Source: an uncultured Anaerolineae bacterium (GTDB taxonomy: Bacteria; Chloroflexota; Anaerolineae; Fen-1058). Taken from it: 64,000 nt of DNA. The DNA is taken from assembly GCA_964651475.1 (NCBI GenBank), contig CAZYXV010000019.1:11837-75836 (forward strand), given 5' to 3'. Shown in pieces: positions 1 to 64,000 of this stretch; position 1 is the stretch's first letter, and each line of letters starts with the position of its first letter. The position numbers were made by a program, and so were the translations under genes. The notes beneath the pieces are model-generated. The model made no database searches and was not told where the DNA came from. It saw nothing but the letters and a program-made list of their open reading frames with translations.

Positions 1-671
1 ACATCGTCAATATACCACTCGTCAGCCCAGTCGCCCTCATACCGGAAAGCCAGGCAGACGCGCTGACCTGCGTAGGCGCTCAAGTCAACACTTTTTTCTT
101 CCCAGGTATAGCCTGTGCCAACGCCCAATTCAACCACCTCAGCAAATTGGCCATCGTTAGGGTCGCAACTCCCTGTGGAGGCCCAGATGCCGTGGTATTC
201 ATAATAACTAGCATAGGTTTGATACTGCCAGAAGACGAGCGCGTTACTGACAGTTGGGGTAACAACTGGCATTACCAGCCAGGCGATGGCTGATGTAGCC
301 AAATCGTCATCATTGTGGTAAGCGGAGTGAGTAGGGGAGTGCGCATACGAAGTGTTCCACACCCAACCGGGGTCAGAAGCATCGCCGGTTTCGTAGAGGG
401 CCCAACCGGTCGGTGGGAATGTGCCCTCAAAATCCTCCGGTCCGAAAACATTTGCCAGAATGCCGTTGGGCGATTCGGTTGGCAAAGCTTTTGAAACCGG
501 CGCTGCCGCCTCAGGCTGTTTTTCAGTTTTTGCACCGGGCGCTCGCTCGCTCGTGCCGGTTTCCGTCTTGGCAGGCGGTTGAGGTGGGGCCGCCGCGGCC
601 GGCAATACGAGCAGGCCGGCGAGCAACAGCAAGGTCAAAGCGACAGTCGTAATAGTTGCGATCTTTTTCAT
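1..671 (-). CDS. Secreted protein, 5' part only (C-terminus lies beyond window start); signal peptide plus MAM/'choice-of-anchor'-like beta-sandwich domain
   Basis: Manual reverse-strand translation from ATG at 669-671 gives MKKIATITTVALTLLLLAGLLVLPAAAAP... with no stop to position 1; strong RBS GAGGAGAATC before the ATG; Pro/Ala/Thr linker then ...GQRVCLAFRYEGDWADEWYIDDV typical of MAM-like domains. Not in the ORF track because it runs off the window edge. Confidence 0.5.
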   Translation of the reverse strand, partial: MKKIATITTVALTLLLLAGLLVLPAAAAPPQPPAKTETGTSERAPGAKTEKQPEAAAPVSKALPTESPNGILANVFGPEDFEGTFPPTGWALYETGDASDPGWVWNTSYAHSPTHSAYHNDDDLATSAIAWLVMPVVTPTVSNALVFWQYQTYASYYEYHGIWASTGSCDPNDGQFAEVVELGVGTGYTWEEKSVDLSAYAGQRVCLAFRYEGDWADEWYIDD

Positions 672-691
672 GATTCTCCTCGCTATGTGTG

Positions 692-725
692 TTTGATGTG
701 AGGGGTGACATCATTTCACATCAAA
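692..725. promoter_or_regulatory. Inverted repeat TTTGATGTGA-N14-TCACATCAAA immediately upstream of the secreted-protein start codon (possible operator or 5'-UTR hairpin)
   Basis: Perfect 10-bp arms read directly from the sequence, 20-55 nt upstream of the minus-strand ATG at 671. Confidence 0.3.
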
Positions 726-1207
726 CGTTATGTGTTTAAATAATGCTGATGAGATTAAGATTATGGTTAGGTTAATTAAACAACAAGAGGATTGCACATT
801 CGTTTATTCACGCGACAAACGTATAAGAACCACCTCCTTCCAACAACCTGTTTGGGCCGGCACCCCTATGCCAGTCTCAACAGTCTCCGTATCCGTAGGA
901 GCGCCTTCCCTGTCTAGCGCCAGGCAGGCGCGTTGGTGACCTCCAGGCGCGACCGTCGCGCCCAGCCAGGCCGACAAAGCAATCTCGGTTCTGCAGCGTG
1001 GAGATTGCTTCGACCCTGCGGGTCTCGCAATGACGCCCACACTGCGCAAAAGAGCCAATCGTGAAACTCGAGGCAAGCGATTTTTTGCAAGCGTCCGCGT
1101 CTTGCATGCGCGGTCAAGGCTTGAATTGCCGCACCTGGGAGATAGTCCATTCGAGAGTCAATAGCAGCCCGTAAAGTATAACGGAAAACAGGCCGTTTGG
1201 ATATGGC

Positions 1208-3088
1208 CTATGGATAATTCATGAGCAGCGCCGGGAGATACACGCGCGCCCGCGCCGCAAAGAGCGTGATGTGAGCGGCATTGTTGCCAAGGTTCTGGTC
1301 CGATTTGGCGTCCATGGGCGCGCTGACCTGGATGGTGTACACGCCCGGCGTTGTGATGAGCAGCGTGCTGGTAAGCCTGGCCGACGCGCCCGGATCGAGC
1401 GCAGGCGATGGGATCGTTTGACTCAGGTACAACGTTCCCGCCGCGTAGGTGACGCTGGATTCGACCAGGCCGGGCGAGGCTGGCCAATTCCCCTCGTTGC
1501 TCAACGTGATCGTGATGGTGGCCGTGCTCGGCGCGCCCAGCAAAAACGTGGAAGGGACGCTGGCCGCCAGCGATGCGATGGCCAGGTCGGGCATCCAGCC
1601 AATGCGATAATCCAGGTGCTGGACGGTGCGCCGGGCATGGCTGATGGTCTGGCTGGGGTCGAGATCAAAGGTCAGCGTATACATCAGGCCGGGCGTCAAT
1701 ACCCAGCTGGCGTTTATTTGCGGTTGGGTTCCGCCGTAGCGCGTGAGCACCTGCCCTGCCGTCACGGCGCGGCTGGCATAGAGCTGGCCCGAAGCGTAAT
1801 CGCGCTGCGACAGGCGCGCCGGCACAGCCGGTTCGGAGCGCGTGCCGTGATTATCCACCTGCACCGCCAGCGAGGCGGTGAACGGCGCCGCGCCCCACAA
1901 GGGCATGGACGGCGTGGCCAGCGGCGCGGGGTACACGTCCGCGTAAAGCGTCCAGTTCTGGGCGGAAAGTTGCGCCATCGCCCCGCCGGCCGGCGTGAGC
2001 GATCCGTCAGGATACCCCGACACACCATAAAAAACCAGGTCGCCGCCGTAATAGGAATCGTACAACGAGTACCAGGCCCACAACTGCACCAGCCGGTTGC
2101 CGTCGGCGGGGTAGCCAATCAACTCGTCGGTGGCCGTCATAAAGTGCGTAAAGCAGCCCACCAGGTAATCGTGGCTAACCTGGCGCGTAAAGCGCAGGCC
2201 GTCCATGACGTACGAGCCGTCGTCGGGCACCAATTGCCCAAATTCGGTGATGATGAGAGGCTTGTCGCGCTCGCCGCGCTCGGCCATCCACTGGCGCATG
2301 GCGCGCAGGTTTTGCGCCAAGATGCCCAGGTCCACCATCTGCGCCCAGTTGTAGGTCCACCCCACGCTGCTGCTGGCGTCGGGCGGCACGCCCGCGCCCG
2401 AAAAGCCGGCGCGCTCCTGAAAAGCGTACAGGTGAATGTTCCACACATCCGTCGGCAGGCGCTCGCCGTACAATTGCTCGTAACGGTTCAGCACCTTGTC
2501 CAGGTATTCCAATCGCAGCGGCGAAGGCTGGACGATGGCGCCGATGGCGACCCGCGCCGTGGGATCGTGCGCCTTGATGAAGGTGTAAAACTCGTGATAC
2601 AGTTCGGCGTACAGGTTCGGCATGATGGGGCTGCAATTATAAATCGAATCCGGCTCGTTTCCGATCAGCCACAGCGCGCCGGGATTGGCGCGCAGGTTGT
2701 TGATCAGCGCCGTGCCGGTGATGGACTCTTGCACCTGGCTGCGCGTCGAGGCCGGGATTTTGCTGGTGCTGCAATTATTCGTGTTGACCTTGAAGCTGAT
2801 CGTGCGGGCGTATTCGGCGCCGTCGGGGTGATAGGGAGTGGAGCTGCTCCCCCAATCCACGTACCAACCCACTTTAAGCGCTGGGCTGTATACATAGCTC
2901 GACAGCGGCGGGCGCACGCCCATCCCCATCCGGTCGCTTTCGGAAGGATAAGGCGGGAAGAAAAAATCGCCGCTGGCATACGACTTGTACGCCAGCGCAG
3001 TCTCTTGCTCCGAGGCGCTCGACCACGCGGCGATCAACAACACCGCCAGCGCCGGAAGCACGGCCAGAACCAATCGCTTGAACCTCAT
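1208..3088 (-). CDS. Secreted glycoside hydrolase, GH5-like catalytic core with C-terminal DUF11/CARDB-like Ig domains
   Basis: N-terminal signal peptide (MRFKRLVLAVLPALAVLLIAAWSSA); LIGNEPD (GH5 acid/base NEP motif) and ITEFG (GH5 nucleophile region); C-terminal tail ...RVYLPALLMNYP. Confidence 0.6.
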   Translation of the reverse strand: MRFKRLVLAVLPALAVLLIAAWSSASEQETALAYKSYASGDFFFPPYPSESDRMGMGVRPPLSSYVYSPALKVGWYVDWGSSSTPYHPDGAEYARTISFKVNTNNCSTSKIPASTRSQVQESITGTALINNLRANPGALWLIGNEPDSIYNCSPIMPNLYAELYHEFYTFIKAHDPTARVAIGAIVQPSPLRLEYLDKVLNRYEQLYGERLPTDVWNIHLYAFQERAGFSGAGVPPDASSSVGWTYNWAQMVDLGILAQNLRAMRQWMAERGERDKPLIITEFGQLVPDDGSYVMDGLRFTRQVSHDYLVGCFTHFMTATDELIGYPADGNRLVQLWAWYSLYDSYYGGDLVFYGVSGYPDGSLTPAGGAMAQLSAQNWTLYADVYPAPLATPSMPLWGAAPFTASLAVQVDNHGTRSEPAVPARLSQRDYASGQLYASRAVTAGQVLTRYGGTQPQINASWVLTPGLMYTLTFDLDPSQTISHARRTVQHLDYRIGWMPDLAIASLAASVPSTFLLGAPSTATITITLSNEGNWPASPGLVESSVTYAAGTLYLSQTIPSPALDPGASARLTSTLLITTPGVYTIQVSAPMDAKSDQNLGNNAAHITLFAARARVYLPALLMNYP

Positions 3089-3160
3089 TCTCCTCGTACT
3101 CCTAACTTGTTTTGTAACTGCTCGGCCCGCCGTCCCCGGCGCGGCGAGCGAGGCTGGTAG

Positions 3161-4777
3161 TTACCCTGTTTTGAGCACCAGCGGCAAAAAGACATACCGC
3201 GACGTGTCAATCACGGTCACGTCGGCGACGGCGATAAAGACGCTCGGGCTGACTTGGGAGGTCGCCGTGATCACAGTCCACTCTACCACTCCATCGGCAG
3301 CGTCCGCCGGCGCGGTCAGGCTGAGCTGGACGGTAGCCGTCAGTCCCGCGCCTAACTGCACGGGCAGGCGCAGCGTGCCAGTAGAATAAGCGCCGCCCAA
3401 CAACGTCACCGGCCAGCGCCGCAGCGAAGCCGCCTCCAGGATAAACGTGCCAGACGTGCTGCCCGTGTTGGTGATCACGTGTTGGTACGTCACGGCGCCG
3501 CCGGGCCGCGCCGGCTGGCTGTAGCCGGGCGACAGGTCCACGTCAACCGCCGGCGTGTTCACGATGCGGCTTATCAACAATCCCAGCGCCGCCTCTACCT
3601 CGGCCGAGGTGAAATTGCAATGCCCGTAGCGCGCGCCCGGCGGGAAATTGTCGTGGCGATGTGCCCGCCCCTGCGCGGCTACTTTGGCCTGGTAAAGCGG
3701 CTCGTGCCAATACGGCACAATCTCGTCGAGCGTGGTGTGCAGCGTGACCAGCGGCGCGCGGAGCTGGCCGCTGGTTTGATAATCGGCCTCCAGCGCGTCG
3801 AGCGCGGCCGGGTCGGCGCTGAAACGCTGCGCGCCGGCGTTGAGCGCGTCGTCGTCGGCCGAGCCGGCATACACGCGGGATTGGTTATCGAATGGCTGGC
3901 CGCCCAACTTGGCCACGGCGTCGTTCGTCGCGAAAACATTGTACCACAGCACGGTGCGGATGGTATTCGAGATCGTCTCGGTGTCGGTGGGGACGTAGGC
4001 CGCGCCTGTGACGTTCAAAAGCTGCGTGACGCTGACGGCGTTGGCCGGCTCCAAAATCGCGGGCAAGATTGTCGTCTGGTAGTGCGCATCCCAATTTTCC
4101 CTCAGCGTCTGCGGGATGGAAATGGGGCTGCCCGGCATGAGGCCGGGGAAAAAGTAATCAAAGACGACGCGGAAATCGCCCACGTAATCAATCTGCTTGC
4201 GAAAATCGCCCACCGGCCCGCACGTGGCCAGGCCGCCGTCGAACACACCCGGATATTGCTCCACAGACAGCGCGGTGATCAACCCGCCTTCCGACGCTCC
4301 CACCAGGTAAACGCGCCTGAGCTGTGGATGCAACTGCCTGAAAATATCCACCAGGTCCACCAGGTCGGCCATGCCGGGGCGGATGGCCAGTCCGTTGACG
4401 CTGTAGCTGGTGGTGGCAAACGCCAGCCCCAACAAATTCACCCGGTCGGGGATGGACGTGCCATCGGGCAGCACGAGCTGCTCTTCGGGGATGCGAATGT
4501 CCTCGTCGGGAGACATGTAGCCGTGGGCAAAGACCACCAGGTCATTCCCCCAGATAAAGGGCATGCAGATGCGATACAGCGCGCCGCTGTCTTGCTCCCC
4601 GTCTATGCACGCCATGGGCTGGTCGGGTGAAAGGGGCTCTATCGCCGGTTCCACCGCCGGGTCCACCGCCTCGTCCGCATAAGCAGGGGCCGCCGGCAGC
4701 CACACGGCCAGGCCCAGCAAGGCAAGCGCGCCAGCAAGCCGAATCATCCAAAAAGAACATCGAGTCAATTGAAACAT
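3161..4777 (-). CDS. Secreted alpha/beta-hydrolase (esterase/lipase-like) with C-terminal DUF11-like domain
   Basis: Signal peptide; GXSXG nucleophile elbow in LVGASEGG; C-terminal tail ...RYVFLPLVLKTG. Confidence 0.6.
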   Translation of the reverse strand: MFQLTRCSFWMIRLAGALALLGLAVWLPAAPAYADEAVDPAVEPAIEPLSPDQPMACIDGEQDSGALYRICMPFIWGNDLVVFAHGYMSPDEDIRIPEEQLVLPDGTSIPDRVNLLGLAFATTSYSVNGLAIRPGMADLVDLVDIFRQLHPQLRRVYLVGASEGGLITALSVEQYPGVFDGGLATCGPVGDFRKQIDYVGDFRVVFDYFFPGLMPGSPISIPQTLRENWDAHYQTTILPAILEPANAVSVTQLLNVTGAAYVPTDTETISNTIRTVLWYNVFATNDAVAKLGGQPFDNQSRVYAGSADDDALNAGAQRFSADPAALDALEADYQTSGQLRAPLVTLHTTLDEIVPYWHEPLYQAKVAAQGRAHRHDNFPPGARYGHCNFTSAEVEAALGLLISRIVNTPAVDVDLSPGYSQPARPGGAVTYQHVITNTGSTSGTFILEAASLRRWPVTLLGGAYSTGTLRLPVQLGAGLTATVQLSLTAPADAADGVVEWTVITATSQVSPSVFIAVADVTVIDTSRYVFLPLVLKTG

Positions 4778-4789
4778 CTTGACCTCCCA

Positions 4790-4820
4790 GAAACCGGGTT
4801 TTTCCCAAAAACCCGGTTTC
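4790..4820. repeat. Palindrome GAAACCGGGTTTTT-CCC-AAAAACCCGGTTTC between the S8 protease and hydrolase genes (hairpin/terminator-like)
   Basis: Perfect 14-bp inverted arms seen in sequence; lies 3' of the S8 gene stop on the minus strand. Confidence 0.4.
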
Positions 4821-4835
4821 TATTAACCGTCACCT

Positions 4836-6620
4836 TTACTCATTTCTCACAATGACGGGCAAAAATATCGTGTACGGTCGAGCCGCCACTTGAATACGAG
4901 TCACGCAAGTCGCCGCCTCCACCGGGCGCGCAAAATCATTGTGCGTGAGCGTGGCCGTGACGCTCAAAGACGCGCCGGGCGACACAGTTATACTGGCAAT
5001 CAGCGTAAAAGTCAACTTGCCGCCGCCCTCGATCTCGCCCGACCATTCGTAAGTGGGAAAGGCCAGCGTGCCTTGCGGCGCCCAACTGGCCGAAACGTAA
5101 CCCTGGCGCGCATCGAGCGTGTAGGTGAACCAGCGCGTTTGCGGCAGCGCGCCGTCGTTGTTCAAGATCAAGGTATACGTGATCAGATGCGCGCCGGGCG
5201 CGCTGATCAGGGTGGGCGCGCACGTTGACACAAAAGGGTGTTCGCCGAGCACGGCCCGGTACGCATTGACCCGCCCCCAACCGGTATAGTCATCCACCCC
5301 TGGCTCGCCCACGTCGTCGGCGGCGCCGAGCAAGGTAGAGATTACGTCACTGGCCGCAAGATCGGGCTGGCGCGACCAGACCAGCGCCGCCGCGCCCGAC
5401 ACGTGCGGCGCGGCCATCGAGGTGCCCGATTTGGTAAAGTAATTGCCCCGATACCACGTACTGTAAATATCCGCCCCCGGCGCGGCCATGTCCACCTGCG
5501 GGCCGTAATTGGAAAAAGAAGCGCGCCGGTCTTGCGCGTCGGTAGCGGCCACGGCTAGCACCGGCTCGTAGGCTGCCGGGTAAAACACCGCGCCGCCGGT
5601 GTTGCCCGCAGAGGCTATCACCAGCGCGCCGCGCCCGCGCGCGTAATCCACCGCCGCGCGCAGCGTTTGCGAGTCTTGCAGCCCCCCCAGGCTCAAATTG
5701 ATGATGCGCGCGCCGCTATCGGCGGCGTATACTATGCCGGCGGCAATATCGCTATACCAGCCATCGCCGTATTGATCGAGCACCTTGACCGGCAAAATCC
5801 GCGCGCCCCAGGCAATGCCGGCGATGCCCCGCCCGTTATTCGTGGCCGCGGCGGCGATGCCGGCCACGTGTGTGCCGTGGCCATAGTCGTCGCGCACGTC
5901 GGCGTTTTCGGCCGGCGCGTATCCGCCATTATACCAGGAGTGAAAAAAATGCCAGCCGCGCACGTCATCTATTTTCCCGTTGCCGTCGTCGTCCACCTGG
6001 TTGCCGGGAATTTCGCCCGGATTGGCCCATAGCTTGGCCGCCAGGTCTTCGTGTTCCAGGCAAACGCCGGAATCTATCACGGCGATCACCACATCGGGCG
6101 TCCCAGTCACCACGTTCCACGCGGCGGGCGCGCCGATCCTGGCCGGCCCCCACTGGTTGGCCCAACCCGGATCGTTCGGAATGACGAATGACGAGTGACG
6201 AATGACGCCCGGCAAATGGCGAACGTCAAACGCCAAACGCCGGGCGTCAAATGCCAGGTCACGTCGAATGTCTGTGGAATGAGCGGCATAGTCCAGTTCG
6301 GCCCACGCCACGCGCGGGTCGCCGCGCAGCGCTTCTAGCAGCGCGCACTCCTGGCCGGCCGGCGCGCGCACCGTCCACACGTCCAGCCCCGGCAGCCTGG
6401 ATAGCGCCTGCGCCCCGGCCACTTCGTCGAGGCCGGAGCCGGTATCGCGCAGGCTTGCCAGCACAATGCCCGGCGCATAGCCGCCGGCGCAATCGGGAGC
6501 GGCCGGCAGCTCGCGCGGCGATAGCCCCACAAGGACCAACGCCAGCCCCATCAACGCCATCAACTCGATTGGGCGCAAAAGCCTTCCCTTCGTGTTCTTG
6601 GTGTCCTTTGTGGTTAACAA
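4836..6620 (-). CDS. Secreted subtilisin-like serine protease (peptidase S8) with C-terminal DUF11-like domain
   Basis: Catalytic triad motifs VIAVIDSGV (Asp), HGTHVAGIAAA (His), GTSMAAPHVSGAAAL (Ser); N-terminal hydrophobic signal (real start may be the internal Met of MALMGLALVLVG); C-terminal tail ...PYTIFLPVIVRNE. Confidence 0.85.
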   Translation of the reverse strand: MLTTKDTKNTKGRLLRPIELMALMGLALVLVGLSPRELPAAPDCAGGYAPGIVLASLRDTGSGLDEVAGAQALSRLPGLDVWTVRAPAGQECALLEALRGDPRVAWAELDYAAHSTDIRRDLAFDARRLAFDVRHLPGVIRHSSFVIPNDPGWANQWGPARIGAPAAWNVVTGTPDVVIAVIDSGVCLEHEDLAAKLWANPGEIPGNQVDDDGNGKIDDVRGWHFFHSWYNGGYAPAENADVRDDYGHGTHVAGIAAAATNNGRGIAGIAWGARILPVKVLDQYGDGWYSDIAAGIVYAADSGARIINLSLGGLQDSQTLRAAVDYARGRGALVIASAGNTGGAVFYPAAYEPVLAVAATDAQDRRASFSNYGPQVDMAAPGADIYSTWYRGNYFTKSGTSMAAPHVSGAAALVWSRQPDLAASDVISTLLGAADDVGEPGVDDYTGWGRVNAYRAVLGEHPFVSTCAPTLISAPGAHLITYTLILNNDGALPQTRWFTYTLDARQGYVSASWAPQGTLAFPTYEWSGEIEGGGKLTFTLIASITVSPGASLSVTATLTHNDFARPVEAATCVTRIQVAARPYTIFLPVIVRNE

Positions 6621-6660
6621 GATACCTGCCTGAATAGTTACTCGTACTCTTTATTGAAAA

Positions 6661-6777
6661 GGGTGTGACCAAAATCGGTGGGTCGCCTACGTAGGGGCAG
6701 GGCTTGCCCCTGCCCAATGCGGGCAACCGCAAGGGTTGCCCCTACGCCTCAACCAGAATTGGTCACACCCTATTGAA
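6661..6777. repeat. Nested palindromic REP-like element with GCAA tetraloop hairpins
   Basis: Outer inverted repeat GGGTGTGACCAA...TTGGTCACACCC, inner CGTAGGGGCA...TGCCCCTACG, and hairpins GGGGCAGGGCttGCCCCTGCCC and GGGCAACCgcaaGGGTTGCCC; a related copy in inverted orientation at 11555-11615. Confidence 0.5.
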
Positions 6778-6890
6778 AAAGCCACCGGGGTTGCCCCCAG
6801 TGGCTTTTCCGTTGTCAGGGAACCTGCCGGGTCTAGCAGGTCGTCAGAGCGGGCTGGCATTGGGATGCCAGCCTGCTCTCCGACAGGCTG

Positions 6891-9800
6891 CTAGTTGTTC
6901 TTCATAATGATGGGCAGGTAGATCATGTAACCCGTCGGGGTGACCTCTTCCACCCACGTCTCGGTCATGTCGGTGTTATCGGTGAAATCCATGTCCCAGT
7001 CGCTTGTAGTGATTTCGATATGGTTGGTTACCGTCATGCCAGAGACGGTGATGGTGATTGGCACGTACACCGTGAACACGTCACCCACATCCAACGTGCC
7101 AGAAATGGGCCACGCGTGCTGCCAAACAGCAGTGCCGCTCGCCACGACCGTGTCGGTGATCATCACGTCGTGGGCGGGCGCGTAACCATTGTTGCCATAG
7201 TTGACGGTAAAGGTCACAACGTCGCCCAGTTCGGCTGTGGCGGGACCTGACTTGGTTACCCACACGTCAGGGTGTAGCCCAACGTACGTGACCAACTCGT
7301 CAGTGGTCCGACCCATAGCGGCATCCTCGTGCGCAAAGTGGGTAATGAGGGCCACAGGCGGGTCACCCAGTCCAACCGTGACGCTGGCCACCAGTGTGTA
7401 CATCACCCCACCCGGAGGCACGTCGCCTTCCCACTCGAGTATGGGCAGGTGCGCCGTGCCGCCCGTCCAGTCGTGCGAAACGTAGGTCAGGGCCGGGTCG
7501 AGCGTGAACGAGAAATAGTGTGTCTGGGTCAATGCGCCAGCATTCATCAAATCCAACGTATAGGTGATCATGTGCGTGCCTGGCATGCTGATGTTAAGAG
7601 GCGTCACACTAACCTCGTACAGCCCCGGGTTAGACACGTGCACCAAGGCCCAGGTGTGATCGGCGCCTTCTTCGAGCAACTCGACGTGCCAGCCGTACTG
7701 GACGCCATAGTCGCCCGGATTGCCGGTGCCGCCATAGTAGCCCAGACCCGTGTTCGCGTTATACCAGTAGCAGCCCAAGCGTCCGGTGTTAGTGGAGGCG
7801 CAATCGAAGCGGAACTCGCTATCTGGGCTATTGCTGACTCCATCGTATCCGGGCGCGTTGAGCGGGTAGGACGCTTTGGCCGGAATGACCACGCTGGCGT
7901 CCCACTGCTTGGTGACCCACTTGTAAGAAGGCGGGACATAGCCCGGGCCGCGGCTGACGTACTCTGCGCCGGGATAGTAACCCAGCGCGTCGTTAAACTC
8001 GCTCACCGCAGGCCGCCCCTCAAAGTGGTTCGTAAAGAGTGTGGTCGTGAAGGGGAACGCATAGACTGTTGTATAGGTAAAGTCTACGGTATCTTGCAGC
8101 GTGAACGGCGCGTCGCGCATCTGCCCGCGCGAGGTCACGTTGCCGCCCTCGTTATCGTAACCGGCGGCGACCATGTCCGGCTCGCGGTATGGCTCGGGGT
8201 GCGCGTCAACCACCAGCGTGTTGCCCTTGGGGCCCCAGCTCGGCCACTCGGCCAGGTAGTTAAAGATTTCGGTGTCGCTCTTGCTGTTGTTGTTGTACCA
8301 CACCAGCATGCCGGTGTTGGCCGGGCCAAAGCGCCAGCGATCCTCGCCCAGCGCGCTGTCGTAGCCGCCGTTTTCGTTCACGTTGCGCCACTGGACATAA
8401 TAGTTGTGAGTAAAGCCAGTTGTGCCGTCGCTGCGAACCCATGGATCAGCATAAACCCAGTTGGCGTCGCCCGCCTCGGCGTTGTCGGCAAAAATTGTCG
8501 TCGCGCCATCCATCACGGCTACGTTATCCACAAACGCGCCCGTGTAGGTAGTGGCCCAGTCGGTCATGAACCAAAAGCGCAGCAAGATGTTTTGGCCGGC
8601 GTAGGCGGCCAGGTCAAACGTCTGCGCTTCAGGATCGGGCCAGTTAGCATTGTAGCCGTAAAAGCCTCCCAGGCCGGCGCCGCACAAGTCATCCGGGAAG
8701 CCATAGTTCCCGCCGATCCAGCCCGGATCGTGGTCGCATTGGGTATTGGCGTTGGTGAGCGTGTCCCACGTGGTTCCGCCATCGTCCGACGCCTGAATCC
8801 ACAAGAAATCCCACTCGTCTTCAATCTCATAGACCAGGTCAAAGGACAGCGTGGCGCCGCCAGCGGGAATGGCGATGGGATTGGCCGTCGTCATCATGGC
8901 ATTCGCCTGGTCCAACTTGCCGCCCCACCAGTAATAGTCGCCCTGCCAAACCGGCACGGCCATGGGAATGACCGCATCGGGCAACTCGATCTTGGCGCCG
9001 CGATAGGTGCGGGACGGGTCGGGCGAGGTGTTGGTAGAATAGTAGCTGGCCTGCCCCAGATAGAACGTGTACTCTCGGGTCGTGTCTGTGATGACGAGCG
9101 GTTCGAGCCAGCCCCACAGATCCAGATGCGTGGGATCAACCGCCGGCGGCTCAAAGCCGATGGGGAAGCCCGTCCAGTCATCGGACATCAACGACCAAAA
9201 GCCGGTCGAGGTTTGGCCTTCGCCGTAAGCGTACAGATCCCACGCGCCCAGGTTATGGCCATATTCGTGCGCGAACACGCCAATGCCGCCGTTTTCGGGC
9301 ATCATGATGTATGGGCCGGCGGCCACGTCTTGCGTCACCGAGTAAGGCGGGGTGACGGCCGACGAGTGCGACCAGACCGCCGCTTCGCCGTAGAACGCTT
9401 CAGGCACGGGCGTGGTGCGGGTAGGATCGTCGGGATCGGTTGGGTCGCGGTTCAACAGCGCGGTGCCGTCTTCCTCCCCATAACCGGCGTGGACGATCCA
9501 CAGGCGGTTAATGATGCCGTCGCCGTCCAGGTCATAGTTGGCCCAGCTAAAGTTGGGGATAGTATTGCTGATGGCATTGACGGCATCCAAGGCATCCCGA
9601 ACCAGAGTTTTGGTTGAGCCTGCATTGGGCATGTCGCCGTCGGCTCCCGCGCCGCTGCTCAAGCCTGAGCGATTGCCAGGGCAGCTATCAGCGCCGTACC
9701 ACCAGGTCGAGTGCGGCACTTTCAACCAGCCGATCACATCGCCGGTGATGGTATATACGCCGCTCGACAGGTCGCTATAGTAATCGGTCACCGATTGGCC

Positions 9801-10394
9801 AATAAAGCTTTCGTAGATGGGTGTGTCGTCTTGCATCGTGTAGCTGATCGCCACGCCGTTGCCGAACATAAAGTTATCGAACCACTGCGGGTCAAAGTCA
9901 TCGGTCCAGATGCTCTGGCCAGAGCGATCATCCAGCGCGCGCGGCCGCTCGATCATGTTGTGCAGCGGGCCGGTGTAGGTGAAGGTTGTGGTTTGGGTGA
10001 TGATGTTGGAACAGTCGCCGGTGGTGCCGGTGTATTCGTTCTCGTCGGCAATGCCTAGTGGATCCCAGGCATCGCCAGGATTCCAGGTGACCACGTCTGT
10101 GCCATCGAACTCGACCAGGATCACCAGCACGCGGTCGGTGCCGCTCTGGGCCAGCGCCGCCGCTTCGGCCGTCTGTCCGGCTTCCAGCAAACGCTGGCGC
10201 TCGCGCATGCGCAAATAATCCTTTACATTCGGCTGGTCAATCGGCTTGACCTTTTGAGTACCCGGCACGACGTCGGCCGGTTTAACGATCACTTCGTCCC
10301 CCGGCGCGGGCGGATTGGCCCCCACCGGCAGGACCGTCAATATGCTGCTGAGCAATACGACAATCGTCAATACGTTAAATAACCTGCGTTGCAT
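6891..10394 (-). CDS. Secreted zinc metalloprotease, M6 (immune inhibitor A/InhA-like) family, large multidomain (1167 aa) with DUF11-like repeats
   Basis: Signal peptide (MQRRLFNVLTIVVLLSSILTVLPVGA); HEYGHNLGAWDLY matches the M6 HEXXHXXGXXD zinc-binding motif; C-terminal tail ...GYMIYLPIIMKNN. Confidence 0.7.
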   Translation of the reverse strand: MQRRLFNVLTIVVLLSSILTVLPVGANPPAPGDEVIVKPADVVPGTQKVKPIDQPNVKDYLRMRERQRLLEAGQTAEAAALAQSGTDRVLVILVEFDGTDVVTWNPGDAWDPLGIADENEYTGTTGDCSNIITQTTTFTYTGPLHNMIERPRALDDRSGQSIWTDDFDPQWFDNFMFGNGVAISYTMQDDTPIYESFIGQSVTDYYSDLSSGVYTITGDVIGWLKVPHSTWWYGADSCPGNRSGLSSGAGADGDMPNAGSTKTLVRDALDAVNAISNTIPNFSWANYDLDGDGIINRLWIVHAGYGEEDGTALLNRDPTDPDDPTRTTPVPEAFYGEAAVWSHSSAVTPPYSVTQDVAAGPYIMMPENGGIGVFAHEYGHNLGAWDLYAYGEGQTSTGFWSLMSDDWTGFPIGFEPPAVDPTHLDLWGWLEPLVITDTTREYTFYLGQASYYSTNTSPDPSRTYRGAKIELPDAVIPMAVPVWQGDYYWWGGKLDQANAMMTTANPIAIPAGGATLSFDLVYEIEDEWDFLWIQASDDGGTTWDTLTNANTQCDHDPGWIGGNYGFPDDLCGAGLGGFYGYNANWPDPEAQTFDLAAYAGQNILLRFWFMTDWATTYTGAFVDNVAVMDGATTIFADNAEAGDANWVYADPWVRSDGTTGFTHNYYVQWRNVNENGGYDSALGEDRWRFGPANTGMLVWYNNNSKSDTEIFNYLAEWPSWGPKGNTLVVDAHPEPYREPDMVAAGYDNEGGNVTSRGQMRDAPFTLQDTVDFTYTTVYAFPFTTTLFTNHFEGRPAVSEFNDALGYYPGAEYVSRGPGYVPPSYKWVTKQWDASVVIPAKASYPLNAPGYDGVSNSPDSEFRFDCASTNTGRLGCYWYNANTGLGYYGGTGNPGDYGVQYGWHVELLEEGADHTWALVHVSNPGLYEVSVTPLNISMPGTHMITYTLDLMNAGALTQTHYFSFTLDPALTYVSHDWTGGTAHLPILEWEGDVPPGGVMYTLVASVTVGLGDPPVALITHFAHEDAAMGRTTDELVTYVGLHPDVWVTKSGPATAELGDVVTFTVNYGNNGYAPAHDVMITDTVVASGTAVWQHAWPISGTLDVGDVFTVYVPITITVSGMTVTNHIEITTSDWDMDFTDNTDMTETWVEEVTPTGYMIYLPIIMKNN

Positions 10395-10569
10395 TCTTAT
10401 GTCCTCCTGAAGACTAGAAAATGGGTTAATACGCCATTGCCCTTTACACGCTTGTCACGTTTCCGCCAACCACCTCCTTTCGTTCACGTTAGCCTGAAAA
10501 GTCAACGACCTCGAGAAACTGCACCAGCCTGTCTTGCCGGGCCTTGGCAAGCAAGCCAGCGCCGCTCTT

Positions 10570-10708
10570 TTAGGGGCGTGGAAAAAATAAACTGTCCCAA
10601 AATTCCCGTAGGAGCGCCCTTTGGGCGCGATAGTCGCGCCTGCCCGCCTGGCGGCCAGACAGGAAAGGCGCTCCTACGTGGCGACATTGGGACAATTATT
10701 TTCTTCCG
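10570..10708. repeat. ~140-bp long imperfect inverted repeat (MITE-like element or bidirectional terminator)
   Basis: GGAAAAAATAAACTGTCCCAA (10570-10590) pairs with reverse complement of TTGGGACAATTATTTTCTTCC (10688-10708); inner GTAGGAGCGCC (10598-10608)/GGCGCTCCTAC (10668-10678) plus internal hairpin GGCGCGAtagTCGCGCC. The overlapping track ORFs 10389..10718(+) and 10502..10711(-) are probably artefacts of this element. Confidence 0.5.
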
Positions 10709-10714
10709 CATCCC

Positions 10715-11392
10715 TTAACCGCCTCGACTGACCTTCCAGGATCCCGCGGATGAGTCGTAGCGCATGGAAAAAGTCCAGTCCACGGGTTCTTGAATCTCGT
10801 TCGCCTGGTGCCAGCTTTTGGAACCAATGTCAAAAGCCCAAAAGAGGCCGCTCTGTATGTGCACCTTCAAGGTACACTCTACATCCGACGCGCAGCCGCT
10901 CACCTCTACGGTGTACTGCGCCTTTTCAATAAACCCCGGCGCGCTCATGGCGCCGGGCGCGAACATTTGCCCGACCGATTGCAATTGCGCCGCCAGTCCC
11001 TCGTCCGTGTAAAAACGATTGAATTGTTCGACCCACCATCCCTTCTCATCGGGCCGGCCGCTCGCGCTGACTGATTCGTAGCTATTGATCGCGCGGAACA
11101 TTTCTTCCCAATCCGCAATGATGGCCTGGCTGAGCTCCTCGGATGGTTTGTACGGCGTGGCCGTAACTGCCCCTCCAACTCCAGCCGTTGCCCTGGCCCG
11201 GGCCGTGGCCGCCAGCACCGGCGACATTCGCCGCGTGGCAGTGGGTGTGGGAAGCGGCGCAGACGTATGGATCACTGCGGCGGGCGCCACGGCGATGGTC
11301 GGCGTTGCGGCGGCCGGCGTCACGCTGGCCGGCGCGTTACAGGCCGAAAGCGCGAGCGAGCCTATTGAAACTATAATGACAAATAACATTCC
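10715..11392 (-). CDS. Hypothetical lipoprotein (Ala/Pro/Thr-rich linker plus globular domain)
   Basis: Likely start at internal Met MLFVIIVSIGSLALSAC (lipobox LSAC); no recognisable catalytic motif. Confidence 0.45.
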   Translation of the reverse strand, partial: GMLFVIIVSIGSLALSACNAPASVTPAAATPTIAVAPAAVIHTSAPLPTPTATRRMSPVLAATARARATAGVGGAVTATPYKPSEELSQAIIADWEEMFRAINSYESVSASGRPDEKGWWVEQFNRFYTDEGLAAQLQSVGQMFAPGAMSAPGFIEKAQYTVEVSGCASDVECTLKVHIQSGLFWAFDIGSKSWHQANEIQEPVDWTFSMRYDSSAGSWKVSRGG

Positions 11393-11554
11393 CCCAGGAA
11401 TAGCCCTGTGGCATTTTGGCAATTGGCACATTCTCATCAGAATAACAAGCTGGTTTTTTGCGAGATAAAACAAATACGCCGGCGCCCGGATTGGGAGCCT
11501 AAACCGTTTTGAGGAAACGAAACGGTTGGCAGGCCGCCCGTATCATCTCAAAAT

Positions 11555-11615
11555 GTAGGGGCGACTCTTGCGGTCGCCCATATGAGGGCAGGGGCAAGCC
11601 CTGCCACTACCCCGG
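11555..11615. repeat. REP-like palindromic element related to 6661-6777, in inverted orientation
   Basis: GTAGGGGCGACTCTTGCGGTCGCC and GGGCAGGGGCAAGCCCTGCC match the reverse complement of hairpins at 6690-6745. Confidence 0.45.
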
Positions 11616-11845
11616 ATTATTGAGAAGATACGGCCACCCTTTATCATGCCATATTCCAAAAGAATTGTCAATGGCTCACCTTGGCATCTGCTCTATCCTG
11701 GCACACAGCAGTTGTCAAGGCAACGACCATGTGCTATAGTGTATAGAAATCGCCAGCTTGCTGTACCGGATTGGTTTTTGTCTACTCAGTATAACGGGAA
11801 AAAAGCGGGCCGGATACGGCCTGAAACGTAATAAGGAGGAACCCA

Positions 11846-14800
11846 TGTTTTGCCCAAAATGCGCCCATCCTAACCCGTCCGATGCTACAACGTGCCACAA
11901 GTGCAAGCACGATATCCACGACGCGCGCGACCGCGTGTTCATCGGCCGCGAATTTATCTTTGTGCAGGCCGACGAGCGCCGCCCCGTCGCGCTCAAGGTA
12001 GACGGCGCCGTACAAACGTATCGCGCCGCCGCCATCCTTTCACGGCACCAGCACGCGGTCAGTTTTGGCGACGCGCCCCCTGCAAGCAAAAAGCAGCGCG
12101 AAAGGTGGCCCTTGCCCGATCAACCCCAACTGCCTCTGCCATCGCTCAAGCTGCTGACCGTCGTCAGCGACCGCAAGATTTACAAGCCCAGCACCGAAGC
12201 GCACCTGTTCATCGTCGCGCCGGACGCGGCGGAAAAACAAGCCGCGCTCGAAATCAAGCTGGCGGGGCAAAAGGTGTACGAAGCCAGCGTGGCGCTCAAC
12301 CGGGATGGCCTGGCGCTGCACTGTTATCCGGATCTAAAAGAAGGCGAATACACGGCGCACGTCACGCTGCCCGGCGGGCAGGCCGAGTGTTCGTTCAGCG
12401 TGGCCGAGTTCACGCTTTCTCCGCTAATCGCTACGCTGGAAAAGCACGAATACGCCAAAAAGCGCCTCACCTTCACGCTCAAGCTGCTCTTGCTGTCTGC
12501 GCCTTACTCTGGCGAGGTCGAGCTTGGCTTGCAGTGCCAGGTGTGCGGCGAGCGCGTGGTGGCCACGCAAAAAGTCAAGGCCCAGGAGGGCGTGGCGCGC
12601 GGCGACTTTGACCTTTCGGGGCACGGCGGGCCGTTCCACGTGCAAATCACCACGCCCGACGGCAACACGGCGCTGGTGTCGTTCCCCGGCACAGGCGCCG
12701 TCGAGCGCGAGCACATCAAGATTAACCGATTGGGTCAAGAGTACGAGGCAGGGTTATTGCCGTGGGAAGGCGCCGAGCCTGTGCGCGGATTTTACATCGG
12801 CCCCGGCGCGATGAACGTGACGCCGCTGACGCTGGAAAGCGTCCACGCTGAAAGCGGCAAGTTAAAAGCGGCAAGCGACATATCATCGGCGCAGGTGGTA
12901 TCGTTCAATCCGCGCGCTCTGACGGTCACGCTGGACGAGGTAAAGAGTCTCAAGCGCGGCGACACAATCGAGTTTGCCGTAGACGCGCCATACACACTGT
13001 TCACCGTCGGCGCGTTCACCAAAGACAAGCCATTTGAAGGCTGGGGTATCGTCGTCAAACCAGTGGCGTTCGAGGCCGCGCTGACCGCGCCCCCAACGGC
13101 CCAACCCGGCCAAGAGATTGGGATTCAAATTTCCGAGTCTGGCGCTGGCGCGTTTTGCCTGCTGCTCGTTTACGACGCCCGGCTGGAACACGAAAGCCCC
13201 ACGCCCAAGCTGGCCAGGCGCATTTACGAAAGCGTGCGCGACGCCACCGGCAATCTGACCGCCGGCCAGGTGCCCAGCGCGAGAGAGCAAAAGCAATTTG
13301 TGCCAGAGGACGTGGTATTGGGAGGAGTGGATGGCATGCCGATGATGCCTTTTGCGGTGAGATCGCCGATGGCCGTGATGCGCGCCGCCGCGCCTCAGGG
13401 ATACGCCATGGCTGAAGAAGCCGAAGCCATGCCCACCAAATCCCTGGCCCAGACCGCCGTCGCCCAGGCGCCGACGATGGTGGTGGCGCCCACGCGCATG
13501 GAATTCCCCGAGCTGGCCTACATCGAAATGTTTTATCTCGAAGGCCAGGCCTCGCGCACCGTCAGGCTGGGCGACCAGATTGGCACGTGGCGCGCGCGGG
13601 CTTATGTGTTCAAGGGAGCAGACTATCGCGAACTCACTGCAGACGTCCAGGCCGACAAGCCCCTCTACGCCGAACTCGATCTGCCGGCGATTGCCAGCAC
13701 CGGCGACGACATCACGGCCGCCGTCAATTACTTTACCCGCGAGCCGGCCGAGCTGGTCGTCACGTCGCTGTTCGGAGAAACGCGCCACCGGGTGACGGGC
13801 GCGGGCGCTGAGCATTTCTCCATCCAAGGCCCGGGCCGCGTGGAGGTGCGCATCGAAAATCCGCATGGCTCGGATTGGAGTGTGCGAGACGTCGCCCCGC
13901 CCGGCGTGCAAAAAGTGACCGCCTCGCGCCTGGTGATCCTGGACAAGGGGCAAACCGCGCAAGGCGAAAAGGTGGTGATTTACGCTTCGATGGGGCAGGT
14001 GCTCAAAGACACCATTACGGCCCTCATTCACTATCCGTTTGGTTGAGCGGAGCAAACCTCGTCGGCCCTGTATGGGCTGGCTATAGCTTATCGCGGCATC
14101 ACCGGCGGCGTCGTGCCGGGCGACCTGGCCACCACGCAGGGGCGCATCCTGGCTGGCCTGCAGCGCCTGTCTACGTTCCAATATCCAGACGGCATGTACG
14201 CCATCTGGTGCGGCGGCCAGCCGGGCGTAGACATCACCTCGCGCGTGGCGCATCGCCTGTTGGGATTGCGCGGGCTGCCGTTCCCAATGTCCGAAGACAT
14301 GTTGATCAAGGCCAAAGACGCGCTGCTCAAGACCAAATACCACGATAATTCGCTCTTGCCGCTCGATGCGGGCTTTGGCAAAAAGATGGAAAGCGCCGAG
14401 GACGCGGTGGCGTATTATTTCGCGGGGAATGGCCAGCGCGACAAGGCGCTCCAACTCTTGCGCAAGACCGTTCAACGCGAAGGCAGCAAGGTCTATTGGA
14501 AAGCCACCTCCTCCTGGGGCGGGAACCTGGAAGTGAGCGCCGACGCGGCGAGGGTCATGTACCACGCTAAAGACGAGCTGTTCCGCCCGGCGTTCGCGTT
14601 CGTCACCGGCAAGCTGGTCAACGGCATGTTGTATTCCACCGCCGACACGCGCGCGCTGGTGCACTTGCTCGCCTCGCTCCAGTTCGACCCGGCCACGCGG
14701 GCGGTGATTGACGGGCAAGAAGTAGCGTTGGGCGACCCTTCGGCAGGCTCAGGGCAAGTCGTCACCGTCGGCAAGCAAGTGACGGCGCTCAGCGACAACT

Positions 14801-15159
14801 TGATTGTGCGCCTGGACGAAGAGATCGAGATCAATCACCTGGAGCCGCGCGCCGATTTCCAATTCGAGGTCAAGCCCACCAAGACCAAACTGGACGTGGG
14901 CGAACGCATCCAGATCACCGTCACGCCCAAAGAGCAGACGATTGCCCCGCTGGCGCGGCTGTTCTTGCCCGGCAACCTGGCGCTGCTCAAGGGCGGCGCC
15001 AACGCGCAGACGGCGCACTTGCCCATCGAGCGCAAGGAACTCGTCGTAGACGCGGTGGCCGTCAGGCCGGGGCGCGGCAAGCTCTACGTTTCGGTCCACG
15101 ACATGTACGACGCGGATAAAGTCGGCACCATGCCGGGCATTGAAATCAGCGTCAAGTAA
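11846..15159 (+). CDS. Alpha-2-macroglobulin-family protein with N-terminal zinc ribbon and no signal peptide; reading frame interrupted by an in-frame TGA (14044-14046) exactly at the thioester cysteine codon. Candidate selenocysteine recoding, or a pseudogene, or a sequencing error.
   Basis: Strong RBS AAGGAGG before ATG 11846; N-term CPKC...CHKC; Met/Ala-rich bait-like region (AVMRAAAPQGYAMAEEAEAMP); ...LIHYPFG-TGA-AEQTSSALYGLAIAY aligns with the canonical P-x-G-C-G-E-Q-N/T-M thioester motif; downstream TED-like QYPDGMYAIWCGG. ORFs 11758..14046 and 14113..15159 are in the same frame and read through continuously. Confidence 0.6.
14061..14081 (+). other. Candidate bacterial SECIS-like hairpin 3' of the in-frame UGA
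   Basis: GUCGGCCC (14061-68) / loop UGUAU (G at loop position 2) / GGGCUGGC (14074-81): 8-bp stem including G-U pairs, apical loop 23 nt after the UGA. This fits the 16-37 nt spacing of minimal bSECIS models as I recall them. Confidence 0.3.
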
Positions 15160-15162
15160 CCC

Positions 15163-16578
15163 ATGCGTCCATCGCGCCACGCTCGTATTCGCCGCGTGCC
15201 GCCTCCCGCTCGCCGCTTTAGCTGGCAGGGGGCGGCCGCCTTTGGAATCGTCGTGCTGACGTTGGCGGCCGCCCTGGGCGCTACCGCCATCTATGTTCTG
15301 CGGATGCTTCCCCCGCGTTACATCGTCGCCTACTTGCCCGAACCGCTTCAGGGGCTTGCCAGCCGGCCGCGCGTCGAGTTGCCCACGCCAGTCGCCACGC
15401 TGCCTTCCCATCAACTGGCCGCGCTGCTCACGCCGGTTGCAACCAGCCAGCCAGCAGATCAGCCAACCCCAACGGCGAGCCTCGCCCCCTCGCCCATGCC
15501 CGCCGCCCTCTCGTCTCCCGCTCCGCTTGCCGCTTCTCCCACCCCCACCACCACGCCCACGCCCACGCCCACGCTCACCCTCACGCCGGCCTACGCGCCC
15601 GGCCCCGCACAGATAGCGCGCAGCACGCCGGCGGTACTATCCGACACGAGCATACTCTTGACCGGCTTTACCCACGCGTACCAGACGTGGAACAATTGCG
15701 GGCCGGCCACGCTGGCCATGGCCCTGAGCTACTTTGGCTGGGCCGGCACGCAAAAAGACACCGCCGCCTTTTTAAAGCCCGACCCCGAGGATCGCAATGT
15801 ATCGCCGGACCAGGTCATCACTTATGTGCGTTCGCAGGGCTACCACGCCATGCTGCGCTCGGGCGGCACGCTGGATATTCTCAAGGCGATGTTGCACGCC
15901 GGCTTGCCGGTCCTTATCGAAAAAGGATTCGAGCCGGACGACAAGTTGGGCTGGATGGGCCACTATTTGTTGATCGTGGGCTATAGCGAGCCGCGCCAAG
16001 AGTTTGTGGCCATGGATTCGTACCTGGGACCGTCGCAATCCGCGCCGTTCGCCGAGACCGACCGCTACTGGCGGCAGTTCAACCGGACGTACATTGTGAT
16101 TTACGAAACCGCCGACCAGGAATTGATGGTGTCGCAGCTGATCGGCAGTTCAGCCAGCGACGCCGCCATGCATCAAAACGCCATGGCCGCCGCCCAGGCC
16201 GAAGTCGCCGCCAACCCACAAGACGCTTTCGGCTGGTTCAATATCGGGACGAATTACGAAGCGATGGGAATGCACGCCGAGGCCGCCGCCGCTTACGACC
16301 GCGCGCGGCAATTGGGTCTGCCCTGGCGCATGACGTGGTACCAGTTCGGCTGGTTCGAGGCTTACCTGGCCACGGGGCGATACGACGACGTATTGGCGCT
16401 GGCCGACGCCACGCTCAAGTCTAATCCGTACTCTGAAGAAATGTATTATTACAAGGGACGCATGCACGCCGCGCGCGGAGAGCTAGACGCGGCGCGCGAG
16501 CAATATCAACTGGCGCTCCAGCACAATGCCTACTTTTCCGCCGCGCAGCAAGCCCTGATGGCGTTAGGCAATCCATAG
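15163..16578 (+). CDS. Membrane-anchored peptidase C39-like domain protein with Pro/Thr linker and C-terminal TPR repeats
   Basis: N-terminal TM helix; YQTWNNCGPATLAMALSYFGW matches the C39-like catalytic Cys region; C-terminal TPR-like helices; 4-bp gap to the A2M-like gene suggests an operon. Confidence 0.6.
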   Translation: MRPSRHARIRRVPPPARRFSWQGAAAFGIVVLTLAAALGATAIYVLRMLPPRYIVAYLPEPLQGLASRPRVELPTPVATLPSHQLAALLTPVATSQPADQPTPTASLAPSPMPAALSSPAPLAASPTPTTTPTPTPTLTLTPAYAPGPAQIARSTPAVLSDTSILLTGFTHAYQTWNNCGPATLAMALSYFGWAGTQKDTAAFLKPDPEDRNVSPDQVITYVRSQGYHAMLRSGGTLDILKAMLHAGLPVLIEKGFEPDDKLGWMGHYLLIVGYSEPRQEFVAMDSYLGPSQSAPFAETDRYWRQFNRTYIVIYETADQELMVSQLIGSSASDAAMHQNAMAAAQAEVAANPQDAFGWFNIGTNYEAMGMHAEAAAAYDRARQLGLPWRMTWYQFGWFEAYLATGRYDDVLALADATLKSNPYSEEMYYYKGRMHAARGELDAAREQYQLALQHNAYFSAAQQALMALGNP

Positions 16579-16727
16579 AGCCATTTCAAGGCCTTGGTCA
16601 TCGTTTCGGCCATTTTCACCGCAGAGGCGCAGAGGCCGCCGGGTTTTCAATTGATTTTCCTCCGCGTTCCCCGCGTCTCTGCGGTGCACTACACCCCGTG
16701 TGGCCCACAGGATGACCAACACCCATT

Positions 16728-17618
16728 TCAAGGTTGCACCACTAGGGCGTTTCTGGCCAAAAAAGCGCCGTCAAACAAAATCGGCACTGGTTTGCTGCGC
16801 CGCCCATCCGTTTGAATGTGTAGATGGGGACGCCAGCTCTTGCCCGAGTTGCCCACCTTGGCCAGCGGATGGCCAACCTCGACCCGGTCCCCCACCTCCA
16901 CCACCACGCTCCCCTTGAGCAAATGCCCTAACAAAATCCGAATGTCGCCGCATTGCAGCACCACGCGGTTCATGGCCCTGCTGGCCATAAACAACTTGTT
17001 CACGGGAGAATCGGGAATGACATTCATGACCTCGACCACTTGTCCCTCACAAGGACTATAGACAGTCGCCCCGTAGATTACATAGTCGTCCACCTCCGAG
17101 GCGGCAAACCCATTGCTATGTCTTCCCCAGCCATTCAACGCTTCGATATCCACAGCGTACGTCGTCGAGTCGCTCATGAGGTGGCCGTTGAGCAGCGGGT
17201 GGCTGCCCCCATCGGCGATATAATAGATGCCGCCTTTTAGAGGGAAGGCAAGAGAAACAGGCTCACCTTCGTACCTGTACCCCCACAGGATACTCAGATC
17301 GAAAAAGATCAACACAGCCGCAATCGCCAGGCTAATGCCTGTGAGCAGCCAGCCGCCCGCGCTTTCGTGCCAAAAAGGTCGCGGCCTCACCCGCCAGTAA
17401 GCGGCGCGCGCCACGATTACAAACACTGCCACGAGAACGTACCTCAGCACGTAGCCGAGCATGGACCAGGTGCCGACCATAAAGCGCTGCATCACCACCG
17501 CCCCGCACACGCCGGCGCGCAGCAGCCAATCCACCTTGCGCTGGTCCCGGTCGAACCACAACCAGGCCATCAATCCAAGCGGAATCAGCAAATCAGCAAT
17601 GACCGCATCAGATAACAT
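16728..17618 (-). CDS. Membrane-bound M23 (LytM-type) metallopeptidase
   Basis: Four N-terminal TM helices; C-terminal HPLAKVGNSGKSWRPHLHIQ matches the M23 GNSG-x-S-x-GPHLHF motif. Confidence 0.75.
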   Translation of the reverse strand: MLSDAVIADLLIPLGLMAWLWFDRDQRKVDWLLRAGVCGAVVMQRFMVGTWSMLGYVLRYVLVAVFVIVARAAYWRVRPRPFWHESAGGWLLTGISLAIAAVLIFFDLSILWGYRYEGEPVSLAFPLKGGIYYIADGGSHPLLNGHLMSDSTTYAVDIEALNGWGRHSNGFAASEVDDYVIYGATVYSPCEGQVVEVMNVIPDSPVNKLFMASRAMNRVVLQCGDIRILLGHLLKGSVVVEVGDRVEVGHPLAKVGNSGKSWRPHLHIQTDGRRSKPVPILFDGAFLARNALVVQP

Positions 17619-17706
17619 TTATCCTCACCACTATGCTGCGTTCATTGCCTGAGCTTACCAGAAAATTCAACTTTTGACTAGCCGGCTGGAGAGGGCGTCG
17701 GCCCAC

Positions 17707-17737
17707 CTTCCTGGAAGCTCGGAGCTTCCAGGAAGGT
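17707..17737. repeat. 31-bp perfect palindrome CCTTCCTGGAAGCTC-G-GAGCTTCCAGGAAGG (copy 1)
   Basis: Seen directly; near-identical copy at 25578-25608; sits in the divergent intergenic region upstream of the giant membrane-protein gene. Confidence 0.6.
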
Positions 17738-17814
17738 AAATCCGCTCATTTTGTGTTATACTAGCCTCAGCCCAATCGCGGCGCGCAAGCCCATATCCAA
17801 ATGACCGAGGAGAT

Positions 17815-20800
17815 ATGCACTGTCCAGCTTGTGACCAGCCTGATTTTGATCCAACTGCGCCTTGCCCTCAATGCCAATTCAGCGGCGACCCGGCCCTGGT
17901 GGAGGAACTGGCCCACGTGGACTGGGTGCTGGATCAGATAGGGGGCTGGCCCGTGTTCAACGAGGCCGACCGGCAATCTATCCGCCAGCATTACGCCGCG
18001 CGCCAGCGTGAGCTTGAAATCAACCTGGGACTGCGCCTGCCCCCCTTCACCGATGAACAAGCCGCCGCCGCGTGGCCGGAACTTGTTCAGCGCGAGGCGC
18101 TGCTCCAATACCTGGCCGAATGGCTGGAGGAAGGCTCGCTTCAACCGCCGGCGGCGCAAACACTCGTTGAACAGGTCAAGCGTCAAATCAAAGACCTGCT
18201 CGAACAACTCGAGGGGCGCGCTCGCCCCGCCTTGCATCAAACCGATTTTGGGCGACTGGACCTGATTCGCTTTCTTTTGGAAGCGGTTGACCATCTGAGC
18301 CAGAAAGATGGCTTTGCCACGCCAGAGGCGCACGCATTGGTCCGCAGCCGGCTAGAGGCCCAGCAAGAACACCTTGAAATTAACCTGGGGCTGCGTCCCG
18401 CGCCAGCGCCCGAACCCCAGCCGGCGCCGCCCGAGCCCGAACCTGCGCCGCCCGCGCCGCCGCCCGCCCCGCCCGCCGCGCCGCCCCTTCCCTTCCGCGA
18501 TAGGCTGTTGCGCACGCTGCTTTCCGTGCGCACGCTGCAAGCGCTGCTCTTTTTGGGCATCTTTTTGACCTTTTCGGCGGCGCTCTCGTTTGTGGCCTGG
18601 GGATGGCGCGACTTTTCGGCCCCGCTGCGCGTGGCCATCCCCACCGGCTTTACGGCTCTCTTTTTCGCGATGGGTTGGTACGTCCGCACGCGGACGCCTC
18701 TGTATCGCTCGGGCATCGCGCTCAGCGCGATTGCATCGCTGCTCATTCCCATAGACTTTTACACGCTTTACGCCAACCTGAACATCTCGGCCGATTATGG
18801 GCCATCGTTCTGGCTGCTGACCTCGCTGGCCTGCCTGGCCGCCTACATTGTGACCACGCTGATTATCCAGAACCCGCTTTTCGGCTACCTGGTGGGCGTG
18901 GCCGCCGGCAGCACGGTGCTGGCCCTCATCCAGGTGGCGCACCAGGCTCTTGGCTTCTCGCTCGATTGGCGCACGGCGGGGCTATCGGCGCTGGCGCTGT
19001 GTTTCACCGTGCTATCGGCGCGGCGCTCGTCGCCCCGCCTGCCGCGCGTGTTCGCCGACCCGCTCCGCGCGCTGGCCCTGCTGGCGATGGGCGTGTTGAT
19101 GCCGCTGAGCTTTGGCTGGCGCTACATTGGCCGCAGCGCGTACGACACACTCCATTATGCCATGACAATCAACTGGTGGGTGGGCGGGTTCATCTTTGGA
19201 TGGGGGGCGGTGTACCACCGCAGCCGCAGCCTGGGGATACTGGCGGCAATGACGCTGCCCATCGCCACGTATATGGCCCAGGCCGCGCTCTTTGACTGGC
19301 GCGAGATTAATCCCGCGTGGCACGCGTTTGGATGGGCCTGCCTCGTGCCGCTTTATTTCGTCGTCGGCCATAGATTGCTGGCCCGTAAAGAGGACACTGT
19401 TCTGTATGGGCACGGGCGGACGGCAACGGGATGGGGCGCGGCGCTGCTCATCGCCGCGGCTTTGTGGTCCCTCACCGAGTTTAGCAGCGGCGCTGCGGCG
19501 GCCTGCAGCCACGCGGTCCTGGCCGGATCGGTGGTTTTGGCAACGCGATTGTGGCGGCGTCCCGCGTATCTTTACGGCGCGTCGCTTTTATCGTTTTCGG
19601 CCCTCACCTTTGCCCTCACCGAGTTGAACCTGAACCTGTCTCAACTCACGCCCGGCTGGGCCGCGCTTGCCATCGCGCACATGCTGATTGCCATTCGCCT
19701 CCGAGACGCCTCGGCGCAAGGGCAGGCCGGCGCGCCCTCTTTTTTTGCCACGCCGCTCGTGACGGCTGCCTACGCCCTGGCTGCCCTGGCAATCGCGCAG
19801 GCGCTCGCGCCTTACGATGGCGACAGTGTGGCGTATGTGTTGGGCAACTGGCTGGGGCTGGCGGCCTGGGGCGCGTGGCTGGCGCACACAGGACAGCCCG
19901 GTTTTGCCGCCTCCCCCCCTTCGCGCTCCACGTTTTTTTCACGCGTGCTATATGATTTTAGACGCTCCCGCTTTCATTGGTTCACGGCCTTGCCCCTGCC
20001 CGTGTGGCTGTGGGTCTTGTTTTCCAATCGCGGGCCGCTGGATTCCAGCTTTCCAATCGCGCTGGCCGTTTTAGCCTGGGGGCTGGGGGCGCTCAGTTAC
20101 CGGCTCGAACGGGTCGAGAGCGCGTATGGCCTGCCGTGGTACCTGATGGAATTGCTCGTCAGCATCGCCGCGCCGCTGGCAGCCTGGCTCGTCGCGCCGG
20201 AGGGTTTCACGCCGGCGTTGTGCTTGCTGGCGGTTGGCCTGCTTTACTTTGCGGACGCCGCCGCCAACCGGCAAACGATCGAGCTGTTGCCGGGCGGATT
20301 GGTGACGGCCTGGGGGCTGGAACGCTTGCTGGACAAGCTGCGCGTTTCTTTTGACGCCACAACCCTCATCCTGGCGCTGCTCGTGGCCGCGTACATTCTG
20401 GGCGCGCTGTGGATCGAGCGCAAGAAATCGCCCGTCTTTACCCATCGCTTCTTGATTCCGCTTTACCTGTCAGCCCACTTGATCAGCCTGGCCGTGCTGT
20501 GGCGGATTTACGTCCATCCCATCAACGACGTCTTGCGCGATATTGCATGGACGGACGAGATGCGCGCGTGGGGCGCGGCCGGCCAGATCGTGCTGGGCAT
20601 CGTTTACGGCCTGTACGCCTGGGGCATTTACAAAGAGCACTGGGCGCACGCGGCGGCGTGGCTGCTCATGGGCGGCGGGGGATTCGTGGCGATTGCCTAT
20701 AGCCAGGGGCGCGGCTCGTCGGCGGCCAAAGGCGCGCTGGCTGTGATCGCCTTTATCCTGGCCGAGCGCGCGCTGCACTGGCTCCGCGGGCGTCCCCTCC

Positions 20801-23694
20801 TCCACCGGACCAGGCGCACTGAAAGACGATGGCAGGCGATTTTCAGGCTGGCGTGGCGGCTGTATCGTCGTCCGCTGCTGGCAAGCGGGTGGATCGCTTC
20901 CGCCGGCGTTATCGGGCTGGCGCTGGTGCGCAACCTGTGGCTCTTGGGCGGGGGACGTATCCAGCAAACCTGGGCGGCGATTGGCCTGGCGCTGATCACG
21001 GGCCTGTACGCTCTTTCGGCGCGGCTGTTCCGGCAGGCGCGCTTTGTATGGATGGCGGCGGTGCTCGTCTTTGCGCCGTGGACGATCTTGACCAACCTGG
21101 GCTGGTTCGTTTTGCACAAGCCCACCACGCCGGGTTTCGCGCTCAGTTGGGTCGTGCTGGCGTGGGCGCTCTTTTTAGTCGGCCTGCTCGTGCAGCGCGC
21201 CACCCGTCCTTCGGCAAGCTCAGGACACCACCGCATCCACACAGGGGCGTATGCCCTGCCGCTCAGGACCGTGGCGCACGTCTTGCTGCCTCTTTCGCTC
21301 TTGTGGGGCATTGCCGACGTGAACACCAGCCGGATAACGTTCGCCCTGGCGATTGGGTTTTATACGCTGGCGGCCATACTTGATTACGTTGAAAGGGAAC
21401 CGGATCGGGCGGGGCAGGTTGTAAACCGGACGAAATTCCTTTACCCGGCGTTGGGCCTGATTCCCGTGTGGTGCGTTTACGTGTTGCGCTGGCTGCTGCC
21501 TGCGGCGCGCCACGAACATTACGGCCTGATGCTCCTGGTGTTTGGCCCGCTCGGAGTAGCCGCCGGCCAATCCCTCGAACGCTTTATCCTCGCCAGGAAA
21601 TCGAGCCTTCCAAATGTCCGCCAGCTTGCCGGCGGCTATGCCCTGCCGGCTTATCTCACAGGCTATATCTCGCTCATCGTCGGCACGATGCTGGTAGCGC
21701 ACCAGCCAGCGCTCCTGGCGCTGACGCTGCTCTACGATGCGCTGCTCGCGCTGGTTTCCGCCCGCATCTTCAGGCATCCACTATGGGTCTATCCGGCGGT
21801 CGCCCTGACGCCGCTCTCGCTCCTGATCGCGCTGAACCAGGCCGGCGTGGCCGGCAATCGTCATGGGTGGTGGTTGATCGGGCTGGGCGCGGTGTACCTG
21901 GGCCTGACGTGGGCGCTGCGCCGGCTCAAATCAGGCGCGTACAGCACGGCCACGCTGGCAAGCGGCTTTGCGCTGATTGCTTTAGGCTTGCCGCCCTCGA
22001 GCCAGGATAAAGACGGCGCACTGTGGGGCTACGGCGGCGCGGCGCTGCTGTACGCCGTCACCGCGTTTTGGCTGCGCCAGCCCTTGCTGTTGACCCCCGC
22101 CTGCGCGCTGGCCATCGTGCCTTACGCGATCGTGATTCAACGCTCGCCCCTCGCGCCGGACTATTACGGATTGGCGCTGTTTCCCGGCGCAGCGGCGGCG
22201 CTGGCGCTGGGTTGGCGGCTCGACGCCGGCTGGCGAGATTTTCCGTGGGGCCATCCGCCTAAATGGGGATTGGCGCTGGGCGAGCGTTTGCTGAATTGGT
22301 GGGCGCTGCCGCTCTACGCGCTGGGCTTTGGCCTGACAGCGGCCAGCCCCTTGTTCACACACTCCCGCGCAGGTCTAACGGCCCTCAACCTGGCGCTGAT
22401 GATGCCGCTGTTTGGATGGGCTATCTATCGCTTCCGGCTGCGCGGCTGGCTCCTGGCGCTGGCCGCGGCGGGACACCTGGCCGCGCTGTACTTTCTTAAA
22501 GAGTTGGGCTGGTGGCGCTATCCGCCGTATGCCTGGGCCAGATTCTTGCCGGTCACGCTGGCGGCGGCGGGAGCTGGCATGCTCATCGAATGGCGGCGCG
22601 AGGAAGGCTCGCCGCTTCACCCGGCGCGCCTCCTGGCGGGATGGTCGCGCCCGCTGTACGGCCTGGCGCTGCTCGACGTTATCGTGAGCCAACTGGCAAG
22701 CCTGGGCGGCACGAGCGATGGGGCGCTCGTCACCCTGACGCACGCGCTGCTAATCGCCGCGCTGGCCTCGTTTTGGATATCCGGCTCGCTGCCTTTTCTC
22801 AGCACGGCGTTGGGCATTGTAGCATTGCTGCAATGGCTTTTTACCCTGCGCGGCCTAATGGAAGGATTGCCGGTGGCGCTGGCGCAATTGGCGCTGGCGT
22901 ATGGATTGGTCGGCTACGGGTTGGCGTTCGCGCGCAAGCGGCCCGGCGCTGCCAGCCCCCGGCTCTGGATTTGGGAGACGCCCCTGATACAATCGGGCCT
23001 GTGGTTATCTTTTGCCATCCTGGTAATCACAGCCATATTTGGCATTGACCTGGTAGGGTGGACCCTCCGCGCCATGCTTGGTTTTTCTTTCCGAGACATT
23101 GTCGAACTAGAAACCGTGCGAATGATAGTTGGCGTGCTGGCCTTGTTAGGGCTGCTCTACGTGGGCGCGGCCTTTACGTATCGCCGCGTGCGGCTGGGAT
23201 ACGCGGCGATTGGGATGCTGTTGGCCGCCTGGATCACGCACGCCTTTTACGTCCAGCAGTGGGATGGCGCGGCGCACGTGCAGTGGTACGCCGTGCCGGC
23301 GGGACTGTACCTGGCTGGCGTGGCTTTTGTGGAATGGCAGCGCGGCAACAAGACCTTTTCTCGGTGGCTCGATTACGCGGCGCTGGCGTTGATGATGAGC
23401 TCGCTCTTTTGGCAGACGCTGCTCTTTGGCTGGCGCTACGCCCTCATGCTGGGCGCGGAGGGCTTTGCGTCTTTTTGGTGGGGCAGCGCCCGGCGGCTGC
23501 GCCGCTTTCTATACGCCGGCATGCTGGGCGTGGTGCTGGCGACTGTGGCGCAATTGATCAACTCGCTGCAATCCATCAACCAATGGATCGTCTTTGGGCT
23601 GATTGGACTGCTGGCGATTGCGGCCGCCGTGCTGATCGAGCGCAAGCTGGAAGAAATCAAGGCGTGGCTAGAAGTGTTGGAGACGTGGGAGTGA
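17815..23694 (+). CDS. Giant (1959 aa) polytopic integral membrane protein with N-terminal zinc ribbon, helical/Pro-rich linker and roughly 50 predicted TM helices; function unknown
   Basis: MHCPACDQPDFDPTAPCPQCQF zinc ribbon; PAPEPQPAPPEPEPAPPAPPPAPPAAPP linker; remainder dominated by hydrophobic Leu/Ala/Trp-rich helices. Confidence 0.6.
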   Translation: MHCPACDQPDFDPTAPCPQCQFSGDPALVEELAHVDWVLDQIGGWPVFNEADRQSIRQHYAARQRELEINLGLRLPPFTDEQAAAAWPELVQREALLQYLAEWLEEGSLQPPAAQTLVEQVKRQIKDLLEQLEGRARPALHQTDFGRLDLIRFLLEAVDHLSQKDGFATPEAHALVRSRLEAQQEHLEINLGLRPAPAPEPQPAPPEPEPAPPAPPPAPPAAPPLPFRDRLLRTLLSVRTLQALLFLGIFLTFSAALSFVAWGWRDFSAPLRVAIPTGFTALFFAMGWYVRTRTPLYRSGIALSAIASLLIPIDFYTLYANLNISADYGPSFWLLTSLACLAAYIVTTLIIQNPLFGYLVGVAAGSTVLALIQVAHQALGFSLDWRTAGLSALALCFTVLSARRSSPRLPRVFADPLRALALLAMGVLMPLSFGWRYIGRSAYDTLHYAMTINWWVGGFIFGWGAVYHRSRSLGILAAMTLPIATYMAQAALFDWREINPAWHAFGWACLVPLYFVVGHRLLARKEDTVLYGHGRTATGWGAALLIAAALWSLTEFSSGAAAACSHAVLAGSVVLATRLWRRPAYLYGASLLSFSALTFALTELNLNLSQLTPGWAALAIAHMLIAIRLRDASAQGQAGAPSFFATPLVTAAYALAALAIAQALAPYDGDSVAYVLGNWLGLAAWGAWLAHTGQPGFAASPPSRSTFFSRVLYDFRRSRFHWFTALPLPVWLWVLFSNRGPLDSSFPIALAVLAWGLGALSYRLERVESAYGLPWYLMELLVSIAAPLAAWLVAPEGFTPALCLLAVGLLYFADAAANRQTIELLPGGLVTAWGLERLLDKLRVSFDATTLILALLVAAYILGALWIERKKSPVFTHRFLIPLYLSAHLISLAVLWRIYVHPINDVLRDIAWTDEMRAWGAAGQIVLGIVYGLYAWGIYKEHWAHAAAWLLMGGGGFVAIAYSQGRGSSAAKGALAVIAFILAERALHWLRGRPLLHRTRRTERRWQAIFRLAWRLYRRPLLASGWIASAGVIGLALVRNLWLLGGGRIQQTWAAIGLALITGLYALSARLFRQARFVWMAAVLVFAPWTILTNLGWFVLHKPTTPGFALSWVVLAWALFLVGLLVQRATRPSASSGHHRIHTGAYALPLRTVAHVLLPLSLLWGIADVNTSRITFALAIGFYTLAAILDYVEREPDRAGQVVNRTKFLYPALGLIPVWCVYVLRWLLPAARHEHYGLMLLVFGPLGVAAGQSLERFILARKSSLPNVRQLAGGYALPAYLTGYISLIVGTMLVAHQPALLALTLLYDALLALVSARIFRHPLWVYPAVALTPLSLLIALNQAGVAGNRHGWWLIGLGAVYLGLTWALRRLKSGAYSTATLASGFALIALGLPPSSQDKDGALWGYGGAALLYAVTAFWLRQPLLLTPACALAIVPYAIVIQRSPLAPDYYGLALFPGAAAALALGWRLDAGWRDFPWGHPPKWGLALGERLLNWWALPLYALGFGLTAASPLFTHSRAGLTALNLALMMPLFGWAIYRFRLRGWLLALAAAGHLAALYFLKELGWWRYPPYAWARFLPVTLAAAGAGMLIEWRREEGSPLHPARLLAGWSRPLYGLALLDVIVSQLASLGGTSDGALVTLTHALLIAALASFWISGSLPFLSTALGIVALLQWLFTLRGLMEGLPVALAQLALAYGLVGYGLAFARKRPGAASPRLWIWETPLIQSGLWLSFAILVITAIFGIDLVGWTLRAMLGFSFRDIVELETVRMIVGVLALLGLLYVGAAFTYRRVRLGYAAIGMLLAAWITHAFYVQQWDGAAHVQWYAVPAGLYLAGVAFVEWQRGNKTFSRWLDYAALALMMSSLFWQTLLFGWRYALMLGAEGFASFWWGSARRLRRFLYAGMLGVVLATVAQLINSLQSINQWIVFGLIGLLAIAAAVLIERKLEEIKAWLEVLETWE

Positions 23695-23698
23695 GGCG

Positions 23699-25012
23699 AT
23701 GAAAATGGCAAACGGCCCCATGCCAACCTGGTTGAAGCAAGCGATTTTGGGCGCCGCTTTGCTCCTGGCGCTGCCGGGGCTGCCGGCGCTGGTGGGAACG
23801 TGCTGCGTGGCGTTGATGCTGGCGGCGGACGGGAGCCGCGAAGCGCCGAGTGTGGGCGTGGCCAGCCTGACGTTTGCGGCCGTGACGCTTGGAGCGGGCG
23901 GCGCGGTGGGCTGGCACGCGTTGCGCTCGCTGCGCGGCAAACCCTCCAGGCTGCTGCGCCTGCCGCCCGCCTGGGCACTGGCCGGGCTGTTCGGATTTTT
24001 CGTGGCCGTGGGGCTGCTTGTTTCCAGCGCCAACCTTGCCCCCGGATTCTTTTTCCCGCCCATCTTGTTGGTGGCCGCCAGCCTGCCGCCGCTGCTGGCC
24101 GTCTCGTGGTTTACCCCCATGCAGTCGCGGGGGTTCACACGCATGGAGGCAGATGGACTCACCTGGCGGCGCGGCGTGGTGGCTTTTGCCGGCGGCGCCA
24201 CGGTCAGCGTGGCGATTGCGCTCGTGCTGGAAACACTGCTGCCCGTGATCTTTATGGCGCTGATTTCCAACTTGTACGGCGCCGTCACCAAGAGCGTGCA
24301 GGTCCTGTTCGACGCGCTGGCCGGCCAGGAAATCGCCTCGGCCATCACCAGCCGCGGCTTTATATACGTTTTCGTGCAAATCGCCGTCGTCGCGCCGATG
24401 GCGGAAGAACTGGCCAAGCCGCTGGTCACGCTGCCGCTGGTGGGCCGCCTTTCGCGCCGAGACGCCTTTCTGGCGGCGGCCATGGCCGGGGCCGGATTTG
24501 CCGCGCTGGAAAATGTGATTTATGCCGGGCTGGGGTTCTATTTCTGGGCCGGCATCTTGATCGTGCGGGCGGTGGGCGGCGCGATTCACCCGCTGGGCGC
24601 GGGGCTGGTGGGCCTGGGCTGGCGCGACGTTTTGAGGGGCGAGCCGCGCGCCTGGCCCAGGTGGCTGGTCCGCTTTGGCGCGGCGGCCGGCATGCACGCG
24701 CTGTGGAACGGCGGCTCGCTGCTGGTCATCACGCTGGCCGGGGCGCGTTTTTTTGGCGAGCTGCCCCCCGAGATTGACGTGCTGGGGCTGTCGGCGGCGG
24801 GGACGACGCTGGCGTTACTGATCGTGCTGGGACTGGCCGCCCTGTGGATGGGGCGCGCCATCGCGCAGCGCTCCATGGCCGCCGCCCCCGAGCTTGCACC
24901 TACAGACATTGAATTTACGCTTTCGGATCGGGCCGCGGCGATTTGGGCGCTGGCCTGCCTGGCGGCGATTGTGCCGGCGGGAATCGCCGGCTTGCAGTTG
25001 TTGATGCGCTAA
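23699..25012 (+). CDS. PrsW-family (M82-like) intramembrane protease homolog
   Basis: Multi-TM protein with EExxK (MAEELAKP) and HxxxN (MHALWNGG) motifs characteristic of PrsW-like proteases; 4-bp gap from the upstream gene. Confidence 0.5.
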   Translation: MKMANGPMPTWLKQAILGAALLLALPGLPALVGTCCVALMLAADGSREAPSVGVASLTFAAVTLGAGGAVGWHALRSLRGKPSRLLRLPPAWALAGLFGFFVAVGLLVSSANLAPGFFFPPILLVAASLPPLLAVSWFTPMQSRGFTRMEADGLTWRRGVVAFAGGATVSVAIALVLETLLPVIFMALISNLYGAVTKSVQVLFDALAGQEIASAITSRGFIYVFVQIAVVAPMAEELAKPLVTLPLVGRLSRRDAFLAAAMAGAGFAALENVIYAGLGFYFWAGILIVRAVGGAIHPLGAGLVGLGWRDVLRGEPRAWPRWLVRFGAAAGMHALWNGGSLLVITLAGARFFGELPPEIDVLGLSAAGTTLALLIVLGLAALWMGRAIAQRSMAAAPELAPTDIEFTLSDRAAAIWALACLAAIVPAGIAGLQLLMR

Positions 25013-25014
25013 AG

Positions 25015-25569
25015 ATGAAGCAGTTAGCTAGTTTTCTCAAGCGACCCAACTTTTGGATAGCGGCCATTCTAATCGTGGCCAATCTCTATGCCTGGGGAAA
25101 AATGCTGTCATCCAGGGCAGCGGCTTATACCGTCGAGCCGATCCGCGACCCCGAGATCGAGACGCTGCTGGAATACATTCGTTCCGGCGACCATTCAGGC
25201 GAAAGCTGGCAGGTCACGCTCACCCAGTTGGAAGCCGAGCAAACCATCACGTGGTACCTGGAACGCTACCCACAAATTCCTTTCGAGTCTCCCCGCGTGC
25301 GCATCACGCCGGATTACGTGGGGGGCGAAGGCGACGCCACGCTGGCCGGGCTGCGTGTGCACGTGGGCGGCAAGGCGCGCATCACGCTGGCGAACGGCCT
25401 GCCGGTGGTCAACATCCTCGAATTGAGCATCCCCCTCCCCGGCCCCATCCGCCAGGCCATCGAAGACGAAATCCAGACACAATTGCAGCGCGCCGAGCTG
25501 CTGCCGGTGCGCTTTATCTCGGCGGAATGGTTCGACGGCCAGGTGATCGTAAAGGGAACGATACGCTGA
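25015..25569 (+). CDS. Small membrane-anchored hypothetical protein
   Basis: MKQLASFLKRPNFWIAAILIVANLYAWG N-terminal TM helix; immediately follows the PrsW-like gene. Confidence 0.4.
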   Translation: MKQLASFLKRPNFWIAAILIVANLYAWGKMLSSRAAAYTVEPIRDPEIETLLEYIRSGDHSGESWQVTLTQLEAEQTITWYLERYPQIPFESPRVRITPDYVGGEGDATLAGLRVHVGGKARITLANGLPVVNILELSIPLPGPIRQAIEDEIQTQLQRAELLPVRFISAEWFDGQVIVKGTIR

Positions 25570-25574
25570 CTGTC

Positions 25575-27326
25575 TTACCTTCCCGGAAGCTCTGAGCTTC
25601 CGGGAAGGTTTGCGCCGATTTCGCTCTGCAAGATGCAGCGCAATATGCGGCGCAAGATGGCCACGGCGCAGGCATACGAAGCATCCATCCCAAAATACAA
25701 CAGGCTCTTGGAAAGCAGCTCTTGCCGGCGGCTGTAGGGCGTATCCGACGCATAGTGCAAAAAGCCAATGTCGTAGCGCGCCAGCAAAAACAGGTTGACG
25801 ATCTCGTTGACGGGATGGCGCTTGGGCGCCAGGTCCTCGTACACCGCGCTGAGATAAGGCCCGGCCTCCATCTCGATATCGGTATAGCCCTCGCTATAGA
25901 ACACGTGCATAAACTCGCGGTTTTGCAGGAACGTGCCGCGCACGGTGACGGCCTTTTGATTGTCGAACACAGTGCCGTAGCGCAAATACGGCGCGACGTC
26001 GTCGGCGGCAAAGCAATTGCGGAACAGGTACGTGTTTTGCGAGTGCTGGTCGTACGCCACGTTGGGAATCATCACGTCGCCCACGCGCCCGTTGAGCGTG
26101 GCTGCCTTGCCCATCACGTACACCCCCGCCAGCTCCGAGGCAAAAGAAGCCACCTCGGTGAGAATGTTGTACGCCGCCGCGCCCAACGGATAATCAATGT
26201 TGACAATCACGGCGCGGCTGTCTTGCAGGCGCTCTAGGCCGGGCATGTGCAAGCGCGCGTCAAAGCGGGCCGGGTCGAGCCGGTTCAACTCGATCACCTG
26301 GGCATCCACATCCAGGTACGATTGCGCGCCGGCGTACCACACGCCGTGCTCGCGCTCAAACTCCAGGCAGGCGCGTAGTTCGTCCTGGCGGCCGGGCCGG
26401 CGCAAGTGCTGGCGCAGCAAGTAATAGAGCAGGTTATCCAGGCGGCCCGGCGCGCCTTCGCTCTGCGCCGCACTGACCTCGGCGCGCAGGTTTTCGGGGT
26501 CGTGCTCGTCCAGCGCGGCGATCAGATCGTCCTGCCGCTGGCGAGCGTATCCCACCAGCAAATTCACCAGGCTGTGAGGGTTGCTGGAAACAAAATACAC
26601 AGGCCGTTCGCACACGTCCACGCCGGGCGCCTGATCCAGCACGGCGTCCCACCAGCCGCGCGTGGCCTTGCGGTAATCGTTGGCCGAGCCGGCCAGCAGG
26701 CGCACCGCCATACGCTTGGGCGCGCGGGCAATGGCGCGCAAGGTGTCCCACAACGCCTCTTTCCACAGCGCCGCCAGCCGCGCAAAATCGCGCTCAGAAA
26801 GCCCCAACTCGTTTCTCACCAGCACGTGATCCTCGGCAGTGAGCGCGGCCTTTTCCAGGGTGGCCCTGGCCTGAGAATTGACCAGGCGCGTGTGCAGCTT
26901 GTTCCACTCGATTTCAAACGTGACCAGTTGCGGAATCAGATCGTCAATATCCGACACGCTGGCAATGTACGCCGCCAGCCGGTCTTGCCCATCAAAGAAC
27001 ATCCGGCGGCGGCGGGCCGGCGAGGCCGCCGCTTGCCACTGTTCCACGTCGGCGTAACCGCGCCGTGCAAACACCTCGCGCGATTGCCCCAGCAGCACCA
27101 GCCGCGTTTGAGCCAGGCAAGCCGGCAAACGCTGCACAACATAGATGAACGCGCCAACGTCCGGCTCGGGTTCGTCCGCCCCGGCGTGCAAGCTGGAATT
27201 CATCGAGCGGTGCGTTTCTTCCAGGCTGCGCACCTGTACCTCGCCGCTGGAGCGCAGCAGCGAATAGTAAGTGCGGATATACAGGTCAATCGAATCGCTG
27301 GTTGGCGAAGGCACGCGACGGTCCAT
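25575..27326 (-). CDS. Hypothetical protein with C-terminal nucleoside-phosphorylase-like (PNP/UDP family) domain
   Basis: C-terminal ...GYTDIEMEAGPYLSAVYE resembles the (V/I)EME(S/A)AA motif of the PNP_UDP_1 family; N-terminal ~350 aa has no recognised motif. Confidence 0.35.
   Translation of the reverse strand: MDRRVPSPTSDSIDLYIRTYYSLLRSSGEVQVRSLEETHRSMNSSLHAGADEPEPDVGAFIYVVQRLPACLAQTRLVLLGQSREVFARRGYADVEQWQAAASPARRRRMFFDGQDRLAAYIASVSDIDDLIPQLVTFEIEWNKLHTRLVNSQARATLEKAALTAEDHVLVRNELGLSERDFARLAALWKEALWDTLRAIARAPKRMAVRLLAGSANDYRKATRGWWDAVLDQAPGVDVCERPVYFVSSNPHSLVNLLVGYARQRQDDLIAALDEHDPENLRAEVSAAQSEGAPGRLDNLLYYLLRQHLRRPGRQDELRACLEFEREHGVWYAGAQSYLDVDAQVIELNRLDPARFDARLHMPGLERLQDSRAVIVNIDYPLGAAAYNILTEVASFASELAGVYVMGKAATLNGRVGDVMIPNVAYDQHSQNTYLFRNCFAADDVAPYLRYGTVFDNQKAVTVRGTFLQNREFMHVFYSEGYTDIEMEAGPYLSAVYEDLAPKRHPVNEIVNLFLLARYDIGFLHYASDTPYSRRQELLSKSLLYFGMDASYACAVAILRRILRCILQSEIGANLPGSSELPGR
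25578..25608. repeat. 31-bp palindrome CCTTCCCGGAAGCTC-T-GAGCTTCCGGGAAGG (copy 2); likely bidirectional terminator between convergent genes
   Basis: Differs from the copy at 17707 by one symmetric pair (T/C, A/G) plus the centre base; lies between stop codons at 25569(+) and 25575(-). Confidence 0.6.
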
Positions 27327-27396
27327 AAGCCCTCCTGTTGATTGTGTTTTATTCTACCACGTATTGCGCGGCGCGTAATTCCATAGCACACAGCAC

Positions 27397-27461
27397 GTTT
27401 GACGTTTCACGCCTGACGTTTGACATTTCACGCTTTACGTTTTGGGCTTTACGTTCTATAA
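27397..27461 (+). promoter_or_regulatory. Promoter region of the PBP2-like gene: tandem ~21-bp direct repeats plus a -10 TATAAT 8 nt before the ATG (probably leaderless or SD-less)
   Basis: TTTGACGTTTCACGCCTGACG / TTTGACATTTCACGCTTTACG tandem repeats; TATAAT at 27456-27461; no Shine-Dalgarno before ATG 27470. Confidence 0.35.
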
Positions 27462-27469
27462 TCACCCCT

Positions 27470-29617
27470 ATGAAACACCTGAGCCAATTCATTCTAATTT
27501 TGCTTGTCGCTTTGACGTTAGCCGGCTGCGGCGGGCCGCCGCCCACTCCCACCTCTACGCCCACCGCCCCCCCGCCGCCCACTCTCACACCCTCGCCCAC
27601 GCCGCTGCCCCGCCCGGAAAATACGGTGGGACAATTTTTTTCGGCGTGGCAATTGAGCGATTACACCACCATGTACCGGCTGCTTTCGCTCGACGCGCGG
27701 CAGGCCGTTTCCGAAGCCAGTTTTACCGAGCAATATCGCCAGGCGCAAAGCGCGGCCACCGTTACCGAGATTCGCACCACGCTGCGCTCTACGCTCCAGC
27801 GCGAGCGCACGGCCAACGCGGGCTTTGTGGTCGAATGGGACACGGCGCTGGTAGGCACGCTGCGCGCCGAGAGCACAATGACGCTGACTTTTTCCGGCGG
27901 GCAATGGAACATTGACTGGACGCCGGATTTGATCTGGCCGGGGTTGGACGGCGGCAACCTCATGCAAATGACGTGGAGCATTCCGCGCCGGGCAAACATT
28001 TACGACCGCGACGGGCGCGGGCTGGCCATTGAAGGCAAGCGCGTAATCGTGGGCATCATCCCCGGCGAGATGGCCGACGAAGAGACGACGCTGGCCACAC
28101 TGGGTACGATTGTGGGCGTCTCGCCCGAAGAACTCAAGGCGCGCTATAGCGGCTCGCAGCCCAACTGGTTCGTGCCGGTCGCCGAAATTTCCGGCGAGGT
28201 GAGCACGGCCAACTATCCCACGCTCAGCGCCTTGCCGGGCGTCAGTCTGCGCGAAAAGAACGTGCGCGTCTATCGCCCCGACGGGCTGGCGGCGCACACC
28301 ATCGGCTACGTGGGCGTGATCCCACAGGCGGGGGCAGATATTTACCGCGCGCGGGGCTACCGGGGCGACGAATGGGTGGGATTGACCGGCCTGGAGCAAT
28401 GGGGCGAGCCATATCTGGCCGGCGCGCACGGCGGGCAGTTGGACATTATCACGCCGCAAGGCCAGGTGGTGACGACGTTAGTGCAGCGCCAGCCGGTGCT
28501 TTCCCGGCCCATCTACACCACGCTCAAACGCGATTTCCAGGAAAAGGTCGAAGACATCTTGGGCGAGCGGCACGGCGTGATTATCGCCATGGACCCCAAC
28601 AACGGCCAGATTTTGGCCATCGCCAGCCATCCCGGCTTTGACCCCAACGAAATCGTCAGCCCGTCCACGGTCGAGGTCGCGCAGCCGCTCACACCCACCG
28701 AAAAATCCTATGTCAACCGCGCCACGCTGGGGCACTATCACCCCGGCTCGACCTTCAAGCCGATTGTGATGGCGGCCGCGTTGGAATCGGGACTGTTCAC
28801 GCCGCTATCTATTTTTAACGATCCCGGCTTTTGGGACGGGCTTGGGCCGGGTTTTCGCAAATACTGCTGGCTGAGGGAAGGGCACGGGACGATTGACCTG
28901 GTGACGGCGCTTTCGGCCTCGTGCAATGTGACGTTTTACCAGGTGGGTTATGCCATCAACGACAAGGATATCAATATCCTGCCGGAATTTGCCCGGCAAT
29001 TTGGACTGGGCAAACCCACCGGCATTGACGTTTTGGACGAAAACTCGGGCGTGATTCCCGATATCAATTGGAAAAAAGAAACGCGCGGCGAGCCGTGGTA
29101 CGCCGGCGACGCGGTGAACATGAGCATCGGTCAGGGCGACGTGGACGTGACGCCGCTGCAAATGGCCGTGATGTACAGCGCGATTGCCAACGGCGGCACA
29201 CTGTACAAGCCGCAACTGGCGCTCAAAATCGGCAGCCCGGACATGGGGCCGGAAGAAATCGTCCAGCCCCAGGTCACCGGCCAGTTGCCGGTCAGCGCGG
29301 AAAACCTGGCGGCGATACGGCAAGGACTGCGCTGGGTGGTGGCGGGGGCGCGCGGCACGGCGCGGCACATTTTTATCGGCATGCCGGTGGCGGTGGCCGG
29401 CAAGACCGGCACCGCCGAAACGGCCACCGAAAAGCCGGACGCCTGGTTCGCGGCGTATGCGCCTTCGGACGCGCCCGAGCTGACGGTGGTGGTGCTGATC
29501 GAAAACTCGGGGCAGGGCAGCGGGGTGGCCGCGCCGATTGCGCGCCAGGTATTCGAAGCTTACTACGGCTACGCCCTCACGCCGCTGCCGCCTATAGTAG
29601 AAGAGCCGGGCGATTGA
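27470..29617 (+). CDS. Penicillin-binding protein 2-like D,D-transpeptidase lipoprotein with NTF2-like N-terminal domain
   Basis: Lipoprotein signal MKHLSQFILILLVALTLAGC; transpeptidase motifs STFK (SxxK), SCN (SxN), KTGT. Confidence 0.8.
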   Translation: MKHLSQFILILLVALTLAGCGGPPPTPTSTPTAPPPPTLTPSPTPLPRPENTVGQFFSAWQLSDYTTMYRLLSLDARQAVSEASFTEQYRQAQSAATVTEIRTTLRSTLQRERTANAGFVVEWDTALVGTLRAESTMTLTFSGGQWNIDWTPDLIWPGLDGGNLMQMTWSIPRRANIYDRDGRGLAIEGKRVIVGIIPGEMADEETTLATLGTIVGVSPEELKARYSGSQPNWFVPVAEISGEVSTANYPTLSALPGVSLREKNVRVYRPDGLAAHTIGYVGVIPQAGADIYRARGYRGDEWVGLTGLEQWGEPYLAGAHGGQLDIITPQGQVVTTLVQRQPVLSRPIYTTLKRDFQEKVEDILGERHGVIIAMDPNNGQILAIASHPGFDPNEIVSPSTVEVAQPLTPTEKSYVNRATLGHYHPGSTFKPIVMAAALESGLFTPLSIFNDPGFWDGLGPGFRKYCWLREGHGTIDLVTALSASCNVTFYQVGYAINDKDINILPEFARQFGLGKPTGIDVLDENSGVIPDINWKKETRGEPWYAGDAVNMSIGQGDVDVTPLQMAVMYSAIANGGTLYKPQLALKIGSPDMGPEEIVQPQVTGQLPVSAENLAAIRQGLRWVVAGARGTARHIFIGMPVAVAGKTGTAETATEKPDAWFAAYAPSDAPELTVVVLIENSGQGSGVAAPIARQVFEAYYGYALTPLPPIVEEPGD

Positions 29618-29624
29618 GCACTGG

Positions 29625-29702
29625 TGACTTTCCGCTGCACTGACACGGACTTTGCACTGGCGACGGTTTTCCATTGCACTACTATGACTTTACGCTGCAC
29701 TG
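29625..29702. repeat. 18-bp direct repeats TGACTTT(C/A)CGCTGCACTG (29625-29642, 29685-29702) with a partial copy between, at the left boundary of the low-GC island
   Basis: Seen in sequence directly after the PBP2 stop; 17/18 identical. Confidence 0.4.
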
Positions 29703-30238
29703 GGTGGGGGTGGACGCGTAAAAGCGGTAACGCGACAACGGCGGGAACGCTATAAAAAATACAACGGCTCGCCCGCCACCCGCAGGCCAGCCGCTAAAAA
29801 CCAATATTCAGTTGTAGTATGCTCGCTGGCGTTTATGGGGAGAGCTTACTCTCCGCTGTGAGCGCCGCTCTATGGCCGCTCCTATACCCTATTATTTGCC
29901 AGACGATGTGTGAGGGTAATTTATTCATTATTGGTCAGTAGACACCTCCCAAGGCCCCTAACGACAAGACTAGACCAGTAAAATCTTGCTTTTCACCTCC
30001 CTTCTGCCTTATATCTGATATTAGCTTACCACATCCTGTGGCTGATGCGCTTGCACATTTCTCAGGGGTGGCTTAACTCAATCTTGTCCACATCTCACAG
30101 CAAACTCACAGGTTGAAAAACGGATAAACGGGTTGCACATTCTGCCAGTAGTTGTGATACAATTACATCTGGGTGATTTTCTCATTTATCTATCGCTATC
30201 CCTGTGGCTCGCTCACAAATATGAAACGAAAATAGACC

Positions 30239-31756
30239 GTGACACGAGAGCGCAAAACTCGATTGAATCCTAAAGATGTCCCGCCATTAGGGCTGTCTGC
30301 GTTCGAAAGCCTGCGTGCTGAAGACGAACCCTGGCTAGCCGAACGTGCTTACATTTTGCCGCCAGAGTTCGAACTTATGGCCGGGGCGCGCTCGATCATA
30401 GTCTATGGGCAGCCTGGTTCCGGGAAAACAGCGTTGCGCCGTGCGCTGGAATATCGCGCCCTGTCCTTGATTCCAGCTCGGCTAATCGTGCATTGGCGAC
30501 CGACCCTGCCTGCCGATGCGCTCACCACCGGGACCCTGGCTGCCCGGACGCAACTTGCACAAGCTATGGATGCGTGTGCAATTGCATTACTCAAACATCT
30601 GGCTGATTCCCCTGCGGCTTACGGCCAGGCGCCTGACTGGGCGCAGCAAACATTGACGTGGTTTATTCACCGTTATAGCAATGATTTGCCAGGACAAATT
30701 ACTTTTTTATCGGATAGAGCCAGAGGATCAAGTCAAGCCCTCGTTCGCCAGTTGGCGACACGCCCTAATCGCGAGATTTTGGCAGCGGACGCTCCGCTGG
30801 ATGCTGTTGTGGCACGTTTGACAGAGGCGCTGGGGACAATCGGGCTTGAAGGGATATGGGTGATGGCCGATAGCGTCGAAGGTTTGACCGAAATCGAGCC
30901 GGAGCGCTTAGCGTCCGCGCTAACCGCTTTTCTGTCCTGTCTGGCTTATTTCGAGCAATCGCCGCTTTTTTACAAGCTAACCTTGCCCATCGCGCTTCAA
31001 TCGCGCCTGAACACTTCGAGCAGCATCGTTCGCGGGCGCGTCTTTCTTCATCAGCTTGCATGGACAGCCGATCACCTGAAGCAAATTGTGGAACGACGAT
31101 TGGCTTTGGTAACAGGCAAAGATGATTTCAAACTTGGCGATATTTATTCTCCTTCCCCCTCCAAGCGCCAATCCGCACAAATAACAAAACGCCCCAAACG
31201 GCCCAAGATTAACCCGGTTCAGGCCTGGTTAGCCGGCTGCGGCGGCGCTGTGCCGCGTGGTTGGTTAAACTATGCCAGCCCACTTGCATCAGCCTGCCTT
31301 CAACTCAGGGCGCAACAACAAATTCGTTCCCTCACCTGCCAGGAATGGTTAGAGGCGCGCGGTCGCGTGCCATTGATGCTTTCGCTTGATCAACAAACAG
31401 GCCTGGTGCATATTGGCTGGCGTACAATTGACCGGCTTTCCCCTCTCGAACAGTCTGTGTTGCAATACCTGATGGCTAACCATGGCCGCATCTGCACCAA
31501 AGAAGAGCTGTACGAAAATGCGTACCTGGCCAGTGAGCAGGCCGGCCTGAAAGCGAGTCAGCTCTCAGAAACACAGCCCAAACTGCCGGAACGACCAAGC
31601 CTCAAGAGCAAAGGCGGTTATAATAGCGTAATTGATACAGTGCTATGGCGATTGCGCGAGGCCATCGAGCCGGATATGGACAATCCCGTTTTCCTGCTAA
31701 CCAGCAAGGGGCAAGGCGTTGTGTTGCATCCGCAGCCCTTTGTAAAGGACGTGTGA
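30239..31756 (+). CDS. P-loop NTPase fused to a C-terminal OmpR/PhoB-type winged-helix DNA-binding domain (putative ATP-dependent transcriptional regulator)
   Basis: Walker A GQPGSGKTA, Walker B IWVMADSVEG; C-term ...SVLQYLMANHGRICTKEELYENAY...VIDTVLWRLREAIEPDMDNPVFLLTSKGQGVVL matches the Trans_reg_C pattern; GTG start. Confidence 0.55.
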   Translation: MTRERKTRLNPKDVPPLGLSAFESLRAEDEPWLAERAYILPPEFELMAGARSIIVYGQPGSGKTALRRALEYRALSLIPARLIVHWRPTLPADALTTGTLAARTQLAQAMDACAIALLKHLADSPAAYGQAPDWAQQTLTWFIHRYSNDLPGQITFLSDRARGSSQALVRQLATRPNREILAADAPLDAVVARLTEALGTIGLEGIWVMADSVEGLTEIEPERLASALTAFLSCLAYFEQSPLFYKLTLPIALQSRLNTSSSIVRGRVFLHQLAWTADHLKQIVERRLALVTGKDDFKLGDIYSPSPSKRQSAQITKRPKRPKINPVQAWLAGCGGAVPRGWLNYASPLASACLQLRAQQQIRSLTCQEWLEARGRVPLMLSLDQQTGLVHIGWRTIDRLSPLEQSVLQYLMANHGRICTKEELYENAYLASEQAGLKASQLSETQPKLPERPSLKSKGGYNSVIDTVLWRLREAIEPDMDNPVFLLTSKGQGVVLHPQPFVKDV

Positions 31757-31918
31757 GGTTGCTGAGAGATTGCAGCAAGATTACAACAAGATTACAGTTG
31801 TAAATCAATGGGGAAAACGAGTGTATTATACAAGTACACCTCCTTTTATCGGGGTTAAACGTCATGACGATCAAACAAGCACATCTAGACTGTTGACCAT
31901 GGGGAAAGAGTGTATTGA

Positions 31919-33136
31919 ATGTTGGCTGGCAAGGAGCAGTATGAACAGGAACTGGAACCCCTTTTTTATACGTGGCTGAAAACAGTTGGGCTTGACTTTA
32001 ACCCCTTTGCCATTCTGGATGCCGGCCAGGATCCCGATATTCCTGCTTATCTCGTTGGTCACACCGACTTTGAAAAACTGTGGGGTGATTGGCCGGCGTT
32101 TATATTTGCGCCGGCTGGCGGCGGCAAGACGGCTTTTCGCGTCCGGCTGGCGCGCGCTTGCCGGGTGGGTGAAGATGGCCGGCGGGTGTTCCCCATTGTT
32201 TATCATCGCTTGCCAGCGCCCGGCGAAATTGCCGAGGAGCATGGGCAGGCCATTCACCTAAAAAACATTGCCCGGCAAGCCGCCCAGGAACTCTTGTTTT
32301 GGCTGGCGTATCACCCCCTAAAATTGACCGAATTAGATAATGCCGCACTTGCCGCCATACGCCTCGTTTTCGACGCACATCTACCTTCACAACTCGATGA
32401 TTACCTGGATCGCCTGCGCTACTTTGGCGACCTGTCTCCCCTGGCGCACGAATTTGACCGCACGACCAGCTATCTCATCAACCCTCCCGGCCCTCAAGAT
32501 GTGCGACTATTTTGCGAACGCATGGCCCAGAGCCTGCCGAAAACTGCGTCCGGATTATTCCACGGTCAACAATTTGAACATCTAATCAACCTTCTCCTGA
32601 ATCAATTACATTTCGACGCGATTTATCTTTTGATTGACGGAGTAGATGCCTACCCGGAAACCGCTTCTGATTCCAAAGCCGCCTTGCCCATCCTCGATTG
32701 GCTGCTACGTCAAACACCGCAGTGGGCCGGCCAACACATCTTTGCCAAGTTTTTCTTGCCCGCCGAACTTGAAAATCCACTTCAACAACAAATGCCCACC
32801 CTATTGACAACGCCTTCAAAAGTTGCTATTATAGAATGGTCAGTTGCAACGTTAGTAGAGGTTATCCAAAGGCGGTTGAGCGTCGCCAGCCAGGGAATGT
32901 ATGATAGCCTGGATGCTCTCAGCAGCCCAGGTTTGCGCGGCGCAGAAAAGAAACTGGCGCGCACCGTCTGGCCGCGCGTCCCGCGCCAGATGTTAATCTT
33001 GACCGAACGATTGCTGGTCGAACACGTCCAACGCGCCGGCCCGCACGGCAAGCTTGAACCTCAAGATTTGGAACTGGCTTGCAACTGGTACGCCGGACAA
33101 AAAAAAGCCACCTTGCCGCTCGCAAGCTCTCCCTAG
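31919..33136 (+). CDS. P-loop NTPase, paralog of the upstream gene but without a DNA-binding domain
   Basis: Walker A APAGGGKTA, Walker B IYLLIDGVDA; N-terminal ...GLDFNPFAILDAGQD; collinear similarity to 30239..31756 through the NTPase core. Confidence 0.45.
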   Translation: MLAGKEQYEQELEPLFYTWLKTVGLDFNPFAILDAGQDPDIPAYLVGHTDFEKLWGDWPAFIFAPAGGGKTAFRVRLARACRVGEDGRRVFPIVYHRLPAPGEIAEEHGQAIHLKNIARQAAQELLFWLAYHPLKLTELDNAALAAIRLVFDAHLPSQLDDYLDRLRYFGDLSPLAHEFDRTTSYLINPPGPQDVRLFCERMAQSLPKTASGLFHGQQFEHLINLLLNQLHFDAIYLLIDGVDAYPETASDSKAALPILDWLLRQTPQWAGQHIFAKFFLPAELENPLQQQMPTLLTTPSKVAIIEWSVATLVEVIQRRLSVASQGMYDSLDALSSPGLRGAEKKLARTVWPRVPRQMLILTERLLVEHVQRAGPHGKLEPQDLELACNWYAGQKKATLPLASSP

Positions 33137-33297
33137 GCATATTGCGCCGCGGGTGAGTGCGGCGCAGTGGCCTCCATAACGATGCAGACGCCGGAGGTAA
33201 CAAGGTGATCAATGACGGGACATGACGATGTTTTATCGGTTATGTCCCGCTGCGTTTATCACGCTCTGCCAGTCTCTATGGGGAGAGGAATAAGAAC

Positions 33298-34725
33298 ATG
33301 ACCATTCAATCTGATTGGCTCTTTTACACCCGTGACAAGTTTGTAAACCGCACCAACGAAATAACATTAGTGACTGAAAAAGCGCAGAGGCTAACGGCCG
33401 GCCTCCCTGTAGACAAGCGCCTGGTGGTTTTCCGTGGCGCATGCCGATCGGGCAAGAGTTGGCTATTGCGCGAGATTGAGCGCCAGCTAAAAGAGCATTT
33501 GCCAACTATTCCAGTGATTTATCTGGACATGGTGCAGGTGAGTATTGAGGCGTTCCAGGTTGCTTCAAGAAACCCATCAAGATATATAGACCAGGCAAGC
33601 TTGCACCAAATAGTCGCGACCAGTTTTGATACAAGTGAACTATTCGATCTTTGCCATAGGTTGGGCGTAGAACATGAAGATCTGCACGAAAATGATAAAG
33701 TTTGGGGGTTGATCAATTACCTTGATCGCCGTGACCGCCTTACCGAGTTAGTAAGGGTGTGCTATCAATTGAGGCCCAATATCCTTGGATGGAATGCGTT
33801 TGAAGAGATATCAAAGGCCTCTGACGTCATGCAAGTCATCATTTGGCAGGTGGGAGAGCTTGTTGGCTTTCAGACTTACAAGGGCGCGAAATGGGGCGCG
33901 CTCATTGACGCTTTTCTCGGCAGTATACGCAAGGCAGGGGGTTTAATCCTTTTGCTTGATCATCTGGATGAGTTGTCACGTAATGCACAGGAGACCTTGG
34001 AAAATCGCTTCCTATCACCACTCGCTGTGCTGCCGGGAACCTTAATTATCTCTGGCAAACGCCTTACAGAACGCCCCTGGATAATGCCAGAGCTGCACCT
34101 CAAATCCAGAGAATATGATCTGCACAGCTTTGATTTGCCCACCACACAGGAGCAACTCCAAAAACAGATTCCTGGGCGTGAGCTAGCCGCCGACGAGGTC
34201 CAGCCATTGAGCGCCGGCTATCCTGGGTTAAATTATATTTTGGGCATGAATTGGGGCAACCGAGCCAGAGCGATAGAGCAATGTGCTCAGATCTTGATCG
34301 GAAACGAGGTTGAAGATTTGCGCCCCTACCTGGAAGCTCTGTGCGTGTTGCGCTCGTTCCACGAATCAGCTATGCCGGCCATGTTCACTGCGCGTCTGAA
34401 TGGGCCATTAACTGAATATAGTGTCCCCATTTGTCGAGATATTCGGGAAAGATTGACTCAAGCAAGGTTAGCCAGGTGGGACAAAGCAAAAGGCAATTTT
34501 AACGTGGATCCGGCGGTCAAAGCGGCGCTTGAAAACACTTTGCGCGAGAACAATTTTGCCTTGTGGATCGTATTACATTGCGCCGCTCATTGCTTGTACA
34601 ACAATTGGGCGACTCGCTACTCTCATAACTCAGAGTGGCAGATTGAAGCAGCTTATCACGCTGATTGTTTGCGAGCAGCAGGTTACAATCCCAATCAGTG
34701 CGACTGTCAGGAGGAAAAATCATGA
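33298..34725 (+). CDS. STAND/AAA_16-like P-loop NTPase
   Basis: RBS GGAGAGGAATAAGAAC-ATG; FVNRTNEI...VVFRGACRSGKSWLLREI (the F-x-x-R...GxxGxGKS pattern of STAND N-termini), Walker B LILLLDHLDEL. Confidence 0.5.
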   Translation: MTIQSDWLFYTRDKFVNRTNEITLVTEKAQRLTAGLPVDKRLVVFRGACRSGKSWLLREIERQLKEHLPTIPVIYLDMVQVSIEAFQVASRNPSRYIDQASLHQIVATSFDTSELFDLCHRLGVEHEDLHENDKVWGLINYLDRRDRLTELVRVCYQLRPNILGWNAFEEISKASDVMQVIIWQVGELVGFQTYKGAKWGALIDAFLGSIRKAGGLILLLDHLDELSRNAQETLENRFLSPLAVLPGTLIISGKRLTERPWIMPELHLKSREYDLHSFDLPTTQEQLQKQIPGRELAADEVQPLSAGYPGLNYILGMNWGNRARAIEQCAQILIGNEVEDLRPYLEALCVLRSFHESAMPAMFTARLNGPLTEYSVPICRDIRERLTQARLARWDKAKGNFNVDPAVKAALENTLRENNFALWIVLHCAAHCLYNNWATRYSHNSEWQIEAAYHADCLRAAGYNPNQCDCQEEKS

Positions 34726-37700
34726 GCCCACAGCTTGCTATAGAATACCTCGGCGCGCGCGCCACGCCAGAACTGGTCAACCGGAAACAAATTCTAAATA
34801 CAATCCAGATGACACTGGATAGTGCCGAGTGCCGGGTCGTCTACATCACTGGCAAAGGAGGCATGGGCAAGACACGCCTGCTGCGTGACATCCTGCAACG
34901 ATGCGCGCCTGGAGGCGAATGGTTCCGCCCGGGACTTCTTTCAATGTGGGATGTGCTCGACCTTTATCATACCCACACCCACGTTCAAGACGGATTCGCT
35001 CAAAGCATCTTGGATGCCTTGAGCGAAAGAGCGGCGCAAACCCACGACGCGCAGTCGCTCAAAAAATGTAGGGTTGCATTTGGCAAGTATCAAGAGGCCT
35101 ACAATCATTTTGAGAAAAGTAAATATCACCTGGCCGGTATGCTCAAAGAATTGTCAGAATTGCGTGACCAGGTGGCGCAAGAATTTGTCAACGCCCTCAA
35201 TGCCCTGGCGCAGTCTTATCACCTTGTCCTGGCAATTGACACAGCCGAAAAACTTTTCTACGAAACAGACGAGATCCAACAAGCCATCGAGTTAGGTGAA
35301 GAAGGCATTGCTGTCCTCTCCTGGCTATTGAAGAAGGTGCTGCCAGTTTTACGTAATGCGACGATACTTGTGGCTGGCCGCCCTGACCCCGAGAGCGGGC
35401 ACAAGCGACTGCGGAAGGATCTAAAAGCCGCCTTGCGCGACTGCTTGATTGAGCGCAACCTGGATAGATTTGAACTAGAGGATACCCAGGACTATTTCCG
35501 AGCCGCGGCCAGGGCTGTCGAACAAGAAGGCCAAGCTGAAGAGGCAAAACGCATTGAGGGTATTCCGCCTGAAACACAAACCGTCATCTGGCGTTATACA
35601 GGCGGGCGGCCGATTCGGCTCGCGCTGATGATTGACTATCTGCTCGAATCTCAGGATCTGCTCCCGCAAGTCAAAGACCCACCCGAAATCGCCTACAAAC
35701 GAACGGATGGTGAATTGGCCACCATTCAACAGGATATTGAACAAGACCTGGTGCGCTTTTGGGAAGAAACACGGCGAGCGACCAATCTGGCTATTATCAC
35801 GTTGGCGTGGGCGCGCAAGGGAATGGACGCTGAATTGCTGGCGCGCGCAGCCGATCTCAAACGAGACGAAATGTGGGATATTGAAAAAGCGCAGCAACTC
35901 TTGGATGCAATCAGGGGGCTCTCTTTTGTCAAAACCCGTTCCTTTGACGGGCGCTTTTTTCTGCACGACGAAATGTACGATTTGCTCGACCGTTACGTTT
36001 TGGCGCGCGTCCCAGAAATCGAACGTGAACGGGTGCACGCAGCCATTCTTAAATATTATGAAGAGCGAGTAGGCCGGGCCAGAAAAAGGGTGTTTGATTT
36101 AGGGCAGCCCCATCTTGAAAAAATGCCAGAGTGGGAGAGAGTGCCCTTGGGCGTGCCCAAACCACCCGACGATCCCAGGGCGTTGGCTGCTGCCATGACC
36201 GAACTGTACAATCTAATGGCCGAAGAGGTCCATTATCGCCTGCGCCACAACTCGCAATATGGCTATCAGGTTTACTATCATTATGCCCAAGAGGCTCACT
36301 GGGCTAGCGAAGACACTCTGGACCTGCTGCTACGTAGTGAGATACTGGATTTTCTAACTATCCTTGGAGCCAAAGAACGTATTGAGGGGTTGCGCTACAG
36401 CGAACCACTCATTGATACTGGATTACGTTGGGTGACTCGCAACACTCGGCGCAGAGCATATGCAACAGCAGTGAGCATCGCCGAACGGTTGCGGACAAAA
36501 TGCGAGAGCATTTTGGACGATGTGGGAGCATTGGCATGGGCGCGGCTGGATTCACAGCAAGGCGAAGCCATGACTTATCAGGGTATTGAACTGGAACGCG
36601 CCAAGGAGCTTTTGACATCTGCCGTGAGCAATCTGCAGACATTGGGAGCTTTATCAGGTTTTGAAGGATGGCAGCGCGATGTGTTGCTGGCAGAGGCTTT
36701 TAACAATTTGGGGTATTTGTACCGCACCCGGGGGCAGTTTCAAGATGCGATTGATACCTATGAAAAAGCCATCCCGCTCTGGCGCAAACTGGGTGAACGG
36801 GAGCCAGCCACCGAAAAGAAAGGTGTCTCGGACGCTCAGCACGCCAACACGCTCAACAACCTAGCCTGGGCCTGCGCCGAAGTGGGCGAATTCAGCAAAG
36901 CTGAGCGATATTGTCTCGATGCATTGCACAAGCGCCAACAACTTGGGCCGCTGGCCCCAGTTGCCTTTAGCTTGAACACACTGGGACTCATTTTGATGCG
37001 CGACGACAAGCCGCACCGGGCCAAAGTACATTGTGAGCGCGCACTGGGTATCTTTCGCGACCTGGGGCAACCGCGCGGCGTTGGGTTGGCGTGTATTGCG
37101 TTGGCCGAAGTGTATCGCCGCATGAGCGATGTGCCTGATCTGTACGCTCCTGAAGAAAGCGCCGACTTGTTGAAACAGGCCGCCCGCCACGCCCAGGAGG
37201 CCGTTGAGATTTTTGATAAATCGGTGCCCGAACGCCCCAGAAAAATTGAGGCGCTGCTTGAACTGGGCTGCGTGTATCGCCAATGGGCTTGGTTGCGGCC
37301 TAGCTACACATCAGTGACCGATAATGCTCCCCACGTCCTGGCCCAGAACAGCGAAGAGGCGCTAAGACAAGCCATCCAGGTAGCTGGAGAGGATTTGTTG
37401 CATCGCGGTGTGGATGCCCATGTTAACCTGGCTTGGCTATATTACTATGTAAGAGACAATGAAAAAGCGCGCGCTGAAGCGGAGACCGTCATCCAACGCA
37501 TTGACCAACGTTATCATATCACATCGAATGGCTGGCCAGATCAATCGCTCCCCCAGGCATTTTTCTGGGTGCAACTTGGCAAGGCGTGCTTGCTGCTTGG
37601 GCAAATCGCTTTCCGAGAATTTCAGCGCAGCCAGGGGCCGGCGCATTTGGAAAAAGCCGCCAGATATTATACTCTTGCATTAGCATATAACGAATTATTT

Positions 37701-37901
37701 GCTCCTGATTTTCGAGACGTTCGCCGAGGGCAGGATCGCATTTACGATCGCTTGAAGGGGCTAAATACCCAAGAATTTCAGGCTGTCTATCAAGGTATCC
37801 GGCAGGCTATTTATGAATATTCTCTACCCACGCCAACCCGTATGCAGCAATTTCTCAAAGACTTTGGATTACCCGAAATGCCCGGCGAAGAGGTCGGATG
37901 A
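34722..37901 (+). CDS. NB-ARC-type STAND NTPase with C-terminal TPR repeat array (signal-transduction ATPase; no recognisable effector domain)
   Basis: ATGA start/stop overlap with the upstream gene; VVYITGKGGMGKTRLLRDIL Walker A, HLVLAIDTAEKL Walker B; multiple TPR-like repeats (NNLGYLYRTRGQFQDAIDTYEKAI, LNNLAWACAEVGEFSKAERYCLDAL, ...). Confidence 0.6.
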   Translation: MSPQLAIEYLGARATPELVNRKQILNTIQMTLDSAECRVVYITGKGGMGKTRLLRDILQRCAPGGEWFRPGLLSMWDVLDLYHTHTHVQDGFAQSILDALSERAAQTHDAQSLKKCRVAFGKYQEAYNHFEKSKYHLAGMLKELSELRDQVAQEFVNALNALAQSYHLVLAIDTAEKLFYETDEIQQAIELGEEGIAVLSWLLKKVLPVLRNATILVAGRPDPESGHKRLRKDLKAALRDCLIERNLDRFELEDTQDYFRAAARAVEQEGQAEEAKRIEGIPPETQTVIWRYTGGRPIRLALMIDYLLESQDLLPQVKDPPEIAYKRTDGELATIQQDIEQDLVRFWEETRRATNLAIITLAWARKGMDAELLARAADLKRDEMWDIEKAQQLLDAIRGLSFVKTRSFDGRFFLHDEMYDLLDRYVLARVPEIERERVHAAILKYYEERVGRARKRVFDLGQPHLEKMPEWERVPLGVPKPPDDPRALAAAMTELYNLMAEEVHYRLRHNSQYGYQVYYHYAQEAHWASEDTLDLLLRSEILDFLTILGAKERIEGLRYSEPLIDTGLRWVTRNTRRRAYATAVSIAERLRTKCESILDDVGALAWARLDSQQGEAMTYQGIELERAKELLTSAVSNLQTLGALSGFEGWQRDVLLAEAFNNLGYLYRTRGQFQDAIDTYEKAIPLWRKLGEREPATEKKGVSDAQHANTLNNLAWACAEVGEFSKAERYCLDALHKRQQLGPLAPVAFSLNTLGLILMRDDKPHRAKVHCERALGIFRDLGQPRGVGLACIALAEVYRRMSDVPDLYAPEESADLLKQAARHAQEAVEIFDKSVPERPRKIEALLELGCVYRQWAWLRPSYTSVTDNAPHVLAQNSEEALRQAIQVAGEDLLHRGVDAHVNLAWLYYYVRDNEKARAEAETVIQRIDQRYHITSNGWPDQSLPQAFFWVQLGKACLLLGQIAFREFQRSQGPAHLEKAARYYTLALAYNELFAPDFRDVRRGQDRIYDRLKGLNTQEFQAVYQGIRQAIYEYSLPTPTRMQQFLKDFGLPEMPGEEVG

Positions 37902-37902
37902 A

Positions 37903-38376
37903 ATGGTCTTTTCTCTTGCCCCCGGACATCGCGTTGACCTTGTTGCCGCTATTAACACTGTGTGCAGCGAGAGCCCGTATATGGCAACCACACGCTTTGA
38001 GCCTACGCCGGCCTGGATGCATGCGCTAGATACACCTGATTGTCAATGTCATTGTATCCTGACGATTCAAGACACCGGTCGTATTATTGGCTGGTGTCGA
38101 ATGTTTCCGGCCAATCGCAATGAGGCGCTGTCGCAGGTGGAACTGGGCGTCGGCTTGCTTGCGCCGTACCGCTTGTGTGGGTTGGGGACATTGCTTGTCA
38201 GACAAGCGTTAGGCTGGGCCAGTCAAACCGGTTACGAGACGGCCATACTGCAAGTCCATCCAGATAATGCTGTAGCGCGTCATGTATTTGAACGTTGTGG
38301 GTTTGAATACGATGGCATGGTAGGTGGGCTGATGACGATGATTCGTCACCTGCGCCATGAGGAGCAATATTTGTGA
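37903..38376 (+). CDS. GNAT-family N-acetyltransferase
   Basis: Acetyl-CoA-binding motif region LCGLGTLLVRQALGWA; ATG 2 nt after the NB-ARC gene stop; stop overlaps the GTG of the next gene. Confidence 0.55.
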   Translation: MVFSLAPGHRVDLVAAINTVCSESPYMATTRFEPTPAWMHALDTPDCQCHCILTIQDTGRIIGWCRMFPANRNEALSQVELGVGLLAPYRLCGLGTLLVRQALGWASQTGYETAILQVHPDNAVARHVFERCGFEYDGMVGGLMTMIRHLRHEEQYL

Positions 38377-39845
38377 ACAGCTTGACAGAACAAGTTCCAC
38401 GAGTACTATGGGGTTTAGCTGGCGAGTGGGTAGAGCAAGATTGTGCATGCGCTGAAAACATACCGCACCTGTGGCGAATGCCGCCCGGCATCTCCAGCGA
38501 AACGGATTGCGCCTGCGCCGAACCGCTTTTGTCGCCCGCCCCCCCCACTTCATTAATGGCAACTGCCTGGCGCATTGCACCGGAGATCTATCGCGCCCCA
38601 TTGCCAGACATGCACGAACTAGTCTTTGCTTCTACCGGTCAGGCTGGCCTGATCATTCTTAACCAACCCGCCCGCGCTATCCTGAATGCTTACCGCCAAC
38701 CTCACACTCTAACCAACGACACAGCCCGCCAATTGGCACCACTTGGGTTACTCGTTACAACCTATCACCCTCAGTCCCCAGTCCCCAATCCCCAATCCAC
38801 CCTCACCGCCTGGCTACATATTACCAACGCCTGTAACCTAAACTGTGATTACTGCTACGTAAAAAAATCAAGCACGGCAATGACCCAAGAGGTAGGCTGC
38901 GCTGCCATTGACGCTGTCATCCGTTCAGCGCAGGTCAATGGCTACCAGGCTATCAAGCTCAAGTACGCCGGCGGCGAACCCACGCTGCATCCAGCGTTGG
39001 TCAATCGCCTGCACAACTATGCCGTTGATCGAGCCAACCACGCCAAGCTGAAATTGCGCGAAACGCTGCTGTCCAACGGCGTAGCAGTGACCGACGAATT
39101 GCTCGCCTGGCTGCGCGACGAGAACATGCGCGTAATGATCTCAATAGATGGGCTGGGCCAGGCGCACGACAAACAGCGCCATTTTGCCGATGGGCGCGGC
39201 ACAGCGTCGTTGGTATGCAATACTATTGAGCGCGCGCTGCGGTTGGGGCTAAAACCCTATCTATCCATCACCATCAGCGCAGATAACGCGCACGGGCTAT
39301 CCTCAACAGTTGCTTTTGCATTGGAACGCGGTGTGCCTTTTAATCTCAATTTTGTCCGGGCGGCTGGAGGCATTACAAACTCGCGTAAAATCATTGCCGG
39401 CGTGCGCGCGGCGTTTGAGGTAATAGAGAACAACCTGCCGCCTTATCCGCTGACCGGCATCCTCGACCGCGCCAATTTTGCCGCGCCGCACCCCTATACC
39501 TGTGGCGCCGGGCGCGATTACCTGGTGATTGACCCGGCCGGCAAAGTGGCGCGCTGCCAAATGGAACTTGAGCAGGCTGTGACTGATGTCTGGGCTGATA
39601 ATCCACTGCTTGCTGTGCGCGCTGCGCCAACTGGCTTTCAGGCAGTAACCGTAGATGAAAAAGAAAACTGCCGCGCTTGCCTGTGGCGCTATGCTTGCGG
39701 CGGGGGTTGCCCGCTTTTGACGCACCAGGCCACCGGTCACAATCAAGCCCCATCACCCTATTGCGAGGTGTACCAGGCGCTCTATCCTGATCTCTTGCGC
39801 CTGGAAGGATTGCGGCTGCTCAAGTGGGGAAAGCAGGCAGCATAA
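38373..39845 (+). CDS. Radical SAM / SPASM-domain enzyme (peptide-modifying maturase-like) with ~150-aa N-terminal extension containing two DCACAE motifs
   Basis: CNLNCDYCY (CxxxCxxC radical-SAM cluster motif); C-terminal CRACLWRYACGGGCP (SPASM auxiliary cluster Cys); N-term ...EQDCACAENIP...ETDCACAEPLL. Confidence 0.8.
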   Translation: MNSLTEQVPRVLWGLAGEWVEQDCACAENIPHLWRMPPGISSETDCACAEPLLSPAPPTSLMATAWRIAPEIYRAPLPDMHELVFASTGQAGLIILNQPARAILNAYRQPHTLTNDTARQLAPLGLLVTTYHPQSPVPNPQSTLTAWLHITNACNLNCDYCYVKKSSTAMTQEVGCAAIDAVIRSAQVNGYQAIKLKYAGGEPTLHPALVNRLHNYAVDRANHAKLKLRETLLSNGVAVTDELLAWLRDENMRVMISIDGLGQAHDKQRHFADGRGTASLVCNTIERALRLGLKPYLSITISADNAHGLSSTVAFALERGVPFNLNFVRAAGGITNSRKIIAGVRAAFEVIENNLPPYPLTGILDRANFAAPHPYTCGAGRDYLVIDPAGKVARCQMELEQAVTDVWADNPLLAVRAAPTGFQAVTVDEKENCRACLWRYACGGGCPLLTHQATGHNQAPSPYCEVYQALYPDLLRLEGLRLLKWGKQAA

Positions 39846-39867
39846 CAGCATCAACTCCGGCTCTAAA

Positions 39868-39904
39868 CGAGGGAGAAGGTTACAAGCCTTCTCCCTCGTT
39901 TTTT
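39868..39904 (+). terminator. Rho-independent terminator after the radical SAM gene
   Basis: ACGAGGGAGAAGG-ttacaag-CCTTCTCCCTCGT followed by TTTTTT. Confidence 0.7.
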
Positions 39905-40094
39905 GCGTGAGATTGTTGTGAGATGGTAGTAAGAAAAGAGCCAGAAAGTAGCAACCCGCTCGCAAACACTTTTTCAGATTATTGTACGACTCTTGCAAGA
40001 GCTGGCACGCTATTTAGCAGTATGATGTAGGCAGGATAAACAATCAACATTCTTGTGATAAAAGAAAGCAACTGGCACAGAAAGGAAGGTTAAT

Positions 40095-40214
40095 ATGGGA
40101 GAAATAATTCAAGCAATTCCTGTCATCATCATAGCGTTACCGTTTCTGCTTGTGCTTACACGAATGCTCACCGCATCCCATGACGATGGTGACGGCTGGG
40201 GGCAGTGGTCTTAG
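40095..40214 (+). CDS. Short (39 aa) hydrophobic peptide ORF with acidic Gly/Trp-rich tail (small membrane protein or possible precursor peptide)
   Basis: RBS GGAAGG 5 nt before ATG; MGEIIQAIPVIIIALPFLLVLTRMLTASHDDGDGWGQWS; below the ORF-track size cutoff. Confidence 0.3.
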   Translation: MGEIIQAIPVIIIALPFLLVLTRMLTASHDDGDGWGQWS

Positions 40215-40258
40215 CCGAGGTGTAAGCACCCGGCTCCAGGCTCGAGGGGAGACGAAAA

Positions 40259-40777
40259 ATGTCCAACAACTCTTTGCCCTGCTGCGTTGTCTTGATAGAC
40301 GTCAAAAACATTTCGCCCAACATAATAGGTGGGCTGATGCGGCAGTTGAAGTCGAGATACACCATTACTCAAGCCATTGGCTTTGCCGATTTTGGCCAGC
40401 CAGAGATTTCTAACACCAAAGCAGCGCTACGGCGGCTGGGTATCACGCTCCGCCACGTCCCGAGTCTGCAATCTGGGCGCTTTCGTAAAAGCCTGGTGGA
40501 TCAGACGTTAATGATTGAAATGATGATGATCCACGCTCACTGTCGCAATCAAATTGATGCTTACGTGCTCGTTTCCGGCGATGGGCATTTTGTGCCGATG
40601 GTGCAGGCGCTGCGTAGAGATGGCAAGCGTGTGATTGTAGCCGCGCCGCGACAATCGTCCAGCCGTGCACTACGCAGGGTGGCCAGTCAGTTTTTTACAG
40701 TGCGGATGCACGCGCGCAAGTCATCGGCCTCAACTACACTGCCTGGAATCGCACCGAGAACAGAGAGGCCGCAATGA
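40259..40777 (+). CDS. NYN-domain (LabA/PIN-like nuclease fold) protein
   Basis: DAYVLVSGDGHFVPMV matches the conserved NYN hh-SGDGDF-xPL motif; RBS GAGGGGAG before the ATG. Confidence 0.6.
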   Translation: MSNNSLPCCVVLIDVKNISPNIIGGLMRQLKSRYTITQAIGFADFGQPEISNTKAALRRLGITLRHVPSLQSGRFRKSLVDQTLMIEMMMIHAHCRNQIDAYVLVSGDGHFVPMVQALRRDGKRVIVAAPRQSSSRALRRVASQFFTVRMHARKSSASTTLPGIAPRTERPQ

Positions 40778-40854
40778 TTGCTCTGGTCATCATTGGCACG
40801 GTCAATTTGATAGCACTATTTGTGTTGGCGTTGCACCAACCAGTTGCACGATAA
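40774..40854 (+). CDS. Short (26 aa) hydrophobic peptide ORF, ATGA-coupled to the NYN gene stop
   Basis: MIALVIIGTVNLIALFVLALHQPVAR; start overlaps the NYN stop (caATGAtt). Confidence 0.2.
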   Translation: MIALVIIGTVNLIALFVLALHQPVAR

Positions 40855-40868
40855 GAGGAGGTGTATAA

Positions 40869-40967
40869 ATGAAACGACAAATTACCATTCATGATCTATT
40901 GGTGATCTTGTTGCTGCCACCCTTGCTAATATTGACCGAAATAATCAAACTGATAGGCGGGCCTTGA
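40869..40967 (+). CDS. Short (32 aa) hydrophobic peptide ORF
   Basis: Strong RBS AAGAGGAGG 7 nt before ATG; MKRQITIHDLLVILLLPPLLILTEIIKLIGGP. Confidence 0.3.
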   Translation: MKRQITIHDLLVILLLPPLLILTEIIKLIGGP

Positions 40968-41089
40968 ATTTTTTCTCGGGCGAAGCAAGCTATTGGTTTT
41001 TGCAAAAACTACTTGCTTCGCCCGGAATGATAGATCTGCGATCTTGGATATTTGTTCCAACATTTGAATTTATCGAAAGGACGTATCTG

Positions 41090-41227
41090 ATGTTCACTTA
41101 TATTTTCTTGCTGATCACAGTACCTCTCATAGTTGCTTTGGGAACAGGCATAAACCACACAGTGGCAGATTACAGACGGCGGCGCATTTACGCCCAACGG
41201 CTCAGGCAAGTGCTGGCGCAAAATTAA
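41090..41227 (+). CDS. Short (45 aa) single-TM peptide with Arg-rich C-terminus
   Basis: RBS AAAGGA 7 nt before the ATG; MFTYIFLLITVPLIVALGTGINHTVADYRRRRIYAQRLRQVLAQN (internal start within the 40964..41227 track ORF). Confidence 0.25.
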   Translation: MFTYIFLLITVPLIVALGTGINHTVADYRRRRIYAQRLRQVLAQN

Positions 41228-41502
41228 ACAGCCAAATGAATCTCTGATGTGCAACCCGCTCGCTCGAAATCGTCGTGTAGCGCAACCTGTTGACCATCCA
41301 CGAAAAGCGCGAGTTCATTGATCCGCGCAGCGCCCCGCCGGATTTGGAAGAGGCGGAGAGACGCACGCGAAAAGAGATCGCGGACATTGAGGCGCGATTG
41401 GCAAAATTGGGGTAGAATATAGCTAGAAAATTGCCAGTGCAAAATACCGCCGCAACCAGTGCGCGGAAAGTCGCAAGCTACACTTTTTAAAGGAGGAAAA
41501 GC

Positions 41503-41715
41503 ATGGACGAGTTAATCAAGCTGGTTGTAAACAAGACCGGGCTGCCGGAAGCGACGGCCCAAAAGGCCGTAGAGGTTGTGATTGGCTATTTGAAGAAAAA
41601 GCTGCCCGCGCCCATTGGCGCGCAGATTGATGCGCTGCTGGCCAGCGGCCAGGCAGCCCAGGGCGTTGAAAGCGCGGCGCAGGCATTGGGTGGGCTGTTG
41701 GGCAAAAAGAAATAG
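41503..41715 (+). CDS. Small (70 aa) helical hypothetical protein
   Basis: Strong RBS AAAGGAGGAAAAGC-ATG; MDELIKLVVNKTGLPEATAQKAVEVV... resembles an HU-like N-terminal helix pair but lacks the beta arms. Confidence 0.4.
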   Translation: MDELIKLVVNKTGLPEATAQKAVEVVIGYLKKKLPAPIGAQIDALLASGQAAQGVESAAQALGGLLGKKK

Positions 41716-41744
41716 CCGCTCGCCGCGCACACTGCACATCGGGG

Positions 41745-42893
41745 CTAAAGACTCCCGGCATCTTGCGAGACGCCGGGAACGAGTCCTTGGGCCGCCCGGT
41801 ACATTGCCACAATGTTTTCCGGCGGCGTATCGGGCTGAAAATTGTGCGCCGGGGCCAGGATATAGCCCCCGCCCGGCGACAGTATTTCCAGGACGCGCCG
41901 CACGTTTGCCCTCACCTCTTCTGGCGCGCCGCGCGGCAGGGTACGTTGTTCGTCAATGCCGCCGTGGAAGCATAGCCGCGCGCCAAAGTCGCGCTTGAGC
42001 GCGGAGGGATCCATGCCGGCGGCGTGCGGTTGAATGGGGTTGAGCACATCCAGTCCGATCTCGATCAAATCCTCGATGAAGGGCCTGACGCCGCCGCAGG
42101 TGTGCATAAAAATCTTGGCGCTGGTGCGCGCCTTGATTTCGGCGAACAATTGGCGATGCAGCGGTTTGATCAGCTCGCGGTACAGCGCGGGCGAAAGCAT
42201 CGGCCCGGTCTGAATGCCCAGGTCGTCGGCAGTTTCGACCATTTGCACATACGGGCCAACGGCATTCAGCATCACCTCGTATTGGCCGCAAATCACTTCA
42301 AAGACCTTGTGCAATAACCTGTCGGCAAAGCGCTTGTTACGTTTGAGGTCGCCCAAAAAGGCGGCAAAGCCGCGCAGGTACAGGGCCGTCTCGAATACGC
42401 CGCCGGGCAGGTGCGCCACCAGTGCGTAATCGCTTTGCTCGTACAGTTGGCGGGCCTGTTCGGCCAGGCCAGCCACCCGCGCGGGGTCAAAGGGATCAGG
42501 CCAGGCAAAGCGGCCCAAATCGGCTTCGTGGGCCTCTGCTAAGGGGTGCGCCACCATCACCGCATAGTGTCCCACCTTCTTTTGACGCAGCCCCCACTCG
42601 TCGGCCCAACTGCCATCGTCAAAGTGCGGCGAAACAAAATCGGATGGAGGGCGCAAGCGCACGCGGCGAAAATCAATCTCGAGCGCCCGCAGCACGCGCT
42701 CGTCCAGGTCAAGCATAACAAAAATGGGGCTGATCGTTTCACCGCCATCGCCCTGAAGGCCCAGGTGCGCTTTGAGCGGCCAGTAAGCGCCTTCCATCAG
42801 GCTGGCTACGCTGCCGCCCATATCCTGCGGGGGCCTATCGGGCTGTTGGTGATCGAGCGCCGTGACAACACGTTGGCGTGGGGTTAATCTCAT
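41745..42893 (-). CDS. Uroporphyrinogen decarboxylase (URO-D) family protein (URO-D/MtaA-like)
   Basis: N-terminal RQRVVTALDHQQPDRPP (URO-D family signature region); ~380 aa, TIM-barrel-size. Confidence 0.65.
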   Translation of the reverse strand: MRLTPRQRVVTALDHQQPDRPPQDMGGSVASLMEGAYWPLKAHLGLQGDGGETISPIFVMLDLDERVLRALEIDFRRVRLRPPSDFVSPHFDDGSWADEWGLRQKKVGHYAVMVAHPLAEAHEADLGRFAWPDPFDPARVAGLAEQARQLYEQSDYALVAHLPGGVFETALYLRGFAAFLGDLKRNKRFADRLLHKVFEVICGQYEVMLNAVGPYVQMVETADDLGIQTGPMLSPALYRELIKPLHRQLFAEIKARTSAKIFMHTCGGVRPFIEDLIEIGLDVLNPIQPHAAGMDPSALKRDFGARLCFHGGIDEQRTLPRGAPEEVRANVRRVLEILSPGGGYILAPAHNFQPDTPPENIVAMYRAAQGLVPGVSQDAGSL

Positions 42894-42931
42894 GGTATGG
42901 AACTACTTGTGGGAATCCCGGTACAGCAGCG

Positions 42932-45928
42932 TCACTCTTTCTTTTTGATTCCGATAAAGACCTGCACCTTGTTGCTTTCGACCACGTTGCCGGCCTTGTC
43001 GTACACCTTGACCCACAGCGAGTGCTTGCCGGCCTTGCCGCCGCTATCCAGCAGCCACTTGTCGTGGAAAGGCGCCACCCGCCGCACGGTAAACGGTTTT
43101 TCTTCCTGGTCAACGTAAAACTCGACGCGATCAATGCCAAAATTATCCGAGACTTCGGCGTTGACGTTGACCCACTCGTCTTTCCCCAACACGTACTCTT
43201 CGTCCGGCAGGGGATAGTTCAGCTCGACCTTGGGCGGCGTGTTGTCTACCGTCACCTGCACGGTGAATTGCTGCACACTTTGATCGTGACGGATGACGCT
43301 CAATTGCAGGCTGTACAAACCGTCCAGGCCATTCGTATCCCAAAACTCGAGCACGTTATTATCCACCTGGTTGCCGTGATCCGGTCCAATCTGCACCCAC
43401 TCGGACGGATTCATCCCTTTGCCAAAAGCCACGCGATACATGTTAAAGTCGCCGCCGCGCGCGTTGCCGCGTATCTCGATGGCGCCGTGAATGGCGCTGT
43501 AGGCGGTTGGGCTAATGATGCCCACGTCCCCCACCTCCGGCGCGCCGCCGTAGATCGTATCATATTCTGAGGGCGGCTGCGGGATCTCGGACTCGCGCAC
43601 CCAGTCGGCGGCCTCGGGCGGATATATCTCGAACACCTTTTCTTCAACGCGGTCAGGCGGGGTGAACACTGTGGCCAGCTTGCCCGTCTCGCGGTCAATC
43701 AAAAACGCCTGGTGGATAGTGTCGTACGCCTTGGGTTCAGTGCCGGGAATAAATAGCTCGGTCACGGTGGGACAGTACTTGGTAGGCAGCAAGCCGGATA
43801 TGGCGCACACCGACTGCGTCACCAATCCCTCGGGCCGCGCAAACTGCTCGACGGCCAGGTCCCGGTGCACATACAGCATAACGTCGTGCCAGATGGGCGC
43901 CGCGCCGTCGCGGCCAGAGACGTTTTTCATCTCCGAATTATCCGTATTGCCGACCCAGACCGCCGTGACGTATTGCGGCGTATAGCCGATGGTCCAGTTA
44001 TCGCGAAAGTCGTTCGTTGTCCCCGTCTTGACGGCCGCCGGGCGATCAATCTCCAGGGGATTGGGATTGCCAAAGGCGGCCCATCGCGCCGCGTTATCAG
44101 ACAACATGCTGTTCATGATATACGCCAGGCGAGGATCGAGGATAGACTGTGTACCCGGCTGCTTGTATTCCCACAACACTTTGCCGGAGCGATCCTCAAC
44201 GCGCAGCACGGGCGACGGTTCCAACGCACGGTAGCCTGGGCGCAGTTGGTCGGGAAGCACATCCACCCCTACCATCGTCCCGCCGTTTGCCAGCACGCCA
44301 AAGGAATACGCCATGTCAATCACCTTGACCTCGCCCCCGCCCAACGTCAACGCCAGGCCATAATAATCCAGCCCGCGATTGAGCGTAGTGATGCCCATCT
44401 TGTGCGCCGTGCGGATCACGTTCTCGATGCCCGCCATTTGCAGCGCCTTGACGGCCGGGATGTTATAGCTGCGCGCCAGGGCCATGCGCATGCGCTGCAT
44501 GCCATGATACTTGCGGTCGTAATTTTCGGGCACATAAGGCGCCTGGCCAGGCTGCTCGAAACCGGTGCGCACGTCCAAAAACGCCGTCGAGGCCGGATAG
44601 CCCTGCGCCAGCAAGGTGAGATACGTAAAGGGCTTGAACGAACTGCCCGGCTGGCGCAGGCCAATCGCCACGTTAAACTTGCCATCTATGGCGTCGTTCC
44701 AATAATCCACACTGCCGAGCATGGCCACAATTTCGCCCGTGCGGGGTCGAATGACGACGACGGCGGCATTGTTGACATTGTGCCCCCCATCGTTGAGCTT
44801 TTGAACGTGAGCGGCGGCAATGCGCTGCACCTCGTCGTTCAGGTCGAGATCGAGCGTGGTATACACGCGCAGGCCGCCGCGATACACGGCGTCTGGGCCA
44901 AAGCGATCTTCCAACCACTTGCGCACGTAAATCGAAAAGTGCGGCGCTTTGATGTCAAAGCGTTCCGCCACGCCGCCGGCCAGTTTCAACTCCCGGTACT
45001 TGGTCGCAACGGACTCTTCAGGCGTGATGTACCCTTCGCGCACCAATGCGTCCAACACCAACGCCTGGCGCTCTTTGGCCTCTTGCGGCGCGTCAATTGG
45101 ATTCATGCCGGGGAACTGGGGAATGGCCGCCAGCATGGAACATTCGGCCAGGTCTAGTTGATCAACGTTTTTGCCAAAGTACACCTGCGCCGCCGCTTCC
45201 AATCCGTACGCCAGGTTGCCATAGTGGTTCGTATTGAGATACCACTCCAGGATTTGATCTTTGCTGTAGCGGCGGCTGATCTCCATTGCCAGGAGCGCCT
45301 CTTTGATCTTGCGCGTATAGCTCTTTTGGTAACGCTCTTCGGGATCAATCAACGTGTTCTTGATGAGCTGGACGGTGATGGACGAGCCGCCCTGAACAGA
45401 GCCTCCCTGCAAATTGGACCAGAAAGCGCGGGCGATACCTCTGAGGTCTATGCCGGGATTCGCGTAAAAGCTCTTGTCTTCGAGCGCTATCGTCGCCTGC
45501 TGGCACAACAACGGAATGCGGTCGAGCGTGGCCCACTGCCGGTCGCCGGTGCGCGGATCAATCACTTCGTACAACAGCGTCTTGCCCGTCCGGTCATAGA
45601 TTTTCGTCGTTTCAAAAAACTCGCTAGAGGTAGACTGTTGGAAGCGCGTTTCCAACTGGCCGGGATCGGGCAAGTCTTTGGTAAGGTTGAGATAAGCGGC
45701 GACTGTGCCGCCGGCTGCCGCTACCAGGCCGGTGAACGAAGCTGCAATCGTCGCCAAGACGACGACGATCATTAACCGCGCGAGAATCATCACTGTCCCG
45801 CCGCCCTGCGCGCTGCGGCCGCGGCGCGCGCGGCGCGTGTGAACAATGTGCTTCTTGTAATGTGTATTCCAACTTGACACGACAACCTCTTCTCGAACAG
45901 ATGCTCTATTAGCTTGTGCAACAGCCAA
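42932..45928 (-). CDS. Class A penicillin-binding protein (PBP1A-type glycosyltransferase plus transpeptidase) with C-terminal Ig/fibronectin-like domains
   Basis: N-terminal TM; GT51 motif ALEDKSFYANPGID; transpeptidase SSFK, KTGTT. Confidence 0.85.
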   Translation of the reverse strand: MAVAQANRASVREEVVVSSWNTHYKKHIVHTRRARRGRSAQGGGTVMILARLMIVVVLATIAASFTGLVAAAGGTVAAYLNLTKDLPDPGQLETRFQQSTSSEFFETTKIYDRTGKTLLYEVIDPRTGDRQWATLDRIPLLCQQATIALEDKSFYANPGIDLRGIARAFWSNLQGGSVQGGSSITVQLIKNTLIDPEERYQKSYTRKIKEALLAMEISRRYSKDQILEWYLNTNHYGNLAYGLEAAAQVYFGKNVDQLDLAECSMLAAIPQFPGMNPIDAPQEAKERQALVLDALVREGYITPEESVATKYRELKLAGGVAERFDIKAPHFSIYVRKWLEDRFGPDAVYRGGLRVYTTLDLDLNDEVQRIAAAHVQKLNDGGHNVNNAAVVVIRPRTGEIVAMLGSVDYWNDAIDGKFNVAIGLRQPGSSFKPFTYLTLLAQGYPASTAFLDVRTGFEQPGQAPYVPENYDRKYHGMQRMRMALARSYNIPAVKALQMAGIENVIRTAHKMGITTLNRGLDYYGLALTLGGGEVKVIDMAYSFGVLANGGTMVGVDVLPDQLRPGYRALEPSPVLRVEDRSGKVLWEYKQPGTQSILDPRLAYIMNSMLSDNAARWAAFGNPNPLEIDRPAAVKTGTTNDFRDNWTIGYTPQYVTAVWVGNTDNSEMKNVSGRDGAAPIWHDVMLYVHRDLAVEQFARPEGLVTQSVCAISGLLPTKYCPTVTELFIPGTEPKAYDTIHQAFLIDRETGKLATVFTPPDRVEEKVFEIYPPEAADWVRESEIPQPPSEYDTIYGGAPEVGDVGIISPTAYSAIHGAIEIRGNARGGDFNMYRVAFGKGMNPSEWVQIGPDHGNQVDNNVLEFWDTNGLDGLYSLQLSVIRHDQSVQQFTVQVTVDNTPPKVELNYPLPDEEYVLGKDEWVNVNAEVSDNFGIDRVEFYVDQEEKPFTVRRVAPFHDKWLLDSGGKAGKHSLWVKVYDKAGNVVESNKVQVFIGIKKKE

Positions 45929-46027
45929 CCAAACCGCAGCCGTATCATACCATAGGGCGCTCTATTGCGCCACCAAACAAAAGGTCCCTTGCGGATTGCA
46001 AGGGACCTGGCATCAACATAGATGTCG

Positions 46028-48514
46028 TTACTTGGCCAGCTTTTTAGCCTGCCTGATCCACGACTTGGGATCAATCTTGCGCCAGCCCGCGACGCTCATA
46101 ATGGTTCTGATTTGTTCCGGCGTTGCGTTAGCGAGTTGTTCAAAAGTGTAAATACCCGCCTGATACAACTTTTCCTGGTAGACCGGGCCAATGCCGTTAA
46201 TGACAATCAGGTCATCCTTCTGGGGCGGCGCTTGAGGCGCTTCCGATTGGACCGAAAGAGCCTGCAGCCTGTCCTGATAGCCTTGGATGGCGGTTTCCAG
46301 CTGGTGGATGGCACTTGCTTTTTCGTCCGCCTCTGCGCGCAGCGCGGCGATGACGTGCTCCCGTTCCTGGAGCGATGCCTCCAATCCGCCAGTGTGCGCT
46401 TCCGCCTCGGCCACGCGGCCCGTCAGCCCGGCAAGCTGGCTATCCCGCTCCTTCACCGCCTGCTTTAGCCCCTCGAGTTCGCTGTGCAGCGCGTTGAGCC
46501 GATCCTGCCGCTCAGCAACACCCGCCTCCAATTGCCGGATAGCGTTGACCCTTTCGTCCGCCTCTGCGCGCAGCCCGGCGATGATGTGCTCACGCTCCTG
46601 GAGCGATGCCTCCAATCCGCCAGCGCGCGCTTCCGCCTCGGCCGCGCGAGCCGTCAGTCCGGCAAGCTGGCTATCCCGCTCCTTCACCGCCTGCTTTAGC
46701 CCCTCGAGTTCGCTGTGCAGCGCGTTGAGCCGATCCTGCCGCTCAGCAACGCCTGCCTCCAATTGCCGGATAGCGTTGACTCTTTCGTCCGCCTCTGCGC
46801 GTAGCCCGGCGATGATGTGCTCACGCCCCTGGAGCGATGCCTCCAATCCGCCAGCGCACGCTTCCGCCTCGGCCGCGCGAGCCGTCAGTCCGGCAAGCTG
46901 GCTATCTCGCTCCCTCACCGCCTGCTCCAACTCGCCAACGTGGCCTTGCAGCGCGTTGAGCCGATCCTGCCGCTCGGCAACACCCGCCTCCAATTGCCGG
47001 ATAGCGTTGACCCTTTCGTCCGCCTCTGCGCGCAGCCCGGCGATGATGTGCTCACGCTCCTGGAGCGATACCTCCAATCCGCCAGCGCGCGCTTCCGCCT
47101 CGGCCGCGCGGGCCGTCAGCCCGGCAAGCTGGCTATCTCGCTCCCTCACCGCCTGCTCCAACTCGCCGAGAGTCTTGGTTTGCTCGTCGAGCCGCGCCTT
47201 TAACTCGACGTTGACCTTTTCTCTTTCGGCAAGTTGATCGCGCAGTTGCACCGCACGCGCATCGGATTCACCCAGGCATTCCTGAAGATCGGCCACGACC
47301 TGTCCCTTGCTGCCGAGTTCGGCTTGCAGGCCGCGCACCTGCGCTTCGCGTTCGTCCACCGTCGCTTCCAGGCGCTTGACGGCAATAGTCTTTTCCTCCA
47401 ATCCGGCCCGCAAAGCAACAAGCGATTGATCCTTGTCCTTTAGCAATGCTCCCAGGTTATTTGCCGTCACTTCAGTCTCGGCCAAGCGCGTCCTGAGGTT
47501 CTCGATCTGTCCCTCGCGCTCACCAGCTATTCGTTCCAAATTGCCAAATGCCAGGCGCCGCTCCTCGAGTTGCGCTTTCAAATCGAGAACGGCCTTTTCT
47601 CCCCCGCTCACCTGGTCGCGCAACTGCGCCGCGCTTGCCTCGAATTCGCCCAGGCGCGCCTGGAGGCCGGCTATCGCCTGTCCCTTGCCGTCCAGTTCGG
47701 CTTGCAGGGTGTTGATTCGTTCCGCGCGTTCGGCGGCAGCCTCCTCCAGCCGCTGCATCGCGATCGCTTTCGCCTCTGCCTCTTTTTGCAGAGCGGCAAG
47801 CGCCTGCTCCCTTTCTCGGAGCGCGGCTTCAAGCCGGCCGAGGGCATTGGCGCGCTCGTCAAGTTGCGCCCTTAACTCGAGCGCAGCTTTTTCTTTTTCG
47901 CCCACCTGGTCGCGCAGTTGGGCGGCGTTTGCCCCGGACTCACCCAGGCGGGTCTGAAGATCGGAGATGATTTGATCTTTGCTGTGGATTTCAACTTGCA
48001 TACCACGCGCGCGCTCCTCTCGCTCGGCGGCGGCCTCTTCCAGGCGTTTGATCGCACCGGCCTTGTCGGCCATCTCTGCGCGCAAAGCGTCAATCGCCCG
48101 CGTTTTTTCGTGGAGGGATGATTCCAGCCCGCCGGCTCTGGCCTCAACTTCTGCAAGGCGAATCGTCTTGGCTTCGATCTGGCTTTCGCGTTCGCTCAGA
48201 ACGTGCTCGAGGTTGCCAAGCGCCTGACTCCGCTCATCGAGTTGCGTCTTGAGATGGTGGGTGGATTTTTCTCCTTCGCTTACCAGGGTGCGCAAGCGCG
48301 TTGCATGCGCCTCAGACTCGCTCAGGCGCACCTCGAGGTCAGCCACCGTCCGCTCTCTGTTCCCCAGAGTCGCTTGCAAATTGTTCGCGTGGTCCTGGCG
48401 CTGTCGCACCTGTTCTCGCCAATACAACCACGTAACCAGCCAGCCCAAAATTATGCCTGCGACCAGGGCAATGATCGCCACAAATATATTATTTGGCATT
48501 GTTTGGCTCCTCAT
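46028..48514 (-). CDS. Membrane-anchored long coiled-coil protein with four near-identical ~77-aa repeats and C-terminal helix-hairpin-helix-like domain
   Basis: N-terminal TM (IFVAIIALVAGIILGWLVTWLYW); repeated ELEQAVRERDSQLAGLTARAAEAEARAGGLE.SLQEREHIIAGLRAEADERVNAIRQLEAGVAERQDRLNAL; C-term INGIGPVYQEKLYQAGIYTFEQLANATPEQI. Confidence 0.6.
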   Translation of the reverse strand: MRSQTMPNNIFVAIIALVAGIILGWLVTWLYWREQVRQRQDHANNLQATLGNRERTVADLEVRLSESEAHATRLRTLVSEGEKSTHHLKTQLDERSQALGNLEHVLSERESQIEAKTIRLAEVEARAGGLESSLHEKTRAIDALRAEMADKAGAIKRLEEAAAEREERARGMQVEIHSKDQIISDLQTRLGESGANAAQLRDQVGEKEKAALELRAQLDERANALGRLEAALREREQALAALQKEAEAKAIAMQRLEEAAAERAERINTLQAELDGKGQAIAGLQARLGEFEASAAQLRDQVSGGEKAVLDLKAQLEERRLAFGNLERIAGEREGQIENLRTRLAETEVTANNLGALLKDKDQSLVALRAGLEEKTIAVKRLEATVDEREAQVRGLQAELGSKGQVVADLQECLGESDARAVQLRDQLAEREKVNVELKARLDEQTKTLGELEQAVRERDSQLAGLTARAAEAEARAGGLEVSLQEREHIIAGLRAEADERVNAIRQLEAGVAERQDRLNALQGHVGELEQAVRERDSQLAGLTARAAEAEACAGGLEASLQGREHIIAGLRAEADERVNAIRQLEAGVAERQDRLNALHSELEGLKQAVKERDSQLAGLTARAAEAEARAGGLEASLQEREHIIAGLRAEADERVNAIRQLEAGVAERQDRLNALHSELEGLKQAVKERDSQLAGLTGRVAEAEAHTGGLEASLQEREHVIAALRAEADEKASAIHQLETAIQGYQDRLQALSVQSEAPQAPPQKDDLIVINGIGPVYQEKLYQAGIYTFEQLANATPEQIRTIMSVAGWRKIDPKSWIRQAKKLAK
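46300..47180. repeat. Tandem ~231-bp repeats (about 3.8 copies) inside the coiled-coil gene
   Basis: GCGCGTTGAGCCGATCCTGCCGCTC recurs at 46489, 46720, 46951 (period 231 bp); units >90% identical. Confidence 0.7.
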
Positions 48515-48704
48515 AAGTGTCTGTTATTGTATTCGGCTACAGTGTAGCGCACTTTATCTTCTCAATAATTCGGGGTAGCCAGTCAGCCTGAGCCGTTCTG
48601 AGCTCACGTCGAAGCCTGTCGAAGGCTGATTGTCAAGTATGAAAAATCACCCTTCGACAGGCTCAGGGTGCTTTTCACCCCTACTTTTTGAGAAGATACA
48701 GCGA

Positions 48705-50564
48705 TTACACCAACTTGATCGCCGCCTCCATAATTGCCTGGATGCGCCCCACCATATCGGCGGGGTTGGGATGAATTCCCTCTACCAGGAGCGCGTTTTC
48801 GTACAACTGCTCAATAGACAAATCAATCAGCGCCTCCTCCGGCCGCTCGGTCGCCCATCGCGCCAGGTTCTTGATCATGGGATGGGCGCGGTTGATTTCG
48901 AGCAGTTTCTTGGGCGTCTCAAAGGTCTGATCCAGCAAGCGCCGCACGCGCGCCATATCACGCTCGGCGGCGTCTTCGGGTGAAACCAGGCGGCACGGGC
49001 TATCGGTCAACAGCCGCGACTCGCGCACATCGGTGACGCGGCTGCCCAACGTCTTGCGGAATCGCTCGACCAGCGTATTGAACTGGTCTTCGGGCGCTTG
49101 CTCGGCGGCGGGCTGGTCGGCCGGCGGCAAATCCAGCCCCGCGTCGTCTACGTTTTTGACCGGCTTGCCATCAAACTCGCGCAGCCCCAGCACCATAAAA
49201 CTGTCAATCGTCTCGGTCAGGTACAGCACTTCGATATCGTGCGTCCTGAAATAATCCAGGTGCGGGCTGCGTGTCACAGACTTGGGATCGTCACCCAGGA
49301 TATAATAGATTGTCTTTTGATCCTCCTTCATCCGCCCCACATAGTCAGCCAGTGAGGCCAATGAGTCGCCCGACTTGGACGTGCGAAAGCGCAGCAGCGG
49401 CAAGAGCGGTTCGCGCCCGGCCAAATCGGTCGCCACACCTTCTTTGATGAACACGCCAAACTGTTCCCAGAATTTTTGATAGGTCTCCGGCTCGTCTCGG
49501 GCGATGCGCCCCAACTCATCCAGCACCTTGCGCGTGATGTTGGCCTTCATCTTTTCCATCAAGCGCGTGGCCTGGATCGTTTCTCGGGAGATATTGAGCG
49601 GCAAGTCTTCGCTATCTACCACGCCTTCCACAAAGCGCAAGTGATTGGGCAGCAGATCTTTGCAATAGTCTTGAATCAAGACCTTGCGCGAATACAGCTT
49701 GAGGCCGTGATCGGTGCGCAGGGCCAACATACCCCGCTCGCGCTTGGAGGGCACGTACAACACCGCGTACATTTGCACCGGCGCGTCGGTGACCAGGTGA
49801 ACGCGCGCCAGCGGCTTTTCAAAATCCAGCGTCAGGTGCTTGTAAAATTCGTCGTACTGCTCCGCTGTCACCTCGCGCGGCGATTGCCGCCACAACGCTG
49901 TCCGGCGATTGACCGCCTGTTCCTTATCGCCGACGTAAATCGGGAACGCCACGAAATCCGAATGTTTCTTGATAATCTGCTCCAGCCGCCAGGCCGCGGC
50001 AAATTCGGCTGCGTCTTCTTTCAGCTTGATCTCGACGCTCGTGCCGCGTGTGGACTTGTCGGCGGCGGCCAACGTATAGGTATTATCGCCGCGCGAGGTC
50101 CACGCGCACGCTTCTGCGTCGGGCCAGTAAGAGCGCGACGTCACCGTAACCTCGTCGGCCACCATGAACACGCTGTAAAAGCCCACGCCAAACTGCCCGA
50201 TGAGGTCGGTGGAAATTGGCCTGTCGGTGTCTTGCAACTTTTTGAGGAATTCGATCGCGCCAGAGTGGGCAATCGTGCCCAGGTTCTCGATCAACTCTTC
50301 GCGCGTCATGCCGATGCCAGTATCGGCGATGGTCAATGTCTTGGCCTGCTCGTCGAACGCGATGCGCACGGCCAGCTCGGCGTCTGGATCGAGCACGTCC
50401 CGATTGGTCAACATCTCGAATTGCAGCCGGTGCAGCGCATCCGAAGCGTTCGAGACCAGCTCGCGCAAAAATATCTCGCGATCTCGGTACAACGAGTGGA
50501 CCAGGATGTGCAGCAATTGCTGGATTTCGGCCCGAAATTCAAATGATTGAGGTCCTTGTGACAT
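48705..50564 (-). CDS. htpG: Molecular chaperone HtpG (Hsp90 family)
   Basis: N-terminal EIFLRELVSNASDAL GHKL ATPase signature and overall Hsp90 collinearity; likely start at MSQGPQSF. Confidence 0.9.
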   Translation of the reverse strand: MSQGPQSFEFRAEIQQLLHILVHSLYRDREIFLRELVSNASDALHRLQFEMLTNRDVLDPDAELAVRIAFDEQAKTLTIADTGIGMTREELIENLGTIAHSGAIEFLKKLQDTDRPISTDLIGQFGVGFYSVFMVADEVTVTSRSYWPDAEACAWTSRGDNTYTLAAADKSTRGTSVEIKLKEDAAEFAAAWRLEQIIKKHSDFVAFPIYVGDKEQAVNRRTALWRQSPREVTAEQYDEFYKHLTLDFEKPLARVHLVTDAPVQMYAVLYVPSKRERGMLALRTDHGLKLYSRKVLIQDYCKDLLPNHLRFVEGVVDSEDLPLNISRETIQATRLMEKMKANITRKVLDELGRIARDEPETYQKFWEQFGVFIKEGVATDLAGREPLLPLLRFRTSKSGDSLASLADYVGRMKEDQKTIYYILGDDPKSVTRSPHLDYFRTHDIEVLYLTETIDSFMVLGLREFDGKPVKNVDDAGLDLPPADQPAAEQAPEDQFNTLVERFRKTLGSRVTDVRESRLLTDSPCRLVSPEDAAERDMARVRRLLDQTFETPKKLLEINRAHPMIKNLARWATERPEEALIDLSIEQLYENALLVEGIHPNPADMVGRIQAIMEAAIKLV

Positions 50565-50583
50565 ATTCACCTCCTCTTGCAAG

Positions 50584-51696
50584 CTAGACCGGGATTACCC
50601 GCAGCGCCCGGTCAAACGTGGTTAAACTTTTACAACCCTCGTCCGTAATCACCACATCATCCTCTATTCTCACCCCCCCTTTGCCAGGAATGTACACGCC
50701 TGGTTCAATCGTAAACGTCATGCCGCTCTCTAAGAGCGTCACGTCTCCCTCGCGGGCAAACGGCGCTTCGTGCACATCCAGACCCAGGCCATGCCCGGTC
50801 CTGTGAGTAAAATTTTCTTTGTAACCGGCCTCGTTAATGACCTTTCTGGCCGCCCGGTCTACCTCCTGAATCTCTACGCCGGGGCGGGCCGCGGCGCGCC
50901 CCGCTTCGTTGGCCTCCAACACAATCTTGTAGATGCGTTTCAGTTCCTCGTCCTCGACTTCGCCCAGGGCAAACGTGCGCGTAATGTCGCTGACATAGCC
51001 ATTCACGCTCACGCCAAAATCGAACAACAACAACTGGTTGCCGCGAATGACCTTGTCGCCGGGTCCGCCGTGCGGCAAGGCCGTATTCGCGCCCACCAAC
51101 ACAATCGGCTCAAACGACGCGCCCTCCGCCCCGTAGCGCAGACAGGCCACTTGCAACTCGGCGGCCAGTTCCTTTTCCGTCATGCCGGCGCGCACTTTTT
51201 CGAGCGTATCCGCCAGCGCCGCCTCAGCAATCTCGACGGCACGGCGCATGGCGGCGATCTCGCTTTCGTCTTTGCGCATGCGCAGGCCGCCCACTAGCGG
51301 CTCGGCGGCGGCCAGCCTGACGCCGCTGGTGCTGGCCTTGAGCAGCTTGAGCTCCATCACGCGCAAGATCAATTCTTCCACCGCCAGCGTGTGCCCTGAA
51401 AGGTTCAACGCTTCGCACGCCTGCTTGAACGCATTCGCCGGGCCTTCCTCGTCGGTCCAGGGGAACAAGCGCCAATCAATCGTCACCGGCCCGGCCTCCG
51501 GCTTGCTCGCCTCCAGCGCCGGCAAAATGAGCGCGGGGTCGCCTTCAACCGGGAACAGCGCCAGCGTGGGGCGCTCGCTCAAGTGAAAGGACAGACCCGT
51601 AAGATACATCATATTCACGCCGGGCATCACAGCCACGCAATCCACGCCGACGTTCCTCGCCGCGGCCATCAATTTGTCAATGCGTTCTCCGTTCAT
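50584..51696 (-). CDS. Xaa-Pro aminopeptidase / M24B family metallopeptidase
   Basis: HRTGHGLGLDVHE and GMTFTIEPGVY metal-binding motifs of M24. Confidence 0.85.
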   Translation of the reverse strand: MNGERIDKLMAAARNVGVDCVAVMPGVNMMYLTGLSFHLSERPTLALFPVEGDPALILPALEASKPEAGPVTIDWRLFPWTDEEGPANAFKQACEALNLSGHTLAVEELILRVMELKLLKASTSGVRLAAAEPLVGGLRMRKDESEIAAMRRAVEIAEAALADTLEKVRAGMTEKELAAELQVACLRYGAEGASFEPIVLVGANTALPHGGPGDKVIRGNQLLLFDFGVSVNGYVSDITRTFALGEVEDEELKRIYKIVLEANEAGRAAARPGVEIQEVDRAARKVINEAGYKENFTHRTGHGLGLDVHEAPFAREGDVTLLESGMTFTIEPGVYIPGKGGVRIEDDVVITDEGCKSLTTFDRALRVIPV

Positions 51697-52114
51697 TGTT
51701 TTTCCTTGTATATTTACTCACGGAGCCAACTGGCCCCTTTGACCACAGCCAGCAACATTATTGTTGCCAGCCACTCAAAATCGTGCTACAATTCTATCGG
51801 CAATTGGAAACGCTCCTTCTCCTTGAGGTTCGGCCTCGTTTGAAAGACTGTTTCCTTGCCCTGTGAGTGGCCACGAATGAGTAGGTGGTATCGTACGGAT
51901 ACGCCTGACGAACAAGGTTGTGGGTCTCACAGGCCTTCGAGGGTGATTGCCGATCAGTCGTTAGCATTTTCTGGTTTTGCTTTGCCAATAGGATCCTCTT
52001 TCGTGGGTTGAATATATCCTTCAACCTACTCTATTTGCTTGCCACATATCCGCCTGTCGCTCACTTGTCATAGTAGGTCTTTCTATTCTATGTTGCGCAT
52101 TGCGCGTTCACGCA

Positions 52115-53671
52115 TCACGCTCGACGTATCACCTGTGGCGCTCTACGTTTCACCAGGTCCAGCGCCGCCCGCGCCTCTTCCGCGCCAAGCAGCCAGGCGG
52201 CGCCCCCGTATACCGCCGCGCCAACCACAACACCGCTGGCGGCCAATGCCATGCTCGAGCGCATCGGCGCAATGGACAGGAATCCCCACACTGCCACGCC
52301 CATGATCAACGAGGATACTGCCGTCTTGGCGATAGAACGCCACTCACTCCACTGGCCCCATCCCCCCAGGCGCGGCCGTATGAACCACAGCAGCAAAACC
52401 ATTTCCGCGTACGCGGCCAGCGTATTCGCCAGCGCCAGCCCCGCCATGTGCATCGGCCCGATCAGCAAGAGGCTAAGGGCAAGATTGGCGAGCATCGCCG
52501 CCACCCCAATAATCACCGGCGTGTGAGTATCGTGCATGGCGTAAAACGCGCGCACCAGGATTTCGATGCCGGAATGAGCCGCCAGCCCGGGCGCGTAAAA
52601 CGCCAGCGCCAGCGCCACCATCCCGGTCGAGCTTGCCTGGAACTTGCCGCGCTCGAACAGAGCCGCTACCAGCGGCGCGCGCAGCGCCCACAATCCCACC
52701 GCCGCCGGCAGGGTTACAAACACAATCGCCCGCAGCGTAGCGCCCAGCGCGCCGCGCATAGCCTCTTGCTGGCCTCGCGCGGCTTGCTCGGCAAACGTGG
52801 GAAACGCTGCCGTCGCCACCGATTGGGCAAAAACGCCCTGCGGCAACAACATGACGCGCCAGGCATAATCGAGCGCCGCCACCGCGCCGCTGCCCAGCCG
52901 CGAGGCCAGATTCGTGCTCACCAAAATGTTGACCTGCACCACGGCCACGCCCAAGATGCGCGGCCCCATCAGCCACAGAACCTCGCGCACGCCGCTGTCT
53001 CGCAACGACAGCACCGGCGTATAGCGCCAACCCATCCTGATCAATCCCGGCAACTGAACCAGGAAATGCAGCCCCGCGCCACCCACTGCGCCCAACGCCG
53101 CGCCCATCGGCCCCATCGTCGGGACAAGCCACCACGCGCCCAGGATGATGCCCAGGTTGTATGCCGCCGGCGCAATCCCCGGCAGCAAGAACTGCTGCTG
53201 CGCGTTGAGCACCCCCATCATCAACCCCGACACGCTAAAAATCACCGGGCTGATCAACATCACGCGCACTAATGTCGCAGTCAAGGCTTGCTTTTCCGGG
53301 CCAAAACCCGGCGCCAGCACGCCCCTCACCAATTGCGGCGCCAAGAGGGCAGCCACCACGGCAACCGCGCTCACACTCACCAACAGCAAGTTGATCATAG
53401 CGCTGGTCAGATGCCATGCCCCTTCACGGTCGCCGCGCGCTGTGTAGCTGGCAAAAGTAGGTATAAACGCCGAAGCCAACGCGCCCCCCGCCATGAGCAC
53501 AAAGATAATATCTGGGATGCGAAAGGCAGATAAATAAGCATCGGCGGCATCGCTGGTACCCAATTGCGCGGTGATAACAACATCACGCGCCACCCCCATC
53601 AAGCGGCTGACGGCGAAGGCAATCATGACAGTGACGCTGGCGCGCGCAATCTGGCGGTTACTTGATGTCAT
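52115..53671 (-). CDS. murJ: Lipid II flippase MurJ (MviN)
   Basis: 14-TM protein with MurJ N-terminal signature ...VSRLMGVARDVVITAQLGTSDAADAYLSAFRIPD. Confidence 0.85.
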   Translation of the reverse strand: MTSSNRQIARASVTVMIAFAVSRLMGVARDVVITAQLGTSDAADAYLSAFRIPDIIFVLMAGGALASAFIPTFASYTARGDREGAWHLTSAMINLLLVSVSAVAVVAALLAPQLVRGVLAPGFGPEKQALTATLVRVMLISPVIFSVSGLMMGVLNAQQQFLLPGIAPAAYNLGIILGAWWLVPTMGPMGAALGAVGGAGLHFLVQLPGLIRMGWRYTPVLSLRDSGVREVLWLMGPRILGVAVVQVNILVSTNLASRLGSGAVAALDYAWRVMLLPQGVFAQSVATAAFPTFAEQAARGQQEAMRGALGATLRAIVFVTLPAAVGLWALRAPLVAALFERGKFQASSTGMVALALAFYAPGLAAHSGIEILVRAFYAMHDTHTPVIIGVAAMLANLALSLLLIGPMHMAGLALANTLAAYAEMVLLLWFIRPRLGGWGQWSEWRSIAKTAVSSLIMGVAVWGFLSIAPMRSSMALAASGVVVGAAVYGGAAWLLGAEEARAALDLVKRRAPQVIRRA

Positions 53672-53700
53672 CGGGGAGAATTATACCACTTAAATGGACA

Positions 53701-53729
53701 GGGCCTGCACCAAAGATCCGTGCAGGCCC
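53701..53729. promoter_or_regulatory. Palindrome GGGCCTGCAC-N9-GTGCAGGCCC in the divergent murJ / glycosyltransferase intergenic region (candidate operator)
   Basis: Perfect 10-bp inverted arms. Confidence 0.3.
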
Positions 53730-53945
53730 CGAAAGGATAATGGATAGATAAAAGCTAAAGAGCCAGGGACGCCGCCCCCTGGCTCTTGCTAAAAGGAGGA
53801 GAAGAAATACCCGCCCGCTGCTCTTATCTGGCTACATCATAACACATGATTATATTACGTACTGGACGCGAAACCTACGATTAGCCTACGCATCCCCCAT
53901 CGCGCGTTTGCCAGCAGCTATGATGTCAGGTATAATCAGCCCACC

Positions 53946-56816
53946 ATGAACCTGTTTCAAAAACTCCCCCACCCGCCGCGTTGGTTAGAATATGGTTTAT
54001 TAATCGTCATCTTGTGGATTGGGCTGTGGCTGCGTGTTTACGATCTGGCGCAGTTGCCCTACGGTCCCTACTACGACGAGGCTGCCAACATTATTCTAGC
54101 CGGCGAGATTTCCACCGGGCAATATCTGCCGATCTTTATCGAGCCGTACACGGGCAAAGAAGTTTTGTTTTTTTACCTGGCCGCCGTGCTGATGCGGCTG
54201 GTGGGCATCAGCACGTGGGCGCTGCGGCTCACCTCGGCGCTGGTGGGCGTGATCAGTATTCTGATGGCCTATCGGTTAACGCGCGAACTATTCGCCGACG
54301 AGCCGTTGGTCGGGGCGCGTTGGCTGGCGCTGTTGACCGCCGCGCTCATGGCGGCAGCGTTCTGGCCCATGGTCGTCAATCGCTATGGCTACCGCGCCAA
54401 CACCTTGCCCCTGACGCAATCAGTTATGCTGTGGGCCATGTGGCGAGGGCTTGAACAGCCAGGCAAGCGAGGGCAAATCGAGTGGATGGCGCTGGCCGGC
54501 GCGTGGTGCGGGCTGACGGCCTACACATACCTCTCCAGCCGATTCGTCCCCTTTGCACTGGCGGTGGTGTGGGCGCTGATCTTGTCCGCCGACCGCGCCA
54601 TGCTTCGCCGCCGGCTGCTCCAACTGCTCGTATTCGGCCTGGCCGCTTTGATCGTCTTTGCGCCGTTGGGTTGGTTCTTTTACACGCACCCCCAAACTTT
54701 TACCGTGCGTTTATCACAAGTGGTGGACCAGGGCATCGCTGGCGGCCCGAACACATTTGTAACGTCGTCGCTGCGCGCGCTGGAAATGTTTACACTGCGC
54801 GGCGACCCGCAGGTGCGTTTTGGCGTGCCGGAATTGCCCGCTTTTCCGGGACCGCTGGGGTGGCTTTTTTACGCAGGGGTTCTAACGCTGGCCGTGCGGT
54901 TGTTTAGTTTTAGCGGGCCGCGCGGACAGGTGCGTTATTTGATGCTGGTAATATGGATACTGACCATGCTCGTTCCCAGCATATTGGCCGTGCCTTACGA
55001 AGTTCCGCACAGCCTGCGCTCAATTGGCGTGATGCCCATGATGTACACACTGGCAGCGCTGGGCGGCGTGGCTGTGTTGAGTGTGATATATCGCTACATT
55101 GTGCGCAGCCGCGTTACGCTCAATGCGCTGGCGGCGCTTTGCACCGTTGTCGTGTTGGGCGCGGGAAGCATTTTCTCGTTTCACAATTATTTTGCAATTT
55201 GGGCCAGTTCGCCCAATGCCTACCGGGATCTGGACGGCGACATGGCCGACGCCGCGAGATACCTCAATAGCCGCGACTTGAGCAACACACTGGTGTACGT
55301 CTCATCATATCACTATCGCCACCCCACCGTTGCCGCACTGGCGCGCCAGTACGAGCAAATCAAATGGATCACGGGGGAAAACACGCTTGTATTCCCTCAA
55401 GTGCGGCCCGGCCAGACGGCGCTATTCATTTTCCCCTATTCCGCCATGCCCGAAGAGGACTGGCTGTCCCAATATTTTCCGCCTGGAGCCCAGGTTGCCC
55501 GATATCTTGCCGCCGGCGACCAGACTGCCTACCGCGCCTACGAATTGCGCGCCCTTCCGGTCATCTCGCCGCAACACACGCTAAATATGAATTTTGGCGG
55601 TATCATCGAGCTTTTAGGTTACGATGTGCTTCGCCCGGCTTATTCGGGGCAAAATATTCACGTGGCGTTGTATTGGCGTGTGCTGAAAACGCCGGATCGA
55701 GGCGATTATCAATTCTTTGGCGAACTGACCGACGCTTGGGGCATCGAGTTTGGCAAGCACAGTTCGTTCGCATACCCCTCGGAGCAATGGTCGCCTGGCG
55801 AAATTATTGTAGACTGGTGGCGCGTGCCAACTCCGGCCGGCGCGCCGCCAGGCGAGTATGTGCTCAAAGCCGGCGTGTGGTCGCCCACCGACGCCAAACG
55901 CTTGACGGCGACCAACGAGCAGGGGCGCTTTGCCGGCACAACCGCCAGGCTCGCGCCAATATCAGTTGGGGCGCCCAGGCGCGTTTTTGCGCCAACGGAC
56001 GTGGATATTGCCCATCGGCTAAATGCCCGCATGGGTGAGTTGAATTTGCTTGGCTACGTCCAGTGGCCGGATACAATACGCCAGGGCGACACGCTTTTTG
56101 CGGGACTTTATTGGCAAGCGTCGCAAACGCCCTCGGTGAATCATCGTGTGCGCATCAGTCTAAAGGACGGTGGAACAAATCTCGTGCCGTTATATCAAGA
56201 CGCGCCCGTTCACGGCACGCTGCCCACAACCCAATGGCAGCCTGAGCAAATTGTCGCGGATATAAGCGGGCTGCGGCTGCCCTCGGATATTCCACCCGGC
56301 GAGTACGTTTTGCAAGTTGAGTTGACCGACCCAGCTGGCGGCAGCACCGGCCCGGCTCAAACCTTGGGCGCCGTAACCGTCGAAGCGACACAACGTGCAT
56401 TCAACGTCCCGCCCATCACACACCCCCTGAACGTCAATCTAGGCGAACAAGTAACCTTATTGGGTTACGATTTGGAAACCAGCACTCTGCAGCCAGCGCA
56501 CCCCCTCAAAGTCACGCTCTACTGGCAGTCGCTCGCGCCGATGGAGACCAGTTACACCGTCTTTGTACACCTGGTAGACGGCTCGGGCGCGCCGCGCGCC
56601 CAGGCAGATAGCCCGCCGGTTCGTGGAACATATCCAACCACGTTGTGGGCGCCGGGCGAGGTCGTCACCGACCAGTACGACATCAACCTGCCGCCCGACT
56701 TGCCCGCTGGTGCCTATACCCTCGTGGCCGGCTTGTACGAAGCAGAAAGCGGCGCGCGGCTGTCTTCAGGCGATACGGACAGGGTCGTGCTAGGCGCGGT
56801 CAACCTTGCGCCATGA
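53946..56816 (+). CDS. GT39/ArnT-like polytopic membrane glycosyltransferase with three C-terminal repeated beta-sandwich modules
   Basis: N-terminal multi-TM region with PYGPYYDEAANI (DE motif region of PMT/ArnT-type GTs); three repeats LLGY...LYWQ in the C-terminal half. Confidence 0.55.
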   Translation: MNLFQKLPHPPRWLEYGLLIVILWIGLWLRVYDLAQLPYGPYYDEAANIILAGEISTGQYLPIFIEPYTGKEVLFFYLAAVLMRLVGISTWALRLTSALVGVISILMAYRLTRELFADEPLVGARWLALLTAALMAAAFWPMVVNRYGYRANTLPLTQSVMLWAMWRGLEQPGKRGQIEWMALAGAWCGLTAYTYLSSRFVPFALAVVWALILSADRAMLRRRLLQLLVFGLAALIVFAPLGWFFYTHPQTFTVRLSQVVDQGIAGGPNTFVTSSLRALEMFTLRGDPQVRFGVPELPAFPGPLGWLFYAGVLTLAVRLFSFSGPRGQVRYLMLVIWILTMLVPSILAVPYEVPHSLRSIGVMPMMYTLAALGGVAVLSVIYRYIVRSRVTLNALAALCTVVVLGAGSIFSFHNYFAIWASSPNAYRDLDGDMADAARYLNSRDLSNTLVYVSSYHYRHPTVAALARQYEQIKWITGENTLVFPQVRPGQTALFIFPYSAMPEEDWLSQYFPPGAQVARYLAAGDQTAYRAYELRALPVISPQHTLNMNFGGIIELLGYDVLRPAYSGQNIHVALYWRVLKTPDRGDYQFFGELTDAWGIEFGKHSSFAYPSEQWSPGEIIVDWWRVPTPAGAPPGEYVLKAGVWSPTDAKRLTATNEQGRFAGTTARLAPISVGAPRRVFAPTDVDIAHRLNARMGELNLLGYVQWPDTIRQGDTLFAGLYWQASQTPSVNHRVRISLKDGGTNLVPLYQDAPVHGTLPTTQWQPEQIVADISGLRLPSDIPPGEYVLQVELTDPAGGSTGPAQTLGAVTVEATQRAFNVPPITHPLNVNLGEQVTLLGYDLETSTLQPAHPLKVTLYWQSLAPMETSYTVFVHLVDGSGAPRAQADSPPVRGTYPTTLWAPGEVVTDQYDINLPPDLPAGAYTLVAGLYEAESGARLSSGDTDRVVLGAVNLAP

Positions 56817-57036
56817 GGGGACGTCTTGCCTTGTGAAGCGATTCCTGAGATAATACACCTTGCGTAATACTATAGAAATGATGCTCTTGGTTTTGGCTTG
56901 TCCGGGTTAGGAGCTTGTTGGAGAAGCGCTCCACGCGCCGTCCCTGCTTGCACCTTGGAGCGTAGTGAAGAGGCTGACGCGTGCGGACCGCTGAGAACGG
57001 CGGCCTGAGTGGGGTTCTCCGACAGCGGGCTAGGAT

Positions 57037-58227
57037 ATGACTAGACAAGTTTTTGTTTACTTTCTCATCATTCTGGTATTAATAACAAGCCTGGGCAGCG
57101 CGCCCGGCGCCCGCGCCCAGGCTGACCCGGTAACAGACATGTTTAACCGGATCAACACTGCGCGCGTGGCACAGGGACTTGTTCCTTACGCACCTAACCA
57201 GGCGCTGGTATCTGCCGCCGAACGGCACAGCAAAGACATGGCTGCCACTGGCAATGTAGATCACACCGGCTCGGATCAGTCTTCTTATCGCGAGCGCATC
57301 CTGACCGCCGGTTATGGACAGTGGACATTCGGGCCTATTGTGAACGAAATCATCTATGGCGGCACCGGCGGCGCGGACATTGCATTTGAATGGTGGATGG
57401 GTTCAGATACACAACGCGGGCAAATTCTCAGTTCTCGCTACCGTGAAGTTGGGATCGCGGCCGTCACCGGCACAAACGGGTGGACGTACTGGGTGCTGGC
57501 GTTCGGCGCGCAGCCCAACACTTTGCCGGCTTTTGTCAACGACGGCGCCAGCCAGGCGGACAAACTCGACGTATTGATTACACTCACGAATGAAAATGCA
57601 GTGCCGGCAGGCGACGGCATGTCTACGATGGGGCAAGCATTGCAAGTGCGGCTGGCGCACGACGACCAATTCACGGACGCCCAGTGGCAACCCTGGCAGC
57701 CGCGTATCCCGTTCCAGTTGCTGCCGGAGGGCGGCGAACAAAAGGTATACGTGCAATATCGCGACGCACAAGGGCGCACGGCGGTGACTTCGGACACTGT
57801 CACGTTGAGCCACGTGCCGCCGACATCTTCACCTTCACCCACCCCAAGCCCCACGGCGACGTCTCCGGCTACAGATACACCGACACCCTCCAGTACGCCC
57901 ACAGCTGGCCCAACCGCCACTCACACGCCCACGCCGCCCGAAATGTCGCCTACCCCACTGCTAACCGAGCCAACACCGAGGGGAACGGCTTCCACATCAC
58001 TCACATCCGCGCCATCCCCTTCACCGCAGCCCGCCACACGCTCGCCAGCGCGAACAAGCACGCCGCGTCCCCGTCCCAGCCCGCGCCCGGTTGCCACGCC
58101 GACAGCTTATTCTATCAGCCTGAATGGAGACTCCTTGCCATCCAGCTTTTTGATTATCTGGCTAGTTTTGCAGGGCACAGCGATTCTCCTGGGCATCGCA
58201 CTGCTGGCCCGCAAAGCCCACCCTTAA
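57037..58227 (+). CDS. CAP/SCP (PR-1-like) domain protein with Pro/Thr/Ser-rich linker and C-terminal TM anchor
   Basis: Signal peptide; CAP-domain-like region NRINTARVAQGLVPYAPNQALVSAAERHSKDMAATGNVDHTG...; PT-rich stretch; C-terminal hydrophobic helix. Confidence 0.55.
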   Translation: MTRQVFVYFLIILVLITSLGSAPGARAQADPVTDMFNRINTARVAQGLVPYAPNQALVSAAERHSKDMAATGNVDHTGSDQSSYRERILTAGYGQWTFGPIVNEIIYGGTGGADIAFEWWMGSDTQRGQILSSRYREVGIAAVTGTNGWTYWVLAFGAQPNTLPAFVNDGASQADKLDVLITLTNENAVPAGDGMSTMGQALQVRLAHDDQFTDAQWQPWQPRIPFQLLPEGGEQKVYVQYRDAQGRTAVTSDTVTLSHVPPTSSPSPTPSPTATSPATDTPTPSSTPTAGPTATHTPTPPEMSPTPLLTEPTPRGTASTSLTSAPSPSPQPATRSPARTSTPRPRPSPRPVATPTAYSISLNGDSLPSSFLIIWLVLQGTAILLGIALLARKAHP

Positions 58228-58240
58228 GGAAAAGAACCCG

Positions 58241-59257
58241 TTGATCGAACCACTCTACATTCTTTCAACCGCCCGCTTTAACCAAGAACTCTTGGCGCGC
58301 ATCCAGGCTGTTTCGGACCGCATCGTGCTGACGCAACATCCAACACGCAATCCGGTCGAGATTCCCGCAGACGAGTTTGCCCGGGCAGAGATTATATACA
58401 CACTCAGCGCCCTGCCGCAGCCCAATCAGGCGCCGCATCTGAGGTGGGTACAACTCCACAGCGCCGGGGCCGACCACGTCTTGAATCATCCCTTGCTCCA
58501 GGCCGGCGTGACGTTCACCACAACCAGCGGGCTGCACGCCACCAACATTACCGAGTACGTGATGGCCTCTATCCTGGCGTGGACGCGGCATTTGCACATC
58601 TTGTTCGACTACAAGCGCCGCCGCGAATGGCCCGGCGGCGCGGAACGCTGGACGCGCTTTGTGCCGCACGAGTTACGCGGGGCGATTATGGGCATTGTGG
58701 GCTATGGGAGCATCGGGCGCGAGGTAGGCCAGTTAGCCTGCACATTTGGCATGCAAGTGCTGGCGCTCAAACGCCACCCGCAGCGCCGCGACGACGCCGG
58801 CTATAGCTTTGTGGGCGATTCAGATGGCTGCTTGCCCAAGACAATGTACGGGCCAGACCAGCTTGCAGATATGCTGCCGTTGTGCGATTACGTCGTGCTG
58901 GCCGTGCCGCTCAACGCCGACACGCATCACATGATCGGCGAGCGCGAACTGCGCGCCATGAAGCCCAGCGCGTACCTGGTCAATATCGCGCGCGGCGCCG
59001 TGGTGGACGAAACGGCGCTGATACGCGCTTTGCAAGAAGGCTGGATCGCCGGGGCCGGCCTGGACGTGTTCGAGCAAGAACCGCTGCCCCCAGATAGCCC
59101 GCTGTGGACAATGGACAACGTGATTCTCACGCCGCACACCGCCGGCTTCAGCCCTCACTACGAAGAACGCGCCGTCGAGATTTTCACGGAAAATCTGCGG
59201 CGCTACCTGGAAGGCAGGCCGCTGTTGAACGTGGTGGACGCGGCGTTGGGTTATTGA
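58241..59257 (+). CDS. D-isomer-specific 2-hydroxyacid dehydrogenase family (NAD-binding)
   Basis: Rossmann motif GIVGYGSIGREVG; catalytic His region TPHTAG. Confidence 0.8.
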   Translation: MIEPLYILSTARFNQELLARIQAVSDRIVLTQHPTRNPVEIPADEFARAEIIYTLSALPQPNQAPHLRWVQLHSAGADHVLNHPLLQAGVTFTTTSGLHATNITEYVMASILAWTRHLHILFDYKRRREWPGGAERWTRFVPHELRGAIMGIVGYGSIGREVGQLACTFGMQVLALKRHPQRRDDAGYSFVGDSDGCLPKTMYGPDQLADMLPLCDYVVLAVPLNADTHHMIGERELRAMKPSAYLVNIARGAVVDETALIRALQEGWIAGAGLDVFEQEPLPPDSPLWTMDNVILTPHTAGFSPHYEERAVEIFTENLRRYLEGRPLLNVVDAALGY

Positions 59258-59275
59258 TGGATGCTCAACTTGTAA

Positions 59276-59359
59276 AAAGCGCACGGCGGCACGATCAAAG
59301 CCGAAAGCATTGAAAAATCAGGCACGCGTTTGGTGGTAACGCTGCCCGAAGCAAAATAA
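59276..59359 (+). pseudogene. Relic of a sensor histidine kinase C-terminus (HATPase_c tail), 27 codons with no start
   Basis: KAHGGTIKAESIEKSGTRLVVTLPEAK* is a textbook HK C-terminal G2-box/tail; preceded by an in-frame stop and no upstream ORF. Confidence 0.4.
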
Positions 59360-59389
59360 AAAAAAGCCGGGTCCCAAAGCCCGGCTTTT
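59357..59389. terminator. Bidirectional rho-independent terminator between convergent dehydrogenase and P-type ATPase genes
   Basis: AAAAAAAA-GCCGGG-tcccaaa-GCCCGGC-TTTT. Confidence 0.75.
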
Positions 59390-59405
59390 GATTCAAAGCA
59401 AGAGT

Positions 59406-62264
<2,859 letters not shown>

Positions 62265-62334
62265 GTGTTGAGCTTTCGCGCCAGCTAATTATACTCAAAT
62301 GTAACTGGCTTGACAATGTTAGCTTGCAGGGAGG

Positions 62335-63351
62335 TTACTCGGCGTTTCCCAGTACAGCGTGTCGCTGCGCCGCCAGGTTGACCAGATGACTGCCTAATTG
62401 CCCGTAGGAATAGCCCGCCATCTGAGCAGCAAAGCTCAGGCTACCGCCCTGGCTAAAGCCCGCGTTGGGGTTGACGTCCAACACGTAAAACACGCCATCT
62501 TGCAGCCGGATATCCAGGCGGGCGTAATCCCGGCAACCTATCGTCTGATAGGCCAGCCGGGACGTTTGTTCGAGCAAACGTTGCTCATCCTCGCTCAACT
62601 CTGCAGACACAAGATAGGTCTTTTCGTAGTGGATGGACCCGGGGACATATTTGAAATCGTACGCGCATATCTGGTCTCGCACATCGCTGAACTCGGAAAA
62701 ATCAATTTCCACCGGCGGCAGCACCTGCGGGGGGGCGTTGCCCAACAACGTGACGTGAAATTCCGGGCCGCTGATAAAGGTCTCTACCAATGCCGGTTGG
62801 TGAAACGTGGCGAGCACAAAAGTAACCCGGTCGTGCAATTCGTCGGGCGTCATGACCACCGCCTCGGGCGTTATGCCAAAGCTGCAATGTTCTTGCGCCG
62901 GCTTGACGATAGCAGGAAAATGCTCCCAGCCATCCAGCTCCGGCGACGCGTACACTTGCCATTCGGGAGTGGGGATATGGTGCCTGTCCAGCAACTCCTT
63001 GACCTGCTGCTTGTCCTGACTCAGTGCCAGAACCTGGGGCGATGAACCGGTATACGCAAAGTTCAAAGTTTCGAGTGTTTCTGCCACCAGCGCATCGCTA
63101 TGCGGCACACCGGGCACGCCTTCGCACCAGTTAAAAACAACCAGTTCTTGGGGATGATATTCGTCGAGCGCGGAAACCAGGTCGGCATCGTAGACCGGCA
63201 CGGGGGTAACGGGGTGCCCTTGCTCACGGAGGGCCGATTCAAGTTGGGAAACATCGTCAAGTGAGTCTTGAATTTCTTCGAGCGCCCAGGTGTGGTCCAG
63301 ATTGTAAAGCAGAAGCACGGGCAGATCAGTGCAAACGTCAAGCAATGTCAT
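62335..63351 (-). CDS. D-alanine--D-alanine ligase-family ATP-grasp enzyme
   Basis: C-terminal RDYARLDIRLQDGVFYVLDVNPNAGFS typical of the Ddl-type ATP-grasp C-domain. Confidence 0.7.
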   Translation of the reverse strand: MTLLDVCTDLPVLLLYNLDHTWALEEIQDSLDDVSQLESALREQGHPVTPVPVYDADLVSALDEYHPQELVVFNWCEGVPGVPHSDALVAETLETLNFAYTGSSPQVLALSQDKQQVKELLDRHHIPTPEWQVYASPELDGWEHFPAIVKPAQEHCSFGITPEAVVMTPDELHDRVTFVLATFHQPALVETFISGPEFHVTLLGNAPPQVLPPVEIDFSEFSDVRDQICAYDFKYVPGSIHYEKTYLVSAELSEDEQRLLEQTSRLAYQTIGCRDYARLDIRLQDGVFYVLDVNPNAGFSQGGSLSFAAQMAGYSYGQLGSHLVNLAAQRHAVLGNAE

Positions 63352-63487
63352 GAAGCATTCTCTCCTTTTTTGTGCAGTCCAGGCTGGCGTCTGGTTAAAG
63401 ACCTCCTGTCAAAACAAACTCGCGGCGCAATAAAAGCCTCATCCACAGGCGAACTGACAGATGAGGCCACGATGGCAAACAATGCAA

Positions 63488-64000
63488 TCAGGCTCCTAAA
63501 GTGGGATGGCGCGCCGCCGCCAGGTTGACCAAATGGCTGCCCATCATGCCATAAGAATAACCGAGGACCTGGGCCGCGCAGGCAATGCTGGCTTCGGAAC
63601 TGATATCGGCATTGGGGTTGACGTCCAGCACGTAAAACGCGCCATCGCGCAGCCGGATGTCCAGCCTGGCATAATCGCGGCATCCCAAAGTGCGGTACGC
63701 CGCCGTAGACACGGTTTCCAAAAGCTGGTATTCGTCTTGGGACAAGGGAGCAGGCAACAATAGTCCGATTTTGTTATAATGAACCGATTCTGGATTGAAC
63801 TTGGAATCGTACGTGCACAGGCGATCCCTCGCGCTGCTGAACATAGAAAAATCCATCTCGGCTGGCGGCAGCATTTGGATAGAGCCATTGCCCCACAAGG
63901 CCACGTGGAATTCTCGGCCATCAATGAAATCTTCGACTACCGCGGGCTGGTGGAACTCGTCCAAAACGTAAGCGACGCGAGAGCGCAGTTCTTCCGGGTC
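63488..64000 (-). CDS. Second Ddl-family ATP-grasp paralog, C-terminal part only (gene continues past the window end)
   Basis: RDYARLDIRLRDGAFYVLDVNPNADIS; reading frame open to position 64000 (DPEELRSRVAYVLDEFHQPAVVEDF...) and collinear with the adjacent paralog. Confidence 0.65.
   Translation of the reverse strand, partial: DPEELRSRVAYVLDEFHQPAVVEDFIDGREFHVALWGNGSIQMLPPAEMDFSMFSSARDRLCTYDSKFNPESVHYNKIGLLLPAPLSQDEYQLLETVSTAAYRTLGCRDYARLDIRLRDGAFYVLDVNPNADISSEASIACAAQVLGYSYGMMGSHLVNLAAARHPTLGA

Follow-up and report, generated by a model that had tools for sequence, protein, structure and literature searches.

PapB (the freyrasin enzyme) and QhpD form thioethers between Cys and Asp or Glu, freyrasin carrying six Cys-Asp bridges, and in NxxcA, the partner of NxxcB, Cys23 is linked to the C-beta of Asn20 (PMC8326336). 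The SCIFF thioether maturase CteB (PDB 5WGG/5WHY) possesses an N-terminal RRE and acts on a separate peptide, CteA. In FxSxx-COOH systems (FxsA, FxsB and TPR-bearing AP/STAND ATPases), a radical SAM/SPASM enzyme is coupled to TPR STAND NTPases, in filamentous or multicellular bacteria and together with EAD adaptors (PMC7159879); the role of peptide-modifying enzymes in NLR-like systems is a question remaining from that work. Borosins (OphMA-type) and plant BURP-domain cyclases combine the enzyme and a (repeated) core peptide in one polypeptide, and fused and split versions both occur naturally (PMC7878506; bioRxiv 10.1101/2021.12.24.474128; PMC10107690).

The window (the whole stretch of 64,000 nucleotides analysed here, from an uncultured Anaerolineae bacterium) encodes a radical SAM/SPASM enzyme whose first ~60 residues, judging from sequence comparison, are probably a ribosomal precursor peptide fused to its own maturase. 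PapB and QhpD were the best-scoring curated families for this enzyme and for a sister clade without the tail, and they share with it the full seven-Cys SPASM motif and a substrate motif, here putative, of Cys with adjacent Asp/Glu, often repeated. They differ in that their scores for the window enzyme fell far under the cutoffs (PapB, NF047865, the best NCBIfam match, 133 bits against 340; QhpD, TIGR03906, 99 bits against 453), the candidate substrate is fused, and its acidic residues precede the Cys (i,i+3) instead of following it in C-x3-D order. The SCIFF maturase (TIGR03974; 108 bits against 425) and anSME (TIGR03942; 81 bits against 349) models also remained below cutoff, as did PapB (165 bits) and QhpD (121 bits) for the sister-clade enzyme P0270, and SCIFF and nif11 maturases scored near PapB and QhpD for both clades. 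As all curated maturase scores were far under their cutoffs, the chemistry of these families is not transferable with confidence, and it is from sequence resemblance that we infer a thioether chemistry for the enzyme.

Among solved structures, CteB was the best structural and sequence match and has the same RRE, radical SAM core and SPASM layout, but identity was about 20%, the substrate of CteB is a separate peptide, and the window enzyme possesses about 60 extra residues before its RRE-like domain. The resemblance to NxxcB/NxxcA is at the motif level only: E-x-D-C-A-C can be read as two interleaved acceptor-x-x-Cys units with the Asn20...Cys23 spacing (PMC8326336), although the acceptors here would be Asp/Glu. 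The coupling of a radical SAM/SPASM enzyme to TPR STAND NTPases, the occurrence in filamentous or multicellular bacteria and the EAD adaptor recall FxSxx-COOH systems, from which the locus differs in its fused, Cys-based peptide and in a match to the FxsB model of 61 bits against a cutoff of 370; neither an FxSxx-COOH precursor nor a zincin peptidase nor vWA-MoxR components were present in the operon. Borosins and BURP cyclases have the layout in common with the window enzyme, but their folds and chemistry (SAM methyltransferase; copper-dependent BURP) are unrelated.

The enzyme, its RRE-like domain and its operon

The enzyme passed the gathering score of Pfam Radical_SAM (PF04055; 56.8 bits, cutoff 29.5). 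Its seven invariant SPASM Cys imply two auxiliary clusters, and its SPASM region aligned to that of CteB; a Pfam SPASM match was reported for the relative P0270 and not for the window enzyme. The AlphaFold2 (AF2) model of the whole enzyme had a pLDDT of 88, and its best PDB matches were CteB and anSME. Residues 1-~60 of the 153-aa N-terminal region made up a repeat tail and residues 62-130 an RRE-like domain, which a variable linker (131-142) joined to the radical SAM core. In a Foldseek search with the isolated N-terminus, TigE and ThcOx were the best matches (E 0.05-0.18), TigE ranking first with a probability of 1.0 and an rmsd of 2.8 Å over 87 columns at a weak E-value of 0.05, and TruD and LynD came lower (ranks 15-18, probability about 0.2, E 2.2-2.6); we take all four to be RRE-bearing RiPP enzymes. 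The enzyme profile also matched CteB in its N-terminal region, where the alignment began at residue 26. An RRE-like fold for residues 62-130 is thus supported at the level of predicted structure, with Foldseek E-values that are weak (0.05-2.6). Pfam PqqD (PF05402) matched neither the window enzyme nor any of 34 isolated N-termini, in which weak Cys_rich_CWC matches (E 0.046, 3 members) were the only ones found, while a split-clade relative had a weak PqqD match (E 4e-4).

A preliminary description of the locus had named a radical SAM/SPASM enzyme with two DCACAE motifs, which the ORF, PF04055, the ten invariant Cys and the sequence bear out. The N-terminal extension of ~150 aa that it described is present, yet not as a single unit, since it divides into the three parts above. 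The spacing from one motif start to the next is 22 residues, of which 16 separate the copies, and not 24, the commonest module period in homologues; the stretch HPQSPVPNPQS (aa 132-142), placed directly after the motifs, lies ~80 residues later, past the folded domain. Of the proposed search for an RRE or PqqD fold, the RRE part gave an RRE-like fold in AF2 with Foldseek matches at weak E-values, and the PqqD part had no Pfam match.

In Chloroflexota, cyanobacteria (Nostoc) and actinobacteria, the enzyme gene was the last of a four-P-loop/STAND-NTPase operon. With its four Walker-A proteins and an EAD7 adaptor, the window operon (Table 1) agrees with the NTP-dependent conflict-system criterion of Kaur et al. 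(2020); a search of the window gave no further EAD7 copy, and PADLOC gave no system-specific defence match, only generic pVip radical-SAM-core and generic TPR matches. The ATG of protein D overlapped the stop of protein C (ATGA). The C-terminus of protein C carried the pattern G-[YF]-x-P-x-x-C in the window and in 11 of 17 homologues, with CxC in three proteins (QCDC in the window, SCNC and VCDC in homologues); this acidic-Cys motif, similar to that of the enzyme's tail, could reflect a binding or metal motif common to both proteins, instead of marking a substrate. A GNAT gene upstream of the radical SAM gene was confined to the closest subclade (the window, L001, L003, L005 and L028), and the GNAT downstream in L089 was not specifically related to that of the window (E 0.17), which speaks against the GNAT as an ancestral partner; we accordingly do not count it among the core components. 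Neither a protease nor an exporter was found in the operon, so that a released RiPP product is not indicated. A consensus terminator scan listed no terminator, although folding gave a strong hairpin after the enzyme gene.

Table 1. Positions in the window of the operon genes and of the parts of the radical SAM/SPASM enzyme.
Feature	Position	Strand	Basis or remark
Protein A, AAA/ORC-Cdc6-like NTPase, C-terminal OmpR-type winged-helix Trans_reg_C	30239..31756	+	Domain matches
Protein B, P-loop NTPase, Walker A APAGGGKT, conserved in operon	31919..33136	+	Motif, conservation
Protein C, P-loop NTPase, inserted EAD7, C-terminal ...GYNPNQCDCQEEKS tail	33298..34725	+	EAD7 46.4 bits, cutoff 32
Protein D, STAND-type P-loop NTPase (AAA_16/NACHT-like), C-terminal TPRs	34722..37901	+	Pfam TPR_12, AAA_16
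GNAT acetyltransferase, probable ATG start at 37903	37903..38376	+	Pfam Acetyltransf_1, 54 bits
Radical SAM/SPASM enzyme with fused N-terminal repeat tail, 490 aa	38373..39845	+	ORF, Pfam, NCBIfam, AF2
Tail module 1, aa 9-28, PRVLWGLAGEWVEQDCACAE	38397..38456	+	P-x-V-L-W leader-like, then E-x-D-C-A-C core
DCACAE copy 1, aa 23-28	38439..38456	+	Sequence
Tail module 2, aa 31-50, PHLWRMPPGISSETDCACAE	38463..38522	+	Conserved Cys/Asp in alignments
DCACAE copy 2, aa 45-50	38505..38522	+	Against copy 1: synonymous changes 3, non-synonymous 0
RRE-like domain, aa 62-130, four to five beta-strands and helices	38556..38762	+	AF2, pLDDT 84-96
Variable Pro/Gln-rich linker, aa 131-142, YHPQSPVPNPQS	38763..38798	+	Unconserved in alignments; pLDDT dip to 72
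Radical SAM cluster motif, C154-x3-C158-x2-C161	38832..38855	+	Invariant in 103 homologues
SPASM region, C377, C395, C433-x2-C436-x5-C442-x3-C446, C464	39501..39764	+	Invariant in 103 homologues
Terminator-like hairpin and U-run closing the operon	39865..39904	+	RNA fold -31.4 kcal/mol, z = -6.45

The repeat tail in homologues and the separate peptides of a sister clade

Both DCACAE copies lay within the first 50 residues of the enzyme, in tandem modules of ~22-24 aa with the form P-x-I-L-W ... A-E-x-D-C-A-C. Based on composition, 0.011 repeated hexapeptides are expected, and any repeat occurred in 199 of 20,000 shuffles (1%); because of this low expectation and shuffle rate, and because the motif recurs in essentially every homologue, a chance origin of the repeat is excluded. 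Only 22 of the 42 nt around the two copies were identical and the differences inside the motif were all synonymous, which rules out a recent DNA duplication and indicates conservation at the protein level. AF2 twice predicted a beta-strand covering VLW, at residues 11-13 when the full-length protein was modelled and at 11-15 when the N-terminus was modelled alone; in the 145-aa construct this strand had the RRE-like sheet as its sole available partner. The pLDDT of the docked strand was only about 65, and the cores (aa 25-53) were disordered.

Of the 120 best homologues, mostly proteins of about 500 aa with 44-66% identity, more than 100 kept the tail in frame, with D, C, A and C invariant. 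Strict [DN]C[AGT]C copies numbered one in 29 of these proteins, two in 76 and three in 10, and four DCAC-like copies were recognized by eye in P0101 and P0112. Six homologues appeared tail-less, among them fragments and late start calls; P0118 and P0024 proved to be late gene-start calls, with modules in frame upstream. In a logo of 194 modules, D was found in 192, the first C in 194, A in 193 and the second C in 194, preceded by E(-2) in 173, W(-10) in 97, L(-11) in 117 and P(-14) in 128, and the flanks were variable. Among the 34 aligned N-termini, P9 and L12 of module 1 were nearly invariant and D45-C48 of module 2 invariant, the DCAC motif being conserved at least as well as the adjacent fold; across 103 homologues, C46 and C48 were invariant and D45 and A47 conserved in at least 90%. 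In three RRE-less short forms (L024, L032 and L033), a CDC tail directly preceded the catalytic core, as expected if tethering substitutes for leader recognition. QCDAC, the single-Cys forms DCAP and DCYIPP, and the xQCSx repeats of P0137 (roughly 15, each with a single Cys) are variants outside an acceptor-x-x-Cys scheme.

The enzymes of the sister clade, mostly from Patescibacteria, shared 32-38% identity with the window enzyme (E 5e-73 to 3e-77; the next radical SAM families reached 2e-34 or weaker) and lacked the tail, the first 60 residues being free of Cys in 86 of the 120 sister-clade proteins listed. In 8 of the 9 sister-clade loci examined, an ORF of 35-57 aa ended 0-51 nt before the radical SAM start. 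These ORFs had a common leader, A-[KQ]-[IV]-I-T-x-E, and in 7 of the 9 loci they ended with one to three [DN]C[AD]C cores, as in L089 (...QGDCACED...HQDCACSI..GDCACHA) and L090 (..MCDCACTD..SQDCACDFE). The upstream ORF of L027 had QCDAC in place of [DN]C[AD]C, L088 a different Cys-rich peptide, and L087 no peptide nearby. As background, 124 unrelated radical SAM loci (1.12 Mb), translated in all six frames, contained 12 [DN]C[AD]C occurrences (0.011 per kb), whereas in 7 of 8 split loci the motif was confined to the 150 nt upstream of the radical SAM gene. Two fused members, P0371 and P0386, fell within the split clade. An NCBIfam search with the tail and five standalone peptides returned no match. 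Since the tail-less sister enzymes have a [DN]C[AD]C peptide ORF directly upstream, a fused precursor is the most likely identity of the tail.

The remark in the preliminary description that a conventional upstream precursor ORF is absent agrees with the ORF list of the window, which contains no separate Cys-rich small ORF on the + strand upstream of the enzyme; no other candidate precursor was found in the operon, and the window had no counterpart of a 28-aa ORF that L001 has between genes A and B. The fused substrate that it had proposed gains support from the in-frame tail with variable copy number, the RRE-like fold and the split peptide in 7 of 9 loci, and the comparison that it had called for revealed an extension neither absent from nor unrelated in homologues, with invariant Cys.

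Other readings of the tail

The N-terminal region might be untranslated, the true start being M36 or M62 and the motifs a by-product of upstream sequence. The public gene call P0001 begins at M36 (455 aa) and would omit module 1, several homologues are called from later starts, and a promoter-like match lies at 38382-38409. This is nevertheless hardly credible, as more than 100 homologues keep the frame open and its amino-acid sequence conserved, both modules have invariant residues and differ within the motif by synonymous changes only, and the two "short" homologues that were checked possessed in-frame upstream modules. A second public call, P0390, corresponds to the full 490-aa form. The GTG start at 38373 is credible because GAGGAG lies 8 nt 5' of it, because it overlaps the stop of the GNAT gene by 4 nt (GTGA), and because module 1 is kept in frame, with E21, D23, C24, A25 and C26 invariant in the 34 aligned N-termini.

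If the tail is translated, it could still be something other than a substrate. An accessory metal-, Fe-S- or redox-active element serving the clusters of the enzyme, with Cys-x-Cys and Asp/Glu supplying ligands or a dithiol relay for electrons or sulfur, would fit E-x-D-C-x-C as a dense set of potential ligands, the near-constant Ala between the two Cys (193 of 194 modules), the (CD)n-CAC variants found among homologues, which place all Cys on one strand face, and a disordered tail that stays on the enzyme in an operon without a protease. The number of copies varies, however, from 1 to 3 by strict count and up to 4 by eye, with roughly 15 single-Cys repeats in P0137, which counts against a metal site because a fixed site would not vary in this way. 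Moreover, each module has only two Cys and its own leader-like element at fixed spacing, and the sister clade has the motif in a separate leader-plus-core gene upstream, the standard precursor layout. A metal site accounts less well than a fused substrate for the split peptides and the varying copy number, and is quite unlikely. Hardly better placed is a docking or adaptor motif with a different target, tethering a radical SAM effector to the STAND/TPR NTPases and possibly pairing with the similar acidic-Cys tail of NTPase C through a disulfide, a bridging metal or TPR binding. Short linear peptides are common TPR ligands, and such a role would suit the large STAND/TPR ORF, related to protein D, directly upstream of the radical SAM gene in 22 family loci, the fusion of a TPR protein to tail and radical SAM enzyme in P0164, the EAD7 of protein C, an effector-recruiting adaptor, and the acidic-Cys C-terminus of protein C and its homologues. 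Against it, the split-clade cassettes comprise peptide and enzyme without NTPases, the RRE-less forms hold the tail right beside the catalytic core, and the invariance of D-C-A-C is unusual for a pure docking motif. Docking as the tail's own function is rather unlikely, but it is compatible with a fused substrate, as the docked partner could be the modified tail.

Proposed modification and possible role

Under the fused-precursor reading, the enzyme most likely modifies its own tail, as far as its sequence can indicate. Each module would combine a leader-like P-x-[IV]-L-W with a core A-E-x-D-C-A-C about 10 residues downstream. The leader-like element would be bound by the RRE-like domain (aa 62-130) as an added beta-strand, positioning the core in the radical SAM active site, where the 5'-deoxyadenosyl radical would take a side-chain hydrogen from a neighbouring Asp or Glu. 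A Cys thiolate held on a SPASM auxiliary cluster would then couple, giving one or two small thioether rings per module; the E(i)...C(i+3) and D(i)...C(i+3) pairs would have the acceptor-x-x-Cys spacing of NxxcA. The reaction may take place in cis or across protomers. In Chloroflexota, cyanobacteria and actinobacteria, the tail once modified, or the enzyme bearing it, would probably serve as ligand, signal or effector of the operon NTPase system, in parallel with the FxSxx-COOH peptide and its FxsB and TPR-NTPase partners. The modification itself, the type of bond, the choice between cis and trans and the NTPase link are points that we infer.

It is also conceivable, though doubtful, that the neighbouring NLR-like STAND/TPR NTPases read the crosslinked state of the enzyme's own tail as a signal, with a second substrate perhaps provided by the C-terminus of NTPase C. 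The enzyme-borne RiPP would then be a built-in switch through which SAM, Fe-S or redox status, or infection, could control NTPase oligomerisation, with a transcriptional output via protein A. If true, such a switch would represent a new signalling logic for bacterial NLR-like systems.

Within the library searched, the literature contained no natural precursor fused to a radical SAM maturase and nothing relevant on DCAC together with radical SAM. If the tail is modified, the window enzyme would to our knowledge be the first natural case of a radical SAM maturase joined to a precursor peptide, a radical SAM counterpart of borosins and BURP cyclases. An enzyme-substrate pair in one polypeptide would be an unusually simple system for leader recognition, thioether chemistry and engineering, and the conserved STAND-operon link in filamentous bacteria would offer a testable handle on peptide-modifying enzymes inside NLR-like conflict or signalling systems. 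The fused-precursor reading would also define an uncurated DCAC peptide family, split in Patescibacteria and fused in Chloroflexota, cyanobacteria and actinobacteria. At 50% identity, the DCAC peptide/enzyme family comprised at least 150 clusters.

Architecture of the enzyme and its N-terminal extension

The radical SAM/SPASM enzyme possessed the radical SAM motif C154-x3-C158-x2-C161 and a SPASM motif with the full seven Cys, all of them invariant in an alignment of 103 homologues. Both D-C-A-C-A-E copies reported in the preliminary description were found in the N-terminal extension, with starts 22 residues apart rather than 24. The copies showed three synonymous and zero non-synonymous differences and the surrounding DNA was only 22/42 identical, the repeat being therefore maintained at the protein level. 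At this amino-acid composition, repeated hexapeptides have an expectation of 0.011 per protein and turned up in 1% of shuffles.

A mis-annotated start is unlikely: one public gene call begins at M36, but another is the 490-aa form, and a GAGGAG stands 8 nt 5' of the GTG codon, which shares nucleotides with the stop codon of the preceding GNAT gene (GTGA). A promoter-like match (TTGACA-16-TACTAT, 10/12, consensus match only) lay just inside the ORF start; its use, if any, would speak for M36 as the start, which retains module 2 alone.

The 153-aa extension before CxxxCxxC was present as described, and was resolved into three parts: the tail (first ~60 residues), a folded domain (aa 62-130) and a linker. 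The Pro/Gln-rich stretch HPQSPVPNPQS (aa 132-142) belonged to this linker and lacked conservation in homologue alignments. In the full-length AlphaFold2 model, built with 103 homologues (pLDDT 88, pTM 0.90), aa 62-130 were folded, aa 25-53 disordered, and aa 11-13 formed a short strand; the closest structures to the whole enzyme were CteB, a thioether maturase carrying an N-terminal RiPP recognition element (RRE), and anSME. Modelling aa 1-145 alone recovered the same domain, and aa 11-15 (VLWGL) were again predicted as a beta-strand, which in this construct can pair only with the sheet of the RRE-like domain. Foldseek matched the N-terminal model best to TigE and ThcOx (probability up to 1.0, E 0.05-0.18), with TruD and LynD at ranks 15-18 (probability about 0.2, E 2.2-2.6), all four being RiPP enzymes with RREs. 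As to the RRE/PqqD-like fold sought in the extension, Pfam PqqD matched none of 34 N-termini; aa 62-130 are therefore called RRE-like on structure only.

Features of the operon and its surroundings in the window
Feature	Position (nt)	Strand	Remark
1959-aa ORF	17815-23694	+	no Pfam match
DUF6909 protein	25575-27326	-	full-length, 732 bits
A	30239-31756	+	AAA/ORC-like NTPase + OmpR-type DNA-binding domain
B	31919-33136	+	P-loop protein
C	33298-34725	+	P-loop protein with EAD7 adaptor
C-terminus of C	34675-34722	+	Cys motif
D	34722-37901	+	STAND NTPase + TPRs; ATGA overlap with C
GNAT	37903-38376	+	
Cys motif of GNAT	38029-38055	+	DTPDCQCHC
Radical SAM/SPASM enzyme	38373-39845	+	ORF, 490 aa
Promoter-like match	38382-38409	+	
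D-C-A-C-A-E copy 1	38439-38456	+	aa 23-28
D-C-A-C-A-E copy 2	38505-38522	+	aa 45-50
Strong hairpin	39865-39904	+	after radical SAM gene
NYN-domain gene	40259-40777	+	predicted RNase

The tail module across homologues

When 1.84 billion representatives were searched exhaustively, a large and diverse family emerged (574 representatives at E<1e-30), with hosts including Chloroflexus, Roseiflexus, Caldilineaceae, Anaerolineae, Nostoc, actinobacteria and Ca. Vecturithrix. The best 120 homologues (44-66% identity, mostly about 500 aa) came from Chloroflexota MAGs and kept the tail in frame, save six without a recognised motif, among them fragments and late start calls. Both tail-less homologues checked (2/2) carried modules in frame upstream of the called start.

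Whether DCACAE is conserved could be answered positively, D, C, A and C being near-invariant over 194 modules. The module logo read P(-14)-x-[IV]-L-W ... [ED]-x-A-E(-2)-x-D(0)-C-A-C-[APS], with E(-2) in 173/194, D(0) in 192/194, the middle Ala in 193/194 and both Cys in 194/194, and the commonest period was 24 aa. Copy number by the strict [DN]C[AGT]C pattern varied from one (29 proteins) to two (76) and three (10), and two proteins (P0101 and P0112) had four DCAC-like copies each, judged by eye. Among 34 aligned N-termini, E21, D23-C26 and D45-C48 were invariant, and the RRE-like domain had just four invariant positions.

CxC occurred in the N-terminal region of 118 of the 147 best representatives with a recognisable core. 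Tail variants comprised QCDCAC, (CD)nCAC, CDAC and single-Cys DCAP/DCYIPP, and short forms without the RRE-like domain retained a CDC tail directly before the catalytic core. In one homologue (P0164, 1620 aa, Logan assembly), a TPR protein was naturally fused in front of the tail (...GGGGSDCACSS...), RRE-like domain and radical SAM enzyme; as the tail is internal there, a free N-terminus is not required. Another (P0137, 589 aa, NCBI, 2.4-kb contig) possessed roughly fifteen 8-aa [AV]QCS-type (xQCSx) repeats before the RRE-like domain, an extreme expansion with one Cys per unit.

Split relatives and the nature of the tail

Among the collected genomes, two remote members of the family (L026 and L027; 32-38% identity to the window enzyme, E 5e-73 to 3e-77, next radical SAM families 2e-34 or weaker) encoded enzymes without the tail. 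Directly upstream of each lay a short ORF preceded by a good Shine-Dalgarno sequence and ending in a tail-type motif (MKLSDAQVITSETIADVEEIQITQLNITTKKINQGSKLYCQDDCACENNN in L026, MNFKNAQIINDKKIKADKKILYGQCDACGNDNNLE in L027). The L026 enzyme family was mostly from Patescibacteria; among 120 members listed, residues 1-60 were free of Cys in 86, and a fused QCDCAC tail was present in two (P0371, P0386). Six of seven further split-clade loci examined had an upstream peptide of the same kind (L086, ...SGQDCACSLI; L089, three DCAC cores; L090, MCDCAC and QDCAC; L091, QGDCAC...ECDC; L092, SNCAC...; L096, SSDCACDAYDK), and the leader A-[KQ]-[IV]-I-T-x-E was common to all these split-clade peptides. L088 had a Cys-rich peptide of a different type, and no upstream peptide was within reach of the enzyme gene in L087. 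In 7/8 split loci, [DN]C[AD]C was confined to the last 150 nt before the enzyme gene; in the control, six-frame translations of 124 unrelated radical SAM loci (1.12 Mb) contained 12 occurrences. A GNAT gene overlapped the 3' end of the radical SAM gene in L089 (3858-4406, +), and was not specifically related to the window GNAT (E 0.17).

As the peptide is separate, with leader and core, beside the enzyme in one clade and joined to its N-terminus in another, it is most simply the enzyme's substrate. The suggestion of a substrate fused to its own radical SAM maturase is well supported by the comparative genomic evidence. A metal- or cluster-binding element, or a docking motif for the operon NTPases, would explain the split peptides and variable copy number less well. 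Docking gains some weight from the C-terminus of NTPase C, which ends ...AAGYNPNQCDCQEEKS. A ...G-[YF]-x-P-x-x-C... ending was shared by 11/17 homologues and the window protein, with QCDC in the window, SCNC and VCDC in two homologues (SCNCQEEK, VCDCTEGK), and other endings such as DDCAHLP, KDCPSP and DNCPEG. This ending is similar to the cores of the tail and to its single-Cys variants of DC-x-P type, and so may be a second substrate or partner motif.

No curated family claimed the fused or the split clade; PapB ranked first, at 133 bits for the fused and 165 for the split clade against a cutoff of 340, and nif11 and SCIFF maturases, DynA and QhpD came next. PapB and QhpD form Cys-Asp/Glu thioethers, and NxxcB couples Cys23 with Asn20, the Cys standing at i+3 from an acceptor at i (PMC8326336). 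E-x-D-C-A-C contains this i,i+3 spacing twice, between E and the leading Cys and between D and the trailing one. Given this spacing, each tail module is proposed, as a lead by analogy with NxxcB, to form one or two small thioether rings with E and D as acceptors; QCDAC and single-Cys variants would fit an acceptor-x-x-Cys scheme poorly. The literature searched yielded no description of the family and no report of a natural precursor-radical SAM maturase fusion; borosins and BURP cyclases offer an analogy for a precursor fused to its modifying enzyme.

Genomic setting

The radical SAM gene was the last of a tight operon, A-B-C-D-GNAT-rSAM. The A-B-C-D-rSAM order recurred in Chloroflexota loci and a D-like ORF immediately preceded the radical SAM gene in 22 family loci, with GNAT beside it in the closest subclade only. 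Split cassettes had no NTPases, their neighbours being mobile or toxin-antitoxin genes. PADLOC returned no matching system. The nearest systems-level precedent is that of radical SAM/SPASM enzymes with FxSxx peptides adjoining TPR-bearing STAND ATPases (Kaur et al., PMC7159879); however, the window enzyme scored 61 bits against 370 for the FxsB model, and the other FxSxx parts were absent here. Tail modification, and any role of it in the NTPase operon, are putative.

The GNAT possessed a conserved P-[DG]-C-x-C-H motif (EPGCACH in L001, YPDCPCH in L028). Two family systems occurred in tandem on one 209-kb contig of GCA_964575455.1 (L004/L005), the first having NACHT-HEAT and AAA_35 NTPases in place of D and GNAT, with a CHAP plus Ricin-lectin protein as the immediate upstream neighbour of its radical SAM gene. 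In the window, the NYN-domain gene followed the operon terminator, and the DUF6909 protein was encoded near the 1959-aa ORF.
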